The position numbers were made by a program, and so were the translations under genes. 64,000 nt of DNA, from NCBI GenBank assembly GCA_000002445.1, contig CP000067.1, positions 1,184,001 to 1,248,000 of the forward strand, given 5' to 3'. Positions within the stretch are counted from its first letter, which is position 1. Every line of letters begins with the position of its first letter. Positions 1-64,000 of the stretch are shown here, piece by piece. This stretch comes from Trypanosoma brucei. Its lineage: Eukaryota. Under the pieces are notes generated by a model. That model was not told where the DNA came from. It saw only the letters and a list, made by a program, of their open reading frames with translations, and searched no databases.

Positions 1-2466
1 CGAGGGTGTGACGTGAGTCACCACAGGAGACACGGAAGGATTCAGAACACGTGACATCGACCATACAGAAATATGCGTCGCACCATAGTTCACAGCACAG
101 TGTTTCTCTTCAAATGAAGCTCCGTTAGTACACTTGTCATCAAAAGGACCATATCGCATATCATCAACTGTAATGACAGATTGGCTGAAGATGGCGTCTA
201 CAAGCTCCTCCGGCGTTACATGTCCCATACGTTGCAGGACATTTATCATTGCACGTGCGGTGACATATCCAAGTAATGACAATGGCTTCCACTTCGACTC
301 ATCTCGTACAACTCTGTGGAACTCACGTACCAAATCGGATTCCGTGTTCTTATCTCCCCAATGTGGCAGATTCGTTGCGAATAGCAGACGGTCAGCAAAT
401 GGCTTGTCACGGAAGGCACTCACAAGTTCATCATAGAGTAACGCAACATCAAAGAACGGGACAAAGATACGCACATTATGGTGTTTGCCAAGGTGAGAGA
501 GGATTATGGGGATATCATCTGAGATGAGACCTGCAACTAATACCTCACCTGCAGTCGGTAGCTTGTCTCTCAAAGTAGAACCTTCACCACTCGCAACAAA
601 GGAGCTTAATGACGCAAAAAAGTAGTCAAGTGTTTTGTTCAGCATCTCTCCAATATCTTTCGTATCACCACTACGCACAATGGCATGCATCTTTCCAGCA
701 CCATTTTGTATGATATGCTCAACTATCACGAATAGTTGTTGCTCAAGTGTTGGTGACAGGTGGATCACATTCCTTCTGGGGTTACTCAGTTGTGGTGTGA
801 GTGTTATGGGATCGATGAATGCCATACCCTTCGTCGACAGTAACGAATCATCCACAACACCAAACACAGCAGTTACAACTCGCTTCTCCACTTCATCATA
901 CAGAGCTGTAGAAGTATCATGAGATTTCGAGGATAGCCAGTGTAAAAAGAATCTATCAGAGTGACCAAGTTGACCCTTTCCAACAACATAAAAGGCACCA
1001 TCGTATATTGCCTCTGCAGTACGCAGTGCCTTTGGGTCATCAGTTAGTTTAAACATGATGCCACTCAATGGGGCGTACAGCTGTGACAGGTCTCTATAGC
1101 AGCGAGATGAAGTAAGAGCTAATACACCTTCCTTCATAGGGTACAGACGGAGATCCTTTCCCATCTTCTTCATGTACACCACATTCCCACCCTGATTACA
1201 TAAACATGATGCACCCCGCTCACCCGCCATACCACGGCACTCACCACCAAAGTCACCAACAACAATATCATCAATTACATAACGACGTTGATTGTAAAGT
1301 GATGTAATAAATGCATCCCTGCTAGTCAGCCATTCGCGACAACTCAGTGCTTGTTTCAATACCTCTCCAGCAATCCATCCGTCAACCATCAGCTCAGCTT
1401 CAGTGTCTTGCTCGGTGAAGTTGCTTTCGTCAACATTTAGGTTAACATTCCATTGTCCAGTGCCACTCAGAATATCTTTCTTTTCCTTCAGGTACTTTGC
1501 CATATCACCCTTGAATCGTTTGATTGCATCATAGCCATCATCCTTCGCAAGTGGATTAGTCCCAGTTATTATTATCTTATCAGGCACAAACCTGTCTCTA
1601 CCCAATTCCTTTTCCCACTTATTCTCAATGACATATTGGAGTGTAGAGGGTATGAGCAAATATCCACCTTTTGTCCTTTCATCTTCTAATGATTTCATTA
1701 GGAATTTCTTCGTATCATTGATTGGAGAGCCAAATACAATCACACCCTGAGGTCGAGTATTTGCAAACTTATCCCACTCCGCACTGAAGCTACTGTCATC
1801 CGATTCCTTACCAATTTGACTCTTCAATGCAAAAACACCGCACAGTTTGCGATCCATCCGTGTTGTCAATTCCACAGCAAGCTTATATTCATCATCACCA
1901 TAAGAAACATCTTTCAAGTACATGAAACCCAGCCGATGTAACCGTAACTGAGTGATAGCATAACGGAGAAGAGCAAGCATCTCAGCAGCGGGTGATGCTG
2001 TCAGGAAGTACAGATTAGGATTCCAACTGCGTACCTTACTGGATCCTGTGAAGGGTGAGAAACTAATCACATTCTTTTCTTTGAAATATTTCAAGAGACC
2101 TAGAGTGTTTTTATCACCCACAGGTCCCAGTATAACAGGGAGTTCCTCACCATTATTGTCGTTGCTAAAGGACGTTTCGCTATTTAAATGACCAACATAA
2201 TCTGAATCATTCTTCGGTGGAACATATACCACTTCCACATTAGCACCTGACGGCGGGTTCCCGTTGGTAATGGATGCGTTGAAGCCTGCAATAATAGGAT
2301 CATATATCTTTGCTGAAATCTTGTTACTGTATAACATGTTGTATACCTTCACCTGTATTTTATCATTTGCAAGTGATGATGCAGTCAGCACCTGTAGTAA
2401 CAGAGAAAACACTAGGTAAGTGACTGCGCCATCTCTAACATACAATTCACGCATGAAGGTAACCAT
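1..2466 (-). CDS. GRESAG4: receptor-type adenylate cyclase, array copy 0 (partial; N-terminal ~820 codons, 3 prime end lies beyond window start)
   Basis: Near-identical at nucleotide level to the N-terminal 2.4 kb of the three full copies (e.g. 1-80 matches 4863-4940; 1021-1080 identical to 5884-5943). ATG on minus strand at 2464-2466 gives MVTFM... as in copies 1 and 2. Variant blocks checked by hand remain in frame (2153-2221 differs from other copies by a multiple of 3, no stop). Not in ORF track because no stop codon before the window edge. Confidence 0.72.
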   Translation of the reverse strand, partial: MVTFMRELYVRDGAVTYLVFSLLLQVLTASSLANDKIQVKVYNMLYSNKISAKIYDPIIAGFNASITNGNPPSGANVEVVYVPPKNDSDYVGHLNSETSFSNDNNGEELPVILGPVGDKNTLGLLKYFKEKNVISFSPFTGSSKVRSWNPNLYFLTASPAAEMLALLRYAITQLRLHRLGFMYLKDVSYGDDEYKLAVELTTRMDRKLCGVFALKSQIGKESDDSSFSAEWDKFANTRPQGVIVFGSPINDTKKFLMKSLEDERTKGGYLLIPSTLQYVIENKWEKELGRDRFVPDKIIITGTNPLAKDDGYDAIKRFKGDMAKYLKEKKDILSGTGQWNVNLNVDESNFTEQDTEAELMVDGWIAGEVLKQALSCREWLTSRDAFITSLYNQRRYVIDDIVVGDFGGECRGMAGERGASCLCNQGGNVVYMKKMGKDLRLYPMKEGVLALTSSRCYRDLSQLYAPLSGIMFKLTDDPKALRTAEAIYDGAFYVVGKGQLGHSDRFFLHWLSSKSHDTSTALYDEVEKRVVTAVFGVVDDSLLSTKGMAFIDPITLTPQLSNPRRNVIHLSPTLEQQLFVIVEHIIQNGAGKMHAIVRSGDTKDIGEMLNKTLDYFFASLSSFVASGEGSTLRDKLPTAGEVLVAGLISDDIPIILSHLGKHHNVRIFVPFFDVALLYDELVSAFRDKPFADRLLFATNLPHWGDKNTESDLVREFHRVVRDESKWKPLSLLGYVTARAMINVLQRMGHVTPEELVDAIFSQSVITVDDMRYGPFDDKCTNGASFEEKHCAVNYGATHISVWSMSRVLNPSVSPVVTHVTPS

Positions 2467-2500
2467 GATACTGGTAACTCAACGTAATCCAACGTGAAAA

Positions 2501-2528
2501 CTACAAGACAAAAAGGGAATAATAACAA
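2501..2528 (-). promoter_or_regulatory. Candidate polypyrimidine tract plus AG trans-splice (spliced-leader) acceptor upstream of copy 0
   Basis: Minus-strand reading ttgttattattccctttttgtcttgtag, ~35-45 nt upstream of the ATG. Inferred from the kinetoplastid rule that SL addition occurs at the first AG downstream of a polyY tract. Confidence 0.35.
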
Positions 2529-3585
2529 AGTATTGGTACAGGATTAAGAGACTGCATATGTACAGATATGTTGGATTGTGACACAATAAGAGTCCATATG
2601 ATAATTGTATATAAGAGTGTAGGAAAGGGAACTATTATGATGGATAGCGTTATATAAACCATAACAGTGAGAAAGTAATTCAACATACATTCCCCTATAC
2701 ACACATCATTCATGTATCCGATACAAAAACAGAAAACATCACTAGGCACAAGAGTAAATGTGTAAATAGAGCATTATAATATCATAGACTGGATGCCAGT
2801 AATAAAAACAAAGCACACTAGCAGTCACAGTTAACATTCAACTGACAACAGCATGGCAGACATTGTTCAGTTTCATATTCCTTGGTTGTCTAAAGGTAAA
2901 ATAGAAAGAATGGGTCTGAGGGAATATGAGGAAAGTTACAATAAGCATATGAAAACATGCAGGAAGCTATGCACAGGTATTAGATGTTGTAAATAGTTGT
3001 CGGCAGCAGTTTCATTTGAGAAGTACCTCTCACAAGCCAAAATCTCCAAAGGAGAAATGTAAAAAGGGATTGAAGCAAACACGGAAAATAAACACCAGAT
3101 GATAGTTTTACTTCATGGCAACCCCCACTTCACGGGTTTCACCTTCTTATCGTACACATCTTTAGGTGTATGAACACAACTGATAACAACACATTAGAGG
3201 TAGAGAACCTCACTTGACCACAGCACACACAAACGGCAATTTAAGCTTATTGAACTAATAAATATATTATTTAAAAGAGTGAGATAATCAAAAGTGGTGT
3301 AGGTGCTCACATCCAATTCCACACCAAAAACAAGAAGATTTGCGATCTTCAAACACAGTTCTCAAAAGGAGATTACCCATGTCAGAAATAAGGAGCGCAT
3401 TAGTGCATGGAGGTGGTTAAAATCCACAACATATCACTTTATTACATGCACAACAAAAGGAAAGGTACAATGGATAGCCACTTTATACAAAATAAATCTA
3501 AAGAAAAGATTGCACACATGATGTAAAACAACTTATTCATTCACTTCAATAGCAAAGCGCACATATAGCAATGTTACGGGGAATA

Positions 3586-6500
3586 TTAGCTGGCAGCGCT
3601 AACATTTTCCAAGTCAATCAATTGTACGCCGCTACAATCACCTTCACCGCAGAAGGAACTTGAGGATGAAGCAAGCATTATAGCAGCTGCTCCTCCAGGT
3701 GAGAAGAGACTTCCGCCCCTTTCAAAAGATCCACCGCTACCAGAGGTATTTCTCGTTCCAAAATCCATAACACAACCCACCTTCGCAGCAATCCGACGAG
3801 TGACACAGCGGCAACTGGCTTCATTCCAAGCATCCATACCTGGGGGTTTCTTAACACGCCAACGCTCACAAAAAGTTGCAAGCATCTTCTGTCGCTGGGT
3901 AGCAGGGAATGTGCCAAGCAGAGCATCAATACAACCAGCAACTTGTTGGGCAGTGGCAGTTAAACCATGTGCGAAAGATCCCGACCCACTGGTGATACTA
4001 CCAGTTACATTATCTTCTTCCTCCTCAGCTTCACGGTCAAGGCGCAGAGCAGCAAAGGTACGGCCAGGTACAGCATTCAACTGGTACATTTCCACAGGCT
4101 TCGGCACACCACGTAGCGGCACATCACCCAAAGGCGTTACATTAAGTTGCTCACGCTCTTCACCACTCAGTGACAGGTATGTTGAGCGCGTCATCAGCAC
4201 CTGACCACCGTTACCAACACTCTCCGTGCGTGCTGCCATGTTGGATGTGCGTCCATAATAGTCGTAACCTTTCGTTACTTCATCATGACGAATATCACAC
4301 AATCCAGTATGAATCCCCACACGTACACGCAACCCATTCCACAGTTGCCGATAAACCTCAGGGTCCAGGCTCGCAGTTGGTGGTGTGTAATCACTGTCAT
4401 CTTCCGCACGCTTTCGTTCGAATTCACGGTAAGACTCATCAAGCTCAGTGGTCTTCCAGTCATGGTTTAGAAAATCACGTTGCAAGTCACATGCGAGTTG
4501 TGCAGCAGCGAAGGGACTTTTACACGCAATCATAAAAGAGTCTCCAACAGTTTTCACTTCGTAGCACTCATACCGTGTGATGAGGGAGCGGATCAAACGG
4601 TGATGTGTTGCCACAAGGTCAGGCATTTGCTCAGGGTGTGCTGCCCACTGCGCTGTACTGCTCTCGATATCAGTGAATATTAATGTTACGGGGTCTGTTG
4701 GTTCCTTGGGAGCATTATTATTGTCACGGGCGTTCCGGCGTGATGATCTTATGACAAGTACCAGAACCGTAACAAACAGTGCCAATACAACAGCGCAGCT
4801 GACTGCAATAGCAGCAATGTGTCCTCTCTTAAGTCGAAACCCTTCTGTGTCACCGTATTTCATCGAGGGTGTGACGTGAGTCACCACAGGAGACACGAAA
4901 GGATTCAGGACACGTGACATCGACCATACAGAAATATGCGTCGCACCATAGTTCACAGCACAGTGTTTCTCTTCAAATGAAGCTCCGTTAGTACACTTGT
5001 CATCAAAAGGACCATATCGCATATCATCAACTGTAATGACAGATTGGCTGAAGATGGCGTCTACAAGCTCCTCCGGCGTTACATGTCCCATACGTTGCAG
5101 GACATTTATCATTGCACGTGCGGTGACATATCCAAGTAATGACAATGGCTTCCACTTCGACTCATCTCGTACAACTCTGTGGAACTCACGTACCAAATCG
5201 GATTCCGTGTTCTTATCTCCCCAATGTGGCAGATTCGTTGCGAATAGCAGACGGTCAGCAAATGGCTTGTCACGGAAGGCACTCACAAGTTCATCATAGA
5301 GTAACGCAACATCAAAGAACGGGACAAAGATACGCACATTATGGTGTTTGCCAAGGTGAGAGAGGATTATGGGGATATCATCTGAGATGAGACCTGCAAC
5401 CAACACCTCACCTGCAGTCGGTAGCTTGTCTCTCAAAGTAGAACCTTCACCACTCGCAACAAAGGAGCTTAATGACGCGTTAAAGATATCAAGTGTTTTT
5501 TGCAACACTTTCCTAACTCCTCTCGTATCACCACTACGCACAATGGCATGCATCTTTCCTGCACCATTTTGTATGATATGCTCAACTATCACGAATAGTT
5601 GTTGCTCAAGTGTTGGTGACAGGTGGATCACATTCCTTCTGGGGTTACTCAGTTGTGGTGTGAGTGTTATAGGATCGATGAATGCCATACCCTTCGTCGA
5701 CAGTAACGAATCATCCACAACACCAAACACAGCAGTTACAACTCGCTTCTCCACTTCATCATACAGAGCTGTAGAAGTATCATGAGATTTCGAGGATAGC
5801 CAGTGTAAAAAGAATCTATCAGAGTGACCAAGTTGACCCTTTCCAACAACATAAAAGGCACCATCGTATATTGCCTCTGCAGTACGCAGTGCCTTTGGGT
5901 CATCAGTTAGTTTAAACATGATGCCACTCAATGGGGCGTACAGCTGTGACAGATCTCTATAGCAGCGAGATGAAGTAAGAGCTAATACACCTTCCTTCAT
6001 AGGGTACAGACGATGATCCTCTTCCATCTTCTTCATGTACACCACATTCCCACCCTGATTACATAAACATGATGCACCCCGCTCACCCGCCATACCACGG
6101 CACTCACCACCAAAGTCACCAACAACAATATCATCAATTACATAACGACGTTGATTGTAAAGTGATGTAATAAATGCATCCCTGCTAGTTAGCCATTCGC
6201 GACAACTCAGTGCTTGTTTCAATACCTCTCCAGCAATCCATCCACTCACCATCAGCTCACCTTCAGTGTCTTGCTCGGTGAAGTTGCTTTCGTCAACATT
6301 TAAGTTAACATTCCAATTATCTTTCGAAAAATTATTTCTGTTAAGTTTCAGGTACTTTGCCATATCATCCTTGGATCGTTTGATTGCATCATAGCCATCA
6401 TCCTTCGCAAGTGGATTAGTCCCAGTTATTATTATCTTATCAGGCACAAACCTGTCTCTACCCAATTCCTTTGCCCACTTATTCTCAATGACATATTGGA

Positions 6501-7317
6501 GTGTAGAGGGTATGAGCAAATATCCACCTTTTGTCCTTTCATCTTCTAATGATTTAATTAGGAATTTCTTCGTATCAGGGATTGGAGAGCCAAATACAAT
6601 CACACCCTGAGGTCGAGCATTTGCAAACTTATCCCACTCCGCACTGAAGCTACTGTCATCCGATTCCTTACCAATTTGACTCTTCAATGCAAAAACACCG
6701 CACAGTTTGCGATCCATCCGTGTTGTCAATTCCACAGCAAGCTTATATTCATCATCACCATAAGAAACATCTTTCAAGTACATGAAACCCAGCCGATGTA
6801 ACCGTAACTGAGTGATAGCATAACGGAGAAGAGCAAGCATCTCAGCAGCGGGTGATGCTGTCAGGAAGTACAGATTAGGATTCCAACTGCGTACCTTACT
6901 GGATCCTGTGAAGGGTGAGAAACTAGTCACATTCTTTTCTTTGAAATATTTCAAGAGACCTAGAGTGTTTTTATCACCCACAGGTCCCAGTATAACAGGG
7001 AGTTCCTTACCATCATGGGTTGTCATGTGTTTCCCGAGATAGTCAGCATATTTAGAATCATCCATGGTTGGAACATATACCACTTCCACATTAGCACCTG
7101 ACGGCGGGTTTCCGTTGGTAATGGATGCGTTGAAGCCTGCAATAATAGGATCATATATCTTTGCTGAAATCTTGTTACTGTATAACATGTTGTATACCTT
7201 CACCTGTATTTTATCATTTGCAAGTGATGATGCAGTCAGCACCTGTAGTAACAGAGAAAACACTAGGTAAGTGACTGCGCCATCTCTAACATACAATTCA
7301 CGCATGAAGGTAACCAT
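3586..7317 (-). CDS. GRESAG4: receptor-type adenylate cyclase, array copy 1 (1243 aa). Signal peptide, periplasmic-binding-protein-like extracellular domain, single TM (IAAIAVSCAVVLALFVTVLVLVI), class III cyclase catalytic domain; alternative C-terminal tail
   Basis: ORF track 3586..7317. Catalytic-domain motif VTLIFTDIESSTAQWAAHPEQMPDLVATHHRLIRSLITRYECYEVKTVGDSFMIACKSP is the trypanosomatid receptor adenylate cyclase signature I recognise (ESAG4/GRESAG4). A TM segment precedes the catalytic domain; the N-terminal two thirds are the extracellular domain typical of the family. Confidence 0.9.
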   Translation of the reverse strand: MVTFMRELYVRDGAVTYLVFSLLLQVLTASSLANDKIQVKVYNMLYSNKISAKIYDPIIAGFNASITNGNPPSGANVEVVYVPTMDDSKYADYLGKHMTTHDGKELPVILGPVGDKNTLGLLKYFKEKNVTSFSPFTGSSKVRSWNPNLYFLTASPAAEMLALLRYAITQLRLHRLGFMYLKDVSYGDDEYKLAVELTTRMDRKLCGVFALKSQIGKESDDSSFSAEWDKFANARPQGVIVFGSPIPDTKKFLIKSLEDERTKGGYLLIPSTLQYVIENKWAKELGRDRFVPDKIIITGTNPLAKDDGYDAIKRSKDDMAKYLKLNRNNFSKDNWNVNLNVDESNFTEQDTEGELMVSGWIAGEVLKQALSCREWLTSRDAFITSLYNQRRYVIDDIVVGDFGGECRGMAGERGASCLCNQGGNVVYMKKMEEDHRLYPMKEGVLALTSSRCYRDLSQLYAPLSGIMFKLTDDPKALRTAEAIYDGAFYVVGKGQLGHSDRFFLHWLSSKSHDTSTALYDEVEKRVVTAVFGVVDDSLLSTKGMAFIDPITLTPQLSNPRRNVIHLSPTLEQQLFVIVEHIIQNGAGKMHAIVRSGDTRGVRKVLQKTLDIFNASLSSFVASGEGSTLRDKLPTAGEVLVAGLISDDIPIILSHLGKHHNVRIFVPFFDVALLYDELVSAFRDKPFADRLLFATNLPHWGDKNTESDLVREFHRVVRDESKWKPLSLLGYVTARAMINVLQRMGHVTPEELVDAIFSQSVITVDDMRYGPFDDKCTNGASFEEKHCAVNYGATHISVWSMSRVLNPFVSPVVTHVTPSMKYGDTEGFRLKRGHIAAIAVSCAVVLALFVTVLVLVIRSSRRNARDNNNAPKEPTDPVTLIFTDIESSTAQWAAHPEQMPDLVATHHRLIRSLITRYECYEVKTVGDSFMIACKSPFAAAQLACDLQRDFLNHDWKTTELDESYREFERKRAEDDSDYTPPTASLDPEVYRQLWNGLRVRVGIHTGLCDIRHDEVTKGYDYYGRTSNMAARTESVGNGGQVLMTRSTYLSLSGEEREQLNVTPLGDVPLRGVPKPVEMYQLNAVPGRTFAALRLDREAEEEEDNVTGSITSGSGSFAHGLTATAQQVAGCIDALLGTFPATQRQKMLATFCERWRVKKPPGMDAWNEASCRCVTRRIAAKVGCVMDFGTRNTSGSGGSFERGGSLFSPGGAAAIMLASSSSSFCGEGDCSGVQLIDLENVSAAS

Positions 7318-7351
7318 GATACTGGTAACTCAACGTAATCCAACGTGAAAA

Positions 7352-7379
7352 CTACAAGACAAAAAGGGAATAATAACAA
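7352..7379 (-). promoter_or_regulatory. Candidate polypyrimidine tract plus AG trans-splice acceptor upstream of copy 1
   Basis: Same conserved spacer element as 2501-2528 (minus strand ttgttattattccctttttgtcttgtag). Confidence 0.35.
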
Positions 7380-7875
7380 AGTATTGGTACAGGATTAAGA
7401 GACTGCATATGTACAGATATGTTGGATTGTGACACAATAAGAGTCCATATGATAATTGTATATAAGAGTGTAGGAAAGGGAACTATTATAATGGATAGCG
7501 TTATATAAACCATAACAGTGAGAAAGTAATTCAACACACATTTCCCTATACACACATCATTCATGTATCCGATACAAAAACATAAAACATCACTAGGCAC
7601 AAGAGTAAATGTGTAAATAGAGCATTATAATATCATAGACTGGATGCCAGTAACAAAAACAAAGCACACTAGCAGTCACAGTTAACATTCAACTGGCAAC
7701 AGCATGGGAGACATTGTTCAGTTTCATATTCCTTGGTTGTCTAAAGGTAAAAGAGAAAGAATGGGTGTGAGGGAATATGAGGAAAGTTACAATAAGCATA
7801 TGGAAACATGCAGGAAGCGATGCACAGGTATTAGATGTTGCTAGTATTTGTCTCCAACAATATGATGTCGATATT

Positions 7876-10800
7876 TCAACTATTTTTTCCATTGTCCCCG
7901 AGAGATGTGCCAAATAATGGTTCACGTGAATCAAATTTCTCCAAGGTGCCGTTAAACATATTAATATCTATTGTACTACAAGAGTATATCGAAAAGTCGA
8001 ATTTGTCAGTCGGTGACATACATAGGTATTCTTTTACTTCCATCGGTGTGTGAAAGCGAACGGAAGGTAGTGGATGCTGCCGTCCTAACTGGCTAACATC
8101 GCAAATGCTATGAGATAAAGCAAATGAACTTCTTTCCGTTGATAAAGCTGTACCTGTGCTATTACGTATAACGACATTCATAATTGGTCCAGCTCTTACT
8201 GCAATGTGATGCACAGCGAGCCGGAATGTTGCCTTATCCCACCTATTCTTCACACTTTTAGGTGGAGGGACACGCCAGCGTTCACAAATAGATGTGAGCA
8301 TCCTCTGTCGCTGGGTAGCAGGGAGTGTGCCAAGTACAGTCTCAAGGGACTGTGCAACATGCAACGAGGAACCACATAACTCATGTGTAGAAGAGCAGAT
8401 ATCGCTTACATCAGTAAATATTCCTTCACTTTCTTCATTTTCCTCATCCTCAACGTCACGGTCAAGGCGCAGAGCAGCAAAGGTACGGCCAGGTACAGCA
8501 TTCAACTGGTACATTTCCACAGGCTTCGGCACACCACGTAGCGGCACATCACCCAAAGGCGTTACATTAATTTGCTCACGCTCTTTACCACTCAGTGACA
8601 GGTATGTTGAGCGCGTCATCAGCACCTGACCACCGTTACCAACACTCTCCGTGCGTGCTGCCATGTTGGATGTGCGTCCATAATAGTCGTAACCTTTCGT
8701 TACTTCATCATGACGAATATCACACAATCCAGTATGAATCCCCACACGTACACGCAACCCATTCCACAGTTGCCGATAAACCTCAGGGTCCAGGCTCGCA
8801 GTTGGTGGTGTGTAATCACTGTCATCTTCCGCACGCTTTCGTTCGAATTCACGGTAAGACTCATCAAGCTCAGTGGTCTTCCAGTCATGGTTTAGAAAAT
8901 CACGTTGCAAGTCACATGCGAGTTGTGCAGCAGCGAAGGGACTTTTACACGCAATCATAAAAGAGTCTCCAACAGTTTTCACTTCGTAGCACTCATACCG
9001 TGTGATGAGGGAGCGGATCAAACGGTGATGTGTTGCCACAAGGTCAGGCATTTGCTCAGGGTGTGCTGCCCACTGCGCTGTACTGCTCTCGATATCAGTG
9101 AATATTAATGTTACGGGGTCTGTTGGTTCCTTGGGAGCATTATTATTGTCACGGGCGTTCCGGCGTGATGATCTTATGACAAGTAACAGAACCGTAACAA
9201 ACAGTGCCAATACAACAACGCAGCTGACTGCAATAGCAGCAATGTGTCCTCTCTTAAGTCGAAACCATTTAGCGTAACCATCCATCATCAATGGTGTGAC
9301 GTGAGTCACCACAGGAGACACGGAAGGATTCAGAACACGTGACATCGACCATACAGAAATATGCGTCGCACCATAGTTCACAGCACAGTGTTTCTCTTCA
9401 AATGAAGCTCCGTTAGTACACTTGTCATCAAAAGGACCATATCGCATATCATCAACTGTAATGACAGATTGGCTGAAGATGGCGTCTACAAGGTCCTCCG
9501 GCGTTACATGTCCCATACGTTGCAGGACATTTATCATTGCACGTGCGGTGACATATCCAAGTAATGACAATGGCTTCCACTTCGACTCATTCTGTACAAC
9601 TCTGTGGAACTCACGTACCAAATCGGATTCCGTGTTCTTATCTCCCCAATGTGGCAGATTCGTTGCGAATAGCAGACGGTCAGCAAATGGCTTGTCACGG
9701 AAGGCACTCACAAGTTCATCATAGAGTAACGCAACATCAAAGAACGGGACAAAGATACGCACATTATGGTGTTTGCCAAGGTGAGAGAGGATTATGGGGA
9801 TATCATCTGAGATGAGACCTGCAACTAATACCTCACCTGCAGTCGGTAGCTTGTCTCTCAAAGTAGAACCTTCACCACTCGCAACAAAGGAGCTTAATGA
9901 CGATTCAAAGAAGTCAAGTGTTTTGTTCAGCATCTCTCCAATATCTTTCGTATCACCACTACGCACAATGGCATGCATCTTTCCAGCACCATTTTGTATG
10001 ATATGCTCAACTATCACGAATAGTTGTTGCTCAAGTGTTGGTGACAGGTGGATCACATTCCTTCTGGGGTTACTCAGTTGTGGTGTGAGTGTTATGGGAT
10101 CGATGAATGCCATACCCTTCGTCGACAGTAACGAATCATCCACAACACCAAACACAGCAGTTACAACTCGCTTCTCCACTTCATCATACAGAGCTGTAGA
10201 AGTATCATGAGATTTCGAGGATAGCCAGTGTAAAAAGAATCTATCAGAGTGACCAAGTTGACCCTTTCCAACAACATAAAAGGCACCATCGTATATTGCC
10301 TCTGCAGTACGCAGTGCCTTTGGGTCATCAGTTAGTTTAAACATGATGCCACTCAATGGGGCGTACAGCTGTGACAGGTCTCTATAGCAGCGAGATGAAG
10401 TAAGAGCTAATACACCTTCCTTCATAGGGTACAGACGATGATCCTCTTCCATCTTCTTCATGTACACCACATTCCCACCCTGATTACATAAACATGATGC
10501 ACCCCGCTCACCCGCCATACCACGGCACTCACCACCAAAGTCACCAACAACAATATCATCAATTACATAACGACGTTGATTGTAAAGTGATGTAATAAAT
10601 GCATCCCTGCTAGTTAGCCATTCGCGACAACTCAGTGCCTGTTTCAATACCTCTCCAGCAATCCATCCACTCACCATCAGCTCACCTTCAGTGTCTTGCT
10701 CGGTGAAGTTGTTTTCGTTAGCATTTAGGGTAACATTCCAATTATCTTTCGAAAAATTATTTCCGTTTACCTTTAGGAAGTTAGCTAGTTCACCCCTAAA

Positions 10801-19923: not shown

Positions 19924-22767
19924 TCATCCCTCATGTTGCCGAAGGGCCTCACTGAGTGCATTCTCCAACTTGAGCAAAAGCGCGGTGCGAACTCTACGGA
20001 TTTCAAGCCGCCGCCGTCTCCCCTCCGCACTGCGTTCCTTTTGCTCACGCAGCTGCATGCGGAGTCGCTCAATTTCCCCTTCACATATTGCCTCACGCTG
20101 TCGTTGTCGCTGTAGGTCTCGAATAAACTCAGTGCCGAGGTTATTCCCATCCATGCAACTGCGGTGGCAATGGGAACCTTCCAGTGCGAGCTTCAGTTGG
20201 TACTCCGTGATTTCCAGCTTTTGCCAGACGCTGCGCAGTTCCGCCTGTAGTTGGCGCACAAGCTGCTGAGCCTCGTTCTTGGCGTGCATTTCATTGTTAA
20301 GCCGCTCTTCCGCCTCGCTAACCGCGCATTGTTGCACCTCCAAACTTTGTTGCATGTCGTCTAAGCGTCGCTGCAGGAATACCATTTCCCCCAAACTGCT
20401 GGCGTTATGGCCGAGGTTAGACGCAGCTAAATTGCAAGGGCGAACGGTTGAATCATAAGGAGTTTCTGGTGACTCATTTCCGCTGCCGCTCGCCGATGTA
20501 CAACGAGTGCCATCGTCAGAAGTAGCTCCCATCATGACGGACTCCAGATGTTGAATGCGCGTGTGAGCGGCGCGCAGCTGCTGTTCCAATGCCATTATTG
20601 TCATAATTTCCCCTGAGGCAATCGCTGTAGAGGCATCCTCATCGGTGTTGGCTATGTTGTGATTTAATCTCCTTGCAATGCTCCTTCGTGGCGAGGGGGG
20701 GCCGTCGTAAGCCTCGTACCTTTTCAAGCGTTGTTGAAGTTCATCCCGCTCTTTCCTCAGCTTGTTAACCTCATCCTGCGTTGCTGCTAGTTCATCCCGC
20801 ATCAGCACGAGCTCTACCTCCCCCGGTTGGTTGCTGCATATGTCGCTTAGTTGCTCCTCCAGTTGGTGGACGCGCAGAAGTAGTTTTTCCCTGTCCCGGA
20901 ATACACGAGTAGTCCCCAAGAGACTTACGCCACCGATGGAATTCACAACCTCTGTTGAGCAGCCAAGGCCGTCGCGTGCGGTACTTCCTTCGAGATGGGA
21001 ACCTGGGCCAACCCGTGGGCTGTGACATAACGAGGAGGTCTTAAGCCGCTCAAAACGCTCACGCAGCGACCGTGGTCCCTGCTCAACTTGGTTAAACGAT
21101 GACATGCAAGCCTTAAAGCTGAGTGTTGGTCTCGCAGGATCCGCTTTTAATGACCCTAACCCCCCAGCCGCTAAGGCCGCTTTTGCTCCGAAACGAGGAG
21201 CAGTCGGGCAGCTGTTCTGTAGCCGTCTATTCCGACTCACTTCCTTTCCCGAAGTGCGTGCGGCTCCGAATCGCCCGGCAGCCGCACCCCCTACTTTTTC
21301 CGCCAACTCCCCAGTTTCTCTAATACCACCCGCAACGCTGCCTCTTGGACTGTACAAACTTCCTGGGTTTAAACTTGTGCGATAGTGCCCTTTCGCCCCA
21401 GCCGCTGCTACGTCGGCAACGAGTGCATCAATCGCCCTTATTTCCTCCTGCGCGAGCTGAACATACTCCTCGTTCTCCTCCAGCTCGCGCAGCAGTGCCA
21501 CTCTGTCGGTAACTGGTGTAATATCTGCAGCTCTTGACGCGTCTCTAAGTGTTTTCAACCTGCCAGCAGCCCGGCTTGCGTCAAGCATTGCCTTCACCCA
21601 CTGATGAAGTGGTCCCAAAGTCGGGTGCACACGTGACACACGGAGGTGAGTCCACTGTCGCAAGAATTGTTCAAGCTCCTCTAAGGGCGAGCACCCATTT
21701 ATCTGCGAATCACGCCCCGTCAATTCTGCAATGTTCAGGTATGCGGTCAGTGGCTCGCACCTTATGAGTTGCTGAGGGAGACTCGGCCATCCCCCACTTC
21801 CAAAACTTAGCCTCATGCGTCTAATTCGAGGGAACCCTAGTAATATCAACATAGCGTCCATAACAGCGGCCACCGCCGGTGGTGGTTGCCGAAATCTACG
21901 GATATCCGCCCACAGTGATTGGGGAACAGCAGAAAGGGCGGCATTTGCCAGAGTCAGCTGCAACCTGAACTCTATATACTCCTCCTCAGCAGCATGCAAG
22001 AACAGCAGCGCTTCCTCTTTTCCACTGGTGGTGTCATAATCTTCGGCAAATGTTGGTCTCGCTGTCATTTCATCGTTGTCAACACTTCCGGTAGCACCAT
22101 CACCAACCGCAGCGGCGGAAACAGCAGTAGCGGAGAGAGAATTACTACCCTCACCTGTGGTATTCCTTTGACCAGAGCGGAAGGATTGCGTGAGCAGTTG
22201 CAGTTCCGTAATGCGAGAGAGGGATGTATCAACTCCGTAGCGCAGTTGCTCTCGCCGGCGGCGTAGCTCCTCCACGTCTTTCAGGGTGAGATTCTCCTCT
22301 CTCTTCTTTACAGCGACCCCCGGTTCTCCCTTTGGGTCATTTGCAATATCAGCGGTACTTGCACTAACGATGCTGTTATCGCTATTGTTGTTTCCGGCGT
22401 TGTCGTCCTTGACATTACCACATGTGCTATTCCTCTCTGGAGTCCAGTGATTTTGACCCCGACACGCCTGCTGTCGCTGCGAACGAGCTCTTGGACTCGG
22501 TGTTCTGCAGGAGCGTGGCATTACATCCCTTGTCAACCTGCGTCGTGTTCCCATACAACTATTAGGGCTCCTAGTTCTGATTCCTACGCAACTGAAGGCT
22601 CTGCGGGCAGAGATGGGGCTACTTTTTGTATCTGGAGTTCTGCTACCACGAGTCCCAACACCACTGCGGCGACACGTATCAGGTCCATCCAGAATGTGAA
22701 ACCCTCTTCGTCCGCTCCGACACCGCAAGCTCATTCCGTCACGCTGCTGAGCGCACCGCGTGCTCAT
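19924..22767 (-). CDS. Hypothetical protein, 947 aa, with extended coiled-coil segments (e.g. EVNKLRKERDELQQRLKRYEAY; LQRQRQREAICEGEIERLRMQLREQKERSAEGRRRRLEIRRVRT)
   Basis: ORF track 19924..22767. A 947-codon ORF with heptad-like charged repeats, same strand as its neighbours. No domain recognised with confidence. Confidence 0.6.
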   Translation of the reverse strand: MSTRCAQQRDGMSLRCRSGRRGFHILDGPDTCRRSGVGTRGSRTPDTKSSPISARRAFSCVGIRTRSPNSCMGTRRRLTRDVMPRSCRTPSPRARSQRQQACRGQNHWTPERNSTCGNVKDDNAGNNNSDNSIVSASTADIANDPKGEPGVAVKKREENLTLKDVEELRRRREQLRYGVDTSLSRITELQLLTQSFRSGQRNTTGEGSNSLSATAVSAAAVGDGATGSVDNDEMTARPTFAEDYDTTSGKEEALLFLHAAEEEYIEFRLQLTLANAALSAVPQSLWADIRRFRQPPPAVAAVMDAMLILLGFPRIRRMRLSFGSGGWPSLPQQLIRCEPLTAYLNIAELTGRDSQINGCSPLEELEQFLRQWTHLRVSRVHPTLGPLHQWVKAMLDASRAAGRLKTLRDASRAADITPVTDRVALLRELEENEEYVQLAQEEIRAIDALVADVAAAGAKGHYRTSLNPGSLYSPRGSVAGGIRETGELAEKVGGAAAGRFGAARTSGKEVSRNRRLQNSCPTAPRFGAKAALAAGGLGSLKADPARPTLSFKACMSSFNQVEQGPRSLRERFERLKTSSLCHSPRVGPGSHLEGSTARDGLGCSTEVVNSIGGVSLLGTTRVFRDREKLLLRVHQLEEQLSDICSNQPGEVELVLMRDELAATQDEVNKLRKERDELQQRLKRYEAYDGPPSPRRSIARRLNHNIANTDEDASTAIASGEIMTIMALEQQLRAAHTRIQHLESVMMGATSDDGTRCTSASGSGNESPETPYDSTVRPCNLAASNLGHNASSLGEMVFLQRRLDDMQQSLEVQQCAVSEAEERLNNEMHAKNEAQQLVRQLQAELRSVWQKLEITEYQLKLALEGSHCHRSCMDGNNLGTEFIRDLQRQRQREAICEGEIERLRMQLREQKERSAEGRRRRLEIRRVRTALLLKLENALSEALRQHEG

Positions 22768-25089
22768 TTGCTAATATGCTGCAACGCGAAAGAGAGGAAG
22801 TGTCTGTGCAGCGAGCGTGAACGTTCAGGGTAGCGCGACACAATACAGGGAATGCGACAGAGAAAATGAAATGATAAAAAGAAAAAAAAAGAGTAATATA
22901 AAATAGAGATTTGCTTGTAACAGCCGACGATGAAGTGGAAGAAGCGCCTAAGGACAACATAAAGTGGTCAACGTGTTAAAATGAACGCGCAAGCACAAGA
23001 CTGTGCAAACGGAAGTGTGTTTTTCTCCGGAACACCAACTAATATGCAGCAAAAAAAAAAAACATTCAAAACGAACATCTTGCTGCTACAATCATGACAC
23101 ACCTCAAACAAGACAGACAAAATCAAACAATAACTGCTGTTACTACCATCACTACTACCGGCATGACGATGTTGTATTCAAAAGGGATGAGGAGGAACCT
23201 ACTCGCTCCGCCCCTGCTGTCTGACTTTACCCTTTATACCGTTACGTGCCTTCGATCCGTGCAAAACATTGGACTCGTTCCCTGGATTTTCCCTCCATTC
23301 CTTCCCTTATTTCCGTCTGGTCTTCCTTTCTTAGAGTTGATTTCAGATTTACCCCTGGTTACCCATTCGACCCTCCCCCTGTTTTCGTGTAGCCGCGACG
23401 CGTACCGTTGGCAGAAATCCCGCAACGTGAGGCTTCGCTTTTAGAAGCATTAACACATGGGTGTGGAGAAATTAAACACTACAACGGCAGTAACCAGAGT
23501 TGCTATTTATCATTATTATTGTACAGTTTCAAGTCATTGTAGGGACCTCTAACCGTGAGTCGTGTGAACAAAAGAGATGATCTGCGATTTGAAGGTTCAA
23601 AAAACGAAGTAAATGGAAGTAACAGAAAGAATTGGGATGGAAAGCCAAACAAACCACAGTACAGACCTCACGCAACCACCATGTGAAACAAAACACGGGA
23701 TTTTGTCATGTTCACTTTGGTGTAACGCCGCTTTGTCTCTTTGCATAATCCAAATATTCCCCAGGTGTGGTTTGTGGCAGTCCACAATTCCCTTCAATCT
23801 TCGCACACATACAATAGTTTGAAGGAAAATCCCCCGACGCATTATTGTCTCCGCATGCATAACAACCCAAAACACGTAGTCCTAATATAATACAGCCTCA
23901 TATGTAAAGGAGAGGCAGAACTATCATGGAACCTTTAGTATACACGTGTGACTTCGCCAATCCGTCCCAACGGAGCACATCAACATAGTTCATCGTATGA
24001 AGAGAGTCGCTGAACCACTCGGTTCCTTTCCATTTTCCTTTTCTTACTTTTGCACCTGAACTTACGACTTGTTTCCCAACTTGTGCTCGCACCATAATCT
24101 GAAAGGACAACACAGAACGTTATTGGAGGAAATACCATTTCAGTCCCACATGTTAACGACTTCCACATGTATTCAAACCACAGTTAGAGGGATGTTTTAC
24201 TTGCCAATGCGTTGCACAGCGTCCCCAAGACGGCTGCTCTTTCTTCAAGTGAATACACCATAGGGCAGTGAGAAGAATCCTGAGGCGAAAAATAATAATA
24301 ATAATAATAATCGAAGAAAACGATTACATATTCTCTTAAAATAAATTATCGAAAACCACATGCCGGAAGAAAACGACCCGATGGTGCGATGGGTGAAAGT
24401 GTTTAATGTAGATACACCATTATGTGTCAAAGAAAAAACACATGGCCAAACAACCGCAGCACCGACCAATCCCTACCATCCCCACGAAAAGAGGCACAAG
24501 AGAGTAACAAAAGCGCGCACACACACAAAAAAAAAAGAAGCGAAGGTGGCAGACGGACAAAATAATAATAATAATAACAATCACGCATCACGAGATATTC
24601 CCACGCCCCCCCCCAAAAAAAACACATACACACACAAACGTGCCATGTAGTTCCGTCATTTTCTCAAATGATTATTCGCTCACCGGGAGAATAAAAAAAA
24701 ACAAACAAACCGTGACAACGAAGTGCAGAGGCTGTCACTCTGCCAGCTAACTGGAACACTTGCAAGTGCATGCACGTATTAGGTTTTAAAGTAAAGAAGG
24801 GGAATAACAGAACAATAAACTGATACGACAGAGGAAGCAAAAATAACAAAAAGACACTCCAGCGGTTCTGCATCGTTCTGATCCCAGGGGGGGGGGTTTC
24901 ACATAAACACTCAGAAAAAAAAATGGATGTTGTCTACAACGGTAATAAAATTGTTGACGAGAAAAAAAAAGGAAGACCGTGACTGACCCGGATATTAAGC
25001 CGATATATATATATATATATGTACTAACTCGCGTATGTAAGAGAGCTGAAAAGGGATAAGAGACTTGCACACCCTGATCAACACTCCCA

Positions 25090-28000
25090 TTAACGGGGAA
25101 ACGAGTCTCTCTCTGTGGCTTCCATGAAGTTCTTGAGTGCATTTTCCCCCATTGCTGCAACCATCCGGGAGAAGCGAGAGTTTTCATCCATCACCAAATC
25201 TCTTGGGCGTCCAGTCTCCACCACACGTCCGTCCTTCAGTAGTAACAACAAGTCATAGCTGGCCAACGTGTGAAGACGGTGGGCAACGGTTATAACTGTG
25301 TGCGTGACGAAGGTATGACGAATGGCATACTGCAGCTGACGATCCAGTGCGGGATCGATGTTTGCGGTGGCCTCATCCATGAGAACAAACCTACTGTCGC
25401 GGCGAAGCAACGCCCGGGCCATGCATAGTAACTGCCGTTGTCCGACACTGAAGTTGGCTCCACAATCTACTACACGACTTCTCAAACCCTCCGCACTTGA
25501 GGTAATACGGTCCTGCATGCCAACAAGGCGGAGTGTCTCAAAAATCTCCTCGTCACTGCTGGTGTGAAGAGGATCGAGGTTATCACGCAGCGTGCCGTCA
25601 AACAGCACCGGGTCTTGAGGAATCACCGAAAACAGCTGACGGAGCTTACGCAGTCGGTAGGACCGGATGGGATGACCTTCAATGAGGATGTTACCTCCCT
25701 CAATATCCACCATGCGGAGTAGCGTGAGGAGCAACGACGACTTGCCACTACCAGTGCGACCAATGACGCCAACCTTTTGCCCAGTCGTAATCCTAAAGGT
25801 TAGATCCCGCAACACGAGCGGTTGGCCTTGGCGGTACCGCATCGATACATTGCAGAACTCCACGGCTGATGATGTTGTATAATGAAAATGACGGGATGGA
25901 ACGTGGGCAGTTGATGGTTTGTCTGTGCCGCCATTCTCTTCATCGCTCTCAGCACCGCCTGTCACACGGATTGAAACACATGACCCCCTCGCGGCCTCAA
26001 AGTCGTGCCCATTCGGACCACTCATCCCATTAGTGGGACGATTTACTTCAGCACCGTCCGTTCTGTTTTTCCCAGCACTTGCAACACCCTTCTTATTTTT
26101 CTTCCTTTCATTTTTCTCCATTTGTCTGTCACGCTCCTCTTGCTTCTTAATTGCCTTTTCCATATCCTCCATCAGGTCTTCGTGTTCAATGTTGTGGGCG
26201 TAGTGCAGTACCCGCTCCACACTGTTCATATTCGCTTCCACAGTGGCAGCCTGGCCCACCATTGATGTGAGAATCGTGCTGATGTTCACCGCCATCGTCA
26301 AACTCAGCGAAAGGAGCCCGACATCGACGGTACCGAACTGCAACACCAGATAGACACCGAGTCCGGAAATGGCAGTGAGCACCACAGTGACAAGAAGATC
26401 AATGCGGACCGCTAACCAGCAGTTGCAAACCACCTCCACATATGAGCATGCCGACACAACATCGACACGGCGAAGAGCTTCCGTGAGAAAGGAAGGGGTC
26501 TTCCCAAAAGCATCCATGCAGCTGCGACCCGCTAGCATCTCACCGAGAATTGAAAAAACGGGTGAGCTCACGCGATTTGTCACGCGCCGCAACTCACGGT
26601 TAGCGTTGTTGTAAAACAACATCAACCTGTAATAGATAAATCCGCAAGGAATGATGGCCGCGATGACAAGATACTGCGAGGCAACCATCACAGCAACAGA
26701 AGAGGTGAGAGATAAAGCACACTGTACAAGGTATACGATACTATCGGGAATAATTTCGTCGATGTTGGTCATATCTTTAGAGAAGCGGTTAATCACGCGA
26801 CCAAGCGGTGTTGTGTCGAAAAACGACATGGGGGCTGCCACGACGGAGCGCAGCAACCTCTCAAAAAGCCTGTAGGAGCCTGCACGAAGAACCCCATAAC
26901 CGGTAGCCCACCGCAGTGGGGAACAAAGTACGCTGGCGAATACGAGTCCCCCGTACACAAACAGGTACGTATTAACGGGCAAGTTAAACGTCTTCATTGT
27001 AAAAAATGAGAGCCATAGAAAGGGCGAAACCATCACCACCTCAGTCAGCACAAAAAGAATAAGTAGAGGCACACACGTCTTGGCGCCACCGCTGGCCGCT
27101 GCGTACCGCGCATAAACAGCAAATGGCACAGAACCTGTGGCTACCTCTTCGTCTGTCATAAGCTTCCCAGAAACTTCTTTTTTCCCATCCTCCAATGGAC
27201 TCAGTTTTTGGAGTTTGGTGTGTTTCCCATTCGCGGCTCCAGTTTCCGCGGGGCTGTCGTCACAGTAGTCGTCGATAAGGGGACTTTCGCAAGCTGCGAC
27301 GTCACCGCCATTTCCATGACTCGTAGTTTCAACATTATTTAAAGGGTCCCATGTAGTTACCCCGTTATCGCGCTCTCCAGGTCCCATCGTGTCATCACGC
27401 TCCCGTGGCATCTCGGTAGATATGCCTTCGTGGGTCTCATCACAAGCACTGTTATCATTCGCACTTTGACCGTCGTTTACGTCGTCATCCCCGCGATGGG
27501 AGTCTCCGGCTGCTTCCCCGGTGAAGGTTTTGTATTCCTCATAGTTCCCGGTAAAAACAGTGGTTCCTTCGCTGCCTAAAACCACAATCAAATCTGCGTG
27601 CCGAAGGACATGCAGCTGATGGGTAGCAAGTACCCGCGTGGTGCCGCTTAGCTCACCCAGCAAACAGTCCTGCAATACCTTTTCGCCAACATGGACGTCC
27701 AATGCGGAAAGGGGGTCGTCCAGAAGGTATACGTCACGCTCAGCATACAAAGCGCGGGCGAGCCCCACACGTGCCTTTTGCCCACCACTGAGGTTCACAC
27801 CATTTTCCCCAATCTCCGTTTCCACACCGTTGGCCAGCAATTCCAAGTCACAATCGAGCTGTGCGCAGCGGAGCGCCCGGCGGAAACGGGCCTCGTCCAT
27901 GTCGCTGAAGAATAGAATATTTTCCCTGAGCGTTGCGTTCATTATCCATGGCTGCTGCGGGACGTATGCCACCGTCGCTGGAGCCCTCAAGGTGCCGCTC

Positions 28001-30492
28001 GTAATTTCATATCCACCGGGCAACAACGACTCAAGCAACGTCGACTTGCCGCAGCCGGTCTCACCCACGATACACGTGAGGCTTCCTTTCGGAATGCGTA
28101 GCGTGACATTATGCAAGAGCTCTTTCCGGCGTACTTCGTAGTACTCCGTTGTACCATCAGCAGCACCATGGCCATGTCCATGACCGTGCGCGTGTGATTG
28201 GCCGTGACCGTGGCCTCGGCCCCCACCGGCGTTGCCATTGTTATTTTCGGTAGTTTGAATGTCTCCTCTGCCTTCTCTGTCATCCGCATCATCACCGCCT
28301 TCCACACGGTCACCGGTTATACCACCATTACTTTTCCCCTTTTTATTCGCTTTCTTCAGTTCGCTTTCGCAGGGAGGTAGCTTGTGGGGCGCGTACGTAG
28401 ATATCGCAGCGTTCATGAACTCAATCACCGCTGTGCTGTCTCCCCCAATGAGTGACCAACGGATATGGTCTGGCCCCCTTATTTGTCTTCCGTCTCGTTC
28501 ATGTTTTTGCATTTCTAAAAGACCGCTCTCCACGTCGTCATTCTCCAGAAAGGCGGATATGCGCCGCATCGAAACAATGAAACGGCTGAACGCTGACACC
28601 GACACGGGGATCATAATGAATGGCATTTGAATGAGGCGGAACAGGGCAATGGTGGGGAAGACAACAGTAGGTGTTAGCTCATTTCCTAGGACGTGAAAGA
28701 GTACAAACACTGCGGCAACAACCAGCGAAGGGACGGCGTTGGACAAAAAGGCAACGATTATATACATGTGCTGAATCGACCGCAAGGCTTTGAGCTCCTC
28801 CCGTCGCTTCTTCTCGATCTGACAGACAAGTGCTGGCTCCCACGACATGTACTTTGCCACACGGATTCCGGAAAGAAGCTCATTCGTTGCCTTTAGGCGT
28901 TCGTCCCTCAGCCGGGCGATGGTGTTTAGAAACCCAAAGAAACGTCCCATGAGGACCCCCTGCAGTGGCAAAAACACAAGCACAACACCGAGCCCCGCCA
29001 ATGCGCTGAGCCCAACCAATTGATAGAGCAGAAGGGCCCCAACCGCCAACCGCAATGGGGCGCCTACCATTATAGGCAGTAGGGTTGGAAGTGACCGGGC
29101 ACTCCCCACATCGTTGCTAACCATATTTACAATGCGGCCAACACTCATGTCAGGGTGGGCAAGCCCCTTTCGCGCGACTGTAGCGCACTTTGTGAAAAGA
29201 ACAGTAAGCAAGGCATTGTGGAAAGTGAGTCCCACACGACGCGACATCTGTGTAAGCTTATTACCAGCGGCACTTTGCACGAGTGAGAAAAAACAGAGGG
29301 TTGCGACAAGTGCCACTCCACCTTTCCAGTCCTGATCACTCATCTGCACATACTCAATGTACTTTTGCAGTATGACAGGGGCCGCAAGCTGACAAGCATC
29401 CTGCAACATTTGAATAGGGATAAGTATGTACACGCTAGAGCCAAACGTGTCAAAGAGTGCACGGGCAACAGATATGTGCTTGGGTGGCTTTTGTGATGTG
29501 ATGGGCATGAAGATGCCATTTTTGTACGTCTTCCGGGTGGAACCCTGTGGGTTCGACTGCCTTTCCTGTCCTTGTGATTCAAATGGCGAAATAAAGACGA
29601 TGTCGCCGACAGCCTCACACGTTGCGGTGTGGGCCCCGTCCGTGGTAGAAAAGAGGTGCTCTCCATCTATCACGCCATTGTGAAAAGGCATCACATTTTT
29701 CTCGCCGTTTGTATCCAATTCCTCCCCCTTCTTCTCACGTTTCCGCATGCTTCTCCTTTGCTCCCGCACGCGGTGTCGGGGCGCCGACTTCCACTCGACA
29801 CCAGCGTACATTTGTCTCGGACGCCGCAACTGTTGAACCGGTCCCACCCATCGCAGCAGCCCAACACTTTGTCGGTCACGCCTGTGCCGCACGACAGCAG
29901 CATCGTCTCCATCTGCGGTATAGGAATCCCACCCGAAACGTCTGAATTTCTGTTCTTCAAGCGTTTGCAATAGCCGTAGACCGCTATTGAAGGCTCGCAC
30001 ATCACGGGTAGGAAGAGGAATATCCTCCGGGACCAGTGATACGCCACGTGCCGCCAGGGACATCAGCGGCCCCGTCCAAGTGTGGTATAACCTACCGAAC
30101 AAAAAACCGGCACGGTCTTCTGGCCGCAAGGCATACGGCGGTTCCGGTCCAAGCAGTGCGTGAATCTGCGCTTGCCAGAGGTGGCGGCGAGTGTTGAGTT
30201 GCTGCTCAGAGCGCAGAAGAATGTCCATTGTTGGTTTCGGAGTGACGTCCGCTGTAATGTGCACCTCCGTCGTTCCAGCGTCATTGGTGTCGGTGTGGTT
30301 GTTGCTATCGTTACTGTGCCCGCCGCGGAGCAACGGCTCACGTGACTCCTCACCAGAGTCAGCGTTCATGCCCTTGTGCTCACACGTTTCGTATGTTTCG
30401 CCTATTTCTATCGTTCGTTCGCTGCAACTTATTCGTTGTAGTATTTTCTCCACAGACACTTCCTTCTCCTTCTCACTTCCTGCCTGACTCAC
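25090..30492 (-). CDS. ABCC/MRP-family full ABC transporter (1800 aa): L0-like N-terminal region, TMD1, NBD1, linker, TMD2, NBD2
   Basis: NBD1 has Walker A GETGCGKSTLL (~28040-28075), signature LSGGQKARVGLARALY and Walker B VYLLDDPLSALD. NBD2 has Walker A GRTGSGKSSLL (~25745-25778), signature FSVGQRQLLCMARALL and Walker B FVLMDEATANID. The N-terminal motif PEDRAGFLFGRLYHTWTGPLMSLAARG resembles the MRP L0 segment before TMD1. From memory this may be orthologous to T. brucei MRPE; unverified. Confidence 0.9.
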   Translation of the reverse strand: MSQAGSEKEKEVSVEKILQRISCSERTIEIGETYETCEHKGMNADSGEESREPLLRGGHSNDSNNHTDTNDAGTTEVHITADVTPKPTMDILLRSEQQLNTRRHLWQAQIHALLGPEPPYALRPEDRAGFLFGRLYHTWTGPLMSLAARGVSLVPEDIPLPTRDVRAFNSGLRLLQTLEEQKFRRFGWDSYTADGDDAAVVRHRRDRQSVGLLRWVGPVQQLRRPRQMYAGVEWKSAPRHRVREQRRSMRKREKKGEELDTNGEKNVMPFHNGVIDGEHLFSTTDGAHTATCEAVGDIVFISPFESQGQERQSNPQGSTRKTYKNGIFMPITSQKPPKHISVARALFDTFGSSVYILIPIQMLQDACQLAAPVILQKYIEYVQMSDQDWKGGVALVATLCFFSLVQSAAGNKLTQMSRRVGLTFHNALLTVLFTKCATVARKGLAHPDMSVGRIVNMVSNDVGSARSLPTLLPIMVGAPLRLAVGALLLYQLVGLSALAGLGVVLVFLPLQGVLMGRFFGFLNTIARLRDERLKATNELLSGIRVAKYMSWEPALVCQIEKKRREELKALRSIQHMYIIVAFLSNAVPSLVVAAVFVLFHVLGNELTPTVVFPTIALFRLIQMPFIMIPVSVSAFSRFIVSMRRISAFLENDDVESGLLEMQKHERDGRQIRGPDHIRWSLIGGDSTAVIEFMNAAISTYAPHKLPPCESELKKANKKGKSNGGITGDRVEGGDDADDREGRGDIQTTENNNGNAGGGRGHGHGQSHAHGHGHGHGAADGTTEYYEVRRKELLHNVTLRIPKGSLTCIVGETGCGKSTLLESLLPGGYEITSGTLRAPATVAYVPQQPWIMNATLRENILFFSDMDEARFRRALRCAQLDCDLELLANGVETEIGENGVNLSGGQKARVGLARALYAERDVYLLDDPLSALDVHVGEKVLQDCLLGELSGTTRVLATHQLHVLRHADLIVVLGSEGTTVFTGNYEEYKTFTGEAAGDSHRGDDDVNDGQSANDNSACDETHEGISTEMPRERDDTMGPGERDNGVTTWDPLNNVETTSHGNGGDVAACESPLIDDYCDDSPAETGAANGKHTKLQKLSPLEDGKKEVSGKLMTDEEVATGSVPFAVYARYAAASGGAKTCVPLLILFVLTEVVMVSPFLWLSFFTMKTFNLPVNTYLFVYGGLVFASVLCSPLRWATGYGVLRAGSYRLFERLLRSVVAAPMSFFDTTPLGRVINRFSKDMTNIDEIIPDSIVYLVQCALSLTSSVAVMVASQYLVIAAIIPCGFIYYRLMLFYNNANRELRRVTNRVSSPVFSILGEMLAGRSCMDAFGKTPSFLTEALRRVDVVSACSYVEVVCNCWLAVRIDLLVTVVLTAISGLGVYLVLQFGTVDVGLLSLSLTMAVNISTILTSMVGQAATVEANMNSVERVLHYAHNIEHEDLMEDMEKAIKKQEERDRQMEKNERKKNKKGVASAGKNRTDGAEVNRPTNGMSGPNGHDFEAARGSCVSIRVTGGAESDEENGGTDKPSTAHVPSRHFHYTTSSAVEFCNVSMRYRQGQPLVLRDLTFRITTGQKVGVIGRTGSGKSSLLLTLLRMVDIEGGNILIEGHPIRSYRLRKLRQLFSVIPQDPVLFDGTLRDNLDPLHTSSDEEIFETLRLVGMQDRITSSAEGLRSRVVDCGANFSVGQRQLLCMARALLRRDSRFVLMDEATANIDPALDRQLQYAIRHTFVTHTVITVAHRLHTLASYDLLLLLKDGRVVETGRPRDLVMDENSRFSRMVAAMGENALKNFMEATERDSFPR

Positions 30493-31412
30493 CTTGAGTT
30501 ACGAGTATTTTCCAAATAATATTTTTCACCTATCACTCGCCCGATTGAACTTTTTTTTCCCCCCCGTTCCTCCCCTTTTCCTCTTCTTTGTTGTTGAGAA
30601 TCTAAAAAGAAAATAAAAGTAGAAAGCACCCAAACAAATGTACAAATGAAGTGATAGGGAAACTTAACCGAAGCATCCGCAAAAAGCAGACGTGAGGGGA
30701 ACGGAGTATTACTGATTTCCACAGCATTTCTTTTTCATCACCTCTTCACTACTTGCCTGAGTGACTACCGCATTTCCCTCCGTGTTGTGTTGCAACATGC
30801 AGAATTTGCATGTCGTCACCACTCGTTACCACTGCTGTAACTCCATACACTATGGTGAACAAATTTGAATGCCAATATTCCAAATTAGTTGTGAGTTCGT
30901 CAGTTCAGTCCCTCTCAGTGCCCTCTATGTGTCTTCCCTGATTATAATTTCCCTTGCCGTCATCGATCCCCAGGTTGGGTGCCCTAACTGGCCACCTTAA
31001 CGCAAATATAACATAATTCAATTCTTTCCCTTATAAATGACAAATTTGAATATCCTCTTCCTACTTTCCTTTGGATGCGGCCTTGACCACAGAAGTGAGA
31101 AAGTCAAGAAGTGTGTGTATGTGTGTGTGTGTAGGGGGGGGGTACTCACACATGAATACATCTCTAAAGACATCGATAGCAGTAGCCTACAACAGTGAAG
31201 ATAAGCAACGTTTACCGTAACGAGAAGACAAACGTCGTTATGCATGTGCGTTTTTTTTTTCTTTTCCCTCTTCTTTCCTATACCCTCACAACCACTGGAA
31301 GGGGTTAAGCGCTGTCCAAACCAGGCCGAAAGACTGCAAAGTACTTATTTTCTCCCTTTTGCCCAACATAGGCAAGTAGTGGGAAACACACAAAAGTACT
31401 GAATACGTATAT

Positions 31413-31413
<1 letters not shown>

Positions 31414-31455
<42 letters not shown>

Positions 31456-31456
31456 T
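31414..31456. repeat. Compound microsatellite (TA)8(TG)14
   Basis: Read directly from the sequence. Confidence 0.95.
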
Positions 31457-31578
31457 TGTGCGTGTTCATGTGTGTATGCAGAAATAAAGCGATGAGATAC
31501 TGCACATGAACAAATACAGCGCATGAATATAAATACAGACATGTGTATAGACAAAAAAAAATGGAAACTCCAACAACT

Positions 31579-31610
31579 CCCCCCCCCCGCACACACACAC
31601 ACACACACAC
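31579..31610. repeat. C9 tract followed by (AC)10; inverted relative to the (TG)14 ~130 bp upstream
   Basis: Read directly from the sequence. Confidence 0.95.
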
Positions 31611-32620
31611 TTCCCTTGCCACAGACGATCATCTTTTCCCCAGCTCCTTTTCTTGCTGTGATTATCTCCTTCTCTGTTTCGCCGGCACATTTCAGAGAGT
31701 GTAGGACTGGTTTACGGGAGCGTATGTGTATGGGGTGACGTGTTAGTAAACTGCAAGGGAAAGAAGATATCAACTGGGTAGACGGAGAAAATGGTGCACA
31801 TGTGAATATTTCGCGCATATGTGTTGTGACAGACACACATTGGAGGGGTTGAATAAATAAATACTTGTAAACATATATATATATATCGTATTTATACATG
31901 TTCATACACATGGTACGCATATTTAGACGATTTGCACTGCAGCTGTTGAGATGCTCACCTCCAAGACAGTTAAAAGGGCAACATACACGTTCCCATACCA
32001 GGGTGAAAAAAAATGTGCAACAGACAATGGAGATTTGCCACAAATGACATTATTGCACGGAATCGGAGGCAAAAGGAAAAAAAAAAAGCAAAACCACCAA
32101 CTTTAAGGGAAGGGAAAGAAGGGAAAGAAGTTAAACACTGTCTACAAGTCATGCACCAAATACCATTCAACCTCACGCACTGACCGTCGTACAGACGACG
32201 CTTCTCCAATCACTGGCGGATATCTCTCTCCTTGTTATCGCCTAACGATCTTATTTTCATTGCCCCTCCCCCTCCCCCCCGCAGCGGGGCCACATTGCAC
32301 AACCCGCCAACGTCACGAGGAGAAACGTCCATATTTCTAAAGGGAAGAAGAAAACACTCACTGTGGTAAAACAAGAGTGGCAAAATCAATAAAAATAGGT
32401 GAAAAGACAAATATGTGCGTATATATTTATATACACAACCATTATAAACATGAGCAAAAAAAAAAAAAGAGGAAGATGACTGCACGCCCCAGTACGTCCT
32501 TCACATCTCCTGATGAGTACCCTTTTCGATGTTATAAAAAAGAAAAAAAAAAATAGAACCGAAGCAACAGGAAGTCACCCGTAAAGGTTACGGCTCCAAC
32601 TTTCACAAAAGTCAAGGTCT

Positions 32621-35600
32621 TCAGTATTCTAACTTTTTTGCCCACTGTTGTTGCAGGGCCTTTCGATCCGCCGCCTCTTCCTGGTGCACTAAACGTCGCT
32701 CTCGCCGCTCCGCCGCTTCCAACAAAAGCAGTTTAATGTTAATTTCTCGCTCCTTCCTTCCTTCCACCAAAGGCTTAGCCTGCTTAATCTCGCTCGCTCG
32801 TTTCCTACGTGAACCGCTGCAAGCAGAAGAAGAAGAAAACGCGCTGACAACTGGTGGCGCTATAACATTGACTGGAGGAATTGAGGGCGTTCTCGTGGGC
32901 GACCGCTGTACAGCAGTTGGCATCGGAATAGCGTACCTCGTTAGCGCCAAATCGTCATTAGGAATACGGAGATTGTCGAGCTTCAGCGGTGGCACAAAAG
33001 CCGGAGGAAACACAACGATGGCGGGGCCGCTCCAGAAGTGCCAAAAGAACCACCACGAGTCCTCGTCACTGCAGTCGGATTCATCATAGTAATCATCGCT
33101 AAACGAGTCAGCATCGTAGCCCTCCCTGATTCTATCATTGTAGCCCACATGCTGTCTGCTGTCTTTCGTGCCTCGCTCAAAACTCGCATGACTTGTCATG
33201 CCGTCGCTGCTATTGTGTGTGTTATTGATGATTCTATCCCTAAGTTGCACATCGTCATCTGCAATACCCGCAGTTTTATCTACCGTTTCGTCCCTCCGGT
33301 GCACATGAAGCTCATAACCCCGTAATGAACACGATGGCCTTGTACGTTCGGCCTCTTCAGGTCTTCCATGTGACTTTTCTACACGCTCCGTCACCTCCCC
33401 GGGTGTGTTGCTATCACTTACCCCATAGCAGCAAGCACTACTCCCACTGCCACTGCCACTACCTCTGTTGAATTTATGTTGCTGATTGGGCTGATCAGCT
33501 ACACCATACGATTCGCCTTTCGTCCCTTTTCCACAACCTGTGTGAACATCGCCTCGGCTATTCTGATGACTTGTTTGCACCCGAACCCGCTGCTGGCAGG
33601 CCCCACTTCGCATACGCAGGAGAATCGAGGCCGCGGACGTCGAGGCATTCACTGAACCCGCGTCCCCAACTGGGGGACCGGCTTCTTCAACCTTTAACAA
33701 CCGCTGTCGTGAGGGTGGTGCAGTGGCGGAACGTTGGAGTGGTGCGACCGGGAAACTGTGACGCTGTTGGGGGCACCGGTCATCCCGATGCGCGCAGTCC
33801 CACAACTGTGGCCCAATCCGCCCTGATGTACAACGAGCGAGACGGACGGAGGCGACACACAAGTAACCGCTTTCCCGCGCCGCACCGCGAGCCACGGGAT
33901 GTGACTCCACCCTGAGCCTGTTGCCCAACTCCTGCTCAACAGGCGGACACAAACCGCTCGAACGCCGCACGAAGGATGGTACAGTCTCAACGCCTTTTAA
34001 GGAGGCCGTCACATTGATGTTTCGGTGTACGATACCAGAAAAGTTAGATGGAGTCGGCTTTGGCCCAGAAAGGTAAGTGCTGTTCCTGTCTTCCGTGGGG
34101 GGATTGGGTTCAGAAGAAGTCCTGTTAATTGTGTTGCGGCCACTGGGGACAACGCTATGACTAGCAGCGGTGGTGTCGGCGGGAGGGCATGGCCTGTTCC
34201 GATGTGAGGCAGGAGGTATCGGCCGGCGCGCCGCCCGCTCCAGTCGACCGCCTGCCGTTGTCAAAGTGACAGACACTGCGTGACCGCTTTCCTGCTCCTC
34301 CTCCTCCTCCCCCTGCTTACAGCTGCTACTCTTAGCGGTGCCGTTATCATGGACATGACTGCGCGTACTATAGCAACTACTACCGTTGTTGAACAGTGGC
34401 TTTCCGTTTTCTGACGGTGATGACGTAAGCCTTGTCCCGGCACTATGGCTCCTTCCAAGTCTCACTTGCGTCACACTCCTGCTGTAGCGCCCAGACCATA
34501 AGTTATAACCGGGTCTCAGCGCACTACGGAGCGTATGGTCCCTCAGCGCGGCCAGTGACGGTGCGACCGCGAGCTTCGCTCGACCACTATCCACACCCCG
34601 TACGCTGTGTCTAATAAACGGCCTTTGCCCAGAACCACCGACGGGTGTGCCGACGTAGCTATGCAAATGAGAGAGATCCGTCAGCCTCGTCCCCAGATCC
34701 TCTGACTTCGCCCTACCGTCCAGCGTTCTACACCTCGCTTGCACCTCACCCGCCACTGGCGCCTCCTGGGTGCAACTGTTATCGGTACCACCAACGACTC
34801 CGCGGGTCGAAGTAATGGTGGCCGTGACGGCATCGCGCCCCGCACGTAACTGTACCGGTGCTGGGATAACCCTCGACATCTCCTTCCGGTGCCGACTGTC
34901 TGCGGAGGCTAAAGCACTCGCATGCTCCGGAAGTCGGGCACTTACCTCTACAAGCATTTTAGCAGCGCCCCTGGATTCAACCGAACTGTTCGGTTCCGCC
35001 GCACCGCCACAGCCATCGTCAAAGGAAAGGCGCCTGGAAACATCTGCTGGTGCGGGGAATTTCTCAGTACAGAACATACACTTATCAGATACAACCATGC
35101 CCTGTGCGCCACTGCAGGCAACGAGTGTTGTGTCCGGAACAGCAGTCGCCGCGACTTCTGTATTCACATTGTTGCTGTTGTTATTTGTTTCCGTGGCTCG
35201 AGGAGCTGCCACGTGGATAACGTCATTTGTGAGAGTAGCCGCGGCTACCCCACTCTCTCCATTACGAGCAGAAGCCACACGAGTGGGTGTTGATATGGAA
35301 GGATTAACAGACGGGTATCTTCCAGCGGGGATGGCATCGCGCACATCCCCCCCGCGCGCATATGTACTAAGCGCTGATCTAGAGCTGTTAACGACCCGCA
35401 TTTGTGGTGAGTGTGTTGCAAACCCTAACTTGCTGTTTGCAGCACCCACACAGCGGATACCACTACTGCTACGCGTCACACCACTGCTTACTCGTGGGCT
35501 AATTTGCACGGACGAAATCCTTTCACTTGTAAGCCAGTCAGCCCCATATGGAATACGTACCCCCTCACTTGTACTGATTCTCCGCCCACTGCTGCACGTC

Positions 35601-36139
35601 ACTGACCCAAGCTGCGGTGTTGACTGCATTGGGGCCATCACTGACCTTGCCCGCACATATTTATCCTTCATGTTTCCATGAGGATGACAAGTGGTTGATC
35701 TCACGGGTGCTTCTGTAATGGAAATCGGCCTTTCCGGTAGCAGTAACGAAGGCGATGGCAGCGATGAAGATGTTAGTAATGAAGTCGTGGTTTGCGACCC
35801 TGCTGGATCTTCCCAATTAGTCGAACTAACGCGTCCATCGGCAGCTCTCACGGCAGATGACAACGGTGCCCTCATTCTCCCCGCGGATACACTCCTACTG
35901 GCGATCACGCCACTAACAGAAGCAAAGTACCTATTATTACTACCGCCGTTGCCGGCATTATTATCATTTGCCGCCGTAACGCTGTTGGTGCAGGTGTTGG
36001 ATGAGGTGTAATGCAAGGACTTGCGTTCCGGTGCAACGTTGGTTGCAAAAGTGTACTGCGAGCGACGGCCTTCCACCAACGGCTTGTCCTTCCGCCACGA
36101 GTCGCCCACCTCACGGCGTGGGCACTCACTCATGCGCAA
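32621..36139 (-). CDS. Hypothetical Ser/Thr/Ala-rich low-complexity protein, 1172 aa, with a C-terminal charged coiled-coil (EAAERRERRLVHQEEAADRKALQQQWAKKLEY)
   Basis: ORF track 32621..36139. A 3.5-kb uninterrupted ORF, co-oriented with neighbours. No recognisable domain. A 303-aa antisense ORF (34770..35681 +) is judged to be an artefact. Confidence 0.55.
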   Translation of the reverse strand: MRMSECPRREVGDSWRKDKPLVEGRRSQYTFATNVAPERKSLHYTSSNTCTNSVTAANDNNAGNGGSNNRYFASVSGVIASRSVSAGRMRAPLSSAVRAADGRVSSTNWEDPAGSQTTTSLLTSSSLPSPSLLLPERPISITEAPVRSTTCHPHGNMKDKYVRARSVMAPMQSTPQLGSVTCSSGRRISTSEGVRIPYGADWLTSERISSVQISPRVSSGVTRSSSGIRCVGAANSKLGFATHSPQMRVVNSSRSALSTYARGGDVRDAIPAGRYPSVNPSISTPTRVASARNGESGVAAATLTNDVIHVAAPRATETNNNSNNVNTEVAATAVPDTTLVACSGAQGMVVSDKCMFCTEKFPAPADVSRRLSFDDGCGGAAEPNSSVESRGAAKMLVEVSARLPEHASALASADSRHRKEMSRVIPAPVQLRAGRDAVTATITSTRGVVGGTDNSCTQEAPVAGEVQARCRTLDGRAKSEDLGTRLTDLSHLHSYVGTPVGGSGQRPFIRHSVRGVDSGRAKLAVAPSLAALRDHTLRSALRPGYNLWSGRYSRSVTQVRLGRSHSAGTRLTSSPSENGKPLFNNGSSCYSTRSHVHDNGTAKSSSCKQGEEEEEQESGHAVSVTLTTAGGRLERAARRPIPPASHRNRPCPPADTTAASHSVVPSGRNTINRTSSEPNPPTEDRNSTYLSGPKPTPSNFSGIVHRNINVTASLKGVETVPSFVRRSSGLCPPVEQELGNRLRVESHPVARGAARESGYLCVASVRLARCTSGRIGPQLWDCAHRDDRCPQQRHSFPVAPLQRSATAPPSRQRLLKVEEAGPPVGDAGSVNASTSAASILLRMRSGACQQRVRVQTSHQNSRGDVHTGCGKGTKGESYGVADQPNQQHKFNRGSGSGSGSSACCYGVSDSNTPGEVTERVEKSHGRPEEAERTRPSCSLRGYELHVHRRDETVDKTAGIADDDVQLRDRIINNTHNSSDGMTSHASFERGTKDSRQHVGYNDRIREGYDADSFSDDYYDESDCSDEDSWWFFWHFWSGPAIVVFPPAFVPPLKLDNLRIPNDDLALTRYAIPMPTAVQRSPTRTPSIPPVNVIAPPVVSAFSSSSACSGSRRKRASEIKQAKPLVEGRKEREINIKLLLLEAAERRERRLVHQEEAADRKALQQQWAKKLEY

Positions 36140-37145
36140 CGCCGCGTTCTATGGCACACAAAAGGCAGTCAGTCCACTTAAAGTGGTGAGGGTAAACACG
36201 TATACAAAATATATGTATATACGTGCTGTGTTAGTTAAGCCACCAGTGTAAGCATTCAGGTGTTTTTTGTGAGGAAAAGAAAAGCCAAAGAAGAACGCAT
36301 GAGGAAATTCGGGGTTGCCAAGACGGTGCCAAGAAGCAGGTAAGGATGAAACCAGATAAAAAAAAGGGGTGCATAAACAAGAGTAGCAACCAAACTACAA
36401 CGCCACGTTTAAATATAACTCATCACAAGCACAGAAATCAACATATATGTTTATATGTATGCATATATACACAAACGTGCGTAGGGAAGCGCAACTACCT
36501 TGACACTTTTCCCCGGAGAGATGTGGGGAGAGGGGAGGGAAGAAGCATTAAAAAAAAAACAATAGCAAAAGGTGAAAGAAGCAGGATAGAAGGCTCACAT
36601 TTTGTCCCCCCCTCTTTTTTAATATTTACTCTTTCTTTCCTCAAGCATAAAACCCAAATAAATATCACTTTCCCTCCCTTCGTGGTGTGATCTCTCAAAT
36701 GCATCAAAAAGAAAGGAAGGCGACGTCCGTTGGGGAGCAATAAAGCATATGGTAAGCGTGCCGAGCAGGTAGAGGGTGCAGCACAGGTTCAGAGAGAAAA
36801 TTTAAGTATAAATCAGTTATCAAGTCCTTAATCCATCCATTCATTACCTGCCTTCACCGCACTCTTTCCCCCTCCCTCCTTATCTCCTTATCACCATCCT
36901 TTTTTTTTCTTTTTTTCTTCTTGTTTATACGCATCATCTCTTTCACATTCCTTTTCATCATCCCGCTACATTAGCAAAATAGAAGAGTACATTTCTTAAA
37001 ATGGTGGAGGAGTGAACAAGTTATGGATTGAAGGGGGGCGTGTACGACTCTCCCATAAGCGCGGCTTTTTTTTAAAAAATTATTTGTCTCTTCCCACAAG
37101 ACAAAAACAAAAACAACTCATCAGCCGATCAGTTACACCAACGAC

Positions 37146-37147
<2 letters not shown>

Positions 37148-37177
<30 letters not shown>
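37148..37177. repeat. (AT)15 microsatellite
   Basis: Read directly from the sequence. Confidence 0.95.
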
Positions 37178-37183
<6 letters not shown>

Positions 37184-39146
37184 ATTCTCATTTAATCATT
37201 TTCTTTTTTCTGACCTCATAGAAATAAATCTCTCTTCCTCTCCACGGGTTCAAACACATGAGAATGATGAAACACGGAGTAGAGAGCGAGGCAACAAAAA
37301 GAAAAAAAAGAGAAAAAAAAAGAGAAACGGTGGAAGGGGGGAAAGTTAAGACTTGTAGCTGACAAATGTCAGGCGCGAGACAGTTCTCCGACTTGTGATT
37401 TCCATGCATAAAAGGCAAAGGGAAAAGGGGGGGGAGAGAGAAATGAACATTGAGAAATGGTTCCGCTACACGCTTTGGTCAGAAGCATGTGCAAAAATAA
37501 AACAACAACGAAAAAAACAAACAAACAAAAAAAGAAAATGCTGCTGGATGCGGGCATAACCGTCTATCATACATAATAATGGAAAGGAAGAGGAAAACAA
37601 ACAAACAAACAAACAAACAAACAAACACACAAACACAAAAGGTGAGTAGGTACAACGTATCAGGTATTCACCACTAGCCGCTTAAATTACACATTTCATG
37701 ATCCTTCCAATAGTATACAAATGTCACAGTGACGAGCAAGCAGCCTTTGAAACTGAATGGAAGAAAAGAAACATAAAAAGAAAGAGAGAAATAAAGGAGA
37801 GAGAAAAAGAAAGGCCAGCCCGAAAACGGTACTGAAAATGAGAGAGTTAAGAAAAAAAAAACACAACAACGGGTGATAAAAATAGAAAGAAAAGTGCCAG
37901 ATATTAAAAACTCAAGTATCTATTTACTATTATTCTCGCTTCACTGATAACGGCAAAATGTGATAAGTTGTGCGTTGCCTGAAAAAAAAAAGAGAGAGAC
38001 AAAAACAAAAAGGTAGGCAAAAATCGTACAAATCAGACCCATGATCACTCAATAAAAACAACATTCCGCTTAATTAACAGTATCATTTCGTTTCGCAACT
38101 TACGCCACTTTATCATATCCCTATGAAACACCGCTTTTTCCTTCTTTATTCCTCTTTTTTTCCTCATCACCATGTACAACTGCAGCATCATTGCCGGTTG
38201 TAAAGATGATGTAACCGGCAAGAAAGAGATCCGCTCGTATAACTTACACCAAGCCTTCCCTCCTGCAAAAACAAAAGAATAAAATAAATAAATAAATATA
38301 TATATATATATATATATATATTCTTCTTCTTCCCTTTCAATTCGGGAATCTCTCTTGCTGGTTCAAATATTCCTTCTTTATTTGCATTGTTTTACGTGCC
38401 TCTTTATCCCCCTTTTTTTTTTCGCCGCACCTTTCTGCTAGGTGAAATAAATGCAGCCTGAGCACCGCACTGAATTACAAAGATGGAAAGGGGGGAGGGG
38501 AGGGGGGGGGGCGGAAAAGCAAAAAAAAAAAGCCAGCACAGAGGAGGAGAGGGAACAGGAGGCCAACACACCCAAGCGGGTACACTAAGAGGCGCCCAAG
38601 CAAAATAGTGGAAATCTGCGGAAATCACAATGAAGGCGGTTGAAAGAAGAATCAACGACAAAGAAACACAAGAAACGAAGGCGGGGAAATGGAAGTGGCG
38701 ACTGCGGCGAAGCAGCCGATTGAAATAAAATGAAAACAACAACAGCAACAACGCGAACAAAACAATAAAACCAAGGAATGAAAGTGGTGAGACGAAACAG
38801 GATAGGTGAAATTGAGTACAATAACAACAACAACAACAGAGAATCGGCAACTAGCATCAATATCTGTGATACTGGTTGTGTGTTACAGGTCGTAAACCCC
38901 GCTGAGGTGCGCAAGCATATGTGGAGGCGAACAAATACCCAGTCATTGTGCAACATGTGGGGGAAGCACAAGAGAAAGCAAAAAGGAATCAACATAACAA
39001 AATATAGGAACACGGGATCGGTCACTCAATAGAAATCCGAAGGGTGTAGCAACCGATACTAAAAGAGAGGGGTACAACAATAGGGTACAAAAGCACAAAG
39101 AAGAACAAACAGATTTGAAACAAAACAATGTCAGGTGGTTGACACA

Positions 39147-42100
39147 TCACCGTTGCTCAATTAGAAACAGACTGCAGTTGTCCATTCCGACACCTTCTTC
39201 GTTGTCTACTGGAGCCACGCACTGCGCGAAAATACCGGCGGCAGAGGTAAGAAGTAGCGCGTCAATTGAGGCCCCAGATGCTCCACCGTGACAGCACTTG
39301 CCGCCCCATACGTTATCAACAGTTTTGGATCCACCATTCTCACGTTCGCCATCTGCACCACAACGATATTTTTCTGTGTTAATATGACTTTTATCGCCCT
39401 CTTTTTGTGATGCATACGCCATCTCCCGCGCCCGGATAACTACCTCGGTGGCAGAGCTCGCCACTTCCAAGTCATTTGGCGTATTCATAATGGCATGATG
39501 GACCTGATGGGGAGTTAAAGTGTCCCACACCCCGTCACACGCCACAACGACGCCCCATCGACCCACTGCGGCAGCAGGTGGCACCGGCATAATCGTCACG
39601 TCAGGCACTGCAGTTACGGCTTGCTCCCGCGGACCACGGCCACCACACTGCTTAAAGTCGTAATCGCCCAATGCACGAGACACAGCCAATAGTCCCTCGA
39701 TGCGGTGCTCCACCAATGTGTATCCCGCAGCGTTAATACGAGCCCTTTCTCCTGGATCCGTTGTGCGGTGCGTGATGCTGATGGGTACTATATCTTGTGG
39801 TGTATAGAAGGCTGCACCGCTGTCCCCAATATTCGCGCATAGAATGAAGTTTGTTGTGATTCCCACGACGCAGGCTGTGCAGCCAGTGCAATTGTAGTCG
39901 CCACGGCGGCCTTCGTCGCTGCTCCGCAGCTCATCGTCGAGTGACAGAAGCGCCTCCTCCATTATGCCAGCAAAGTACAACCTGAGGGCCTCCATTTCAC
40001 GTCGGGAGACAGTTGGTGAGGCTGACAAACCATGACATGTGTCTGAAGTCTCCGAGTGGTCAGCGGCGCTTCCCCGAGCGACGGACTTGTCAGCGCTACC
40101 TTCCGTAAGTTGCCGCACCATTTCAACAGTTACGTTGGAGACTGAGCGGACACCAACGTCTCCCAATGCAGCGCCACTGTTAACATCATTGCTGCTGAGC
40201 TGAGGAAAACACCCGCTTTCCCGAGGCCGCAAGGGTGAGGCCTCGCTTACAGAGTACTGAGGTGTGGTCGACTCCTGATCCACGCGGCGGAGAACTGCAC
40301 TCGCCTCCGCCTCGTCGTGCCGCACTGAACATACTGCTTTGCGGAGGTGTGACTCAAACCGGCTTGCCGCCAGCTTTGCCACCGCATCACCACCATGTCC
40401 ATCAAAGACACAAAAAACTGCCATGGCCACAGCATCATTAGACTCGCGGGCCGCAATCGTTTCCTCCGCTTTATCGTCGTCGGCCCCTGTATCGGGTGTG
40501 TCAGAGAGGCAAGGTATGCTAATAACGAAGGCCGCCTCGGCATCCTCTTGTGTTGCACGCCAGCCTTGTACCTTCGCACCTAGTGAAATCAGCTTTGGTG
40601 CTGTCACACCCACGTGTAGAGTGTCTTCCATTGCGGAACAGCGAGGTAATGGTGATGCACTACCCACCAGCCTCGGGGAGCCCAAGCCGCATTCGATGGT
40701 GCCACTGATTGCCGCGCTACCACCTTCCGTGGGCGTTACGTCTTGACCCGCGTTTGGAGGATAAAAAAGTGCAATATCAGTCTGTAAGGCGTTACGGTTG
40801 ACAAGCGGACGATCCCGCAGTACAGAAGAATGGGCACTAGTACGGCCGCAGAATGAGGGCTGTGCCTCACCGTAGCACTTTATTTGTACCTCGTAACCTA
40901 CACAAGCAATATCACGCACAGGATCCTCAAGGTAGGTACCGCGTGTGGCTGCAAGTTGATCAACCAACGGGTCGTACACCTCTGTGTAGCGCCAGGTGAA
41001 GCTCTGGCACGGCTCGCACCAGTAAACACGGTCAAAACTTGTCATGATGTCGAGTATGTTGATAAACAGAGAGCATGCACCTACCGCATTGCGTCCTGTC
41101 TCCTCGTCATCCATGGTTTCACACACACTCGACGCCCCCCTCTTACTTTTACCCACTGCAGGAATGGAATCATTGTAGTGGCGTGTGACGTGGGAGGGGC
41201 ACAAAGCTGTGAGGCAGTGAAGGCAGAGAAAAGAAGCGGGCCTACGGTCACAGCATTTGCAATGGTGATACAGTTTGTGTGCGTGGTAGCGGCTGTAGTC
41301 CACACCACGAGCATCCTTTGTGATCAGCTGTTGAGTGCAAGTACACCGCGAGACGGATCCATCCTCCTCGTAGAATGCATTCCGATCCCGTGTGGAGTCC
41401 TTCTCCGTCCCATGGGATGGCAAAACTAATGTTGCATCCAACGTTCCCGACTCTTGGTTGCCGCCGTATCGCCAAAGCAACCCCTCAGTCTCTTCTCCTT
41501 CTTCCTCTTCTTGCCTCTTCTCAATTCCTTTCTGTTGTGCCTGCTGGGGACGTTCTTGTACAGCTGAATCTCTACTGACACCGATGTTGCTCCTTTCAAA
41601 ACTACACCGCGCTCCTTTGCCGCCTTCTGCCCTTCCATTAGGAGTCCCTGCTTTCAGAGGCTTATTCATGTACTTTTTCACTTCATCCTCCGCGGAGATA
41701 AGCATGACTCCCTTTTCTGCATTAAACAACAGCCGTGCAGCCACTTTGCAATCACTTTTGTCTTGGTCTTCCGTGGGAAAGAGGGGATACGATGTGGATA
41801 CCACGCCAAACGTGAAGCAGTCATCTTCCTCCGAAGCAATTATTGTTCCCACGTTGCTAACACTTTTCGTGTCTTCATTTGTGCTTGAGGACTGGCTTAG
41901 GCCCACACCTCCCTCCCTGGTGTGTCGCCTATCAGCCCTACCCGACCGACCACATGGGGAAGGATCGGCAGCTTTGGTTTCATCAGCACCACCTTCATCA
42001 CACTTCCTACACGAAGCAATAGTGTCCGGTGGAGCAGAGAGCACGCTCAGATTGAGACCGGAGCACACCGCACGCACAGTACTAAGTATCACCTCCGCTC

Positions 42101-43775
42101 GTGACCGTCCCTCTTTCAGTAGCTCATAGTGTGGAATGAAAACGTGCTCCTCCGTCTCGACAACTCCAACGCCCGACGTGAGACTGTGTGTGAGGGATTC
42201 GAGTCCTTCATCCGTTAACGAGCAGTCCGAGCTCCCAAGGCCAAACGGCTCGTCCACAGTTTCGTCATCCAGCGGTATTGATGGTTGCACCAGGAAGGGT
42301 AGCTGGTACTCCACCTTCAGTGGCTTCAGCATGGAGAAAAACAGGCTAGAAAACCCACTTCGCCTCCTGTTCCCGCGTGTTGCGGCAAGCGCCGAGCCTT
42401 CCTCAGCCGCCGGAAACTCCGCAGCAATTCTAGGCGAAATCGGTAGAAAGGAGAATACATCCCTGGCTTCTCCCTCGTTTCCTCCTGCCCCCACCCTATC
42501 ACCATAGTGTTTACCACCACCACCACCACCACACGATGGGTTCAGCCGCCCGCCCCCTTCATCTGTCATGGGAATGGATGCATCTACCACAGGCGGCAAC
42601 GTTTCGGCTGATGCTCTTGGGGCAGACCCTCGTCTCGTCGAACTAGCCCGTGGGAGCATCTTGTCCCGTCGACGCTCGCTGCTATTGTTGGTGTTATCCA
42701 ACTCTGTCCCTTCCGCCTCGCCATCCTTCCACTGCTCGCTGTGACAACAGTAGTTCACATAGTTCGCAGAGGGTGAAGCGGTGCCTGGAAGCAAAAGTGG
42801 TGGCGCCCCCGGTGGCAGTGGCGGTGCGAGTGCTCCTGTCTGAACGCGTGCTTTGAACTTGCGTTGATAATGTTTTTGTTGCCCTCCATCGTTGCTCGTC
42901 AGCGCATTCGCCGGCGTGTATGTGTTCGATTCGTTGCACGGCGGCTCTGCATCTCTACCACTACCTTCTTCCCCAGCAGAGACCGAATGATTGTTCGACA
43001 CGCTGGACCGTTGACGGTCCTTGAAGGACAGTTTCGACGTCTGTTTTCTCGCTGTCGTCTGCGACGTTCCCTGCTGTGTTCCAGTATATGTAGGCAACCG
43101 CAAGGGTTGGCCCTGAGTTCTACACCCACCGCCGCCATCGTCATTATTCATTGGACTTCCGTCCCCACTACGAACACTAGCACTAGAAGCAAGCCTCCAA
43201 CACGCGGTGCTGAAGCTCACGCTGAGGCTACCAGCATCCTTTGAGAGCTGCTGCGAAGTAACGCTTGAGCCACACAATGTTGCCGAGCGATCTGATTTTT
43301 CTCCCCTTGAAAAATTAGTCGACCGCAGACGATCTTTGAATGGCACAAACGTCCTTTGTGGTTGCTGCTGTTGTTGATCAGGTCCATCAATTGGTTTTGG
43401 TCCTGCAACTACTGGATCAAGAGTTACCGGGCACTGCGGCAGCTTAGCGGATGAAACGAAGCGCACGTGCATCAGCGGAAGAGTTACTGAGGGTTGCATC
43501 TGCTTATGGCAATCACTCGCCCCACGATTGAACCGTTCGGCCAGAGGACCGTGAAGTAACATCTGGGAAAGGGGTGTAGTTGGATTTGGTGGTGGTGTCG
43601 CACTGCGGCGGCGGGCGATGAGCAACTCATTTCCACGTGGTGAATATGGACTGCTTCCACTCGGAGTACGTTCAAATGCCTTGGGAGGTCTCCAATTTGG
43701 TATGGGTGTGAAAATATCACTACTGCTGCTTTCGGCGCTGTCAGCACCGGTACCTCCACCGCTATTAGAACTCAT
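39147..43775 (-). CDS. Large protein (1542 aa) with C-terminal PP2C-type Ser/Thr phosphatase domain (~39480-40430) and a long low-complexity N-terminal extension containing a Cys/His cluster
   Basis: PP2C motifs seen: VFCVFDGHGGD (~40385-40425), GCTACVVGI, ANIGDSGAAF, DHRTTDPGERARINAAGY...EGLLAVSRALGDYDFK, VVACDGVWDTL (~39525-39556). Cys cluster HHCKCCDRRPASFLCLHCLTALCPSH at ~41200-41290. Confidence 0.85.
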   Translation of the reverse strand: MSSNSGGGTGADSAESSSSDIFTPIPNWRPPKAFERTPSGSSPYSPRGNELLIARRRSATPPPNPTTPLSQMLLHGPLAERFNRGASDCHKQMQPSVTLPLMHVRFVSSAKLPQCPVTLDPVVAGPKPIDGPDQQQQQPQRTFVPFKDRLRSTNFSRGEKSDRSATLCGSSVTSQQLSKDAGSLSVSFSTACWRLASSASVRSGDGSPMNNDDGGGGCRTQGQPLRLPTYTGTQQGTSQTTARKQTSKLSFKDRQRSSVSNNHSVSAGEEGSGRDAEPPCNESNTYTPANALTSNDGGQQKHYQRKFKARVQTGALAPPLPPGAPPLLLPGTASPSANYVNYCCHSEQWKDGEAEGTELDNTNNSSERRRDKMLPRASSTRRGSAPRASAETLPPVVDASIPMTDEGGGRLNPSCGGGGGGKHYGDRVGAGGNEGEARDVFSFLPISPRIAAEFPAAEEGSALAATRGNRRRSGFSSLFFSMLKPLKVEYQLPFLVQPSIPLDDETVDEPFGLGSSDCSLTDEGLESLTHSLTSGVGVVETEEHVFIPHYELLKEGRSRAEVILSTVRAVCSGLNLSVLSAPPDTIASCRKCDEGGADETKAADPSPCGRSGRADRRHTREGGVGLSQSSSTNEDTKSVSNVGTIIASEEDDCFTFGVVSTSYPLFPTEDQDKSDCKVAARLLFNAEKGVMLISAEDEVKKYMNKPLKAGTPNGRAEGGKGARCSFERSNIGVSRDSAVQERPQQAQQKGIEKRQEEEEGEETEGLLWRYGGNQESGTLDATLVLPSHGTEKDSTRDRNAFYEEDGSVSRCTCTQQLITKDARGVDYSRYHAHKLYHHCKCCDRRPASFLCLHCLTALCPSHVTRHYNDSIPAVGKSKRGASSVCETMDDEETGRNAVGACSLFINILDIMTSFDRVYWCEPCQSFTWRYTEVYDPLVDQLAATRGTYLEDPVRDIACVGYEVQIKCYGEAQPSFCGRTSAHSSVLRDRPLVNRNALQTDIALFYPPNAGQDVTPTEGGSAAISGTIECGLGSPRLVGSASPLPRCSAMEDTLHVGVTAPKLISLGAKVQGWRATQEDAEAAFVISIPCLSDTPDTGADDDKAEETIAARESNDAVAMAVFCVFDGHGGDAVAKLAASRFESHLRKAVCSVRHDEAEASAVLRRVDQESTTPQYSVSEASPLRPRESGCFPQLSSNDVNSGAALGDVGVRSVSNVTVEMVRQLTEGSADKSVARGSAADHSETSDTCHGLSASPTVSRREMEALRLYFAGIMEEALLSLDDELRSSDEGRRGDYNCTGCTACVVGITTNFILCANIGDSGAAFYTPQDIVPISITHRTTDPGERARINAAGYTLVEHRIEGLLAVSRALGDYDFKQCGGRGPREQAVTAVPDVTIMPVPPAAAVGRWGVVVACDGVWDTLTPHQVHHAIMNTPNDLEVASSATEVVIRAREMAYASQKEGDKSHINTEKYRCGADGERENGGSKTVDNVWGGKCCHGGASGASIDALLLTSAAGIFAQCVAPVDNEEGVGMDNCSLFLIEQR

Positions 43776-43899
43776 ATGCTACGCAGCGGCCCTAAATGAT
43801 GCAGGTCAATAAACGAATTCACGGACACGTAAACCAACCGCTTCAGATTCTGGCCAGCCTTTGTGAGGCCACGTGTCCACGCCCTCTGCAACTATTTTT

Positions 43900-46800
43900 C
43901 TCCTCGTCGACTACTTCCGGAACAACACTTATATATATATATATATATATATATAAGCTACTCCAACTATCCGCCTTGCCCTTTCCCCCACACCCTTCCG
44001 ATGTCGCAGCCAATATTGTTGTTTTCCTCGTGGTACTCTTAATCGAGTTCACTATACCTGAACAAATGTTTGGATATGGTGTGAACGCAGTCAAGAACAC
44101 AACGAAAGAAAAAATTCCCCTTTCCCTGGACTTTACGTATTAATACTTTGCTCCCTAATGTACCACACCAATTGCTTATTCCTATCCAAAGTAAATATAT
44201 GTATATGTGTGTGCGTGCGTGCGTGCGACTTCTTTGTTGTTTTTTTTATTTTCCTTCTTCTCGTTTCTCCTTCTTATTCCCGTCTTCCTGTGTTGTGTTG
44301 TATAGTCGTGTTCTTTTTTTTTTTTTTACCCAATCTGGGGTGGCTGGCAATGCGGCGCGGTGCCGCAATCCAAACACACTTCTATTCTCACTCGAGCAAA
44401 GTCTCTTGTTTTTCTTTTTTTTTCCCCCCCCGCTCTTCCCTTTGCTCAAACGAGTTTCACAAAAACACACACACACACGCACACACACACACTTCTGCTG
44501 CTTCCTTCTCCAGCAGCTTAAATGAATTTATTTGTACTTTATCAAGTTGTAATAATATTCCTGAGTCCTCCTACCTTCTTTTTTTCTTGTTCTTGTTGAG
44601 GTGTTCCTCTCCCTTTGATGCTTTCAATTTCAGTACCGGCGCCGTGATTGTGGCGGTAGGGGAGGAGAAGTAGAAGGGTGAACAAATTGATAAAATAAAA
44701 ATAAAATAAAAATAAAAATAAAACAGGAAAAGACAACAAAGTGCCTCTTCTCTCTGTCGTGTCACACTACACTTGTTGCTTACACACGCAGTTCAATGTG
44801 GCGCAAAAAAAAAATTAATTAATTAATTAATTAATTAAATAAAATTTTAAAAAAATGATAAAGATAAGAAACAATAGAAATAAAGATAAAAGTGAAATGA
44901 AGATTCAGAGATGAGATGAGATGAGATGAAAGCAACAACTCAACCGCTAGTTGAGGTGAAAATATTCACAAAAGAGGGAAGTGATGTTGATGGTTTTTAA
45001 GTCGTATCAAATGACACACAATCATGGAAATAAATACATAAAGATGTATGAATATGAGCGTATGTGTTTTGTTTCGAAAGAAGGAAAAATAAAAATAAAA
45101 ATAAAAGAAGGGAGAGTGTTGTAAAGGTCCCAATGGAAACCTTCATTACAGAAAGTTTTTTTTTTTTGGAAATATTGGTGGGTTACATATAAAAAAAATA
45201 TGTGTATGCTATTTAAAAAACAAACAAACAAACGGAGCGAAGGATTCACGATGCCGCTGGTACTAAAGTCCTGCAAGGGCTTCACACGATACGAAAGCAT
45301 GGGAAGAAAAATAAAATAAATAGAAATATATATATATGTTTGCGAGAAATCAATTGCTACTTTTTAGTTTTTCTGGAGTAATGACACTTTGCGAATGAAT
45401 CAAATAAAATCACTTCTTCTCACTGCAGCTTCCGACTGCTTTTTGTTTGTTTGTTTATTTTTGTTGTATATATATATATATATATTTTATGTGGTTATCC
45501 GCTAACGATATTTTTCATTTGCTCAACCCTAAACTAAATGTTACACCTTGATTCTCTTCATTTCATCTTGAAATGTTGGAATGCGATCCCTTTACACCTT
45601 TTTTGCTTCAGGTTGCAGCGTCCTCACATCATCGGCTCTCGTTTTTGTTTTTGTTTTGAAGGAAGAGGAGGAAGAGGAGGAGGAGGAGGAGGAAAAAAAG
45701 AAGGGAATAAATTCTTTTTTTTCTTTAAAAAAAAAAAGGACTCTTCACTTATTTAGCTGTTGCTTCCTTCTTTTTTTTCCTTTATTTCCTTTTCTTTCTT
45801 CCTCCTCCTTCCAATCCCGTTTCCTTCACTTTAACTGCTCATATACTTACCTTGCTTCTAAACCTACAAATACGTATAGAAAACAACAACAACAACAACA
45901 GCAGCAAAAAAAAAAAAAAGGAGAGGGGGGTGGTTGTGGTGGTGGTGGTGGGACAGAAAGTCACATGCAAAGAAGGAAAGTGATAGAAAGTGATAGAAAG
46001 AAGGCAAAAATGCCAACGTATACAAACACACAAATATGCAAATACATATGTTTTTTTTTTCTGCAAATAACTATAAGGACGTATATGTATATGTGTAAAT
46101 GTGTCCAATTATGGAGAAAAAGCGAAGTGGAGTTGTTGTTGTTTTTTTTTTTGATTGTAACACTCTCCACAAAAGTAATAATGTTATCGTTGGAAAACGG
46201 ATATGACACTCACTTATAAAAATGGCCCAGTTTTACACATTTGTGTTCCTCGAGCTTCTTTCGTATTTTTTCGTATTTTATTTTCTTTCCTTTTTTTTTC
46301 CATCGTTTTTGCCTTATTGCTCTGATGTTTGTCCATGACATGACGTATTTTCCCTTCTTTACTTTACTTTTACCTTTGCGTCTTTTTTCTTTTCTTTTCT
46401 TTTTTGTATTTTTTAATTTATTCCTTTTTTTTTTTGCCTTTTTGCGTTCCTCTGTAACCAATCGCTCATTTAAACAGACAATGCGCCAATTAATGCAATG
46501 AAAAAAAAAAGAAGGGGAAGGGGAGGGGGGGAAGAAAAAATGAATAGAAAGTAAAGATGAAACAAAACAAATTAAGAAAAACAAAAACAAAAGCAAAAAC
46601 AAAAACATAAACATAAAAAAAAGTGAGCGTTTAAGGAAAGAAAAGAGTTCGTTTCTTTGCCTTCACCACTCGCTTTTTTTTTTTTGCAATCAGTCACTTC
46701 AGTTACATTTGGTTCAGGATGCCAAATTCCTGAGATGCTTTGTTGTTATTGTTATTGTTGTCTTTGTTGTTATTGTTGTTGTTGTTTCCCCCTCTTTTTA

Positions 46801-49800
46801 TTCTTTATTTTTTTTTAAAAAAAATGTTATTTACTTTAAAATGTGCACTTGCAAGTAATATAAAAAACAGAACTTAATATAACGAAGAAGGAAAAAAAAA
46901 AAATGCAGCAATAGCGGTCGACACTGGAGTTTCCTCCTGTTCTCCACCATTCGACTGTTGTTACTGCCTTCAAACTCTCATCTCCAACAAGCCCATGTCC
47001 TCCTTTTTTTTTTGTTTTTTGAAAAAAAAAAAGTATAAACGTATCCAATAATAATTATAATAACAGAAGAAGCAGAAGCATCAATAATAATAATAATACT
47101 CATAGTAATGGTAATAATCTTCATCATAATGCATGTAACAGTTTAAAATACCGTCGATCACCACATAATATCACTGAAAGCCAACAAATTTGAATAATAA
47201 ACATTTGACACACATTAAAAAAACAAAAAAAACAAAAAACTCCTCAATAACACGCCGCCATCTCCATTTCCATCCACTCATTTCCCCCTTTTCAATCAGT
47301 TCAAATAATTTTTTTTTCCTCTTTTTCAACCCGTCCCTTTTTCTTCATCCCTCACTTTCCAACTATTCATATGAAAAGTATATGTAAGTAATATAAATAT
47401 TAATTAATAAAGGCGGTGTTGTTGACGAGTAAAGTAAAAAAATTTGAAATAAGGAAAACAAAAGCAAAAACAAAAAAAGAGAGACACAAAAGGAGAAAAC
47501 ACATGTGCTCATATATGTGGGAGATTACAAATATTTTAAAAATTATAGCAACTTAAAACAGTCAAAATAATGGCGTGGCACTTCGTGAGCGCTTCGGCTC
47601 AAGTTCTTTTTACGAAACAAAAAGATGGTGTTTTGCGTGTGAAATACGTTCCCCCTTTTTTTTTCTTGTTTTTTTTTCTTTTTGAACTTTCCTCTTTAAA
47701 CGGCAGCACAAAGCAAAAAAGAAAGAAAAAAGAAAAAAAAGAAAAAACAAGAACGCAATATATATAAATATATGGTATATAAAATATATAATTTATATAC
47801 ACTTTCATGTGTGTTCATTTCTTTATTTATTGCTGGAGCACAGAACCCCTCCCGGCGGTTTAATTTTACCCCACTCTTGTTGTAATGTTTTTTTTTATTT
47901 ATTTATTATCATATTTTTTTTTCTCCTCTTTTTTTTTCTTTTTTTTTTGTCCTCCCTCTCTCTCTCTCTCTCTTGCGTTTTTGACATCGGACATCACTCT
48001 ATAGTTAAATATTTGCCGTAATACAATGAAACAAAACAAACAAACAAAGAGCAAAAGATGAAGCATAATAATAATAATAATAATTTTTAAAAAAATGAAA
48101 ATAAAAATAAAACCGTCCACTGGGGTAAAAAAAAAAAACAAAAAGAAAACACACATAATAATAATAATAATAACAATGATGATGATGACGACAGTCAAGC
48201 AACAAATATTCACTTTTTATGAAAAATATAAGCTGAAGTTGTTTTTTTTTTCTTCCCTCTTCACCTATTTTTTTTTGTTGTTCTTGCACGTGTCATTGGC
48301 CTCATGCAACGAGATACAAAACAAAACAAAAAACAAAAGAGAGGAAAACACAAGGAGTTGTAAAGGAAAAAAAAAATTTAAACAGCTGGGAAAAACAAAA
48401 AAACAAAAGGTACAAATGGGTAAAATGTCCCCCATATTAATTTATTTGTATTTATTTGAAAATTCTTAAAATATAAATACAAAAATATTTCTCTTTTTTC
48501 TTTTTTCTTTCTTATTTTTCTTTCTTTCGCGTTTTACATCAGCTTCACACACGTGTACATGCCTCAGAATGTTTCATATAAATATTTGAGTTCAAATTCT
48601 TTTCCCTCTCTTCTCTTTTCTTCTCTTCATTTTTCTTTGTTTTTTTTTTCCACGGGTATATGTTTTTTTCTTTAATAATAATGGCAATAGTTTGGTTAAT
48701 TTAAAGAAAAAAAATGAAAAGAAAAGGGATCGGCAGCGTTGTGTGTTTATTGTTTATTTATTATTATTTTTTTCCTTCACTGAATGTAAATAAATATAAA
48801 TGCATATGAATGTTGTATATATATATATATTCGTCGAAGAAAAAACAGAAAGAACAACAACAACAATAATAATAATAATAAAGGACAAGAAACCATATCC
48901 TTTTATTCGTTTATTTCAGATATTGTTACCTTCAATAGCGATTCGCTGTCACGGAATATGCACTACTGATTTTCCTTTTTTTTTCTGAATTCTGTAAAGT
49001 CGTTTCCGCTGCTGTAATTATTACCATATTTTTTTTCTTCATATTTATTTATTTTCACTTTTTTTTTCTGTGAAATTATTATTGTTATGATTATTATCAC
49101 TCCGCCATGCCACGGTGCGGCAGGGAAAACAAAAGATGAAAGGATATATAAATATATAAATAATGAAAAGTACGACACTGAATATGAGAATTCAGTGTTA
49201 AAGCACCCAATCATACAAATATATTTAATTATATTTAATTATTTATATATTCCCTTTTATTCAGCGAGAAATAAAAGTCAAAAAAAAAACATTGGCGCGA
49301 AGCACTTCACTTTGTGCTACCCCTTATTTTTTTCTCAGCCCCTACGTTTTATTTCTTGTTTTCTCACTTATTTATTTGCTTATTTGATTGTTCTCTTACC
49401 GTTTCTTTATTTATCACTCTTACAAATATATATATATATATATATAGAAATATATATATTAAAAATTCAAAGCAGTCATCATCATCATCATAATAATAAT
49501 CATCGTTGCTATATATTTTTTATTTTTATTTTTATCCGCAGTGATAACTTCTGACACCACAATATTGAAATCAAATAATATTCAAAGTATAAACCCGCAC
49601 TTTCCTCCTTCTCCTCCTCCTCCTCCTCCATTCCTCCTTGTTGTTTTTTCTCATATAATTACGCTCATAACGAGATTTTGTCACAATGAAAACCCTCTTG
49701 GTTTTATAACAGTAGCAATAACAATAATAATAATAAAGACATTGTTATTATTATTGTTATTATTATTAATCATCATCATCTTTATTGTTGTCGTTTTTAT

Positions 49801-52800
49801 TGTCACTTACAGTCAGTGCTGCCGTTTCCGCTCATATCCCAATCATTGTGACGATGGTAATATGGCTTCCAAACAATACACGAAGAGAAGAAAAAAAGGA
49901 AGTAATAATAACAATAACAATAATAATAATAATTAAAAAAAATTAAAAAGAAAACATAAAACGCTGAACCCAAACAAACAAACACTCACAGTGAGTCAAA
50001 CATACAATAGAGGAAAAAAATGAATTTAAAATAATCAACCAAACGATCAAGCTTTAAAGTTGAAGTGATAAAAAGTCAGAAAAAAAGGGGTGAAGATCGG
50101 GAATGAGTAATAGTAATAATATTTATTATTATTAAATAATTAAAAAAAAAAGAGATAAAATGTTGGAAATTAAAGAAGCAATCGCAACCTGCTGATGGTA
50201 TTATTTGCACAACATCACTTCACTCATTCACACACCGATTCCCCAAATATGTGTAAATTTATTTATTTATTTATATATATATATATATTTATTTATATAC
50301 GTGTGTGTGTGTGTGTGTAGTAATGCTCAAGTATAATAATGAAACATACCAAAGGAAACAAATGGGTAAACAATCAACGAAAAGTATAATAAAAAGAGGG
50401 GGAAACAACAACAACACAACACAACACAATACAAAAAAAAACAGAAGATGATTGAGCGTATATAAATAAATATGTGTTTATTTTGTATATTTGTGAAATA
50501 ATGGCAAAAATGTATTAAAGGGAAACCACATGCCATTGGCGTCCCTTTCACCCAACATTTGGTTTATAACCTCTCATTTTTCCGCATGTTCTTAATTATT
50601 TCCTCTTTTATTTGCTTTTCCTTTCCTTTCCTTTCCTTTCTTCTTTTGCTTCTTTTTTTTTTACAAAAAAAAAAGAAAATTATTTTCTCTCCTTCTCTTT
50701 TTTGTTATTACTCGTTTCATCAACATCACATCAAATCATACCGCTCTTAATTTCATCATATCATTTATTACAAAATCCTCTTCCACACACGTACATAATC
50801 ATATATATATTATATATTATATAATATATATATATTCATCTATTTATATTCTTTTTCGTTCTTTAAAAAAAAAAAAACACTTGCACGCCTCATTTGCACA
50901 GAAAATACACAAAAAAACGAATAGTCATGCGAGAGTTGGAGGGGAGGGGGAAAAAAAAAAGTCATTGGATGGGGAGGAAAAGTAAATGAAATGAAATGAA
51001 TTTGTGAAGTGAAAAGAAAATGGAAAAGGAAAAATAACCATCACGTCATATATTCAGTAAGGCAAAAAGAAAAAAAAAAGAAAAACAAACACACACAAAA
51101 GGTGAGAAAAGAACAACATGTGCATAAGATAATAATTCATACAAATGAAATTGGGCGCAGAAGTCCGAGGAATGGGCCCTTAATAATTTCAAGAAGCATA
51201 AAAACAAACCAAAAGATAATAATAAAAAACACGGACTAAAAAAAAGAAGAAAAAAAAAGAAAAAAAAAAGAGGCGACTCAACAAGTCATAAATACAGAAG
51301 CGCGCATGTATGTTGAGACAAGGCCTGACAAAAAAAGAAAAAAAGACCCGTAAAAAAAAAAAATTGAAAAAGAGAGAAAGAGAGAGAGAGAGAGAAAAGA
51401 GGAAACGGGTACGGGTACGGACTGCATTTATTTATTTATTTATTTGTTTTACAGAAACTCAACTAGTCAAAGAGAAACTAAACAGTTGAATGAGCGAGAC
51501 TGTTGGACACGTGTGAAGCCCATACGAATAGATAAGTATACAAAAATACAAATATATTTATATATATATTTGTATTTATATTAATGAATCTGTGGTATAA
51601 ATATGTTTTCGTTACCGCTGTTCAGTTTCCTTTCGCAAAGTAGCGAACAAAGAAAAGACATAAGTACAGCAAGTGGTTAATAATAATGGTTCAATTTTTC
51701 ATTTCTTTTTATTTTTATTTTTCTTGGCACTCTTATTTTCTTTTCGTCAACTGTCATTATTTGTTGTTATTGTTATTGTTATTGTTATTATTATTATTGT
51801 TATTTTTTTCGTTGTTCCTCTTCTTTGTTGGATTTCCTTTCTCTTTTTGTTTCTCTTTTTTTATTTTATTTTTCGCCTCCTCTCCCCTCTAACCTCTTTT
51901 CTTTATTTATTTATTTTTTGTTCCTCGTCGACTTACTTAAGCCAATGGTCAGATCTCCTGTAATAAACAACAACAACAACAGCAACACCAATAATAATAA
52001 TAATAATAACTTCAAAACAAAAACGAAAAAAACAAAAACAAAACAAAACAAAACAACTTTTCTTCCCTTCTTCAATTCAACTCTCATTCTTTTTTTTTTT
52101 TAGAACCTTCCGGACGCGGCCGAAAAGATCAACAACGAGAAGAAAAAAAGAAAGAAAGAAAAAAAAAATTTACCTCTCGCCACATGAGCACATATTTATG
52201 AAACAAACACGCGCACACAGAAAAAAAAAAGTAGGTTGTGTACCGGGTTATTTAATTACACCATTGGAACAAAAGAAAGTAACGAAATGCAGAAAAAAAA
52301 AAGAAATAAATAAAGGAATAAAAGAAAAGATGAGGGGTGGGGATGGGCGTATTTGTGTTTAAAAAAAAAAACACACACACACACACACACACAAACTTTC
52401 TTCTTTTTTTTTTCTTTTTGTCCTCATGTTCGTGCGTCTGTTTCATGTACTTCAATCAACGTATACATGATGTTTGTTTATTTGTTTGTTTTGTTTCTTT
52501 TTTTTTCTTTCCTTTCCCTTCATTTGTTTATTTATTTATGTTTATTTTACTTATTTATTTGTAATTGCTTGTTTGGATGCGTATTGTCTTTTTTTTCCCC
52601 CTCCCTTCCTCCTTTAATAAATAAATATAAATATATATGTATGTATATATGTATATTTCCCTCTTCTTCTTCTTTTTTTCTTTTTCTTTTTCTTTTACTT
52701 TTCTTCTTATTTAGGGTCATAAGTTCTTATTTATTTATTACTTCAGCTTCACAGAGCTTTTCTTTTTCTTTTTTTGTTTTGTTTTCAAATCCCCCTTTGT

Positions 52801-54397
52801 GATTTAAGCTTGTTTTTTTTTTTAAAGTTTTGTGTGCACTTCCTTAATCCAAACATGGTTATCAATATCATAAAATTTTAATGAAAAAACAGAAACATAA
52901 ATAATAAAGAAAAATAATATATATATATATATTATTATTATTATTATTTCCCCGTCCCCCACTCCTCCTTTTGTCAGTTGTTTTTATTTTTATTTTTATT
53001 TTTTTGTCTCCGCCCCTTTTTCTTTTTTTTTTTCAAAAAAACAAAAAAACAAAAAACAAAAAATTCCTTTTTGCGGTACCAACCCGATGGTGACGCACCA
53101 CACATACAAAAATACACAAATAATAATAATAATAAAGGAAATGATGGAAGCGTTGAAAAATGAGATAAGATAAAAACAAAACAAAAAATTAAAAAAAATG
53201 AATTTTTCATGCACCAAAATTCAACGAATTAAATAGAAGGCTCAAACTAAAAACTAAAAACTAAAACTAAAAACAATAGCGTAGCATAGCATAGCAAAAA
53301 AGAAAAAAAAAGCAAGCGATGGGGCAACAACCGAAAAAAAAAAACAGAAAAAAAACAAATGGAAATGAAAATGGAAATCTTGAGAGGAGACGTGGCGGCT
53401 ACATGCGGTTTGACGGCCACCATGTAATGTAATGTAATTTTATTTTATTTTATTATTTTTTAAAAAAAAAACTCTCCTTTACTCGCTTTCCAAAGCTTTC
53501 CTTTTTCGCCCCTTTTCCCTCCGTTCCATTTCTCCTTTTTTTTTTTAATAATATTAATATTTATTATTTATTATTGTCTCATGATGCCGTGCATTAAACT
53601 GATAACATGTTAATGCAAACAAAAACAAAATAACGGCTGAGAGCATTGCGACAAGGGAAATCGGGAGGAGGGGGAAAAATAAATCGTGTGAAATATTAAA
53701 GAATCAAATAACAAAAAAAAACAAAAAAATGTAGAAGGGAGACATAACACGTGGCAAGTTAAAACAAAGCAAAAGCAAAAACAAAGATAAATAACAATAA
53801 CAATAACAATAATAATAATAGAAAAAAAGAGAAAACGCGTCAATGCATGAAGGGAGGAAACCCACGACAGTACGCATAAAAAAAAAAAGTAAAAGGTAAA
53901 CGAAAAAATGAGGAATAATAATTTCACAATCGCAAAGAAAAAAAAAGGAAAAATGGCAGGGGAGCTAAATAGGGGAAATGGATGAGTAATAATAATAACA
54001 ACAACTTCCCCTTCTACCCTCCCCTCCTCCTCCTTCTCCGGGAATAAAAAAGGCTGATAAATAAAACACAAATAAGCGCAAATAAACAAGGAAAGAGACG
54101 ACATACAGGAAACAAAACAGAATCCAACAAAAAAAACACAAAAGATGAAGGTATGTTTTGCTTTCCCTTCTCTATTTTCTCACGCCTTATGTTTTTTCTC
54201 CCCTTTTTCATTTTTTTAAAAAATTTTCTCCATTGCCTTCTTTTGTTACCTCCACCACTTTTGTATCTACTTACTTGGCAGTTAACGCTGTTATTTCCCT
54301 CCCTTCGGCGTTCGTCCGCATCTTCTTTTTCCTTTCCTTTCCTTTCCTTTTTTTCGTTGTTTCCTGTTCTCCCCTCTTTCACTCTTCCTTGTTTTTT

Positions 54398-54433
<36 letters not shown>

Positions 54434-54900
54434 TTATTTATTTATTTATTTCCCCCCTTCCCCTTCAGTTATTAATCATTTTTGTTCCTTTTGAGCATTT
54501 TACTTTCCTTTCTTCACCCCACTCCACCCCAACATTCACACACTCATATATATATATATATATATATGTACACGTACCCGCTTTAAAAACCAAACGAGGT
54601 TTGCGCCGGCATAATACCACGGGTAGATTACAAAGGAATCTGTTCTTTTTTGTTTTTGTTTATTTGCTTGTTTTTTATTTTCCTTTTTGTCATGAAGGCG
54701 TGTGTATGTGTGCACATACGCGGAAGAGTAGGTGAAGAAAGGAAAGGAGGGGATAAGGGTATAACGAAAAATGAAAAAAAAATGTGGGAGGAGATAACAC
54801 CACGTAGGTTGCGAGGGGTTTCGAAACTGTTCCTTTCGTCAGCCAGTAACAACGTGAACAGCGAAGATAATCGTGACCTAGCAAAGTAGGGAAAAGTATT
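43900..54900. repeat. ~11 kb AT-rich low-complexity gene desert. Alternating homopurine and homopyrimidine blocks; dense mono-, di-, tri- and tetranucleotide microsatellites of several motifs.
   Basis: No ORF longer than ~170 aa on either strand, and those present encode only F/L/K/N-rich low-complexity peptides. Composition visibly shifts to A+T. Simple repeats throughout. Confidence 0.85.
54402..54451. repeat. (AT)14 followed by (TTTA)6 compound microsatellite
   Basis: Read directly from the sequence. Confidence 0.9.
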
Positions 54901-54954
54901 GAAATACAAAATTAGAAAGACAATGTCGATGATGGAAGAAAACAAGAAATTCAC

Positions 54955-56469
54955 TCAATTGTCATCAAAGCTACCAAATGGCCTGTGTCCATTGATGTTT
55001 GTAGCCGAAAACCCCCAAGAGGCGGTTACTTTGGCATCAACGCCCAAGTTAGCAGACTCAGAAATTGTTGCAACGTCATCTGATGGGGCGGTGAATGAGA
55101 GGTTGTGGCATTGAGTCACAACATCATCTGCCCTCTCAACCTGGCAGCCATCACCGTTGATATCTCTTCCAGATGTTATATTTGTTTGCCCCGCGTTATC
55201 GTAGTCCACATCACTTATATCGTTGAGGGGCGCTTCAGGCACAACACCAGCGTCAGAAGCAAATTGCTCGGCAATGGACGCACCGACGTGTTCCATAGGT
55301 ATACTAGAGTGAGTGATATCTCCACCGAAATCATCGCAGCCTTCAGCATCGTAGCCATTTTCAAACACACCGCACTTTTGATCCTTCAGGTCTTGCGGAA
55401 GGAAGAACTCAGAGGGTACTGCTTGCACCACTTCTGATGACGAGACTCGCGCTTCTTCTCCCTCCCCCGCTGGTGTCGATGGCAACACCGGTCGTGCGGT
55501 GGCGAGAAGTTGAACAGAAACGGCCTGATTGGCATCTTTACCCGGAAGTTTTCCAACACGGAAGGCTACGCGGTCACCTGCGCTGAGTGCGCGGAAGCCA
55601 TGCATTCGGATGTACGACTGGTGCACAAAAACATCGCCGACAGCCACTGGTGTCCTCTCTAGAGTGGGTTGCGGTGGTGTGGTTTGCTGCTGCTGCTGTG
55701 ACCTGCCGTCAGCATTACCATCACTGAAAGTCCCACTACCTCCACTAGGCGAAGTAACTTGTAGATGATGCGTTGCCGTAAGAAAGCCGAAGCCACGCAT
55801 CGGGTTGTATCGCTTAACAATCCCTTCGTACCACTCGCCAAGACCGTACATCATTCCATTGCCATGCCTGCTCACTACAGCGGCTATCGGTGGCGGTGGT
55901 GGTGGTGGTGGCGCTGGTGCTAACGCGACTCCGGGTTGTAGTGCTGCTGGTGTTGACCCGTGAGATAATACCACATAAACGGACGGCGAAGGAGGTGGTG
56001 GCATTAAGTTCCAAGGGCACGGTGAGACGGTGGCCGGCGGCATGGGGCTGGCATTGCCGGGGCCGCTGATACCGCCACCCCCACCAAGCGAATGATATTG
56101 CGGATGTTGAGGGTGGAGCGGAAAGGCATTTCCAGCGTTACCACCAGCGATCAGAAGCTTTTCGACGCTGTGAAAAACGGCTGGGCTGCCGGCATTGGTT
56201 GGTTGTGCACTTGGAGCGCTACCGTTGAGGTTTAGCGATGTCGAAGGCACAGAACCTTGTGAGTGCGGCGGCGGCGGCGAAGTCAACTTCGCAAACGGAC
56301 CGTCTGCCCGCGTAACTCGAATGAGCTGACGCGACGGAAGTGCCATCAGTGGTTGCGGTCCTGGCGAGGTGCTCAGCGGAGCACTGGTCGATGCGGTGAG
56401 GGGGTTGACGGTATTCAAGGAAGCTACAAGAACGCCGTCGTGAGTGCATACAGTGGGATGGAAGAGCAT
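54955..56469 (-). CDS. Cold-shock-domain (CSD) nucleic-acid-binding protein, 504 aa. CSD at ~55504-55845, flanked by Pro-rich and Gln-rich low-complexity regions.
   Basis: GEWYEGIVKRYNPMRGFGFL...GDVFVHQSYIRMHGFRALSAGDRVAFRV matches the CSD consensus (G-VKWFN-KGFGFI...DVFVH-S-I...GF-SL-EG--V-F). The correct start Met is uncertain. Confidence 0.75.
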   Translation of the reverse strand: MLFHPTVCTHDGVLVASLNTVNPLTASTSAPLSTSPGPQPLMALPSRQLIRVTRADGPFAKLTSPPPPHSQGSVPSTSLNLNGSAPSAQPTNAGSPAVFHSVEKLLIAGGNAGNAFPLHPQHPQYHSLGGGGGISGPGNASPMPPATVSPCPWNLMPPPPSPSVYVVLSHGSTPAALQPGVALAPAPPPPPPPPIAAVVSRHGNGMMYGLGEWYEGIVKRYNPMRGFGFLTATHHLQVTSPSGGSGTFSDGNADGRSQQQQQTTPPQPTLERTPVAVGDVFVHQSYIRMHGFRALSAGDRVAFRVGKLPGKDANQAVSVQLLATARPVLPSTPAGEGEEARVSSSEVVQAVPSEFFLPQDLKDQKCGVFENGYDAEGCDDFGGDITHSSIPMEHVGASIAEQFASDAGVVPEAPLNDISDVDYDNAGQTNITSGRDINGDGCQVERADDVVTQCHNLSFTAPSDDVATISESANLGVDAKVTASWGFSATNINGHRPFGSFDDN

Positions 56470-58622
56470 GTCACTCAGGTTGATAGCACTTACTGCTGCT
56501 TAATATAAATTGTGAGAAAGAGAAGTGCAAATTAACTAGTTCCTCTCTGCGTTCTTGTATTCCTCAGTCCTGTTTCAAACCCTGCGCCGCTCCGTTCCCC
56601 GCCCTTTTTTGTTTTTTTTTCGGTTAACGGAATATTGCTGGGTGAGAGCGGAACAAATGGTGTTCGTCACACCTGCTGCTTACGCGCAGGTCTTTTCTTT
56701 TTTTCTTCTCCTGTTTTGGAAGTTGCGTCCCCTCCTATTTGCTTTCCCTTCTTTTCACCTTTTTTTTTGTGTTCAACGAATATGTAACGTGACAAGTGAG
56801 CGCCCTCTAACACAAAAATGCACGCGTTTTTATTAAAATACAGGCTGTGTCCCCACACACAAAAAGAAAAAGAAAGACAAAGAAGAAGAGGAAAAATGCG
56901 TGAGAAAGGTTCGAGATAAGAGCTGTTAAAGAAACCCCAGGGTCTACATGCGTAAAAAAAAAAAGCAAACAATAATAGAATTAGTGTTTGTGCGCGTGCT
57001 TTGGGTGGTGAGCAGGTAAGCAGGGCAATCCCTACATCTCTTAGAACAAGAATAGTAACTATAACGGATGTTAACCGTAAAAAGAGGGAAAGAAATTGTT
57101 ACTGCAAACGCCTCAGAGGATTGTACGCAGATCTCCACGTACCAAAAAGGAGACCCTAGCAAAGGATCTAAATCAGTCTGCCTTGTAAAGCACCGCAACG
57201 CAACCGCCTGATGAAGCATTTCTTCTTCATGGGACAACGGGACTCAACTAGAGACTTCAAGAGTTACGAGGGGAAGAAGGCCCAGTGGTTGGCTTAACTT
57301 TCCTTTAAGCAGGTAAATTAGGATGTAACACCTCGGTGCCATCCGTGCAGGTTAAACAAACAGTGAAGAGAGGGGAGAGAAAATATATAACATCCGAGAT
57401 CATATTCTCGAAGATGGCCCTCCCGTGCATCTCCAACCTGCTGAAATGCTTGTACTCAACCCCCAAACAGTGAATTGAAACCCCACCCCATGGACACCTC
57501 CTCGGTTATTATGCAGCAAAAAGCATAGCAATGTTAACCTCGTAGTGGCGGGAGGGCCCCACATGACTGTCACCCGTACCGGTTCATCATCGCAAGTAGT
57601 CCGCAATGATGCGCCTACCCTTTTCATCCTCCTCCTCCTCTTGACGGGGATCTAAAGGGCTGCCTTTATTTCCTCTTCGATGTATCTGCTAATCCTCGAC
57701 ATGGTGGGCGACAAACTTCACAAGAAACTTCAACTCTCATTTTGCTGCTCTTGCGGCCCCATCCGCAGCGACTGCAAAAATATGTCGCTTGGCACATCGT
57801 CCCTCAGCCGTTACACCTCCACTTTTTCCCGCATCGCTTACATCATCACCACTCTTCCTTCCGAGTTCACTGCAAGCCCTCATACTTGCCGTGATTTCCC
57901 TTTTCTGCCCTCACTGTAGCAACCACTGACAAATTCGACAAGTCGTCATGGTGGGTTCCCCTATCACAGCGGCGCAACAAACAAAACAACTGCCGAACGA
58001 TATTAACCCCGTTGTTTTTCCTCAGTATTTCCTCACAGGCCCCAGTTGTTAACCAACCCCACCGTCACACCGTGAACAAACGGCGGATTTCACACCATCT
58101 AGTTCCGAACACACATCACCCCCTTGTTCCTTGAACACCAAAGAAATTTCCATAACATTGTGGTGGAGGGCGCCTGAAAACACTGCTGTCCAGCGGGTGG
58201 GGCATAAAACACGCGCTAGATTTAACAGTGCAAGTAGGAAGTGCGACACCGATGAGAAAGAGGCGATAGAAACTCCTCACGTTCCATCATCATCTGTTCA
58301 TGCATTCAACCTCATTTGTTCCATTGTTTTCTATATGTGAAATCTGCTCAGATTTCAACGGAGTGATGAAGATACGAAGCGTAGTATGGAACAGAACCTA
58401 AGGGGGAAGACGACACGGTGCCATCGCGGATGACCAGTTGGTCCTCGTGCATTGTTGCGCACAAAATAAAAGAAATATACAAGGAGCACCAGTGCCACTG
58501 AGAGTAGGGTTGGTAATAAGACTGTGCCCCTTTTTCACAACATTTTTTTAAAAGACGAAATTATGTACATACCTACTCGTTGATGGCGACCTGGCACATC
58601 AGCGTGACAAAAACAAACACAC

Positions 58623-58625
<3 letters not shown>

Positions 58626-58653
<28 letters not shown>
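58626..58653. repeat. (TG)14 microsatellite
   Basis: Read directly from the sequence. Confidence 0.95.
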
Positions 58654-59244
58654 ATGAAATATTGGGCAAAAATAACAAGTCTCCCCTTCCAAAACCAGCA
58701 CCTCAAACATAAATGCTAGTTAACAGTGGGACAAGGGGGTGAAACGGCCGCTTTCAAAGACACTGGAAACAAAATACCTACAATACACGTAGAAAATATG
58801 CAATACACGTTTTTTTTTTTGATAACAAGCGAAAACGAAATAAAACGGAGGGGGGAAAGGGGGGAAAGGCAAGATAAACCATGGTGACAAAGACCACCTC
58901 TACGCTTGTACAACAACCTTTGTGACATGTACCCCTCCCTGCTTGTCTCACATTCGGTACTCCGTCTGATTTTTTTTTAAGAAAAAAGATTAAATTTAAC
59001 CTTGAATAAGGAAAACTGATGTGTTCAGAGTAGCCTCCTTGGGGTTATACATCATTTTAACCTCCCCTTCCCCGTTGCCTCACTCAATTACAACCTTCAC
59101 CGACGCTTCGGCTCGATCCCGATACGGATGGTTTCATACACCACTCCTCGCACAAAAATCAACATTAGACGAACAGACAAAGAAGTACAGCGTCAGCACT
59201 AGAAGGGAAACGGAGGAAATATATTAAACATGCAGTCCTCGCCT

Positions 59245-62200
59245 TCATACAAACTTAAGGGCACCACCGCCACAATCAAACTCAAAAGCAGGGAAAAGTG
59301 GCTGTGAGAGATCCACTCCACCAAAGGCTACGCCACAATCCGCGTCGCCGCACTTAAAGCGGATCGTTCGTGCAGCCATGTCCAACACACAAGTAACTTC
59401 CCCATTCACCTCTATGGAGTTTGAGCGCGCGAAAGGGGAGTACGGTAAATCCGCAATGCCTAATCGGGGGCAGTACAGCGTCCCACGACCCAAATGAAGC
59501 CAGTAACTATTCGAGTACGATAAGTGATTAAGCGCTGGCGCAAACACCTCAAGAGGTAAGCGACGGTCCGAAAACCCCATCAGGACGTTACCGCATGGGG
59601 CAACAACGCGCACGGTATAGATGAAACAGAGTGGAGAGGGCAGTGATGATGATAATGATGATAACGCACAGGGACTCACGGAAAAACTTTGGTGATCGAG
59701 AGCACCTAACGCTGAGCAGGACATGATATCGACAACGGGGGGCAAAGGCAAACGGCGAATACTTCTACCTTCCTCCGCCAGCTCAAGTCGACCACCCACT
59801 GCGGCAAATGTATGACGCGGCTGCGCATCATCCGCGCACGGCGGCCTGGGGGATTGTAGGAATGATCGTGGGTACCACAACTGCTTCAACAGCTCATACG
59901 GTCTTCGTGAAGATGGCGTTAAATGCCCTTCGAGTAGCATCGTGGCCACCAGGGGGCAGCAGAAACCGCTTGATCGTGTAGATGTTTGGACAGTTACTTC
60001 ATTTTTGGTAGGGGAAGCCAATTTACCGACATAACCAACAGCTGACAGCACCTCCATTCCCTCTTTCAGTGCCGATGTCAACGAGTAAATAAGAAGGCCC
60101 CCGCTCAAACCACTGCAAGTAGATGACCCAGAGAGCGCCGGTGGAGCCGCGGTTGCATTTCTTTTTTCCTCCATGTCCTGTACGATGAACCGCAGCGCTC
60201 CCAGCTGCTGCCGCAGAGACCCCTCCAGCCGCTTATCCACACGCCGGGGTATCCTTTCAGGGACTCCTTGGCAAGATAGCCAGTCAAAGTACGGCAGTAC
60301 AACGTTTAGCGCAGACACAGCATCGAGAAGCTTCACCACACAGTTTCCAGCAGGAGTTTTCTCCGCCCTCCGTGTCACCGCATCCTCCGTTACGATCGAA
60401 TTGGTCAAAGTCAGTCGCTGGCTCCCCCCGGCCTGCAGTTGTTCTCCTTGTTGCTGTGGTACCACTTGCCTATTAACGAGTGAGAGTGCTTCTATAGCCT
60501 CAGTTACCCTTGTCTCCAACTCGTGCAAGTGTGATTCCAAATGGCCTTCCAAATGCTTGAAAAGCTCCGGTGCGACTGCCCCCGGACGAACACTGATCGG
60601 CTTCAGCAGTGGAGCAGACTCTACATTCCTCTGCGCAACACTATGCTCTATGCGAGATACTGAACAGTCTTGAGGGCTCAAAGCATGTGACGTCGCGACG
60701 CTACGTTCATTCGGAGACTCTTCCTCACTTTCACCAGCATTTTTACGGGAAAGGCGAAACTGACATTGCCCTTCCTTAGGTTCTTCACAGTAGTCACGAG
60801 GGCTGCTACGATGAGCCCGTTCGCCATCCTTGTTAACACCCACACACTGCTCTAACGATAAGTTCATGCGCTCGCCCCTCGCCGTGGCGTTGCCGTCGCG
60901 CAGTGATAAACCCCGCTGTTGACGTTGTTTCTTCCGGTCTTCTGCTTGGGGTTGCGGCTGGTCCAGCTCGCTCTGCATGTCGTGAGGCACTGACGACAAA
61001 TGATGCTGTTCCTGCTGTGCGACTGTCAGAGTCATGAGTAGCCCCGCCACTTCTGAACTTGTTTGCCGCAGAAATGCCTCTGCCTGCCGTCCGAGTGTAA
61101 GCTCCTCTTGCAGGCGCTGACGAGAAGCTGCCAGGTCTGCACACCTTACCTCTGCCCCCAGAAGTAGTTTTCCCTCTTGTAACGCATCTAGAGTTTGCCG
61201 AAGCCTCGATGCTTCCGCCTGATGTGCCTCAAAAGTTATGGACATGGCCACACGCTCTCGAAGCACCAGTTGCTGGAGTTCGCGGCACTGCTTTCGGTGT
61301 GCATCCGCTTCCTGCCTTAGATAGCTCGTGGTGGCAGCGGTAGAAGCATCCCTTGCAACTAATACCGCTTCGTATCTCCCCGCTTGGTCGACGATCTCCT
61401 GTACCTTTTCCCTGTAAGAATGTTGAAGCTCTTCGCACATCGACTGAGAGTGCTGCAACAACTTCGCCTGCGTCTCCGCAGCTTTCGCACCTTCAATGAG
61501 TTCCTTTTCTATTGTACATGCTACCTCCCGTAGGCGGCGCTCCACTTCGGTAATTCGTTCGTCTGAGAGCCAATGACCTTGCAACTCGCAAGACAGTTGT
61601 TCTTCCTGCTCCCCTTGCGGTCCCTGCGAGTCATTCGGCTCACATGGAGCCTCCTGATGTCGGGTGGCGGGGACGCCACGGTTCTCTTCGTCTAGCGTTG
61701 TCATCGTTGTTCCTAGCCCCTCGGTATATTCTTTTTGGTCAGCTCCCACCTCCCCATTCCCCACAACAGGGGCAGTGTTCTCCAACTGCAATTGCTTTAC
61801 ATCCACCCGCCGATCGCTCAGCTGCAGTTCCTCCGCCACTCTACGGTTCGGTGCCGCTGTGCATGCAAGAGTTTGCTGGGTGGCAGATAATTGCTCCTCC
61901 AGCACTTGTATCCGTTCTGCATTGGTGCGAGCCTCTCTAAGAGCTTTAGCCTCCGCCTCTTGGACCCCCTGCAGCTCACGCTCCATAATCCGCCGATCCT
62001 GCCCCCTCAGTCGCCTCTCACGTTTTGTCACCTGGCGCGTCGCAGCCACCTTATGCGCCTCGGACAGTTGTGTCCTACGGCAATTCGAGTCACCCGACGG
62101 CCATTCAAGCGGTAACTGCCGTGGGGTGAGCGGTTGCTCCTGGAGTTGTGTTTCAAACTGCTGTTTTTGTGGCTGGTGTGGCGGTGGGCCACAAATTGCG

Positions 62201-62670
62201 CTTTCTCGCCGTGGTGTCGCCCTGACAACTCGCTGAGATACAGAGCAACCGCCTGTGAGACTTCTCGGTTGCTTCTGGAGGGCCTGCACGCGGAGTTTCT
62301 TCCATGACTCGAGCTGTTGAAGTTGAATTCGGCCGCGTAGGAACACCTCCTCCTCGATGCATGCCCGCTGTACAATGGCGGCTAACGCCAAACTATTGAT
62401 GTTTCCGAAGCCGCTTGATTGTAATGCACGAGAAACTTTGCTTCTGCCGCTGCGGCCGCAGTCATCATCATAACCACTAACGTCTCCCGCGGAAACTTCG
62501 TACTCTCGTGCAGTATCACCGCTCCACGACCGCGCGGCAGCTGGCTCTACAGGCGCTTGACACAGGGAAGTAGCACCAACGTTACTGTTTGTGAGGCCCC
62601 ACAGTGAGGATTCTGTGGAATCCTTCGACGTTCTACGGGAAGGATGGTGGAAACTAGTTGATGCCGACAT
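59245..62670 (-). CDS. Coiled-coil protein (1141 aa) with a C-terminal SPRY/B30.2-like domain (~59245-59850)
   Basis: Long central heptad/charged segments (RLREVACTIEKELIEGAKAAETQAKLLQHSQSMCEELQ...). The C-terminal ~200 aa show a SPRY-like pattern (FSVSP...GFSDRRLPLEVFAPALNHLSYSNSYWLHLGRGTLY...IEVNGEVTCVLDMAARTIRFKCG...VAFGGVDLSQPLFPAFEF). Confidence 0.65.
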   Translation of the reverse strand: MSASTSFHHPSRRTSKDSTESSLWGLTNSNVGATSLCQAPVEPAAARSWSGDTAREYEVSAGDVSGYDDDCGRSGRSKVSRALQSSGFGNINSLALAAIVQRACIEEEVFLRGRIQLQQLESWKKLRVQALQKQPRSLTGGCSVSQRVVRATPRRESAICGPPPHQPQKQQFETQLQEQPLTPRQLPLEWPSGDSNCRRTQLSEAHKVAATRQVTKRERRLRGQDRRIMERELQGVQEAEAKALREARTNAERIQVLEEQLSATQQTLACTAAPNRRVAEELQLSDRRVDVKQLQLENTAPVVGNGEVGADQKEYTEGLGTTMTTLDEENRGVPATRHQEAPCEPNDSQGPQGEQEEQLSCELQGHWLSDERITEVERRLREVACTIEKELIEGAKAAETQAKLLQHSQSMCEELQHSYREKVQEIVDQAGRYEAVLVARDASTAATTSYLRQEADAHRKQCRELQQLVLRERVAMSITFEAHQAEASRLRQTLDALQEGKLLLGAEVRCADLAASRQRLQEELTLGRQAEAFLRQTSSEVAGLLMTLTVAQQEQHHLSSVPHDMQSELDQPQPQAEDRKKQRQQRGLSLRDGNATARGERMNLSLEQCVGVNKDGERAHRSSPRDYCEEPKEGQCQFRLSRKNAGESEEESPNERSVATSHALSPQDCSVSRIEHSVAQRNVESAPLLKPISVRPGAVAPELFKHLEGHLESHLHELETRVTEAIEALSLVNRQVVPQQQGEQLQAGGSQRLTLTNSIVTEDAVTRRAEKTPAGNCVVKLLDAVSALNVVLPYFDWLSCQGVPERIPRRVDKRLEGSLRQQLGALRFIVQDMEEKRNATAAPPALSGSSTCSGLSGGLLIYSLTSALKEGMEVLSAVGYVGKLASPTKNEVTVQTSTRSSGFCCPLVATMLLEGHLTPSSRRPYELLKQLWYPRSFLQSPRPPCADDAQPRHTFAAVGGRLELAEEGRSIRRLPLPPVVDIMSCSALGALDHQSFSVSPCALSSLSSSLPSPLCFIYTVRVVAPCGNVLMGFSDRRLPLEVFAPALNHLSYSNSYWLHLGRGTLYCPRLGIADLPYSPFARSNSIEVNGEVTCVLDMAARTIRFKCGDADCGVAFGGVDLSQPLFPAFEFDCGGGALKFV

Positions 62671-64000
62671 ATTTACCTACCGCCTCAACCACAAACGCCG
62701 TTGGGGGTGAAACGACGACCCTTATAAACGTGAAGATGTGGGGAAACCACAACTGACACGTTTTACGTTTTATCCTCGACTTTACACCCTTCCCAGGCCC
62801 AATATGTGTATGTAAGTCCGTACTTATTGTATCAGCCCTCTAACTCAGTAACGTCAAGCGTGGACGGGCACTGCTGGGTTCCTCAAATCTTCACGTATTT
62901 GCGAAGGGTCGACCTCCAGCGGGCGCCAAACGAAATGTGGAGTGCCTCGACGCCTTTTCTTCCTTTTAAGCCAAACTTTCGTCTACCAACGTTTTGGGCG
63001 CTGCGGCCAACGGCGCAACCCGCGAGTTCCGCTCTAGGGAAGAATTGATGTGAACGCAAAGATACGCCAACCGAGCGGAAAGAAAAGAAAAGGGGTAGCG
63101 ATCACCGAGTCAGCTGAAGGTGTACAAAAAGTGAATGCATAGTAAGTAGGGATGAGCCCCCAAACGAATGCAGAAGTATACGTTTCTCAAGTCTCTCCAG
63201 CCGTCTCGTTAAATCGGAAAAGTGTCACGAGAGGGGAAAAGCAAATGAGTGGGGCAGCAAGATCGAGCACTCTCGAAAACTTTTCCGCGCTTCCACCGGC
63301 CCCTCACGCCACCTCCGTAAACTTGCCGCAGCAGCAGGCCCCTGAGAGTGGGAGGGAAGATATTCCCCGAAAAAAAAAATTAATCCAAAAAAAGAGCCGC
63401 AGATTTTCAATGGATGAAAGTCAGTGCGAGACGGAAGTTCGCAAGGTATTTGTGTGAACAAAAGAAAGAAAAAAAATGAAGAATAATACAATGGGAAGCA
63501 AATAGAACCGAAAGGAGCAGTGCGCACAGGCGTAATATATACAAATATACATTTCTCATTCGAGTACTCTACTTATGCGCAATCTCCTGAATATTCCACT
63601 TAGATTAAACCCATCGGTGCTACTTGCTACACCCACCATCGACCTAACTTTGCTCTTTACAACACGGTTCCCCCCTTCCCCATTCCCAGTCAGTTGTCAT
63701 TGTACTCTGTTTTCGCCATTTTCTGATCTGTTTCATCCCACAGCTTTCCAGTTACTCCAGCAGCCATTTCTATGTGTTCCACTTGGGTACATTCCAACGT
63801 CATCATCCATCGTTTTCCACTTCCACTTCCACCTTCGCCTCTTCCTTTCCAATGCGCCGCACAAGCTCATTTTCCCACACTTCGCATAATAATTCGAGTA
63901 AAGCAACCACCACTACGCTGTATGCAAATATAGAGATACACATATGCACAGGTGTAGCTTCACAATACACTCACGCTAGGGGTCTTCATCATCATCGAGT

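What the first reader, a model, noticed from the sequence alone, without database searches (positions are those of the whole stretch)
3000..4030. Copy 1 carries an alternative C-terminal tail plus 3 prime UTR module, replacing the tail and UTR used by copies 2 and 3
Downstream of the conserved catalytic domain, copy 1 ends with a 147-aa tail ...AEEEEDNVTGSITSGSGSFAHGL...CGEGDCSGVQLIDLENVSAAS. Copies 2 and 3 instead end with a ~190-aa tail ...EGIFTDVSDICSSTHELCGSS...FGTSLGDNGKNS.

Homology resumes exactly at ~4030 (copy 1) and ~8455 (copy 2). The 3 prime UTR of copy 1 (3010-3585) is also unique, whereas 2467-3010 again matches the standard spacer.

This is a clean ~1 kb module swap. In T. brucei, the C-terminal tails of receptor cyclases are known to direct them to different flagellar membrane subdomains (tip versus whole flagellum), and 3 prime UTRs set stage-specific expression. 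This copy may therefore differ from its neighbours in both localisation and regulation.
Basis: partly seen in the sequence, partly recalled or inferred. Interest (0 to 1): 0.62.

Follow-up and report, generated by a model that had tools for sequence, protein, structure and literature searches.

The report
Two tail cassettes in cyclase array
In a tandem array of near-identical Trypanosoma brucei receptor adenylate cyclase genes, the last ~150-190 codons and the start of the 3' UTR exist in two anciently diverged versions; this is real, but it is an ordinary product of recombination in a known gene family, and copy 1 carries the common ESAG4-like version, not the odd one.

Summary
Copy 1 (3586-7317, minus strand) is 96-100% identical to copies 2 and 3 down to base 4030/8455. 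It then diverges completely until ~3015/7866, where identity returns. Synonymous divergence is 0.00-0.05 in the gene body and saturated (>1.4) in the tail, so this is an exchanged cassette, not point mutation.

The window is T. brucei TREU927 chromosome 4. Copy 1 is not the exception. Copy 0 and two further genes left of the window carry the same tail (A), as do a chromosome 7 paralogue and five of seven genes in the T. b. gambiense array. Tail B (copies 2 and 3) is the cloned GRESAG4.4 tail and occurs only at this locus.

The distal part of tail A and its whole 3' UTR align at ~75-90% with an expression-site ESAG4 locus. The "UTR swap" is really 570 extra bases in A. Both types share the last ~270-290 bases of the UTR.

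Hybrid genes and offset junctions between strains show ongoing unequal crossover and gene conversion. Differences in localisation or regulation are plausible from work on related cyclases but untested here. This is a new instance of a known kind, of modest interest.

The parts
1..2466 (-). Copy 0 (partial): first 822 codons of the next cyclase gene downstream in the array. It runs off the window edge, and its full-length protein carries tail A.
   Evidence: The translation matches AAZ11034 (P0002) at 822/822 residues. The P0002 tail is 92% identical to copy 1's.
2467..2722 (-). Array-specific part of the spacer: the region upstream of copy 0's start codon, inferred to hold the splice-acceptor and 5' UTR. 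It is identical after A and B units.
   Evidence: 100% identity between copy 1 and copy 2 units. Polypyrimidine tracts lie at 2631-2621 and 2519-2510. Homology to other downstream contexts (ESAG4-ESAG8; last gene of the gambiense array) stops at ~2723/2699.
2723..2989 (-). Distal 3' UTR segment shared by A units, B units and the ESAG4 locus.
   Evidence: 96-98% identical between A and B units, with fixed differences. The copy 2 equivalent (7836-7574) is 89% identical to L002 8338-8602 downstream of gambiense ESAG4.
2990..3015 (-). Fuzzy 3' junction of the cassette.
   Evidence: 16/26 matches to 7841-7866 by direct reading. The junction sequence is identical in all A units and in all B units of both genomes.
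3016..3585 (-). A-specific 3' UTR segment (570 nt). It is absent from B units and homologous to the ESAG4 3' UTR.
   Evidence: No match elsewhere in the window. It follows every tail A gene in gambiense, where those intergenic regions are 1114-1117 nt against 558 nt after B. It aligns colinearly with L002 7808-8330 at mostly 73-85% per 60 nt, with one 54-nt indel.
3586..3750 (-). Tail A distal segment (residues 1190-1243 plus stop). It is predicted disordered and is of the ESAG4 type.
   Evidence: pLDDT ~30. The last 43 residues are 72-75% identical to bona fide expression-site ESAG4, against 11-19% between ESAG4 and the ACP1/2-like P0148/P0149 over that segment. Nucleotide identity to the ESAG4 locus is 75-92%.
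3751..3957 (-). Tail A proximal three-helix subdomain (residues 1121-1189).
   Evidence: AlphaFold2 predicts helices with pLDDT 71-87. The tail's first ~104 residues, which contain it, are 39% identical to tail B and 75% identical to the chromosome 6 genes P0137/P0139.
3958..4029 (-). Tail A acidic/Ser-rich linker (residues 1097-1120). The 5' junction of the cassette is at 4030.
   Evidence: pLDDT <50. First mismatch to copy 2 is at 4030/8455.
4030..7317 (-). Copy 1 body: signal/extracellular binding-protein-like domain, transmembrane helix and class III cyclase catalytic domain. It is homogenised with copies 2 and 3.
   Evidence: AAZ11035/XP_844594. Pfam PF25495, PF25493, PF13458 and PF00211. 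dS to copy 2 is 0.053 overall and 0.000 in the last 230 codons.
7318..7866 (-). Whole intergenic region after copy 2, minus the 9 private bases. It equals copy 1's 2467-3015.
   Evidence: 96.6% identity, ungapped.
7867..8454 (-). B cassette of copy 2: 9 nt of private UTR, stop codon at 7876-7878, and tail B (193 aa). Tail B comprises a linker, a three-helix subdomain (8158-8373) and a 93-aa distal segment (7879-8157).
   Evidence: The tail is 88% identical to GRESAG4.4 AAF69135. The last ~60-70 codons have no homologue in any frame among the retrieved cyclases. None was found below E=1e-10 in 1.84 billion representative proteins.
8455..11742 (-). Copy 2 body.
   Evidence: AAZ11036.
11743..12291 (-). 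Intergenic region after copy 3. It is identical in type to 7318-7866.
12292..12863 (-). B cassette of copy 3. Its 5' junction lies ~15 nt further 3' than in copy 2, because it keeps the A-like codons EAEEE.
   Evidence: The same offset is conserved in gambiense gene 2 and in AAF69135.
12864..16116 (-). Copy 3 body, the first gene of the TREU927 array. It has a distinct N-terminus (MLKLLLL...) and is a hybrid of gambiense gene 1 (5' part) and gene 2 (3' part).
   Evidence: Informative-site run: gene 1 type up to the last informative site before CDS position 3081, then gene 2 type from 3081 (window 13036) onward. AAZ11037.

Best explanation
The window holds the upstream end of the chromosome 4 GRESAG4 receptor adenylate cyclase array of T. 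brucei TREU927, transcribed right to left. The order is copy 3, copy 2, copy 1, copy 0, then two more genes beyond the window.

All units share a body (~3.3 kb: extracellular domain, transmembrane helix, catalytic domain) and a ~550-nt spacer. Unequal crossover and gene conversion keep these 95-100% identical. Between them sits a 3' cassette that exists in two anciently diverged forms:
- Cassette A (copy 1, copy 0 and the two genes to their left) is a 147-aa tail plus 570 nt of extra 3' UTR. From about residue 1170 onward, including the whole UTR, it is colinear with the 3' end of expression-site ESAG4. This is the family-typical arrangement.
- Cassette B (copies 2 and 3, the GRESAG4.4 type) is a 193-aa tail whose stop codon lies 9 nt before the shared UTR. 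Its last ~60-70 residues have no detectable relative.

Recombination starts and ends in the identical flanks, so whole cassettes are reassorted between array positions. Shown: TREU927 copy 3 has the body of gambiense gene 1 but a B tail, while gambiense gene 1 has an A tail.

Inferred: the heterology of the cassette itself blocks homogenisation, perhaps helped by selection.

Inferred consequence, not shown: one receptor/catalytic module is made with two different disordered cytoplasmic ends and two 3' UTR lengths (~875 vs ~315 nt). These could give different sub-flagellar placement, partners or mRNA regulation.
For: Identity and location.

Sharp boundaries.

Ancient cassette, young flanks: body dS 0.053, catalytic dS 0.000, tail dS 1.4-2.1, with dN/dS 0.3-0.46.

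A is the majority and widespread type.

Discordant histories:
- In the extracellular-domain tree, chr4 A + chr4 B + chr7 group at 100% bootstrap, with chr8 as sister at 88%.
- In the tail tree, tail A groups with the chromosome 6 genes P0137/P0139 at 82-87%, although their extracellular domains are only 38% identical to copy 1's and of GRESAG4.1 type.

ESAG4 colinearity: window 4300-2723 aligns to L002 7090-8602 at 72.8% over 1600 nt, and at 75-92% from ~3800 onward. L002 is a genuine expression-site-like context, with a RING+LRR ESAG8-type gene downstream and a position 1-13 kb from the chromosome end.

Ongoing shuffling:
- TREU927 copy 3 is a hybrid of gambiense genes 1 and 2.
- The two B genes have 5' junctions offset by ~15 nt, each conserved across subspecies.
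- T. b. equiperdum P0016 shows a further combination.

Both tails are intact in every genome seen and are predicted to share a linker, a three-helix subdomain and a disordered end.

Literature:
- Gene conversion in T. brucei tandem arrays, including cyclase arrays and events spanning stop codons and UTRs (PMC1855330).
- A variable C-terminal region in these cyclases, and C-terminal signals for flagellar subdomains (PMC6027212, PMC10470820).
Against: - The polarity of the original event is not resolved. Tail B groups only weakly (27-44% bootstrap) with the chromosome 8 gene P0128, and no close donor exists at nucleotide level. B could be the older resident tail and A an ESAG4-type import that predates the chr4/chr7 duplication.
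- Near-identity of the bodies could partly reflect recent whole-unit duplication rather than continuing conversion.
- The trees are neighbour-joining on short alignments.
- ESAG4 UTR homology rests on one gambiense locus.
- UTR ends were inferred from where homology stops, not from mapped poly(A) sites.
- No expression or localisation data separate A from B.
- ESAG4 lacking its last 107-112 residues still reached the flagellum and bound CARP3. This weakens the expectation that tail A's distal part directs localisation.
- AlphaFold confidence in tail B's distal part rests on two sequences only.
Confidence: 0.78

Rival explanations
1. Copy 1 alone acquired a foreign tail plus UTR from another cyclase subfamily, replacing the array's standard tail.
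For: Within the window, two of the three complete copies carry tail B and only copy 1 carries tail A. Tail A does have close relatives on other chromosomes.
Against: Copy 0 and two more genes to the left carry tail A, so 4 of 6 TREU927 genes and 5 of 7 gambiense genes are A. The chromosome 7 paralogue, whose extracellular domain is 81% identical, already has tail A. Tail B occurs only at this locus.
Confidence: 0.03
2. Tail B is the ancestral tail of the chr4/chr8 lineage. Cassette A, an ESAG4-type 3' end, was imported by ectopic recombination before the chr4/chr7 duplication and has since spread through the array. This gives the same two-cassette structure with the opposite polarity.
For: Tail A is more similar to tails of genes with distant extracellular domains (chr6 75%, ESAG4 distal 72%) than to those of its nearest body relatives on chr8 (39-44% proximal, 22% distal). 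Tail B's best match is the chr8 gene P0128 (45%).
Against: The chr8 sister P0127 has an A-like proximal tail and groups beside the tail A clade. The chr6 tails nest inside the chr4/chr7 tail A group, which suggests chr4-type genes were donors rather than recipients. Support for B + P0128 is weak (27-44%). B's distal 60-70 residues are unique.
Confidence: 0.15
3. The tails diverged in place by rapid point mutation under relaxed or positive selection, with no exchange of sequence.
For: The first ~175 nt of the tails are still colinear (38-84% identity) and the proteins align for ~125 residues.
Against: Synonymous sites are saturated (dS >1.4) next to a region with dS = 0. dN/dS is 0.3-0.46, not above 1. 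838 nt against 403 nt are unalignable. Tail A has 70-90% relatives at other loci, including the UTR.
Confidence: 0.02
4. Assembly collapse or mis-join in a repetitive array created a chimeric copy.
For: Tandem arrays of ~4.4-4.9 kb units at 95-100% identity are error-prone. The gambiense assembly has a 100-N gap in one unit.
Against: Identical junction sequences appear in TREU927 and in gambiense DAL972. Equiperdum proteins of both tail types and the independently cloned GRESAG4.4 AAF69135 confirm the B junction in independent material. Both ORFs are intact.
Confidence: 0.02

Closest known systems
ACP1/ACP2 (Tb927.11.17040 / Tb927.10.16190), T. brucei flagellar cyclases differing mainly at the C-terminus
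   Same: A pair of closely related receptor cyclases whose distal C-terminal ~45 residues matter for flagellar placement (Saada 2014, as cited in PMC10470820 and PMC6027212). The logic is the same: one body with alternative tails.
   Different: Those genes lie on different chromosomes, not in one array. Their tails are unrelated to A or B in the distal part (P0148/P0149 are 14-23% identical to tail A). Localisation of the chromosome 4 genes has not been compared.
ESAG4 of VSG expression sites
   Same: The last ~70 residues of tail A and its ~860-nt 3' UTR are colinear with an ESAG4 locus at ~75-92% nucleotide identity.
   Different: The extracellular domain is only 42% identical and the proximal tail 36%. 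The chromosome 4 genes sit in a core polycistron, not a telomeric expression site.
GRESAG4.4 (AAF69135; Naula et al. 2001)
   Same: Copies 2 and 3 fall in its 90% identity cluster, and their tails are 85-88% identical to it. It shares copy 3's junction and catalytic patch.
   Different: Copy 1 shares the body but not the tail. Whether the 2001 paper described the two tail types in one array could not be checked, because the paper is not held.
Tandem arrays in T. brucei evolving in concert with divergent ends (Jackson 2007, PMC1855330; the PGK and hexose transporter arrays are named there)
   Same: Near-identical duplicates, gene conversion tracts that span stop codons and UTRs, and atypical duplicates with a distinctive C-terminus plus a remodelled intergenic region. 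Cyclase arrays were included in that survey.
   Different: That study reported ectopic (between-locus) conversion as very rare. Here the tail and UTR show clear between-chromosome affinities (chr4, chr6, chr7, ESAG4).

Membership tests
Trypanosomatid receptor-type adenylate cyclase (ESAG4/GRESAG4, Fam51) | Extracellular periplasmic-binding-protein-like domains | tested here: met
   PF25495, PF25493 and PF13458 are precomputed for P0001 and P0013.
Trypanosomatid receptor-type adenylate cyclase (ESAG4/GRESAG4, Fam51) | Single transmembrane helix followed by a class III cyclase catalytic domain | tested here: met
   Hydrophobic stretch HIAAIAVSCAVVLALFVTVLVLVI read. PF00211. Confident catalytic fold, pLDDT 85-94.
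Trypanosomatid receptor-type adenylate cyclase (ESAG4/GRESAG4, Fam51) | Variable C-terminal region after the catalytic domain | tested here: met
   Tails of 147 and 193 aa. The CERWRV-containing helical part is conserved across 48 family members. Described in PMC6027212.
GRESAG4.4 subfamily | C-terminal tail of the AAF69135 type | tested here: not met
   For copy 1, the subject of the finding, tail identity to the B type is 37-40% over ~110 aa only. For copies 2 and 3 the feature is met at 85-100%.
ESAG4 sensu stricto | Location in a telomeric VSG expression site | tested here: not met
   The window is a chromosome 4 core region, flanked by a 947-aa gene and, in gambiense, an ABC transporter. 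No ESAG neighbours.
ESAG4 sensu stricto | ESAG4-clade extracellular domain | tested here: not met
   42% identity. The extracellular-domain tree puts the chromosome 4 genes with chr7 and chr8 genes, and ESAG4 with P0148/P0149.
ESAG4 sensu stricto | ESAG4-type distal tail and 3' UTR | tested here: met
   72-75% amino-acid identity in the last 43 residues. 75-92% nucleotide identity through the UTR to window 2723.
Cyclases with a C-terminal flagellar-subdomain targeting signal (ACP1 type) | Distal ~45 aa required for flagellar tip or whole-flagellum placement | not testable with these tools
   This needs tagging and deletion experiments. The sequence is not similar to the ACP1/2-like tails. Truncating the ESAG4 tail did not change flagellar targeting (PMC6027212).
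Concertedly evolving tandem array (Jackson 2007) | Duplicates more alike within a genome than position predicts, with detectable conversion or crossover breakpoints | tested here: met
   Catalytic dS is 0.000 between adjacent A and B genes. Hybrid copy 3. Offset junctions and strain-specific mosaics.

The most novel reading that the evidence does not exclude
The 3' end of the cyclase gene (last ~70 codons plus ~860 nt of 3' UTR) behaves as a mobile cassette. It has been exchanged between expression-site ESAG4, the chromosome 4/7 arrays and chromosome 6 GRESAG4.1-type genes.

ESAG4 itself would then be a mosaic: an ACP1-like extracellular domain joined to a chr4-type distal tail and UTR. That would reinterpret the 'C-terminal remodelling' of ESAG4 noted by Jackson et al. 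2013 as recombination.

The chromosome 4 array would keep cassettes A and B by selection, because they give the same receptor two different sub-flagellar addresses and/or stage-specific mRNA fates.
Probability: 0.3. Interest if true: 0.5.

Novelty: new member of a known kind. Interest (0 to 1): 0.3.

Why it matters
These cyclases are flagellar surface receptors linked in the literature to suppression of host innate immunity, cytokinesis and social motility in the tsetse fly. Where each isoform sits in the flagellum is thought to matter.

The chromosome 4 array is a natural experiment. It offers almost identical receptor and catalytic modules with two very different cytoplasmic ends and UTR lengths, so tail and UTR effects could be tested with little confounding.

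The unique segments (3016-3853 for A, 7867-8269 for B) are also the only places where reads, probes, RNAi fragments or peptides can tell these genes apart. That matters for interpreting expression and proteomic data on Tb927.4.44xx genes.

The ESAG4-like 3' end on core-chromosome genes is a caution for ESAG4-directed RNAi, antibodies and PCR. One 'ESAG4' GenBank entry from T. b. gambiense (AEX08457) clusters with these chromosome 4 genes.

Tried and rejected
- **Tail-only protein search:** it found nothing. A 383-aa query returned only hits of 221-671 aa, so the tool appears to return targets of similar length only. This is not evidence of uniqueness. It was replaced by a full-length search plus local BLAST.
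- **Flanking TREU927 DNA:** look-ups by exact protein failed for P0001 and P0126. T. b. gambiense loci were used instead.
- **Donor of tail B:** the chromosome 8 gene P0128 is the best protein match (45%). Its locus gives no nucleotide similarity beyond the part conserved in all tails, so it was rejected as a recent donor.
- **Frameshift or read-through origin of tail B's distal part:** TBLASTN of the last 130 aa of every retrieved full-length cyclase against the B DNA found hits only in the true frame and only in the proximal part. BLASTN and TBLASTX against the A UTR and the whole window found nothing.
- **Wider search for tail B's last 79 aa:** an HMMER scan of 1.84 billion representative proteins gave only three weak hits, apparently to repetitive proteins (E 1e-6 to 5e-4). 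Caveat: the library's representative for this cluster may not carry tail B.
- **Pfam on both tails:** no family.
- **Rfam on the window:** nothing.
- **Motif scan of the A-specific UTR:** a few generic AU-rich words only, not informative.
- **First bootstrap attempt:** it timed out and was redone with a faster distance routine.
- **Literature access:** Saada 2014 (PMC4135804) is not held. Naula 2001 and Salmon 2012 (Mol Microbiol) were not obtained. Their content is cited only through reviews.
- **Gene IDs:** the mapping Tb927.4.4410-4460 = AAZ11032-11037 is inferred from consecutive accessions and from mentions in PMC7719234 and PMC12816148. It was not verified.
Full report
**What is there.** Three complete ORFs lie head to tail on the minus strand, with a partial fourth: copy 1 at 3586-7317, copy 2 at 7876-11742, copy 3 at 12301-16116, and copy 0 at 1-2466. 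[quoted passage not shown] Copy 0 matches the first 822 residues of AAZ11034 exactly. The proteins have the family's architecture: binding-protein-like extracellular domains, one transmembrane helix and a class III cyclase domain.

**Checking the observation.** BLASTN and a MAFFT sliding window show copy 1 and copy 2 at 96-100% identity down to 4031/8456.
- The next ~175 nt are weakly colinear, with an 84% core at the ATQRQ..CERWRV motif.
- Then 838 nt of copy 1 (3853-3016) and 403 nt of copy 2 (8269-7867) do not align at all.
- Identity returns at ~3015/7866 and is clean from 2989/7840.

A Nei-Gojobori count quantifies the contrast. Body dS is 0.053. The last 230 codons of the body have dS 0.000. 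The tail has dS 1.4-2.1, which is saturated, with dN/dS 0.3-0.46. The cassette is therefore ancient and its flanks are young. This is neither in-place point mutation nor chance.

The same junction sequences occur in T. b. gambiense DAL972 (L001, L003). Both tail types also occur in T. b. equiperdum proteins, and tail B in the independently cloned AAF69135. An assembly artefact is excluded.

Copy 0 and the next two genes to the left (AAZ11034, 11033, 11032) all carry copy 1's tail at 91-92% identity. TREU927 therefore reads B-B-A-A-A-A in the direction of transcription.

The gambiense array reads A-B-B-A-A-A-A. A chromosome 7 paralogue pair (P0126/P0196) whose extracellular domain is 81% identical also has tail A (86%).

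Tail B was found in full only in five proteins of this locus, including GRESAG4.4 AAF69135. Its last ~60-70 residues match no other retrieved cyclase in any frame. They match nothing convincing in 1.84 billion representative proteins.

**Relationship to the rest of the family.** Region-by-region identities and bootstrapped neighbour-joining trees show discordant histories.
- By extracellular domain, chromosome 4 A and B genes plus chromosome 7 form a 100% clade, with chromosome 8 genes as sister (88%).
- By tail, A groups with the chromosome 6 genes P0137/P0139 at 82-87% bootstrap. Their extracellular domains are GRESAG4.1-like and only 38% identical to copy 1's.
- The last 43 residues of tail A are 72-75% identical to genuine expression-site ESAG4 (cluster of CAQ57xxx).

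At DNA level, window 4300-2723 aligns colinearly with a gambiense ESAG4 locus (L002) over 1600 nt. Identity is 75-92% from about 3800, through the stop codon and the entire A-specific UTR, into the first ~265 nt of the 'standard spacer'. L002 lies 1-13 kb from a chromosome end, and a RING+LRR gene of ESAG8 type follows ESAG4 there.

Three conclusions follow:
- Arrangement A is an ESAG4-type 3' end.
- The part of the spacer at 2989-2723 is really shared distal 3' UTR.
- B units lack only the proximal 570 nt of UTR, and their stop codon sits 9 nt before the shared part.

Homology to unrelated downstream contexts ends at ~2700-2723. I take this as the approximate end of the UTR. That gives ~875 nt for A and ~315 nt for B. 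This is inferred, not mapped.

**Evidence that the cassettes are being reshuffled.**
- TREU927 copy 3 has the distinctive first-gene N-terminus (MLKLLLL...) and a B tail. Gambiense gene 1 has the same N-terminus and an A tail.
- Informative sites show copy 3 is gene 1 type in its 5' part and gene 2 type from CDS position 3081 onward. This is the signature of an unequal crossover that removed one unit, or added one in gambiense.
- The two B genes have 5' junctions offset by ~15 nt. Each variant is conserved between subspecies.
- T. b. equiperdum P0016 combines the first-gene N-terminus, copy 3's catalytic patch and copy 2's junction.

This fits published work on T. brucei tandem arrays, which documents gene conversion in cyclase arrays, including events spanning stop codons and UTRs. 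It also describes atypical duplicates with a divergent C-terminus and a remodelled intergenic region (PMC1855330).

**Structure of the tails.** AlphaFold2 models of the cytoplasmic parts, built with 48-49 family sequences, give a confident catalytic domain and then the same three elements in both proteins: a disordered acidic/Ser-rich linker, a three-helix subdomain (pLDDT ~70-90) and a low-confidence distal segment. The distal segment is 55 aa in A and 93 aa in B. The 'swap' therefore keeps a conserved helical module at 39% identity and replaces the disordered end completely. Neither tail matches a Pfam family.

**Function.** Nothing here tests function.

- The variable C-terminal region is a recognised feature of these enzymes (PMC6027212).
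- Deleting the last 45-46 residues of ACP1 and ACP2 disrupts flagellar localisation (Saada 2014, as cited in PMC10470820).
- Distal-tail deletions mislocalise T. cruzi cyclases.

Literature against a strong expectation:
- ESAG4 lacking its last 107-112 residues still reaches the flagellum and binds CARP3. ESAG4 is the closest relative of tail A's distal part.

Expression data found:
- Tb927.4.4460, inferred to be copy 3, was reported as translationally bloodstream-biased and weakly expressed in procyclic forms (PMC7719234).
- No A-versus-B comparison was found.

**Verdict.** It is wrong on which copy is unusual and on the nature of the UTR difference.

The phenomenon is a further example of known behaviour: concerted evolution with recombination in trypanosome tandem arrays, and variable cyclase tails. 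The genes are annotated and the B tail was cloned in about 2000.

The modestly new points are the two-cassette organisation of this array, its reassortment between subspecies, and the ESAG4-type distal tail plus 3' UTR on core-chromosome genes. I did not find these described in the literature available to me, which was incomplete.

Noticed in passing
window 44000-54900: About 10.5 kb of AT-rich (GC 0.24-0.34), microsatellite-like low-complexity sequence. It has no ORF of 250 aa or more on either strand and no Rfam hit. It lies inside a run of minus-strand genes (39147-43775 and 54955-56469).
   Followed up: partly
L002 4001-8602 (T. b. gambiense chr 10 end) and proteins P0134, P0148, P0149: ESAG4 itself looks mosaic. 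Its extracellular domain is 85-86% identical to the ACP1/2-like genes, but its catalytic domain is only 71% identical to them, against 80-86% to chr4/6/7 genes. Its distal tail is 72-75% identical to chr4 tail A, against 11-19% to the ACP1/2-like genes. Jackson 2013 (PMC3605285) noted that the differences are concentrated C-terminally and read them as remodelling.
   Followed up: partly
proteins P0137, P0139 and their cluster members (TREU927 chromosome 6): Genes with a GRESAG4.1-type extracellular domain (38% identity to copy 1) carry a tail 75% identical to tail A. In the tail tree they nest inside the chr4/chr7 tail clade. This suggests tail transfer between chromosomes.
   Followed up: partly
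window 12301-16116 versus L001 10001-18380: TREU927 has one array unit fewer than T. b. gambiense DAL972. Copy 3 is a hybrid of gambiense genes 1 and 2. Gambiense gene 2 is split into two annotated fragments by a 100-N assembly gap.
   Followed up: yes
window 13010-13060 (copy 3): A short catalytic-domain patch (LAAYHALSTLEREQ instead of RSTYLSLSGEEREQ) is shared by copy 3, gambiense gene 2, AAF69135 and equiperdum P0016, but not by copy 1 or copy 2. It is a small conversion-tract marker inside otherwise identical sequence.
   Followed up: partly
proteins P0141 and P0201 (database entries, not the window): Two proteins annotated as Schistosoma mansoni 'receptor-type adenylate cyclase' are trypanosome-type cyclases. 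P0201 sits in the same 90% cluster as T. brucei chromosome 6 genes. This probably reflects trypanosome contamination of that assembly.
   Followed up: no
protein P0012 (AEX08457, T. b. gambiense 'expression site-associated protein 4'): This GenBank 'ESAG4' entry clusters at 90% or more with the chromosome 4 A-type genes, not with expression-site ESAG4. It is probably a GRESAG4 amplified with ESAG4 primers.
   Followed up: no
window 19924-22767 (minus strand): The 947-aa ORF immediately upstream of the array has no Pfam match. It is conserved in position in gambiense (L001 3350-6193).
   Followed up: no

What the first reader, a model, noticed from the sequence alone, without database searches (positions are those of the whole stretch)
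43900..54900. An 11 kb AT-rich, ORF-free low-complexity tract inside a unidirectional gene cluster
No ORF of meaningful complexity exists on either strand between the PP2C gene start (43775) and the CSD gene stop (54955), in a genome where neighbouring intergenic regions are 0.5-3 kb.

The tract is not a single satellite. It is a patchwork of homopurine and homopyrimidine runs and many short repeats:
- (AAAAT)n at ~44690
- (TTAA)n at ~44815
- (GAGAT)4 at ~44908
- (GGA)n at ~45672
- (CAA)n at ~45886
- (AAT)n at ~47080 and ~48066
- (GTTATT)n at ~51760
- (AC)n at ~44465 and ~52371
- (AT)n at several sites

Possibilities:
- an exceptionally long 3 prime UTR of the upstream CSD RNA-binding protein gene plus the 5 prime UTR of the PP2C gene. 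Long multi-kb 3 prime UTRs are characteristic of regulatory RNA-binding protein genes in T. brucei.
- a structural or chromatin region, for example a replication origin or transcription pause region.
- a decayed ancient insertion.

ATTTA-type repeats are mostly on the plus strand, i.e. not in sense orientation for a minus-strand mRNA, which argues against simple ARE function.
Basis: partly seen in the sequence, partly recalled or inferred. Interest (0 to 1): 0.62.

Follow-up and report, generated by a model that had tools for sequence, protein, structure and literature searches.

The report
Giant 3' UTR of trypanosome CSD2
The 11 kb gene-free, AT-rich stretch is real, but about 80% of it is the already annotated 8.9 kb 3' untranslated region of the Trypanosoma brucei CSD2 regulator gene, an extreme example of a known class of very long regulatory mRNA tails.

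Summary
Window 43776-54954 is 11,179 bp of 31% GC, low-complexity DNA with no credible gene on either strand. All annotated genes around it lie on the minus strand.

The window matches T. brucei TREU927 chromosome 4, about 1,184,001-1,248,000. The upstream gene is CSD2 (Tb927.4.4520), a cold-shock-domain RNA-binding protein needed for metacyclogenesis. The downstream gene is the PP2C Tb927.4.4510.

A published dataset (Trenaman 2024) lists the CSD2 3'-UTR as Tb927_04 1230025-1238954, which is window 46025-54954 (8,930 nt). That end lies about 95 nt upstream of a strong sense-strand polypyrimidine tract followed by AG, as the trypanosome processing rule predicts. The remaining 2.25 kb holds splice signals and probably the PP2C 5'-UTR.

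On the sense strand the tract is packed with A-rich polypurine tracts, U-rich polypyrimidine tracts and (AU)n palindromes. This is the signature of the described long "P5" 3'-UTRs.

The tract is collinear in three Trypanozoon assemblies. It evolves like non-coding DNA.

A 4.5 to 11 kb gene-free region follows the CSD gene in every trypanosomatid examined, without sequence conservation.

I found no support for a chromatin element, a decayed gene or an assembly artefact. Verdict: real, already known, of modest interest.

The parts
54955..56469 (-). [quoted passage not shown]
   Evidence: Pfam CSD at E = 3e-11. The protein is 100% identical to T. brucei TREU927 XP_844601.1. It is named CSD2 = Tb927.4.4520 in PMC7952579.
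46025..54954 (-). Annotated 3'-UTR of CSD2, 8,930 nt: AT-rich, dense in polypurine and polypyrimidine tracts and (AU)n palindromes
   Evidence: UTR_Start/UTR_End are 1230025-1238954 (minus strand) in Supplementary Data 1 of PMC11405848. The offset of 1,184,000 was checked on a second gene, Tb927.4.4480. On the sense strand there are 43 polypurine and 36 polypyrimidine 9-mers per kb, z = 33 and 27 against shuffles.
45656..46012 (-). Cluster of sense-strand polypyrimidine tracts with downstream AG dinucleotides. This is the likely processing signal that sets the annotated CSD2 poly(A) site and the most distal candidate trans-splice acceptor for the downstream RNA.
   Evidence: Polypyrimidine tracts at 46012-45967, 45932-45897 (includes U14) and 45713-45656. 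The first AGs are at 45864 and 45638. In T. brucei the poly(A) site lies about 100 nt upstream of the active tract (PMC6597758). The distance from 46025 to 45930 is 95 nt.
43776..46024 (-). The remaining 2,249 bp: a processing spacer plus the probable PP2C 5'-UTR (between 262 and about 2,090 nt, depending on which acceptor is used), or a separate non-coding RNA
   Evidence: The tolerant scan found ten sense polypyrimidine blocks from 46012 to 44093, in seven polypyrimidine-AG groups. The most proximal is 44114-44093 with AGs at 44058, 44052 and 44038. Which site is used cannot be decided from sequence.
39147..43775 (-). PP2C phosphatase gene (Tb927.4.4510), the next gene in the transcription unit
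   Evidence: Pfam PP2C at E = 4e-34. The GenBank TREU927 protein of 1,471 aa is an exact suffix of this ORF, starting at Met72.
45645..45835 (-). Long purine:pyrimidine hairpin in which a (GGA)n-type purine arm pairs with a (UCC)n-type pyrimidine arm
   Evidence: MFE -60.4 kcal/mol, z = -3.4. It is also hit, far below threshold, by generic plant miRNA-precursor models on both strands.
47640..47765 (-). U-tract:A-tract hairpin inside the 3'-UTR
   Evidence: MFE -32.6 kcal/mol, z = -3.4. None of 200 shuffles folded as well.
48727..50068 (-). Published reporter-assay fragment peak_751, fully inside the UTR, scored 'increased' in the positive selection arm (weak: low read counts)
   Evidence: PMC11405848 Supplementary Data 1: 1232727-1234068, p = 0.042, FDR 0.072.
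54094..55409 (-). Published reporter-assay fragment peak_752, covering the first 860 nt of the UTR plus the end of the coding sequence, scored 'increased'
   Evidence: PMC11405848 Supplementary Data 1: 1238094-1239409, log2 fold change 2.4, FDR 0.052.

Best explanation
**What it is.** The tract is not a separate genomic element. About 80% of it (46025-54954, minus strand) is the 8.9 kb 3'-untranslated region of the CSD2 (Tb927.4.4520) mRNA. CSD2 is a cold-shock-domain RNA-binding protein that controls development to the infective metacyclic form. The last 2.25 kb (43776-46024) carries the polypyrimidine/AG signals that couple CSD2 polyadenylation to trans-splicing of the next RNA. It probably also carries the PP2C 5'-UTR.

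**How it is made (established knowledge plus inference).** RNA polymerase II reads through the whole unit right to left. The poly(A) site is placed about 100 nt upstream of the polypyrimidine tract at 45932-45906. The 20-odd internal polypyrimidine tracts must be ignored or masked.

**How it most likely works (inferred by analogy).** The UTR is a post-transcriptional control module of the long 'P5-UTR' kind.
- Many A-rich polypurine tracts promote translation.
- U-rich polypyrimidine tracts and (AU)n palindromes can pair with them and mask them.
- Many redundant binding sites for RNA-binding proteins give robust stage-specific expression. [quoted passage not shown]

**Shown and inferred.**
- Shown here: the anatomy, the absence of genes, the signals at the 3' end, conservation between assemblies, and the composition.
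- Taken from the literature: the UTR coordinates, the reporter-assay signal and the expression bias.
- Inferred: the regulatory mechanism.
For: **Identity**
- Flanking genes were identified.
- UTR coordinates come from PMC11405848. The offset was verified on a second gene, and the TREU927 PP2C protein is an exact suffix of the window ORF.

**3' end**
- The annotated end lies 95 nt upstream of a C6UCUCCU14 tract whose next AG is at 45864.
- This matches the roughly 100 nt rule.

**No genes or known RNAs**
- ORF tests were negative.
- There is no tRNA and no Rfam match at gathering score.

**Real and non-coding**
- The tract is collinear in T. b. gambiense (11,322 bp) and T. b. equiperdum.
- Against gambiense it shows 2.5% substitutions and 9.9 gap openings per kb. 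The flanking coding sequences show 0.7-1.2% and 0.2-0.7.

**Class features**
- Polypurine and polypyrimidine tracts are enriched at z about 30, with the highest combined density in the window (polypurine is highest by far; polypyrimidine is marginally above the PP2C 3' region).
- Mean folding z is -1.76 in 300-nt windows, against -0.36 in the other 3' regions of the window.
- 14% of predicted pairs join a purine run to a pyrimidine run, against 3.6% expected.
- These match the published descriptions of long UTRs rich in both tract types and of P5-UTRs.
- Long UTRs are typical of mRNAs for RNA-binding proteins.

**Comparative**
- The gene-free gap downstream of the CSD gene is the largest gap in every locus fetched.
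- T. congolense: 6.8 kb.
- T. brucei paralogue CSD1: 7.4 kb.
- T. conorhini: 5.5 kb.
- T. rangeli: 4.5 kb.
- T. vivax: at least 4.7 kb.
- Leptomonas: 9.9 kb.
- Leishmania martiniquensis: at least 10 kb.

**Expression**
- CSD2 mRNA is 3.8-fold higher in bloodstream forms.
Against: - No transcript data could be examined here. That one mRNA spans all 8.9 kb rests on coordinates copied from a published table, whose own evidence I could not inspect.
- The UTR holds 22 sense-strand pyrimidine runs of 14 nt or more (28 in the whole tract), each followed by AG. Shorter isoforms or internal non-coding RNAs are therefore plausible.
- The reporter-assay signals for the two fragments are modest, with FDR 0.05-0.07 and low read counts for one of them.
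- CSD2 was not found in the stored part of the thermo-sensing supplement, and that file was cut when stored.
- The excess of folding stability over shuffles is partly a trivial result of having A-runs, U-runs and (AU)n in one sequence.
- Orthology of the Leishmaniinae CSD genes rests on best hits only.
Confidence: 0.82

Rival explanations
1. The tract is a mosaic of several RNAs rather than one UTR. CSD2 mRNAs mostly end at internal poly(A) sites set by internal polypyrimidine tracts. The distal parts, especially 43.8-46.0 kb, give separate trans-spliced long non-coding RNAs.
For: - There are 28 sense pyrimidine runs of 14 nt or more followed by AG across the tract, and ten blocks in seven polypyrimidine-AG groups in the last 2.3 kb.
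- Alternative processing inside long 3'-UTRs is documented for RBP10 and DRBD12.
- More than a thousand lncRNAs are described in T. brucei.
Against: - The published annotation gives a single 8.9 kb UTR.
- Neither flanking gene ID appears in the supplement of the nanopore lncRNA paper. That supplement could be searched by gene ID only.
- This rival partly overlaps the main explanation rather than replacing it.
Confidence: 0.25
2. The tract is a chromatin or DNA-level element inside the transcription unit: a replication origin, a polymerase pause or termination zone (base J, H3.V), or centromere-like DNA.
For: - It has unusually low GC (26-30% over 7 kb).
- It is rich in homopurine/homopyrimidine and (AT)n tracts that can form non-B DNA.
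Against: - All nine large genes of the window are on the minus strand, so there is no strand switch.
- There is no long-period tandem array. The largest TRF period listed in the tract is 27 nt (34 rows were not shown), and there is no large repeat family other than low complexity.
- The same composition is found downstream of the paralogue CSD1, which points to a gene-linked property.
- The published annotation treats the region as transcribed UTR.
Confidence: 0.05
3. The tract is largely the decayed remains of a lost gene or an old insertion. A candidate is the FYVE-PH-kinase gene that sits between CSD and PP2C in T. conorhini and T. rangeli.
For: - That kinase gene is present at this position in two stercorarian trypanosomes and absent in T. 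brucei and T. congolense.
- The T. brucei interval is the longest of all. The distance from CSD stop to PP2C start is 11.2 kb, against 9.3, 7.7 and 6.8 kb.
Against: - tblastn of both kinase proteins against the window found nothing better than E = 0.7, and no hit fell inside the tract.
- No Pfam domain was found in the ten longest ORFs.
- The part next to the CSD gene is already 4.5-5.5 kb long in the species that keep the kinase.
- The chromosome 8 paralogue shows no PP2C remnant either.
Confidence: 0.05
4. The tract is an assembly artefact made of collapsed or mis-joined simple repeats.
For: The short-read T. equiperdum OVI contig stops about 520 bp after the CSD2 stop codon, which shows the tract is hard to assemble.
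Against: Two further independent assemblies, T. b. gambiense DAL972 and T. b. equiperdum GCA_003543875, are collinear with the window. They are 92-96% identical to it and differ only by small microsatellite indels. Interval length is 11,322 bp in gambiense against 11,179 bp here.
Confidence: 0.01

Closest known systems
RBP10 (Tb927.8.2780) 7.3 kb 3'-UTR, and other very long 3'-UTRs of T. brucei mRNAs for RNA-binding proteins (DRBD12, ZC3H22)
   Same: - It sits directly downstream of a gene for a developmental RNA-binding protein.
- It is multi-kilobase and contains many internal polypyrimidine tracts.
- The mRNA is stage-biased towards bloodstream forms, like RBP10.
- The class is described in PMC8982893 and PMC9380746.
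   Different: - The annotated length (8.9 kb) exceeds that of RBP10.
- No dissection of this UTR has been published, so no regulatory element is mapped.
- Dependence on DRBD18 or ZC3H28 is unknown, because those supplements are not held.
[quoted passage not shown]
   Same: - All the compositional criteria are met, and strongly: A-rich polypurine tracts, U-rich polypyrimidine tracts, (AU)n palindromes and great length.
- Two fragments scored as positive regulators in the reporter assay.
   Different: The functional hallmark is transcript abundance that responds to temperature and depends on AGO1. This was not shown for CSD2 in the material I could read.
3' region of the paralogue CSD1 (Tb927.8.7820) on the chromosome 4/8 duplicon
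   Same: - It follows a paralogous gene (44% protein identity).
- The downstream gene-free gap is 7.4 kb at 29.8% GC, with the same kind of purine/pyrimidine-run and tandem-repeat content.
   Different: - Its annotated UTR is only 3,259 nt.
- The two tracts share no alignable sequence beyond low complexity.
- The PP2C gene has been lost from chromosome 8.

Membership tests
Very long regulatory 3'-UTR of a trypanosome RNA-binding-protein mRNA | Lies directly 3' of the stop codon of an RNA-binding-protein gene, on the sense strand, inside a polycistronic unit | tested here: met
   The CSD2 stop codon is at 54955 and all neighbouring genes are on the minus strand. seCLIP data for CSD1 are quoted; the section title of PMC10270622 names both CSD1 and CSD2 as RNA-binding proteins.
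Very long regulatory 3'-UTR of a trypanosome RNA-binding-protein mRNA | No intervening protein-coding or known RNA gene | tested here: met
   ORF, Pfam, GC3 and frame-conservation tests were negative. No tRNA. No Rfam match at gathering score. Sub-threshold Rfam hits are generic hairpins.
Very long regulatory 3'-UTR of a trypanosome RNA-binding-protein mRNA | 3' end placed about 100 nt upstream of an active polypyrimidine tract followed by an AG acceptor | tested here: met
   The annotated end is at 46025. The tract at 45930-45906 begins 95 nt downstream, with an AG at 45864. The rule is quoted.
Very long regulatory 3'-UTR of a trypanosome RNA-binding-protein mRNA | Present in the mature polyadenylated mRNA over its whole length | not testable with these tools
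   Only the coordinates in PMC11405848 Supplementary Data 1 are available. No read data or Northern blot could be examined.
Very long regulatory 3'-UTR of a trypanosome RNA-binding-protein mRNA | Confers regulation on a reporter | not testable with these tools
   Published reporter assay: two fragments scored 'increased', with FDR 0.052 and 0.072. This is suggestive only.
P5-UTR (poly-purine, poly-pyrimidine, palindromic) | Long UTR enriched in A-rich polypurine tracts and U-rich polypyrimidine tracts on the sense strand | tested here: met
   386 polypurine and 325 polypyrimidine 9-mer windows, against 42 and 45 in shuffles. The combined density is the highest in the window: polypurine 43.2 per kb is the highest, and polypyrimidine 36.4 per kb is marginally above the PP2C 3' region at 34.3.
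P5-UTR (poly-purine, poly-pyrimidine, palindromic) | Palindromic tracts and potential for internal pairing | tested here: met
   (AT)n arrays at 49426, 50801 and 54400, among others. Folding z of -1.76 against -0.36 elsewhere. Purine-run:pyrimidine-run pairs are 14% of predicted pairs against 3.6% expected. Two hairpins with z = -3.4.
P5-UTR (poly-purine, poly-pyrimidine, palindromic) | Transcript abundance responds to temperature in an AGO1-dependent way | not tested
   Tb927.4.4520 was not found in the stored (cut) supplement of the 2026 preprint.
Centromeric or satellite DNA | Long arrays of a long-period AT-rich tandem repeat | tested here: not met
   The largest TRF period listed in the tract is 27 nt and the arrays are under 100 bp (34 rows were not shown). 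No large direct-repeat family was found other than low complexity.
Strand-switch region, origin or termination zone | Lies between divergent or convergent transcription units, with ORC, base J or H3.V marks | tested here: not met
   Gene orientation is uniform across the 64 kb. The chromatin marks cannot be tested with these tools.
Degenerate gene or retroelement | Detectable coding remnants | tested here: not met
   tblastn with the syntenic kinase and with PP2C found nothing. Pfam on the ten longest ORFs found nothing.

The most novel reading that the evidence does not exclude
A very long, compositionally odd non-coding tail downstream of this CSD gene has been kept across Trypanosomatidae. 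It measures 4.5-11 kb in six Trypanosoma loci and about 10 kb in Leptomonas and Leishmania, and it is the largest gap in every locus fetched. No primary sequence is conserved, not even between the two T. brucei paralogues. This would mean selection acts on length and low-complexity architecture rather than on discrete motifs. One possible reading is an RNA-structure-based (temperature or dsRNA/AGO1) sensor that sets the dose of a cold-shock-domain master regulator of developmental transitions.
Probability: 0.15. Interest if true: 0.55.

Novelty: already known. Interest (0 to 1): 0.25.

Why it matters
CSD2 is one of the few proteins known to be required for the first step of T. brucei development towards the infective metacyclic form. 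Its own control is unstudied.

Its mRNA carries one of the longest annotated 3'-UTRs in the genome. A paralogue and distant orthologues keep similarly long tails. Together these features make it a convenient natural test case for an open question in the trypanosome field: why do mRNAs for regulators have such long UTRs? The current proposals are fail-safe redundancy, dosage of polypurine tracts, and structural or thermal sensing.

For a genome scan the lesson is practical. In kinetoplastids, multi-kilobase AT-rich ORF-free tracts inside a transcription unit are normally UTRs.

Tried and rejected
**Calls that failed or returned nothing**
I scanned the ten longest ORFs instead.
- The first folding script timed out. 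It was rerun with smaller windows.
- The TREU927 PP2C protein is not indexed for locus retrieval. TREU927 DNA was therefore not fetched; identity rests on exact protein matches and on coordinate offsets.
- Supplements of four relevant papers are not held: DRBD18 (two papers), ZC3H28 and the grumpy lncRNA paper.
- The supplement of the nanopore lncRNA paper does not mention either flanking gene.

**Searches for known RNAs**
- Rfam at gathering score and the tRNA scan found nothing.
- The permissive Rfam search gave only sub-threshold plant miRNA-precursor and similar hits at two purine:pyrimidine hairpins. I treat these as generic hairpin matches.

**Searches for coding remnants and conserved sequence**
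- tblastn for remnants of the syntenic FYVE-PH-kinase and of PP2C found nothing.
- blastn between the CSD2 tract and the CSD1, T. congolense, T. vivax, T. conorhini, T. rangeli and Leishmania tracts gave only low-complexity matches.
- A 309-aa ORF in the T. conorhini gap is not conserved in T. rangeli and looks spurious.

**RBP10 motif**
- The RBP10 motif UA(U)6 is absent from the sense strand of the UTR: 0 copies, against 13 on the antisense strand and 5.3 in shuffles.
- This would fit a bloodstream-biased mRNA.
- However, single-A permutations of the motif occur only 3-5 times, and the gambiense tract has 3 copies. I treat the depletion as weak.
Full report
**1.

The minus-strand PP2C ORF begins at 43775 and the minus-strand CSD ORF ends at 54955. 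Between them lie 11,179 bp with 31.1% GC, falling to 26-30% from 47 to 54 kb. The eight other intergenic regions of the window are 558-3,807 bp long with 35-45% GC, and the coding sequences have 44-55% GC.

TRF arrays cover 29% of the tract, against 0-13% of the other intergenic regions and 1-2% of coding sequence. On the sense (minus) strand, purine runs of 10 nt or more cover 12% and pyrimidine runs 9%. That is 6-7 times the level in dinucleotide-preserving shuffles. The other intergenic regions show the same kind of enrichment at a mostly lower level.

The tract is therefore an exaggerated version of ordinary T. brucei non-coding sequence. It is not a different kind of sequence.

**2. No genes are hidden in it**

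- The longest ORF is 212 aa on the antisense strand and 164 aa on the sense strand.
- The ten longest ORFs have no Pfam hit better than E = 0.02, all far below the cut-offs.
- Their translations are low-complexity, and their GC3 is 0.24-0.48 against 0.49-0.53 for the real genes.
- The frame is broken in T. b. gambiense and/or T. b. equiperdum for all but two overlapping antisense ORFs, 44158-44673 and 44148-44525.
- The T. b. gambiense annotation places two small opposite-strand ORFs (99 and 85 aa, no Pfam) in the tract. They map to about the same places as two of these spurious ORFs.
- There are no tRNAs and no Rfam matches at gathering score.
- A permissive Rfam search gave only sub-threshold matches of plant miRNA-precursor models at two hairpins.

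**3. What the locus is**

- The CSD protein is 100% identical to T. brucei TREU927 XP_844601.1. It is CSD2, Tb927.4.4520 (PMC7952579).
- CSD2 is a cold-shock-domain protein, described as RNA-binding in PMC10270622. Its knock-down gave the strongest block of RBP6-driven development towards metacyclic forms.
- The GenBank TREU927 PP2C protein (1,471 aa) is an exact suffix of the window's 1,542-aa ORF.
- Supplementary Data 1 of Trenaman et al. 2024 (PMC11405848) has explicit UTR_Start and UTR_End columns. It lists the 3'-UTR of Tb927.4.4520 as Tb927_04_v5.1:1230025-1238954 on the minus strand.
- With the CSD2 stop codon at window 54955, the offset is exactly 1,184,000. The same offset puts the listed 3'-UTR of Tb927.4.4480 (1200168-1203923) right against the stop codon of the ORF at 19924.
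- The window is therefore chromosome 4, about 1,184,001-1,248,000. The annotated CSD2 3'-UTR is window 46025-54954, or 8,930 nt. That is 80% of the tract.

**4. The sequence supports that 3' end**

T. brucei has no poly(A) signal. The cleavage site is measured about 100 nt upstream of the polypyrimidine tract that is used for trans-splicing of the next RNA (PMC6597758).

On the sense strand, a C6UCUCCU14 tract lies at 45930-45906. It starts 95 nt downstream of the annotated end, and its first AG is at 45864. A 50-nt tract follows at 45707-45658, with an AG at 45638.

Further polypyrimidine-AG groups continue down to 44114-44093, with AGs at 44058-44038. The PP2C 5'-UTR could therefore be anything from about 262 to about 2,090 nt. 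Alternatively, part of 43.8-46.0 kb could be a separate non-coding RNA. Sequence alone cannot decide this.

The whole tract holds 28 sense pyrimidine runs of 14 nt or more followed by AG (22 of them inside the UTR). This is the situation described for RBP10 and DRBD12, where DRBD18 suppresses internal sites.

**5. It is real DNA and it evolves as non-coding DNA**

T. b. gambiense DAL972 and a T. b. equiperdum chromosome-level assembly are collinear with the window across the interval. The gambiense interval is 11,322 bp.

Against gambiense, the tract shows 2.5% substitutions and 9.9 gap openings per kb. The two flanking coding sequences show 0.7-1.2% and 0.2-0.7. A short-read T. equiperdum contig ends about 520 bp into the tract, which shows only that the tract is hard to assemble.

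**6. Class features and likely mechanism**

The literature describes the following.
- Median T. brucei 3'-UTR length is 400-500 nt, with about 6% above 2 kb.
- The longest UTRs tend to belong to mRNAs for RNA-binding proteins and kinases.
- The 7.3 kb RBP10 UTR holds at least six independent regulatory segments, and a 'fail-safe' role was proposed for this redundancy (PMC8982893).
- A genome-scale reporter assay linked A-rich polypurine tracts to increased translation. It also found that long UTRs rich in both polypurine and polypyrimidine tracts often show increased translation in bloodstream forms, and it proposed masking by base pairing (PMC11405848).
[quoted passage not shown] It reports that their abundance responds to temperature in an AGO1-dependent way.

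The CSD2 UTR fits that description by sequence.
- There are 386 polypurine and 325 polypyrimidine 9-mer windows on the sense strand, against 42 and 45 in shuffles. The combined density is the highest in the window; the polypyrimidine density alone is only marginally above that of the PP2C 3' region.
- Several (AU)n arrays are present.
- Mean folding z is -1.76 over 29 windows of 300 nt, against -0.36 for 45 windows from the other 3' regions.
- 14% of predicted base pairs join a purine run to a pyrimidine run, against 3.6% expected.
- Two explicit hairpins have z = -3.4.

Published functional data are thin.
- Two fragments (window 48727-50068 and 54094-55409) scored 'increased' in the reporter assay, at FDR 0.07 and 0.05.

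The regulatory mechanism I propose is an inference by analogy. It has three parts: translation enhancement that scales with the number of polypurine tracts, masking by polypyrimidine and palindromic tracts, and redundant protein-binding sites. None of this has been shown for this UTR.

**7. Comparative result**

This was the only new information I could add.

| Locus | Gene-free gap after the CSD gene | Other gaps in the same locus |
|---|---|---|
| T. brucei CSD2 (window) | 11.2 kb | 0.56-3.8 kb |
| T. brucei CSD1 (chromosome 8 paralogue) | 7.4 kb, 29.8% GC | about 1.0-2.1 kb |
| T. congolense | 6.8 kb to PP2C | none |
| T. conorhini | 5.5 kb | 0.4-1.7 kb |
| T. rangeli | 4.5 kb | 0.1-1.6 kb |
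| T. vivax | at least 4.7 kb (contig end) | about 0.6-0.7 kb |
| Leptomonas pyrrhocoris | 9.9 kb | 3.0 and 4.9 kb |
| Leishmania martiniquensis | at least 10 kb | 3.0 kb |

- In T. conorhini and T. rangeli the gap ends at a FYVE-PH-kinase gene that precedes PP2C.
- In Leishmania martiniquensis no ORF in the gap exceeds 207 aa, and GC is about 51% against 62-64% in the CSD coding sequence.
- In every locus fetched, the gap after the CSD gene is the largest. Its GC is 9-25 points below that of the coding sequence.
- No primary sequence is shared, not even between the two T. brucei paralogues. This agrees with Jackson 2007, who found little or no affinity between the intergenic regions of the two duplicons.
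- Orthology outside Trypanosoma rests on best hits only.

**8. Rivals**

- A mosaic of shorter isoforms and non-coding RNAs is plausible. It is partly compatible with the main reading.
- A chromatin or origin element has no sequence support. There is no strand switch and no satellite. The relevant ChIP data cannot be examined here.
- A decayed gene is not supported.
- An assembly artefact is excluded by the collinear independent assemblies.

**9. Verdict**

The tract is an already annotated, exceptionally long 3'-UTR of a known developmental regulator. It belongs by sequence to a described class. It is a good specimen rather than a discovery, so interest is low to moderate.

Noticed in passing
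window 1-16116: Tandem array of receptor-type adenylate cyclase (GRESAG4) genes with a unit of about 4.43 kb: three full copies plus a partial one at the window start. Long stretches are 92-99% identical between copies, and the 558-bp spacers have identical composition.
   Followed up: partly
L001 (T. equiperdum OVI contig CZPT02001165.1), 10559-11076: This short-read contig ends about 520 bp after the CSD2 stop codon. The AT-rich low-complexity tract breaks that assembly.
   Followed up: no
L002 17169-17468 and 18132-18389 (about window 49.0-49.3 kb and 48.1-48.3 kb, plus strand): The T. b. gambiense annotation carries two small ORFs (99 and 85 aa) inside the tract, on the strand opposite to transcription. 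They have no Pfam hit. The corresponding window ORFs are low-complexity and their frames are not conserved, so they are probably spurious gene models.
   Followed up: partly
L008 16784-18847; L009 15896-17968: A FYVE-PH-protein-kinase gene lies between the CSD and PP2C genes in T. conorhini and T. rangeli. It is absent from this position in T. brucei and T. congolense, and tblastn detects no remnant.
   Followed up: partly
L005 11516-18922 (T. b. gambiense chromosome 8): The paralogue CSD1 is followed by a 7.4 kb, 29.8% GC, gene-free tract. The PP2C gene is missing from this duplicon and no remnant is detectable. The annotated CSD1 3'-UTR is only 3.26 kb, so about 4 kb there is unassigned.
   Followed up: partly
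window 43562-43775: Start-codon discrepancy for PP2C. The GenBank TREU927 protein (1,471 aa) begins at Met72 of the 1,542-aa ORF. The gambiense and equiperdum models use the longer form.
   Followed up: partly
window 46025-54954, minus strand: The RBP10 recognition motif UA(U)6 is absent from the sense strand of the 8.9 kb UTR. There are 13 copies on the antisense strand and 5.3 in shuffles. This would fit the bloodstream-form bias of the mRNA. The evidence is weak, because related 8-mers occur only 3-5 times and the gambiense tract has 3 copies.
   Followed up: yes
window 44158-44673, plus strand: An antisense 171-aa ORF stays open in T. b. gambiense despite 16 mismatches and 24 gap columns. 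Its translation is F/L/C-rich low complexity with no Pfam hit. This is probably a chance effect of a pyrimidine-rich strand.
   Followed up: partly
window 31345-32043 and 18956-19438, minus strand: ORFs of 232 aa (TTG start) and 160 aa (GTG start) lie in two other intergenic regions of the window. They were not examined.
   Followed up: no
L012 5084-10000; L010 6959-10000: In Leptomonas and Leishmania the region upstream of the CSD gene is also long (4.9 and 3.0 kb). The whole neighbourhood may be gene-poor there, which would weaken the specificity of the long downstream gap.
   Followed up: no
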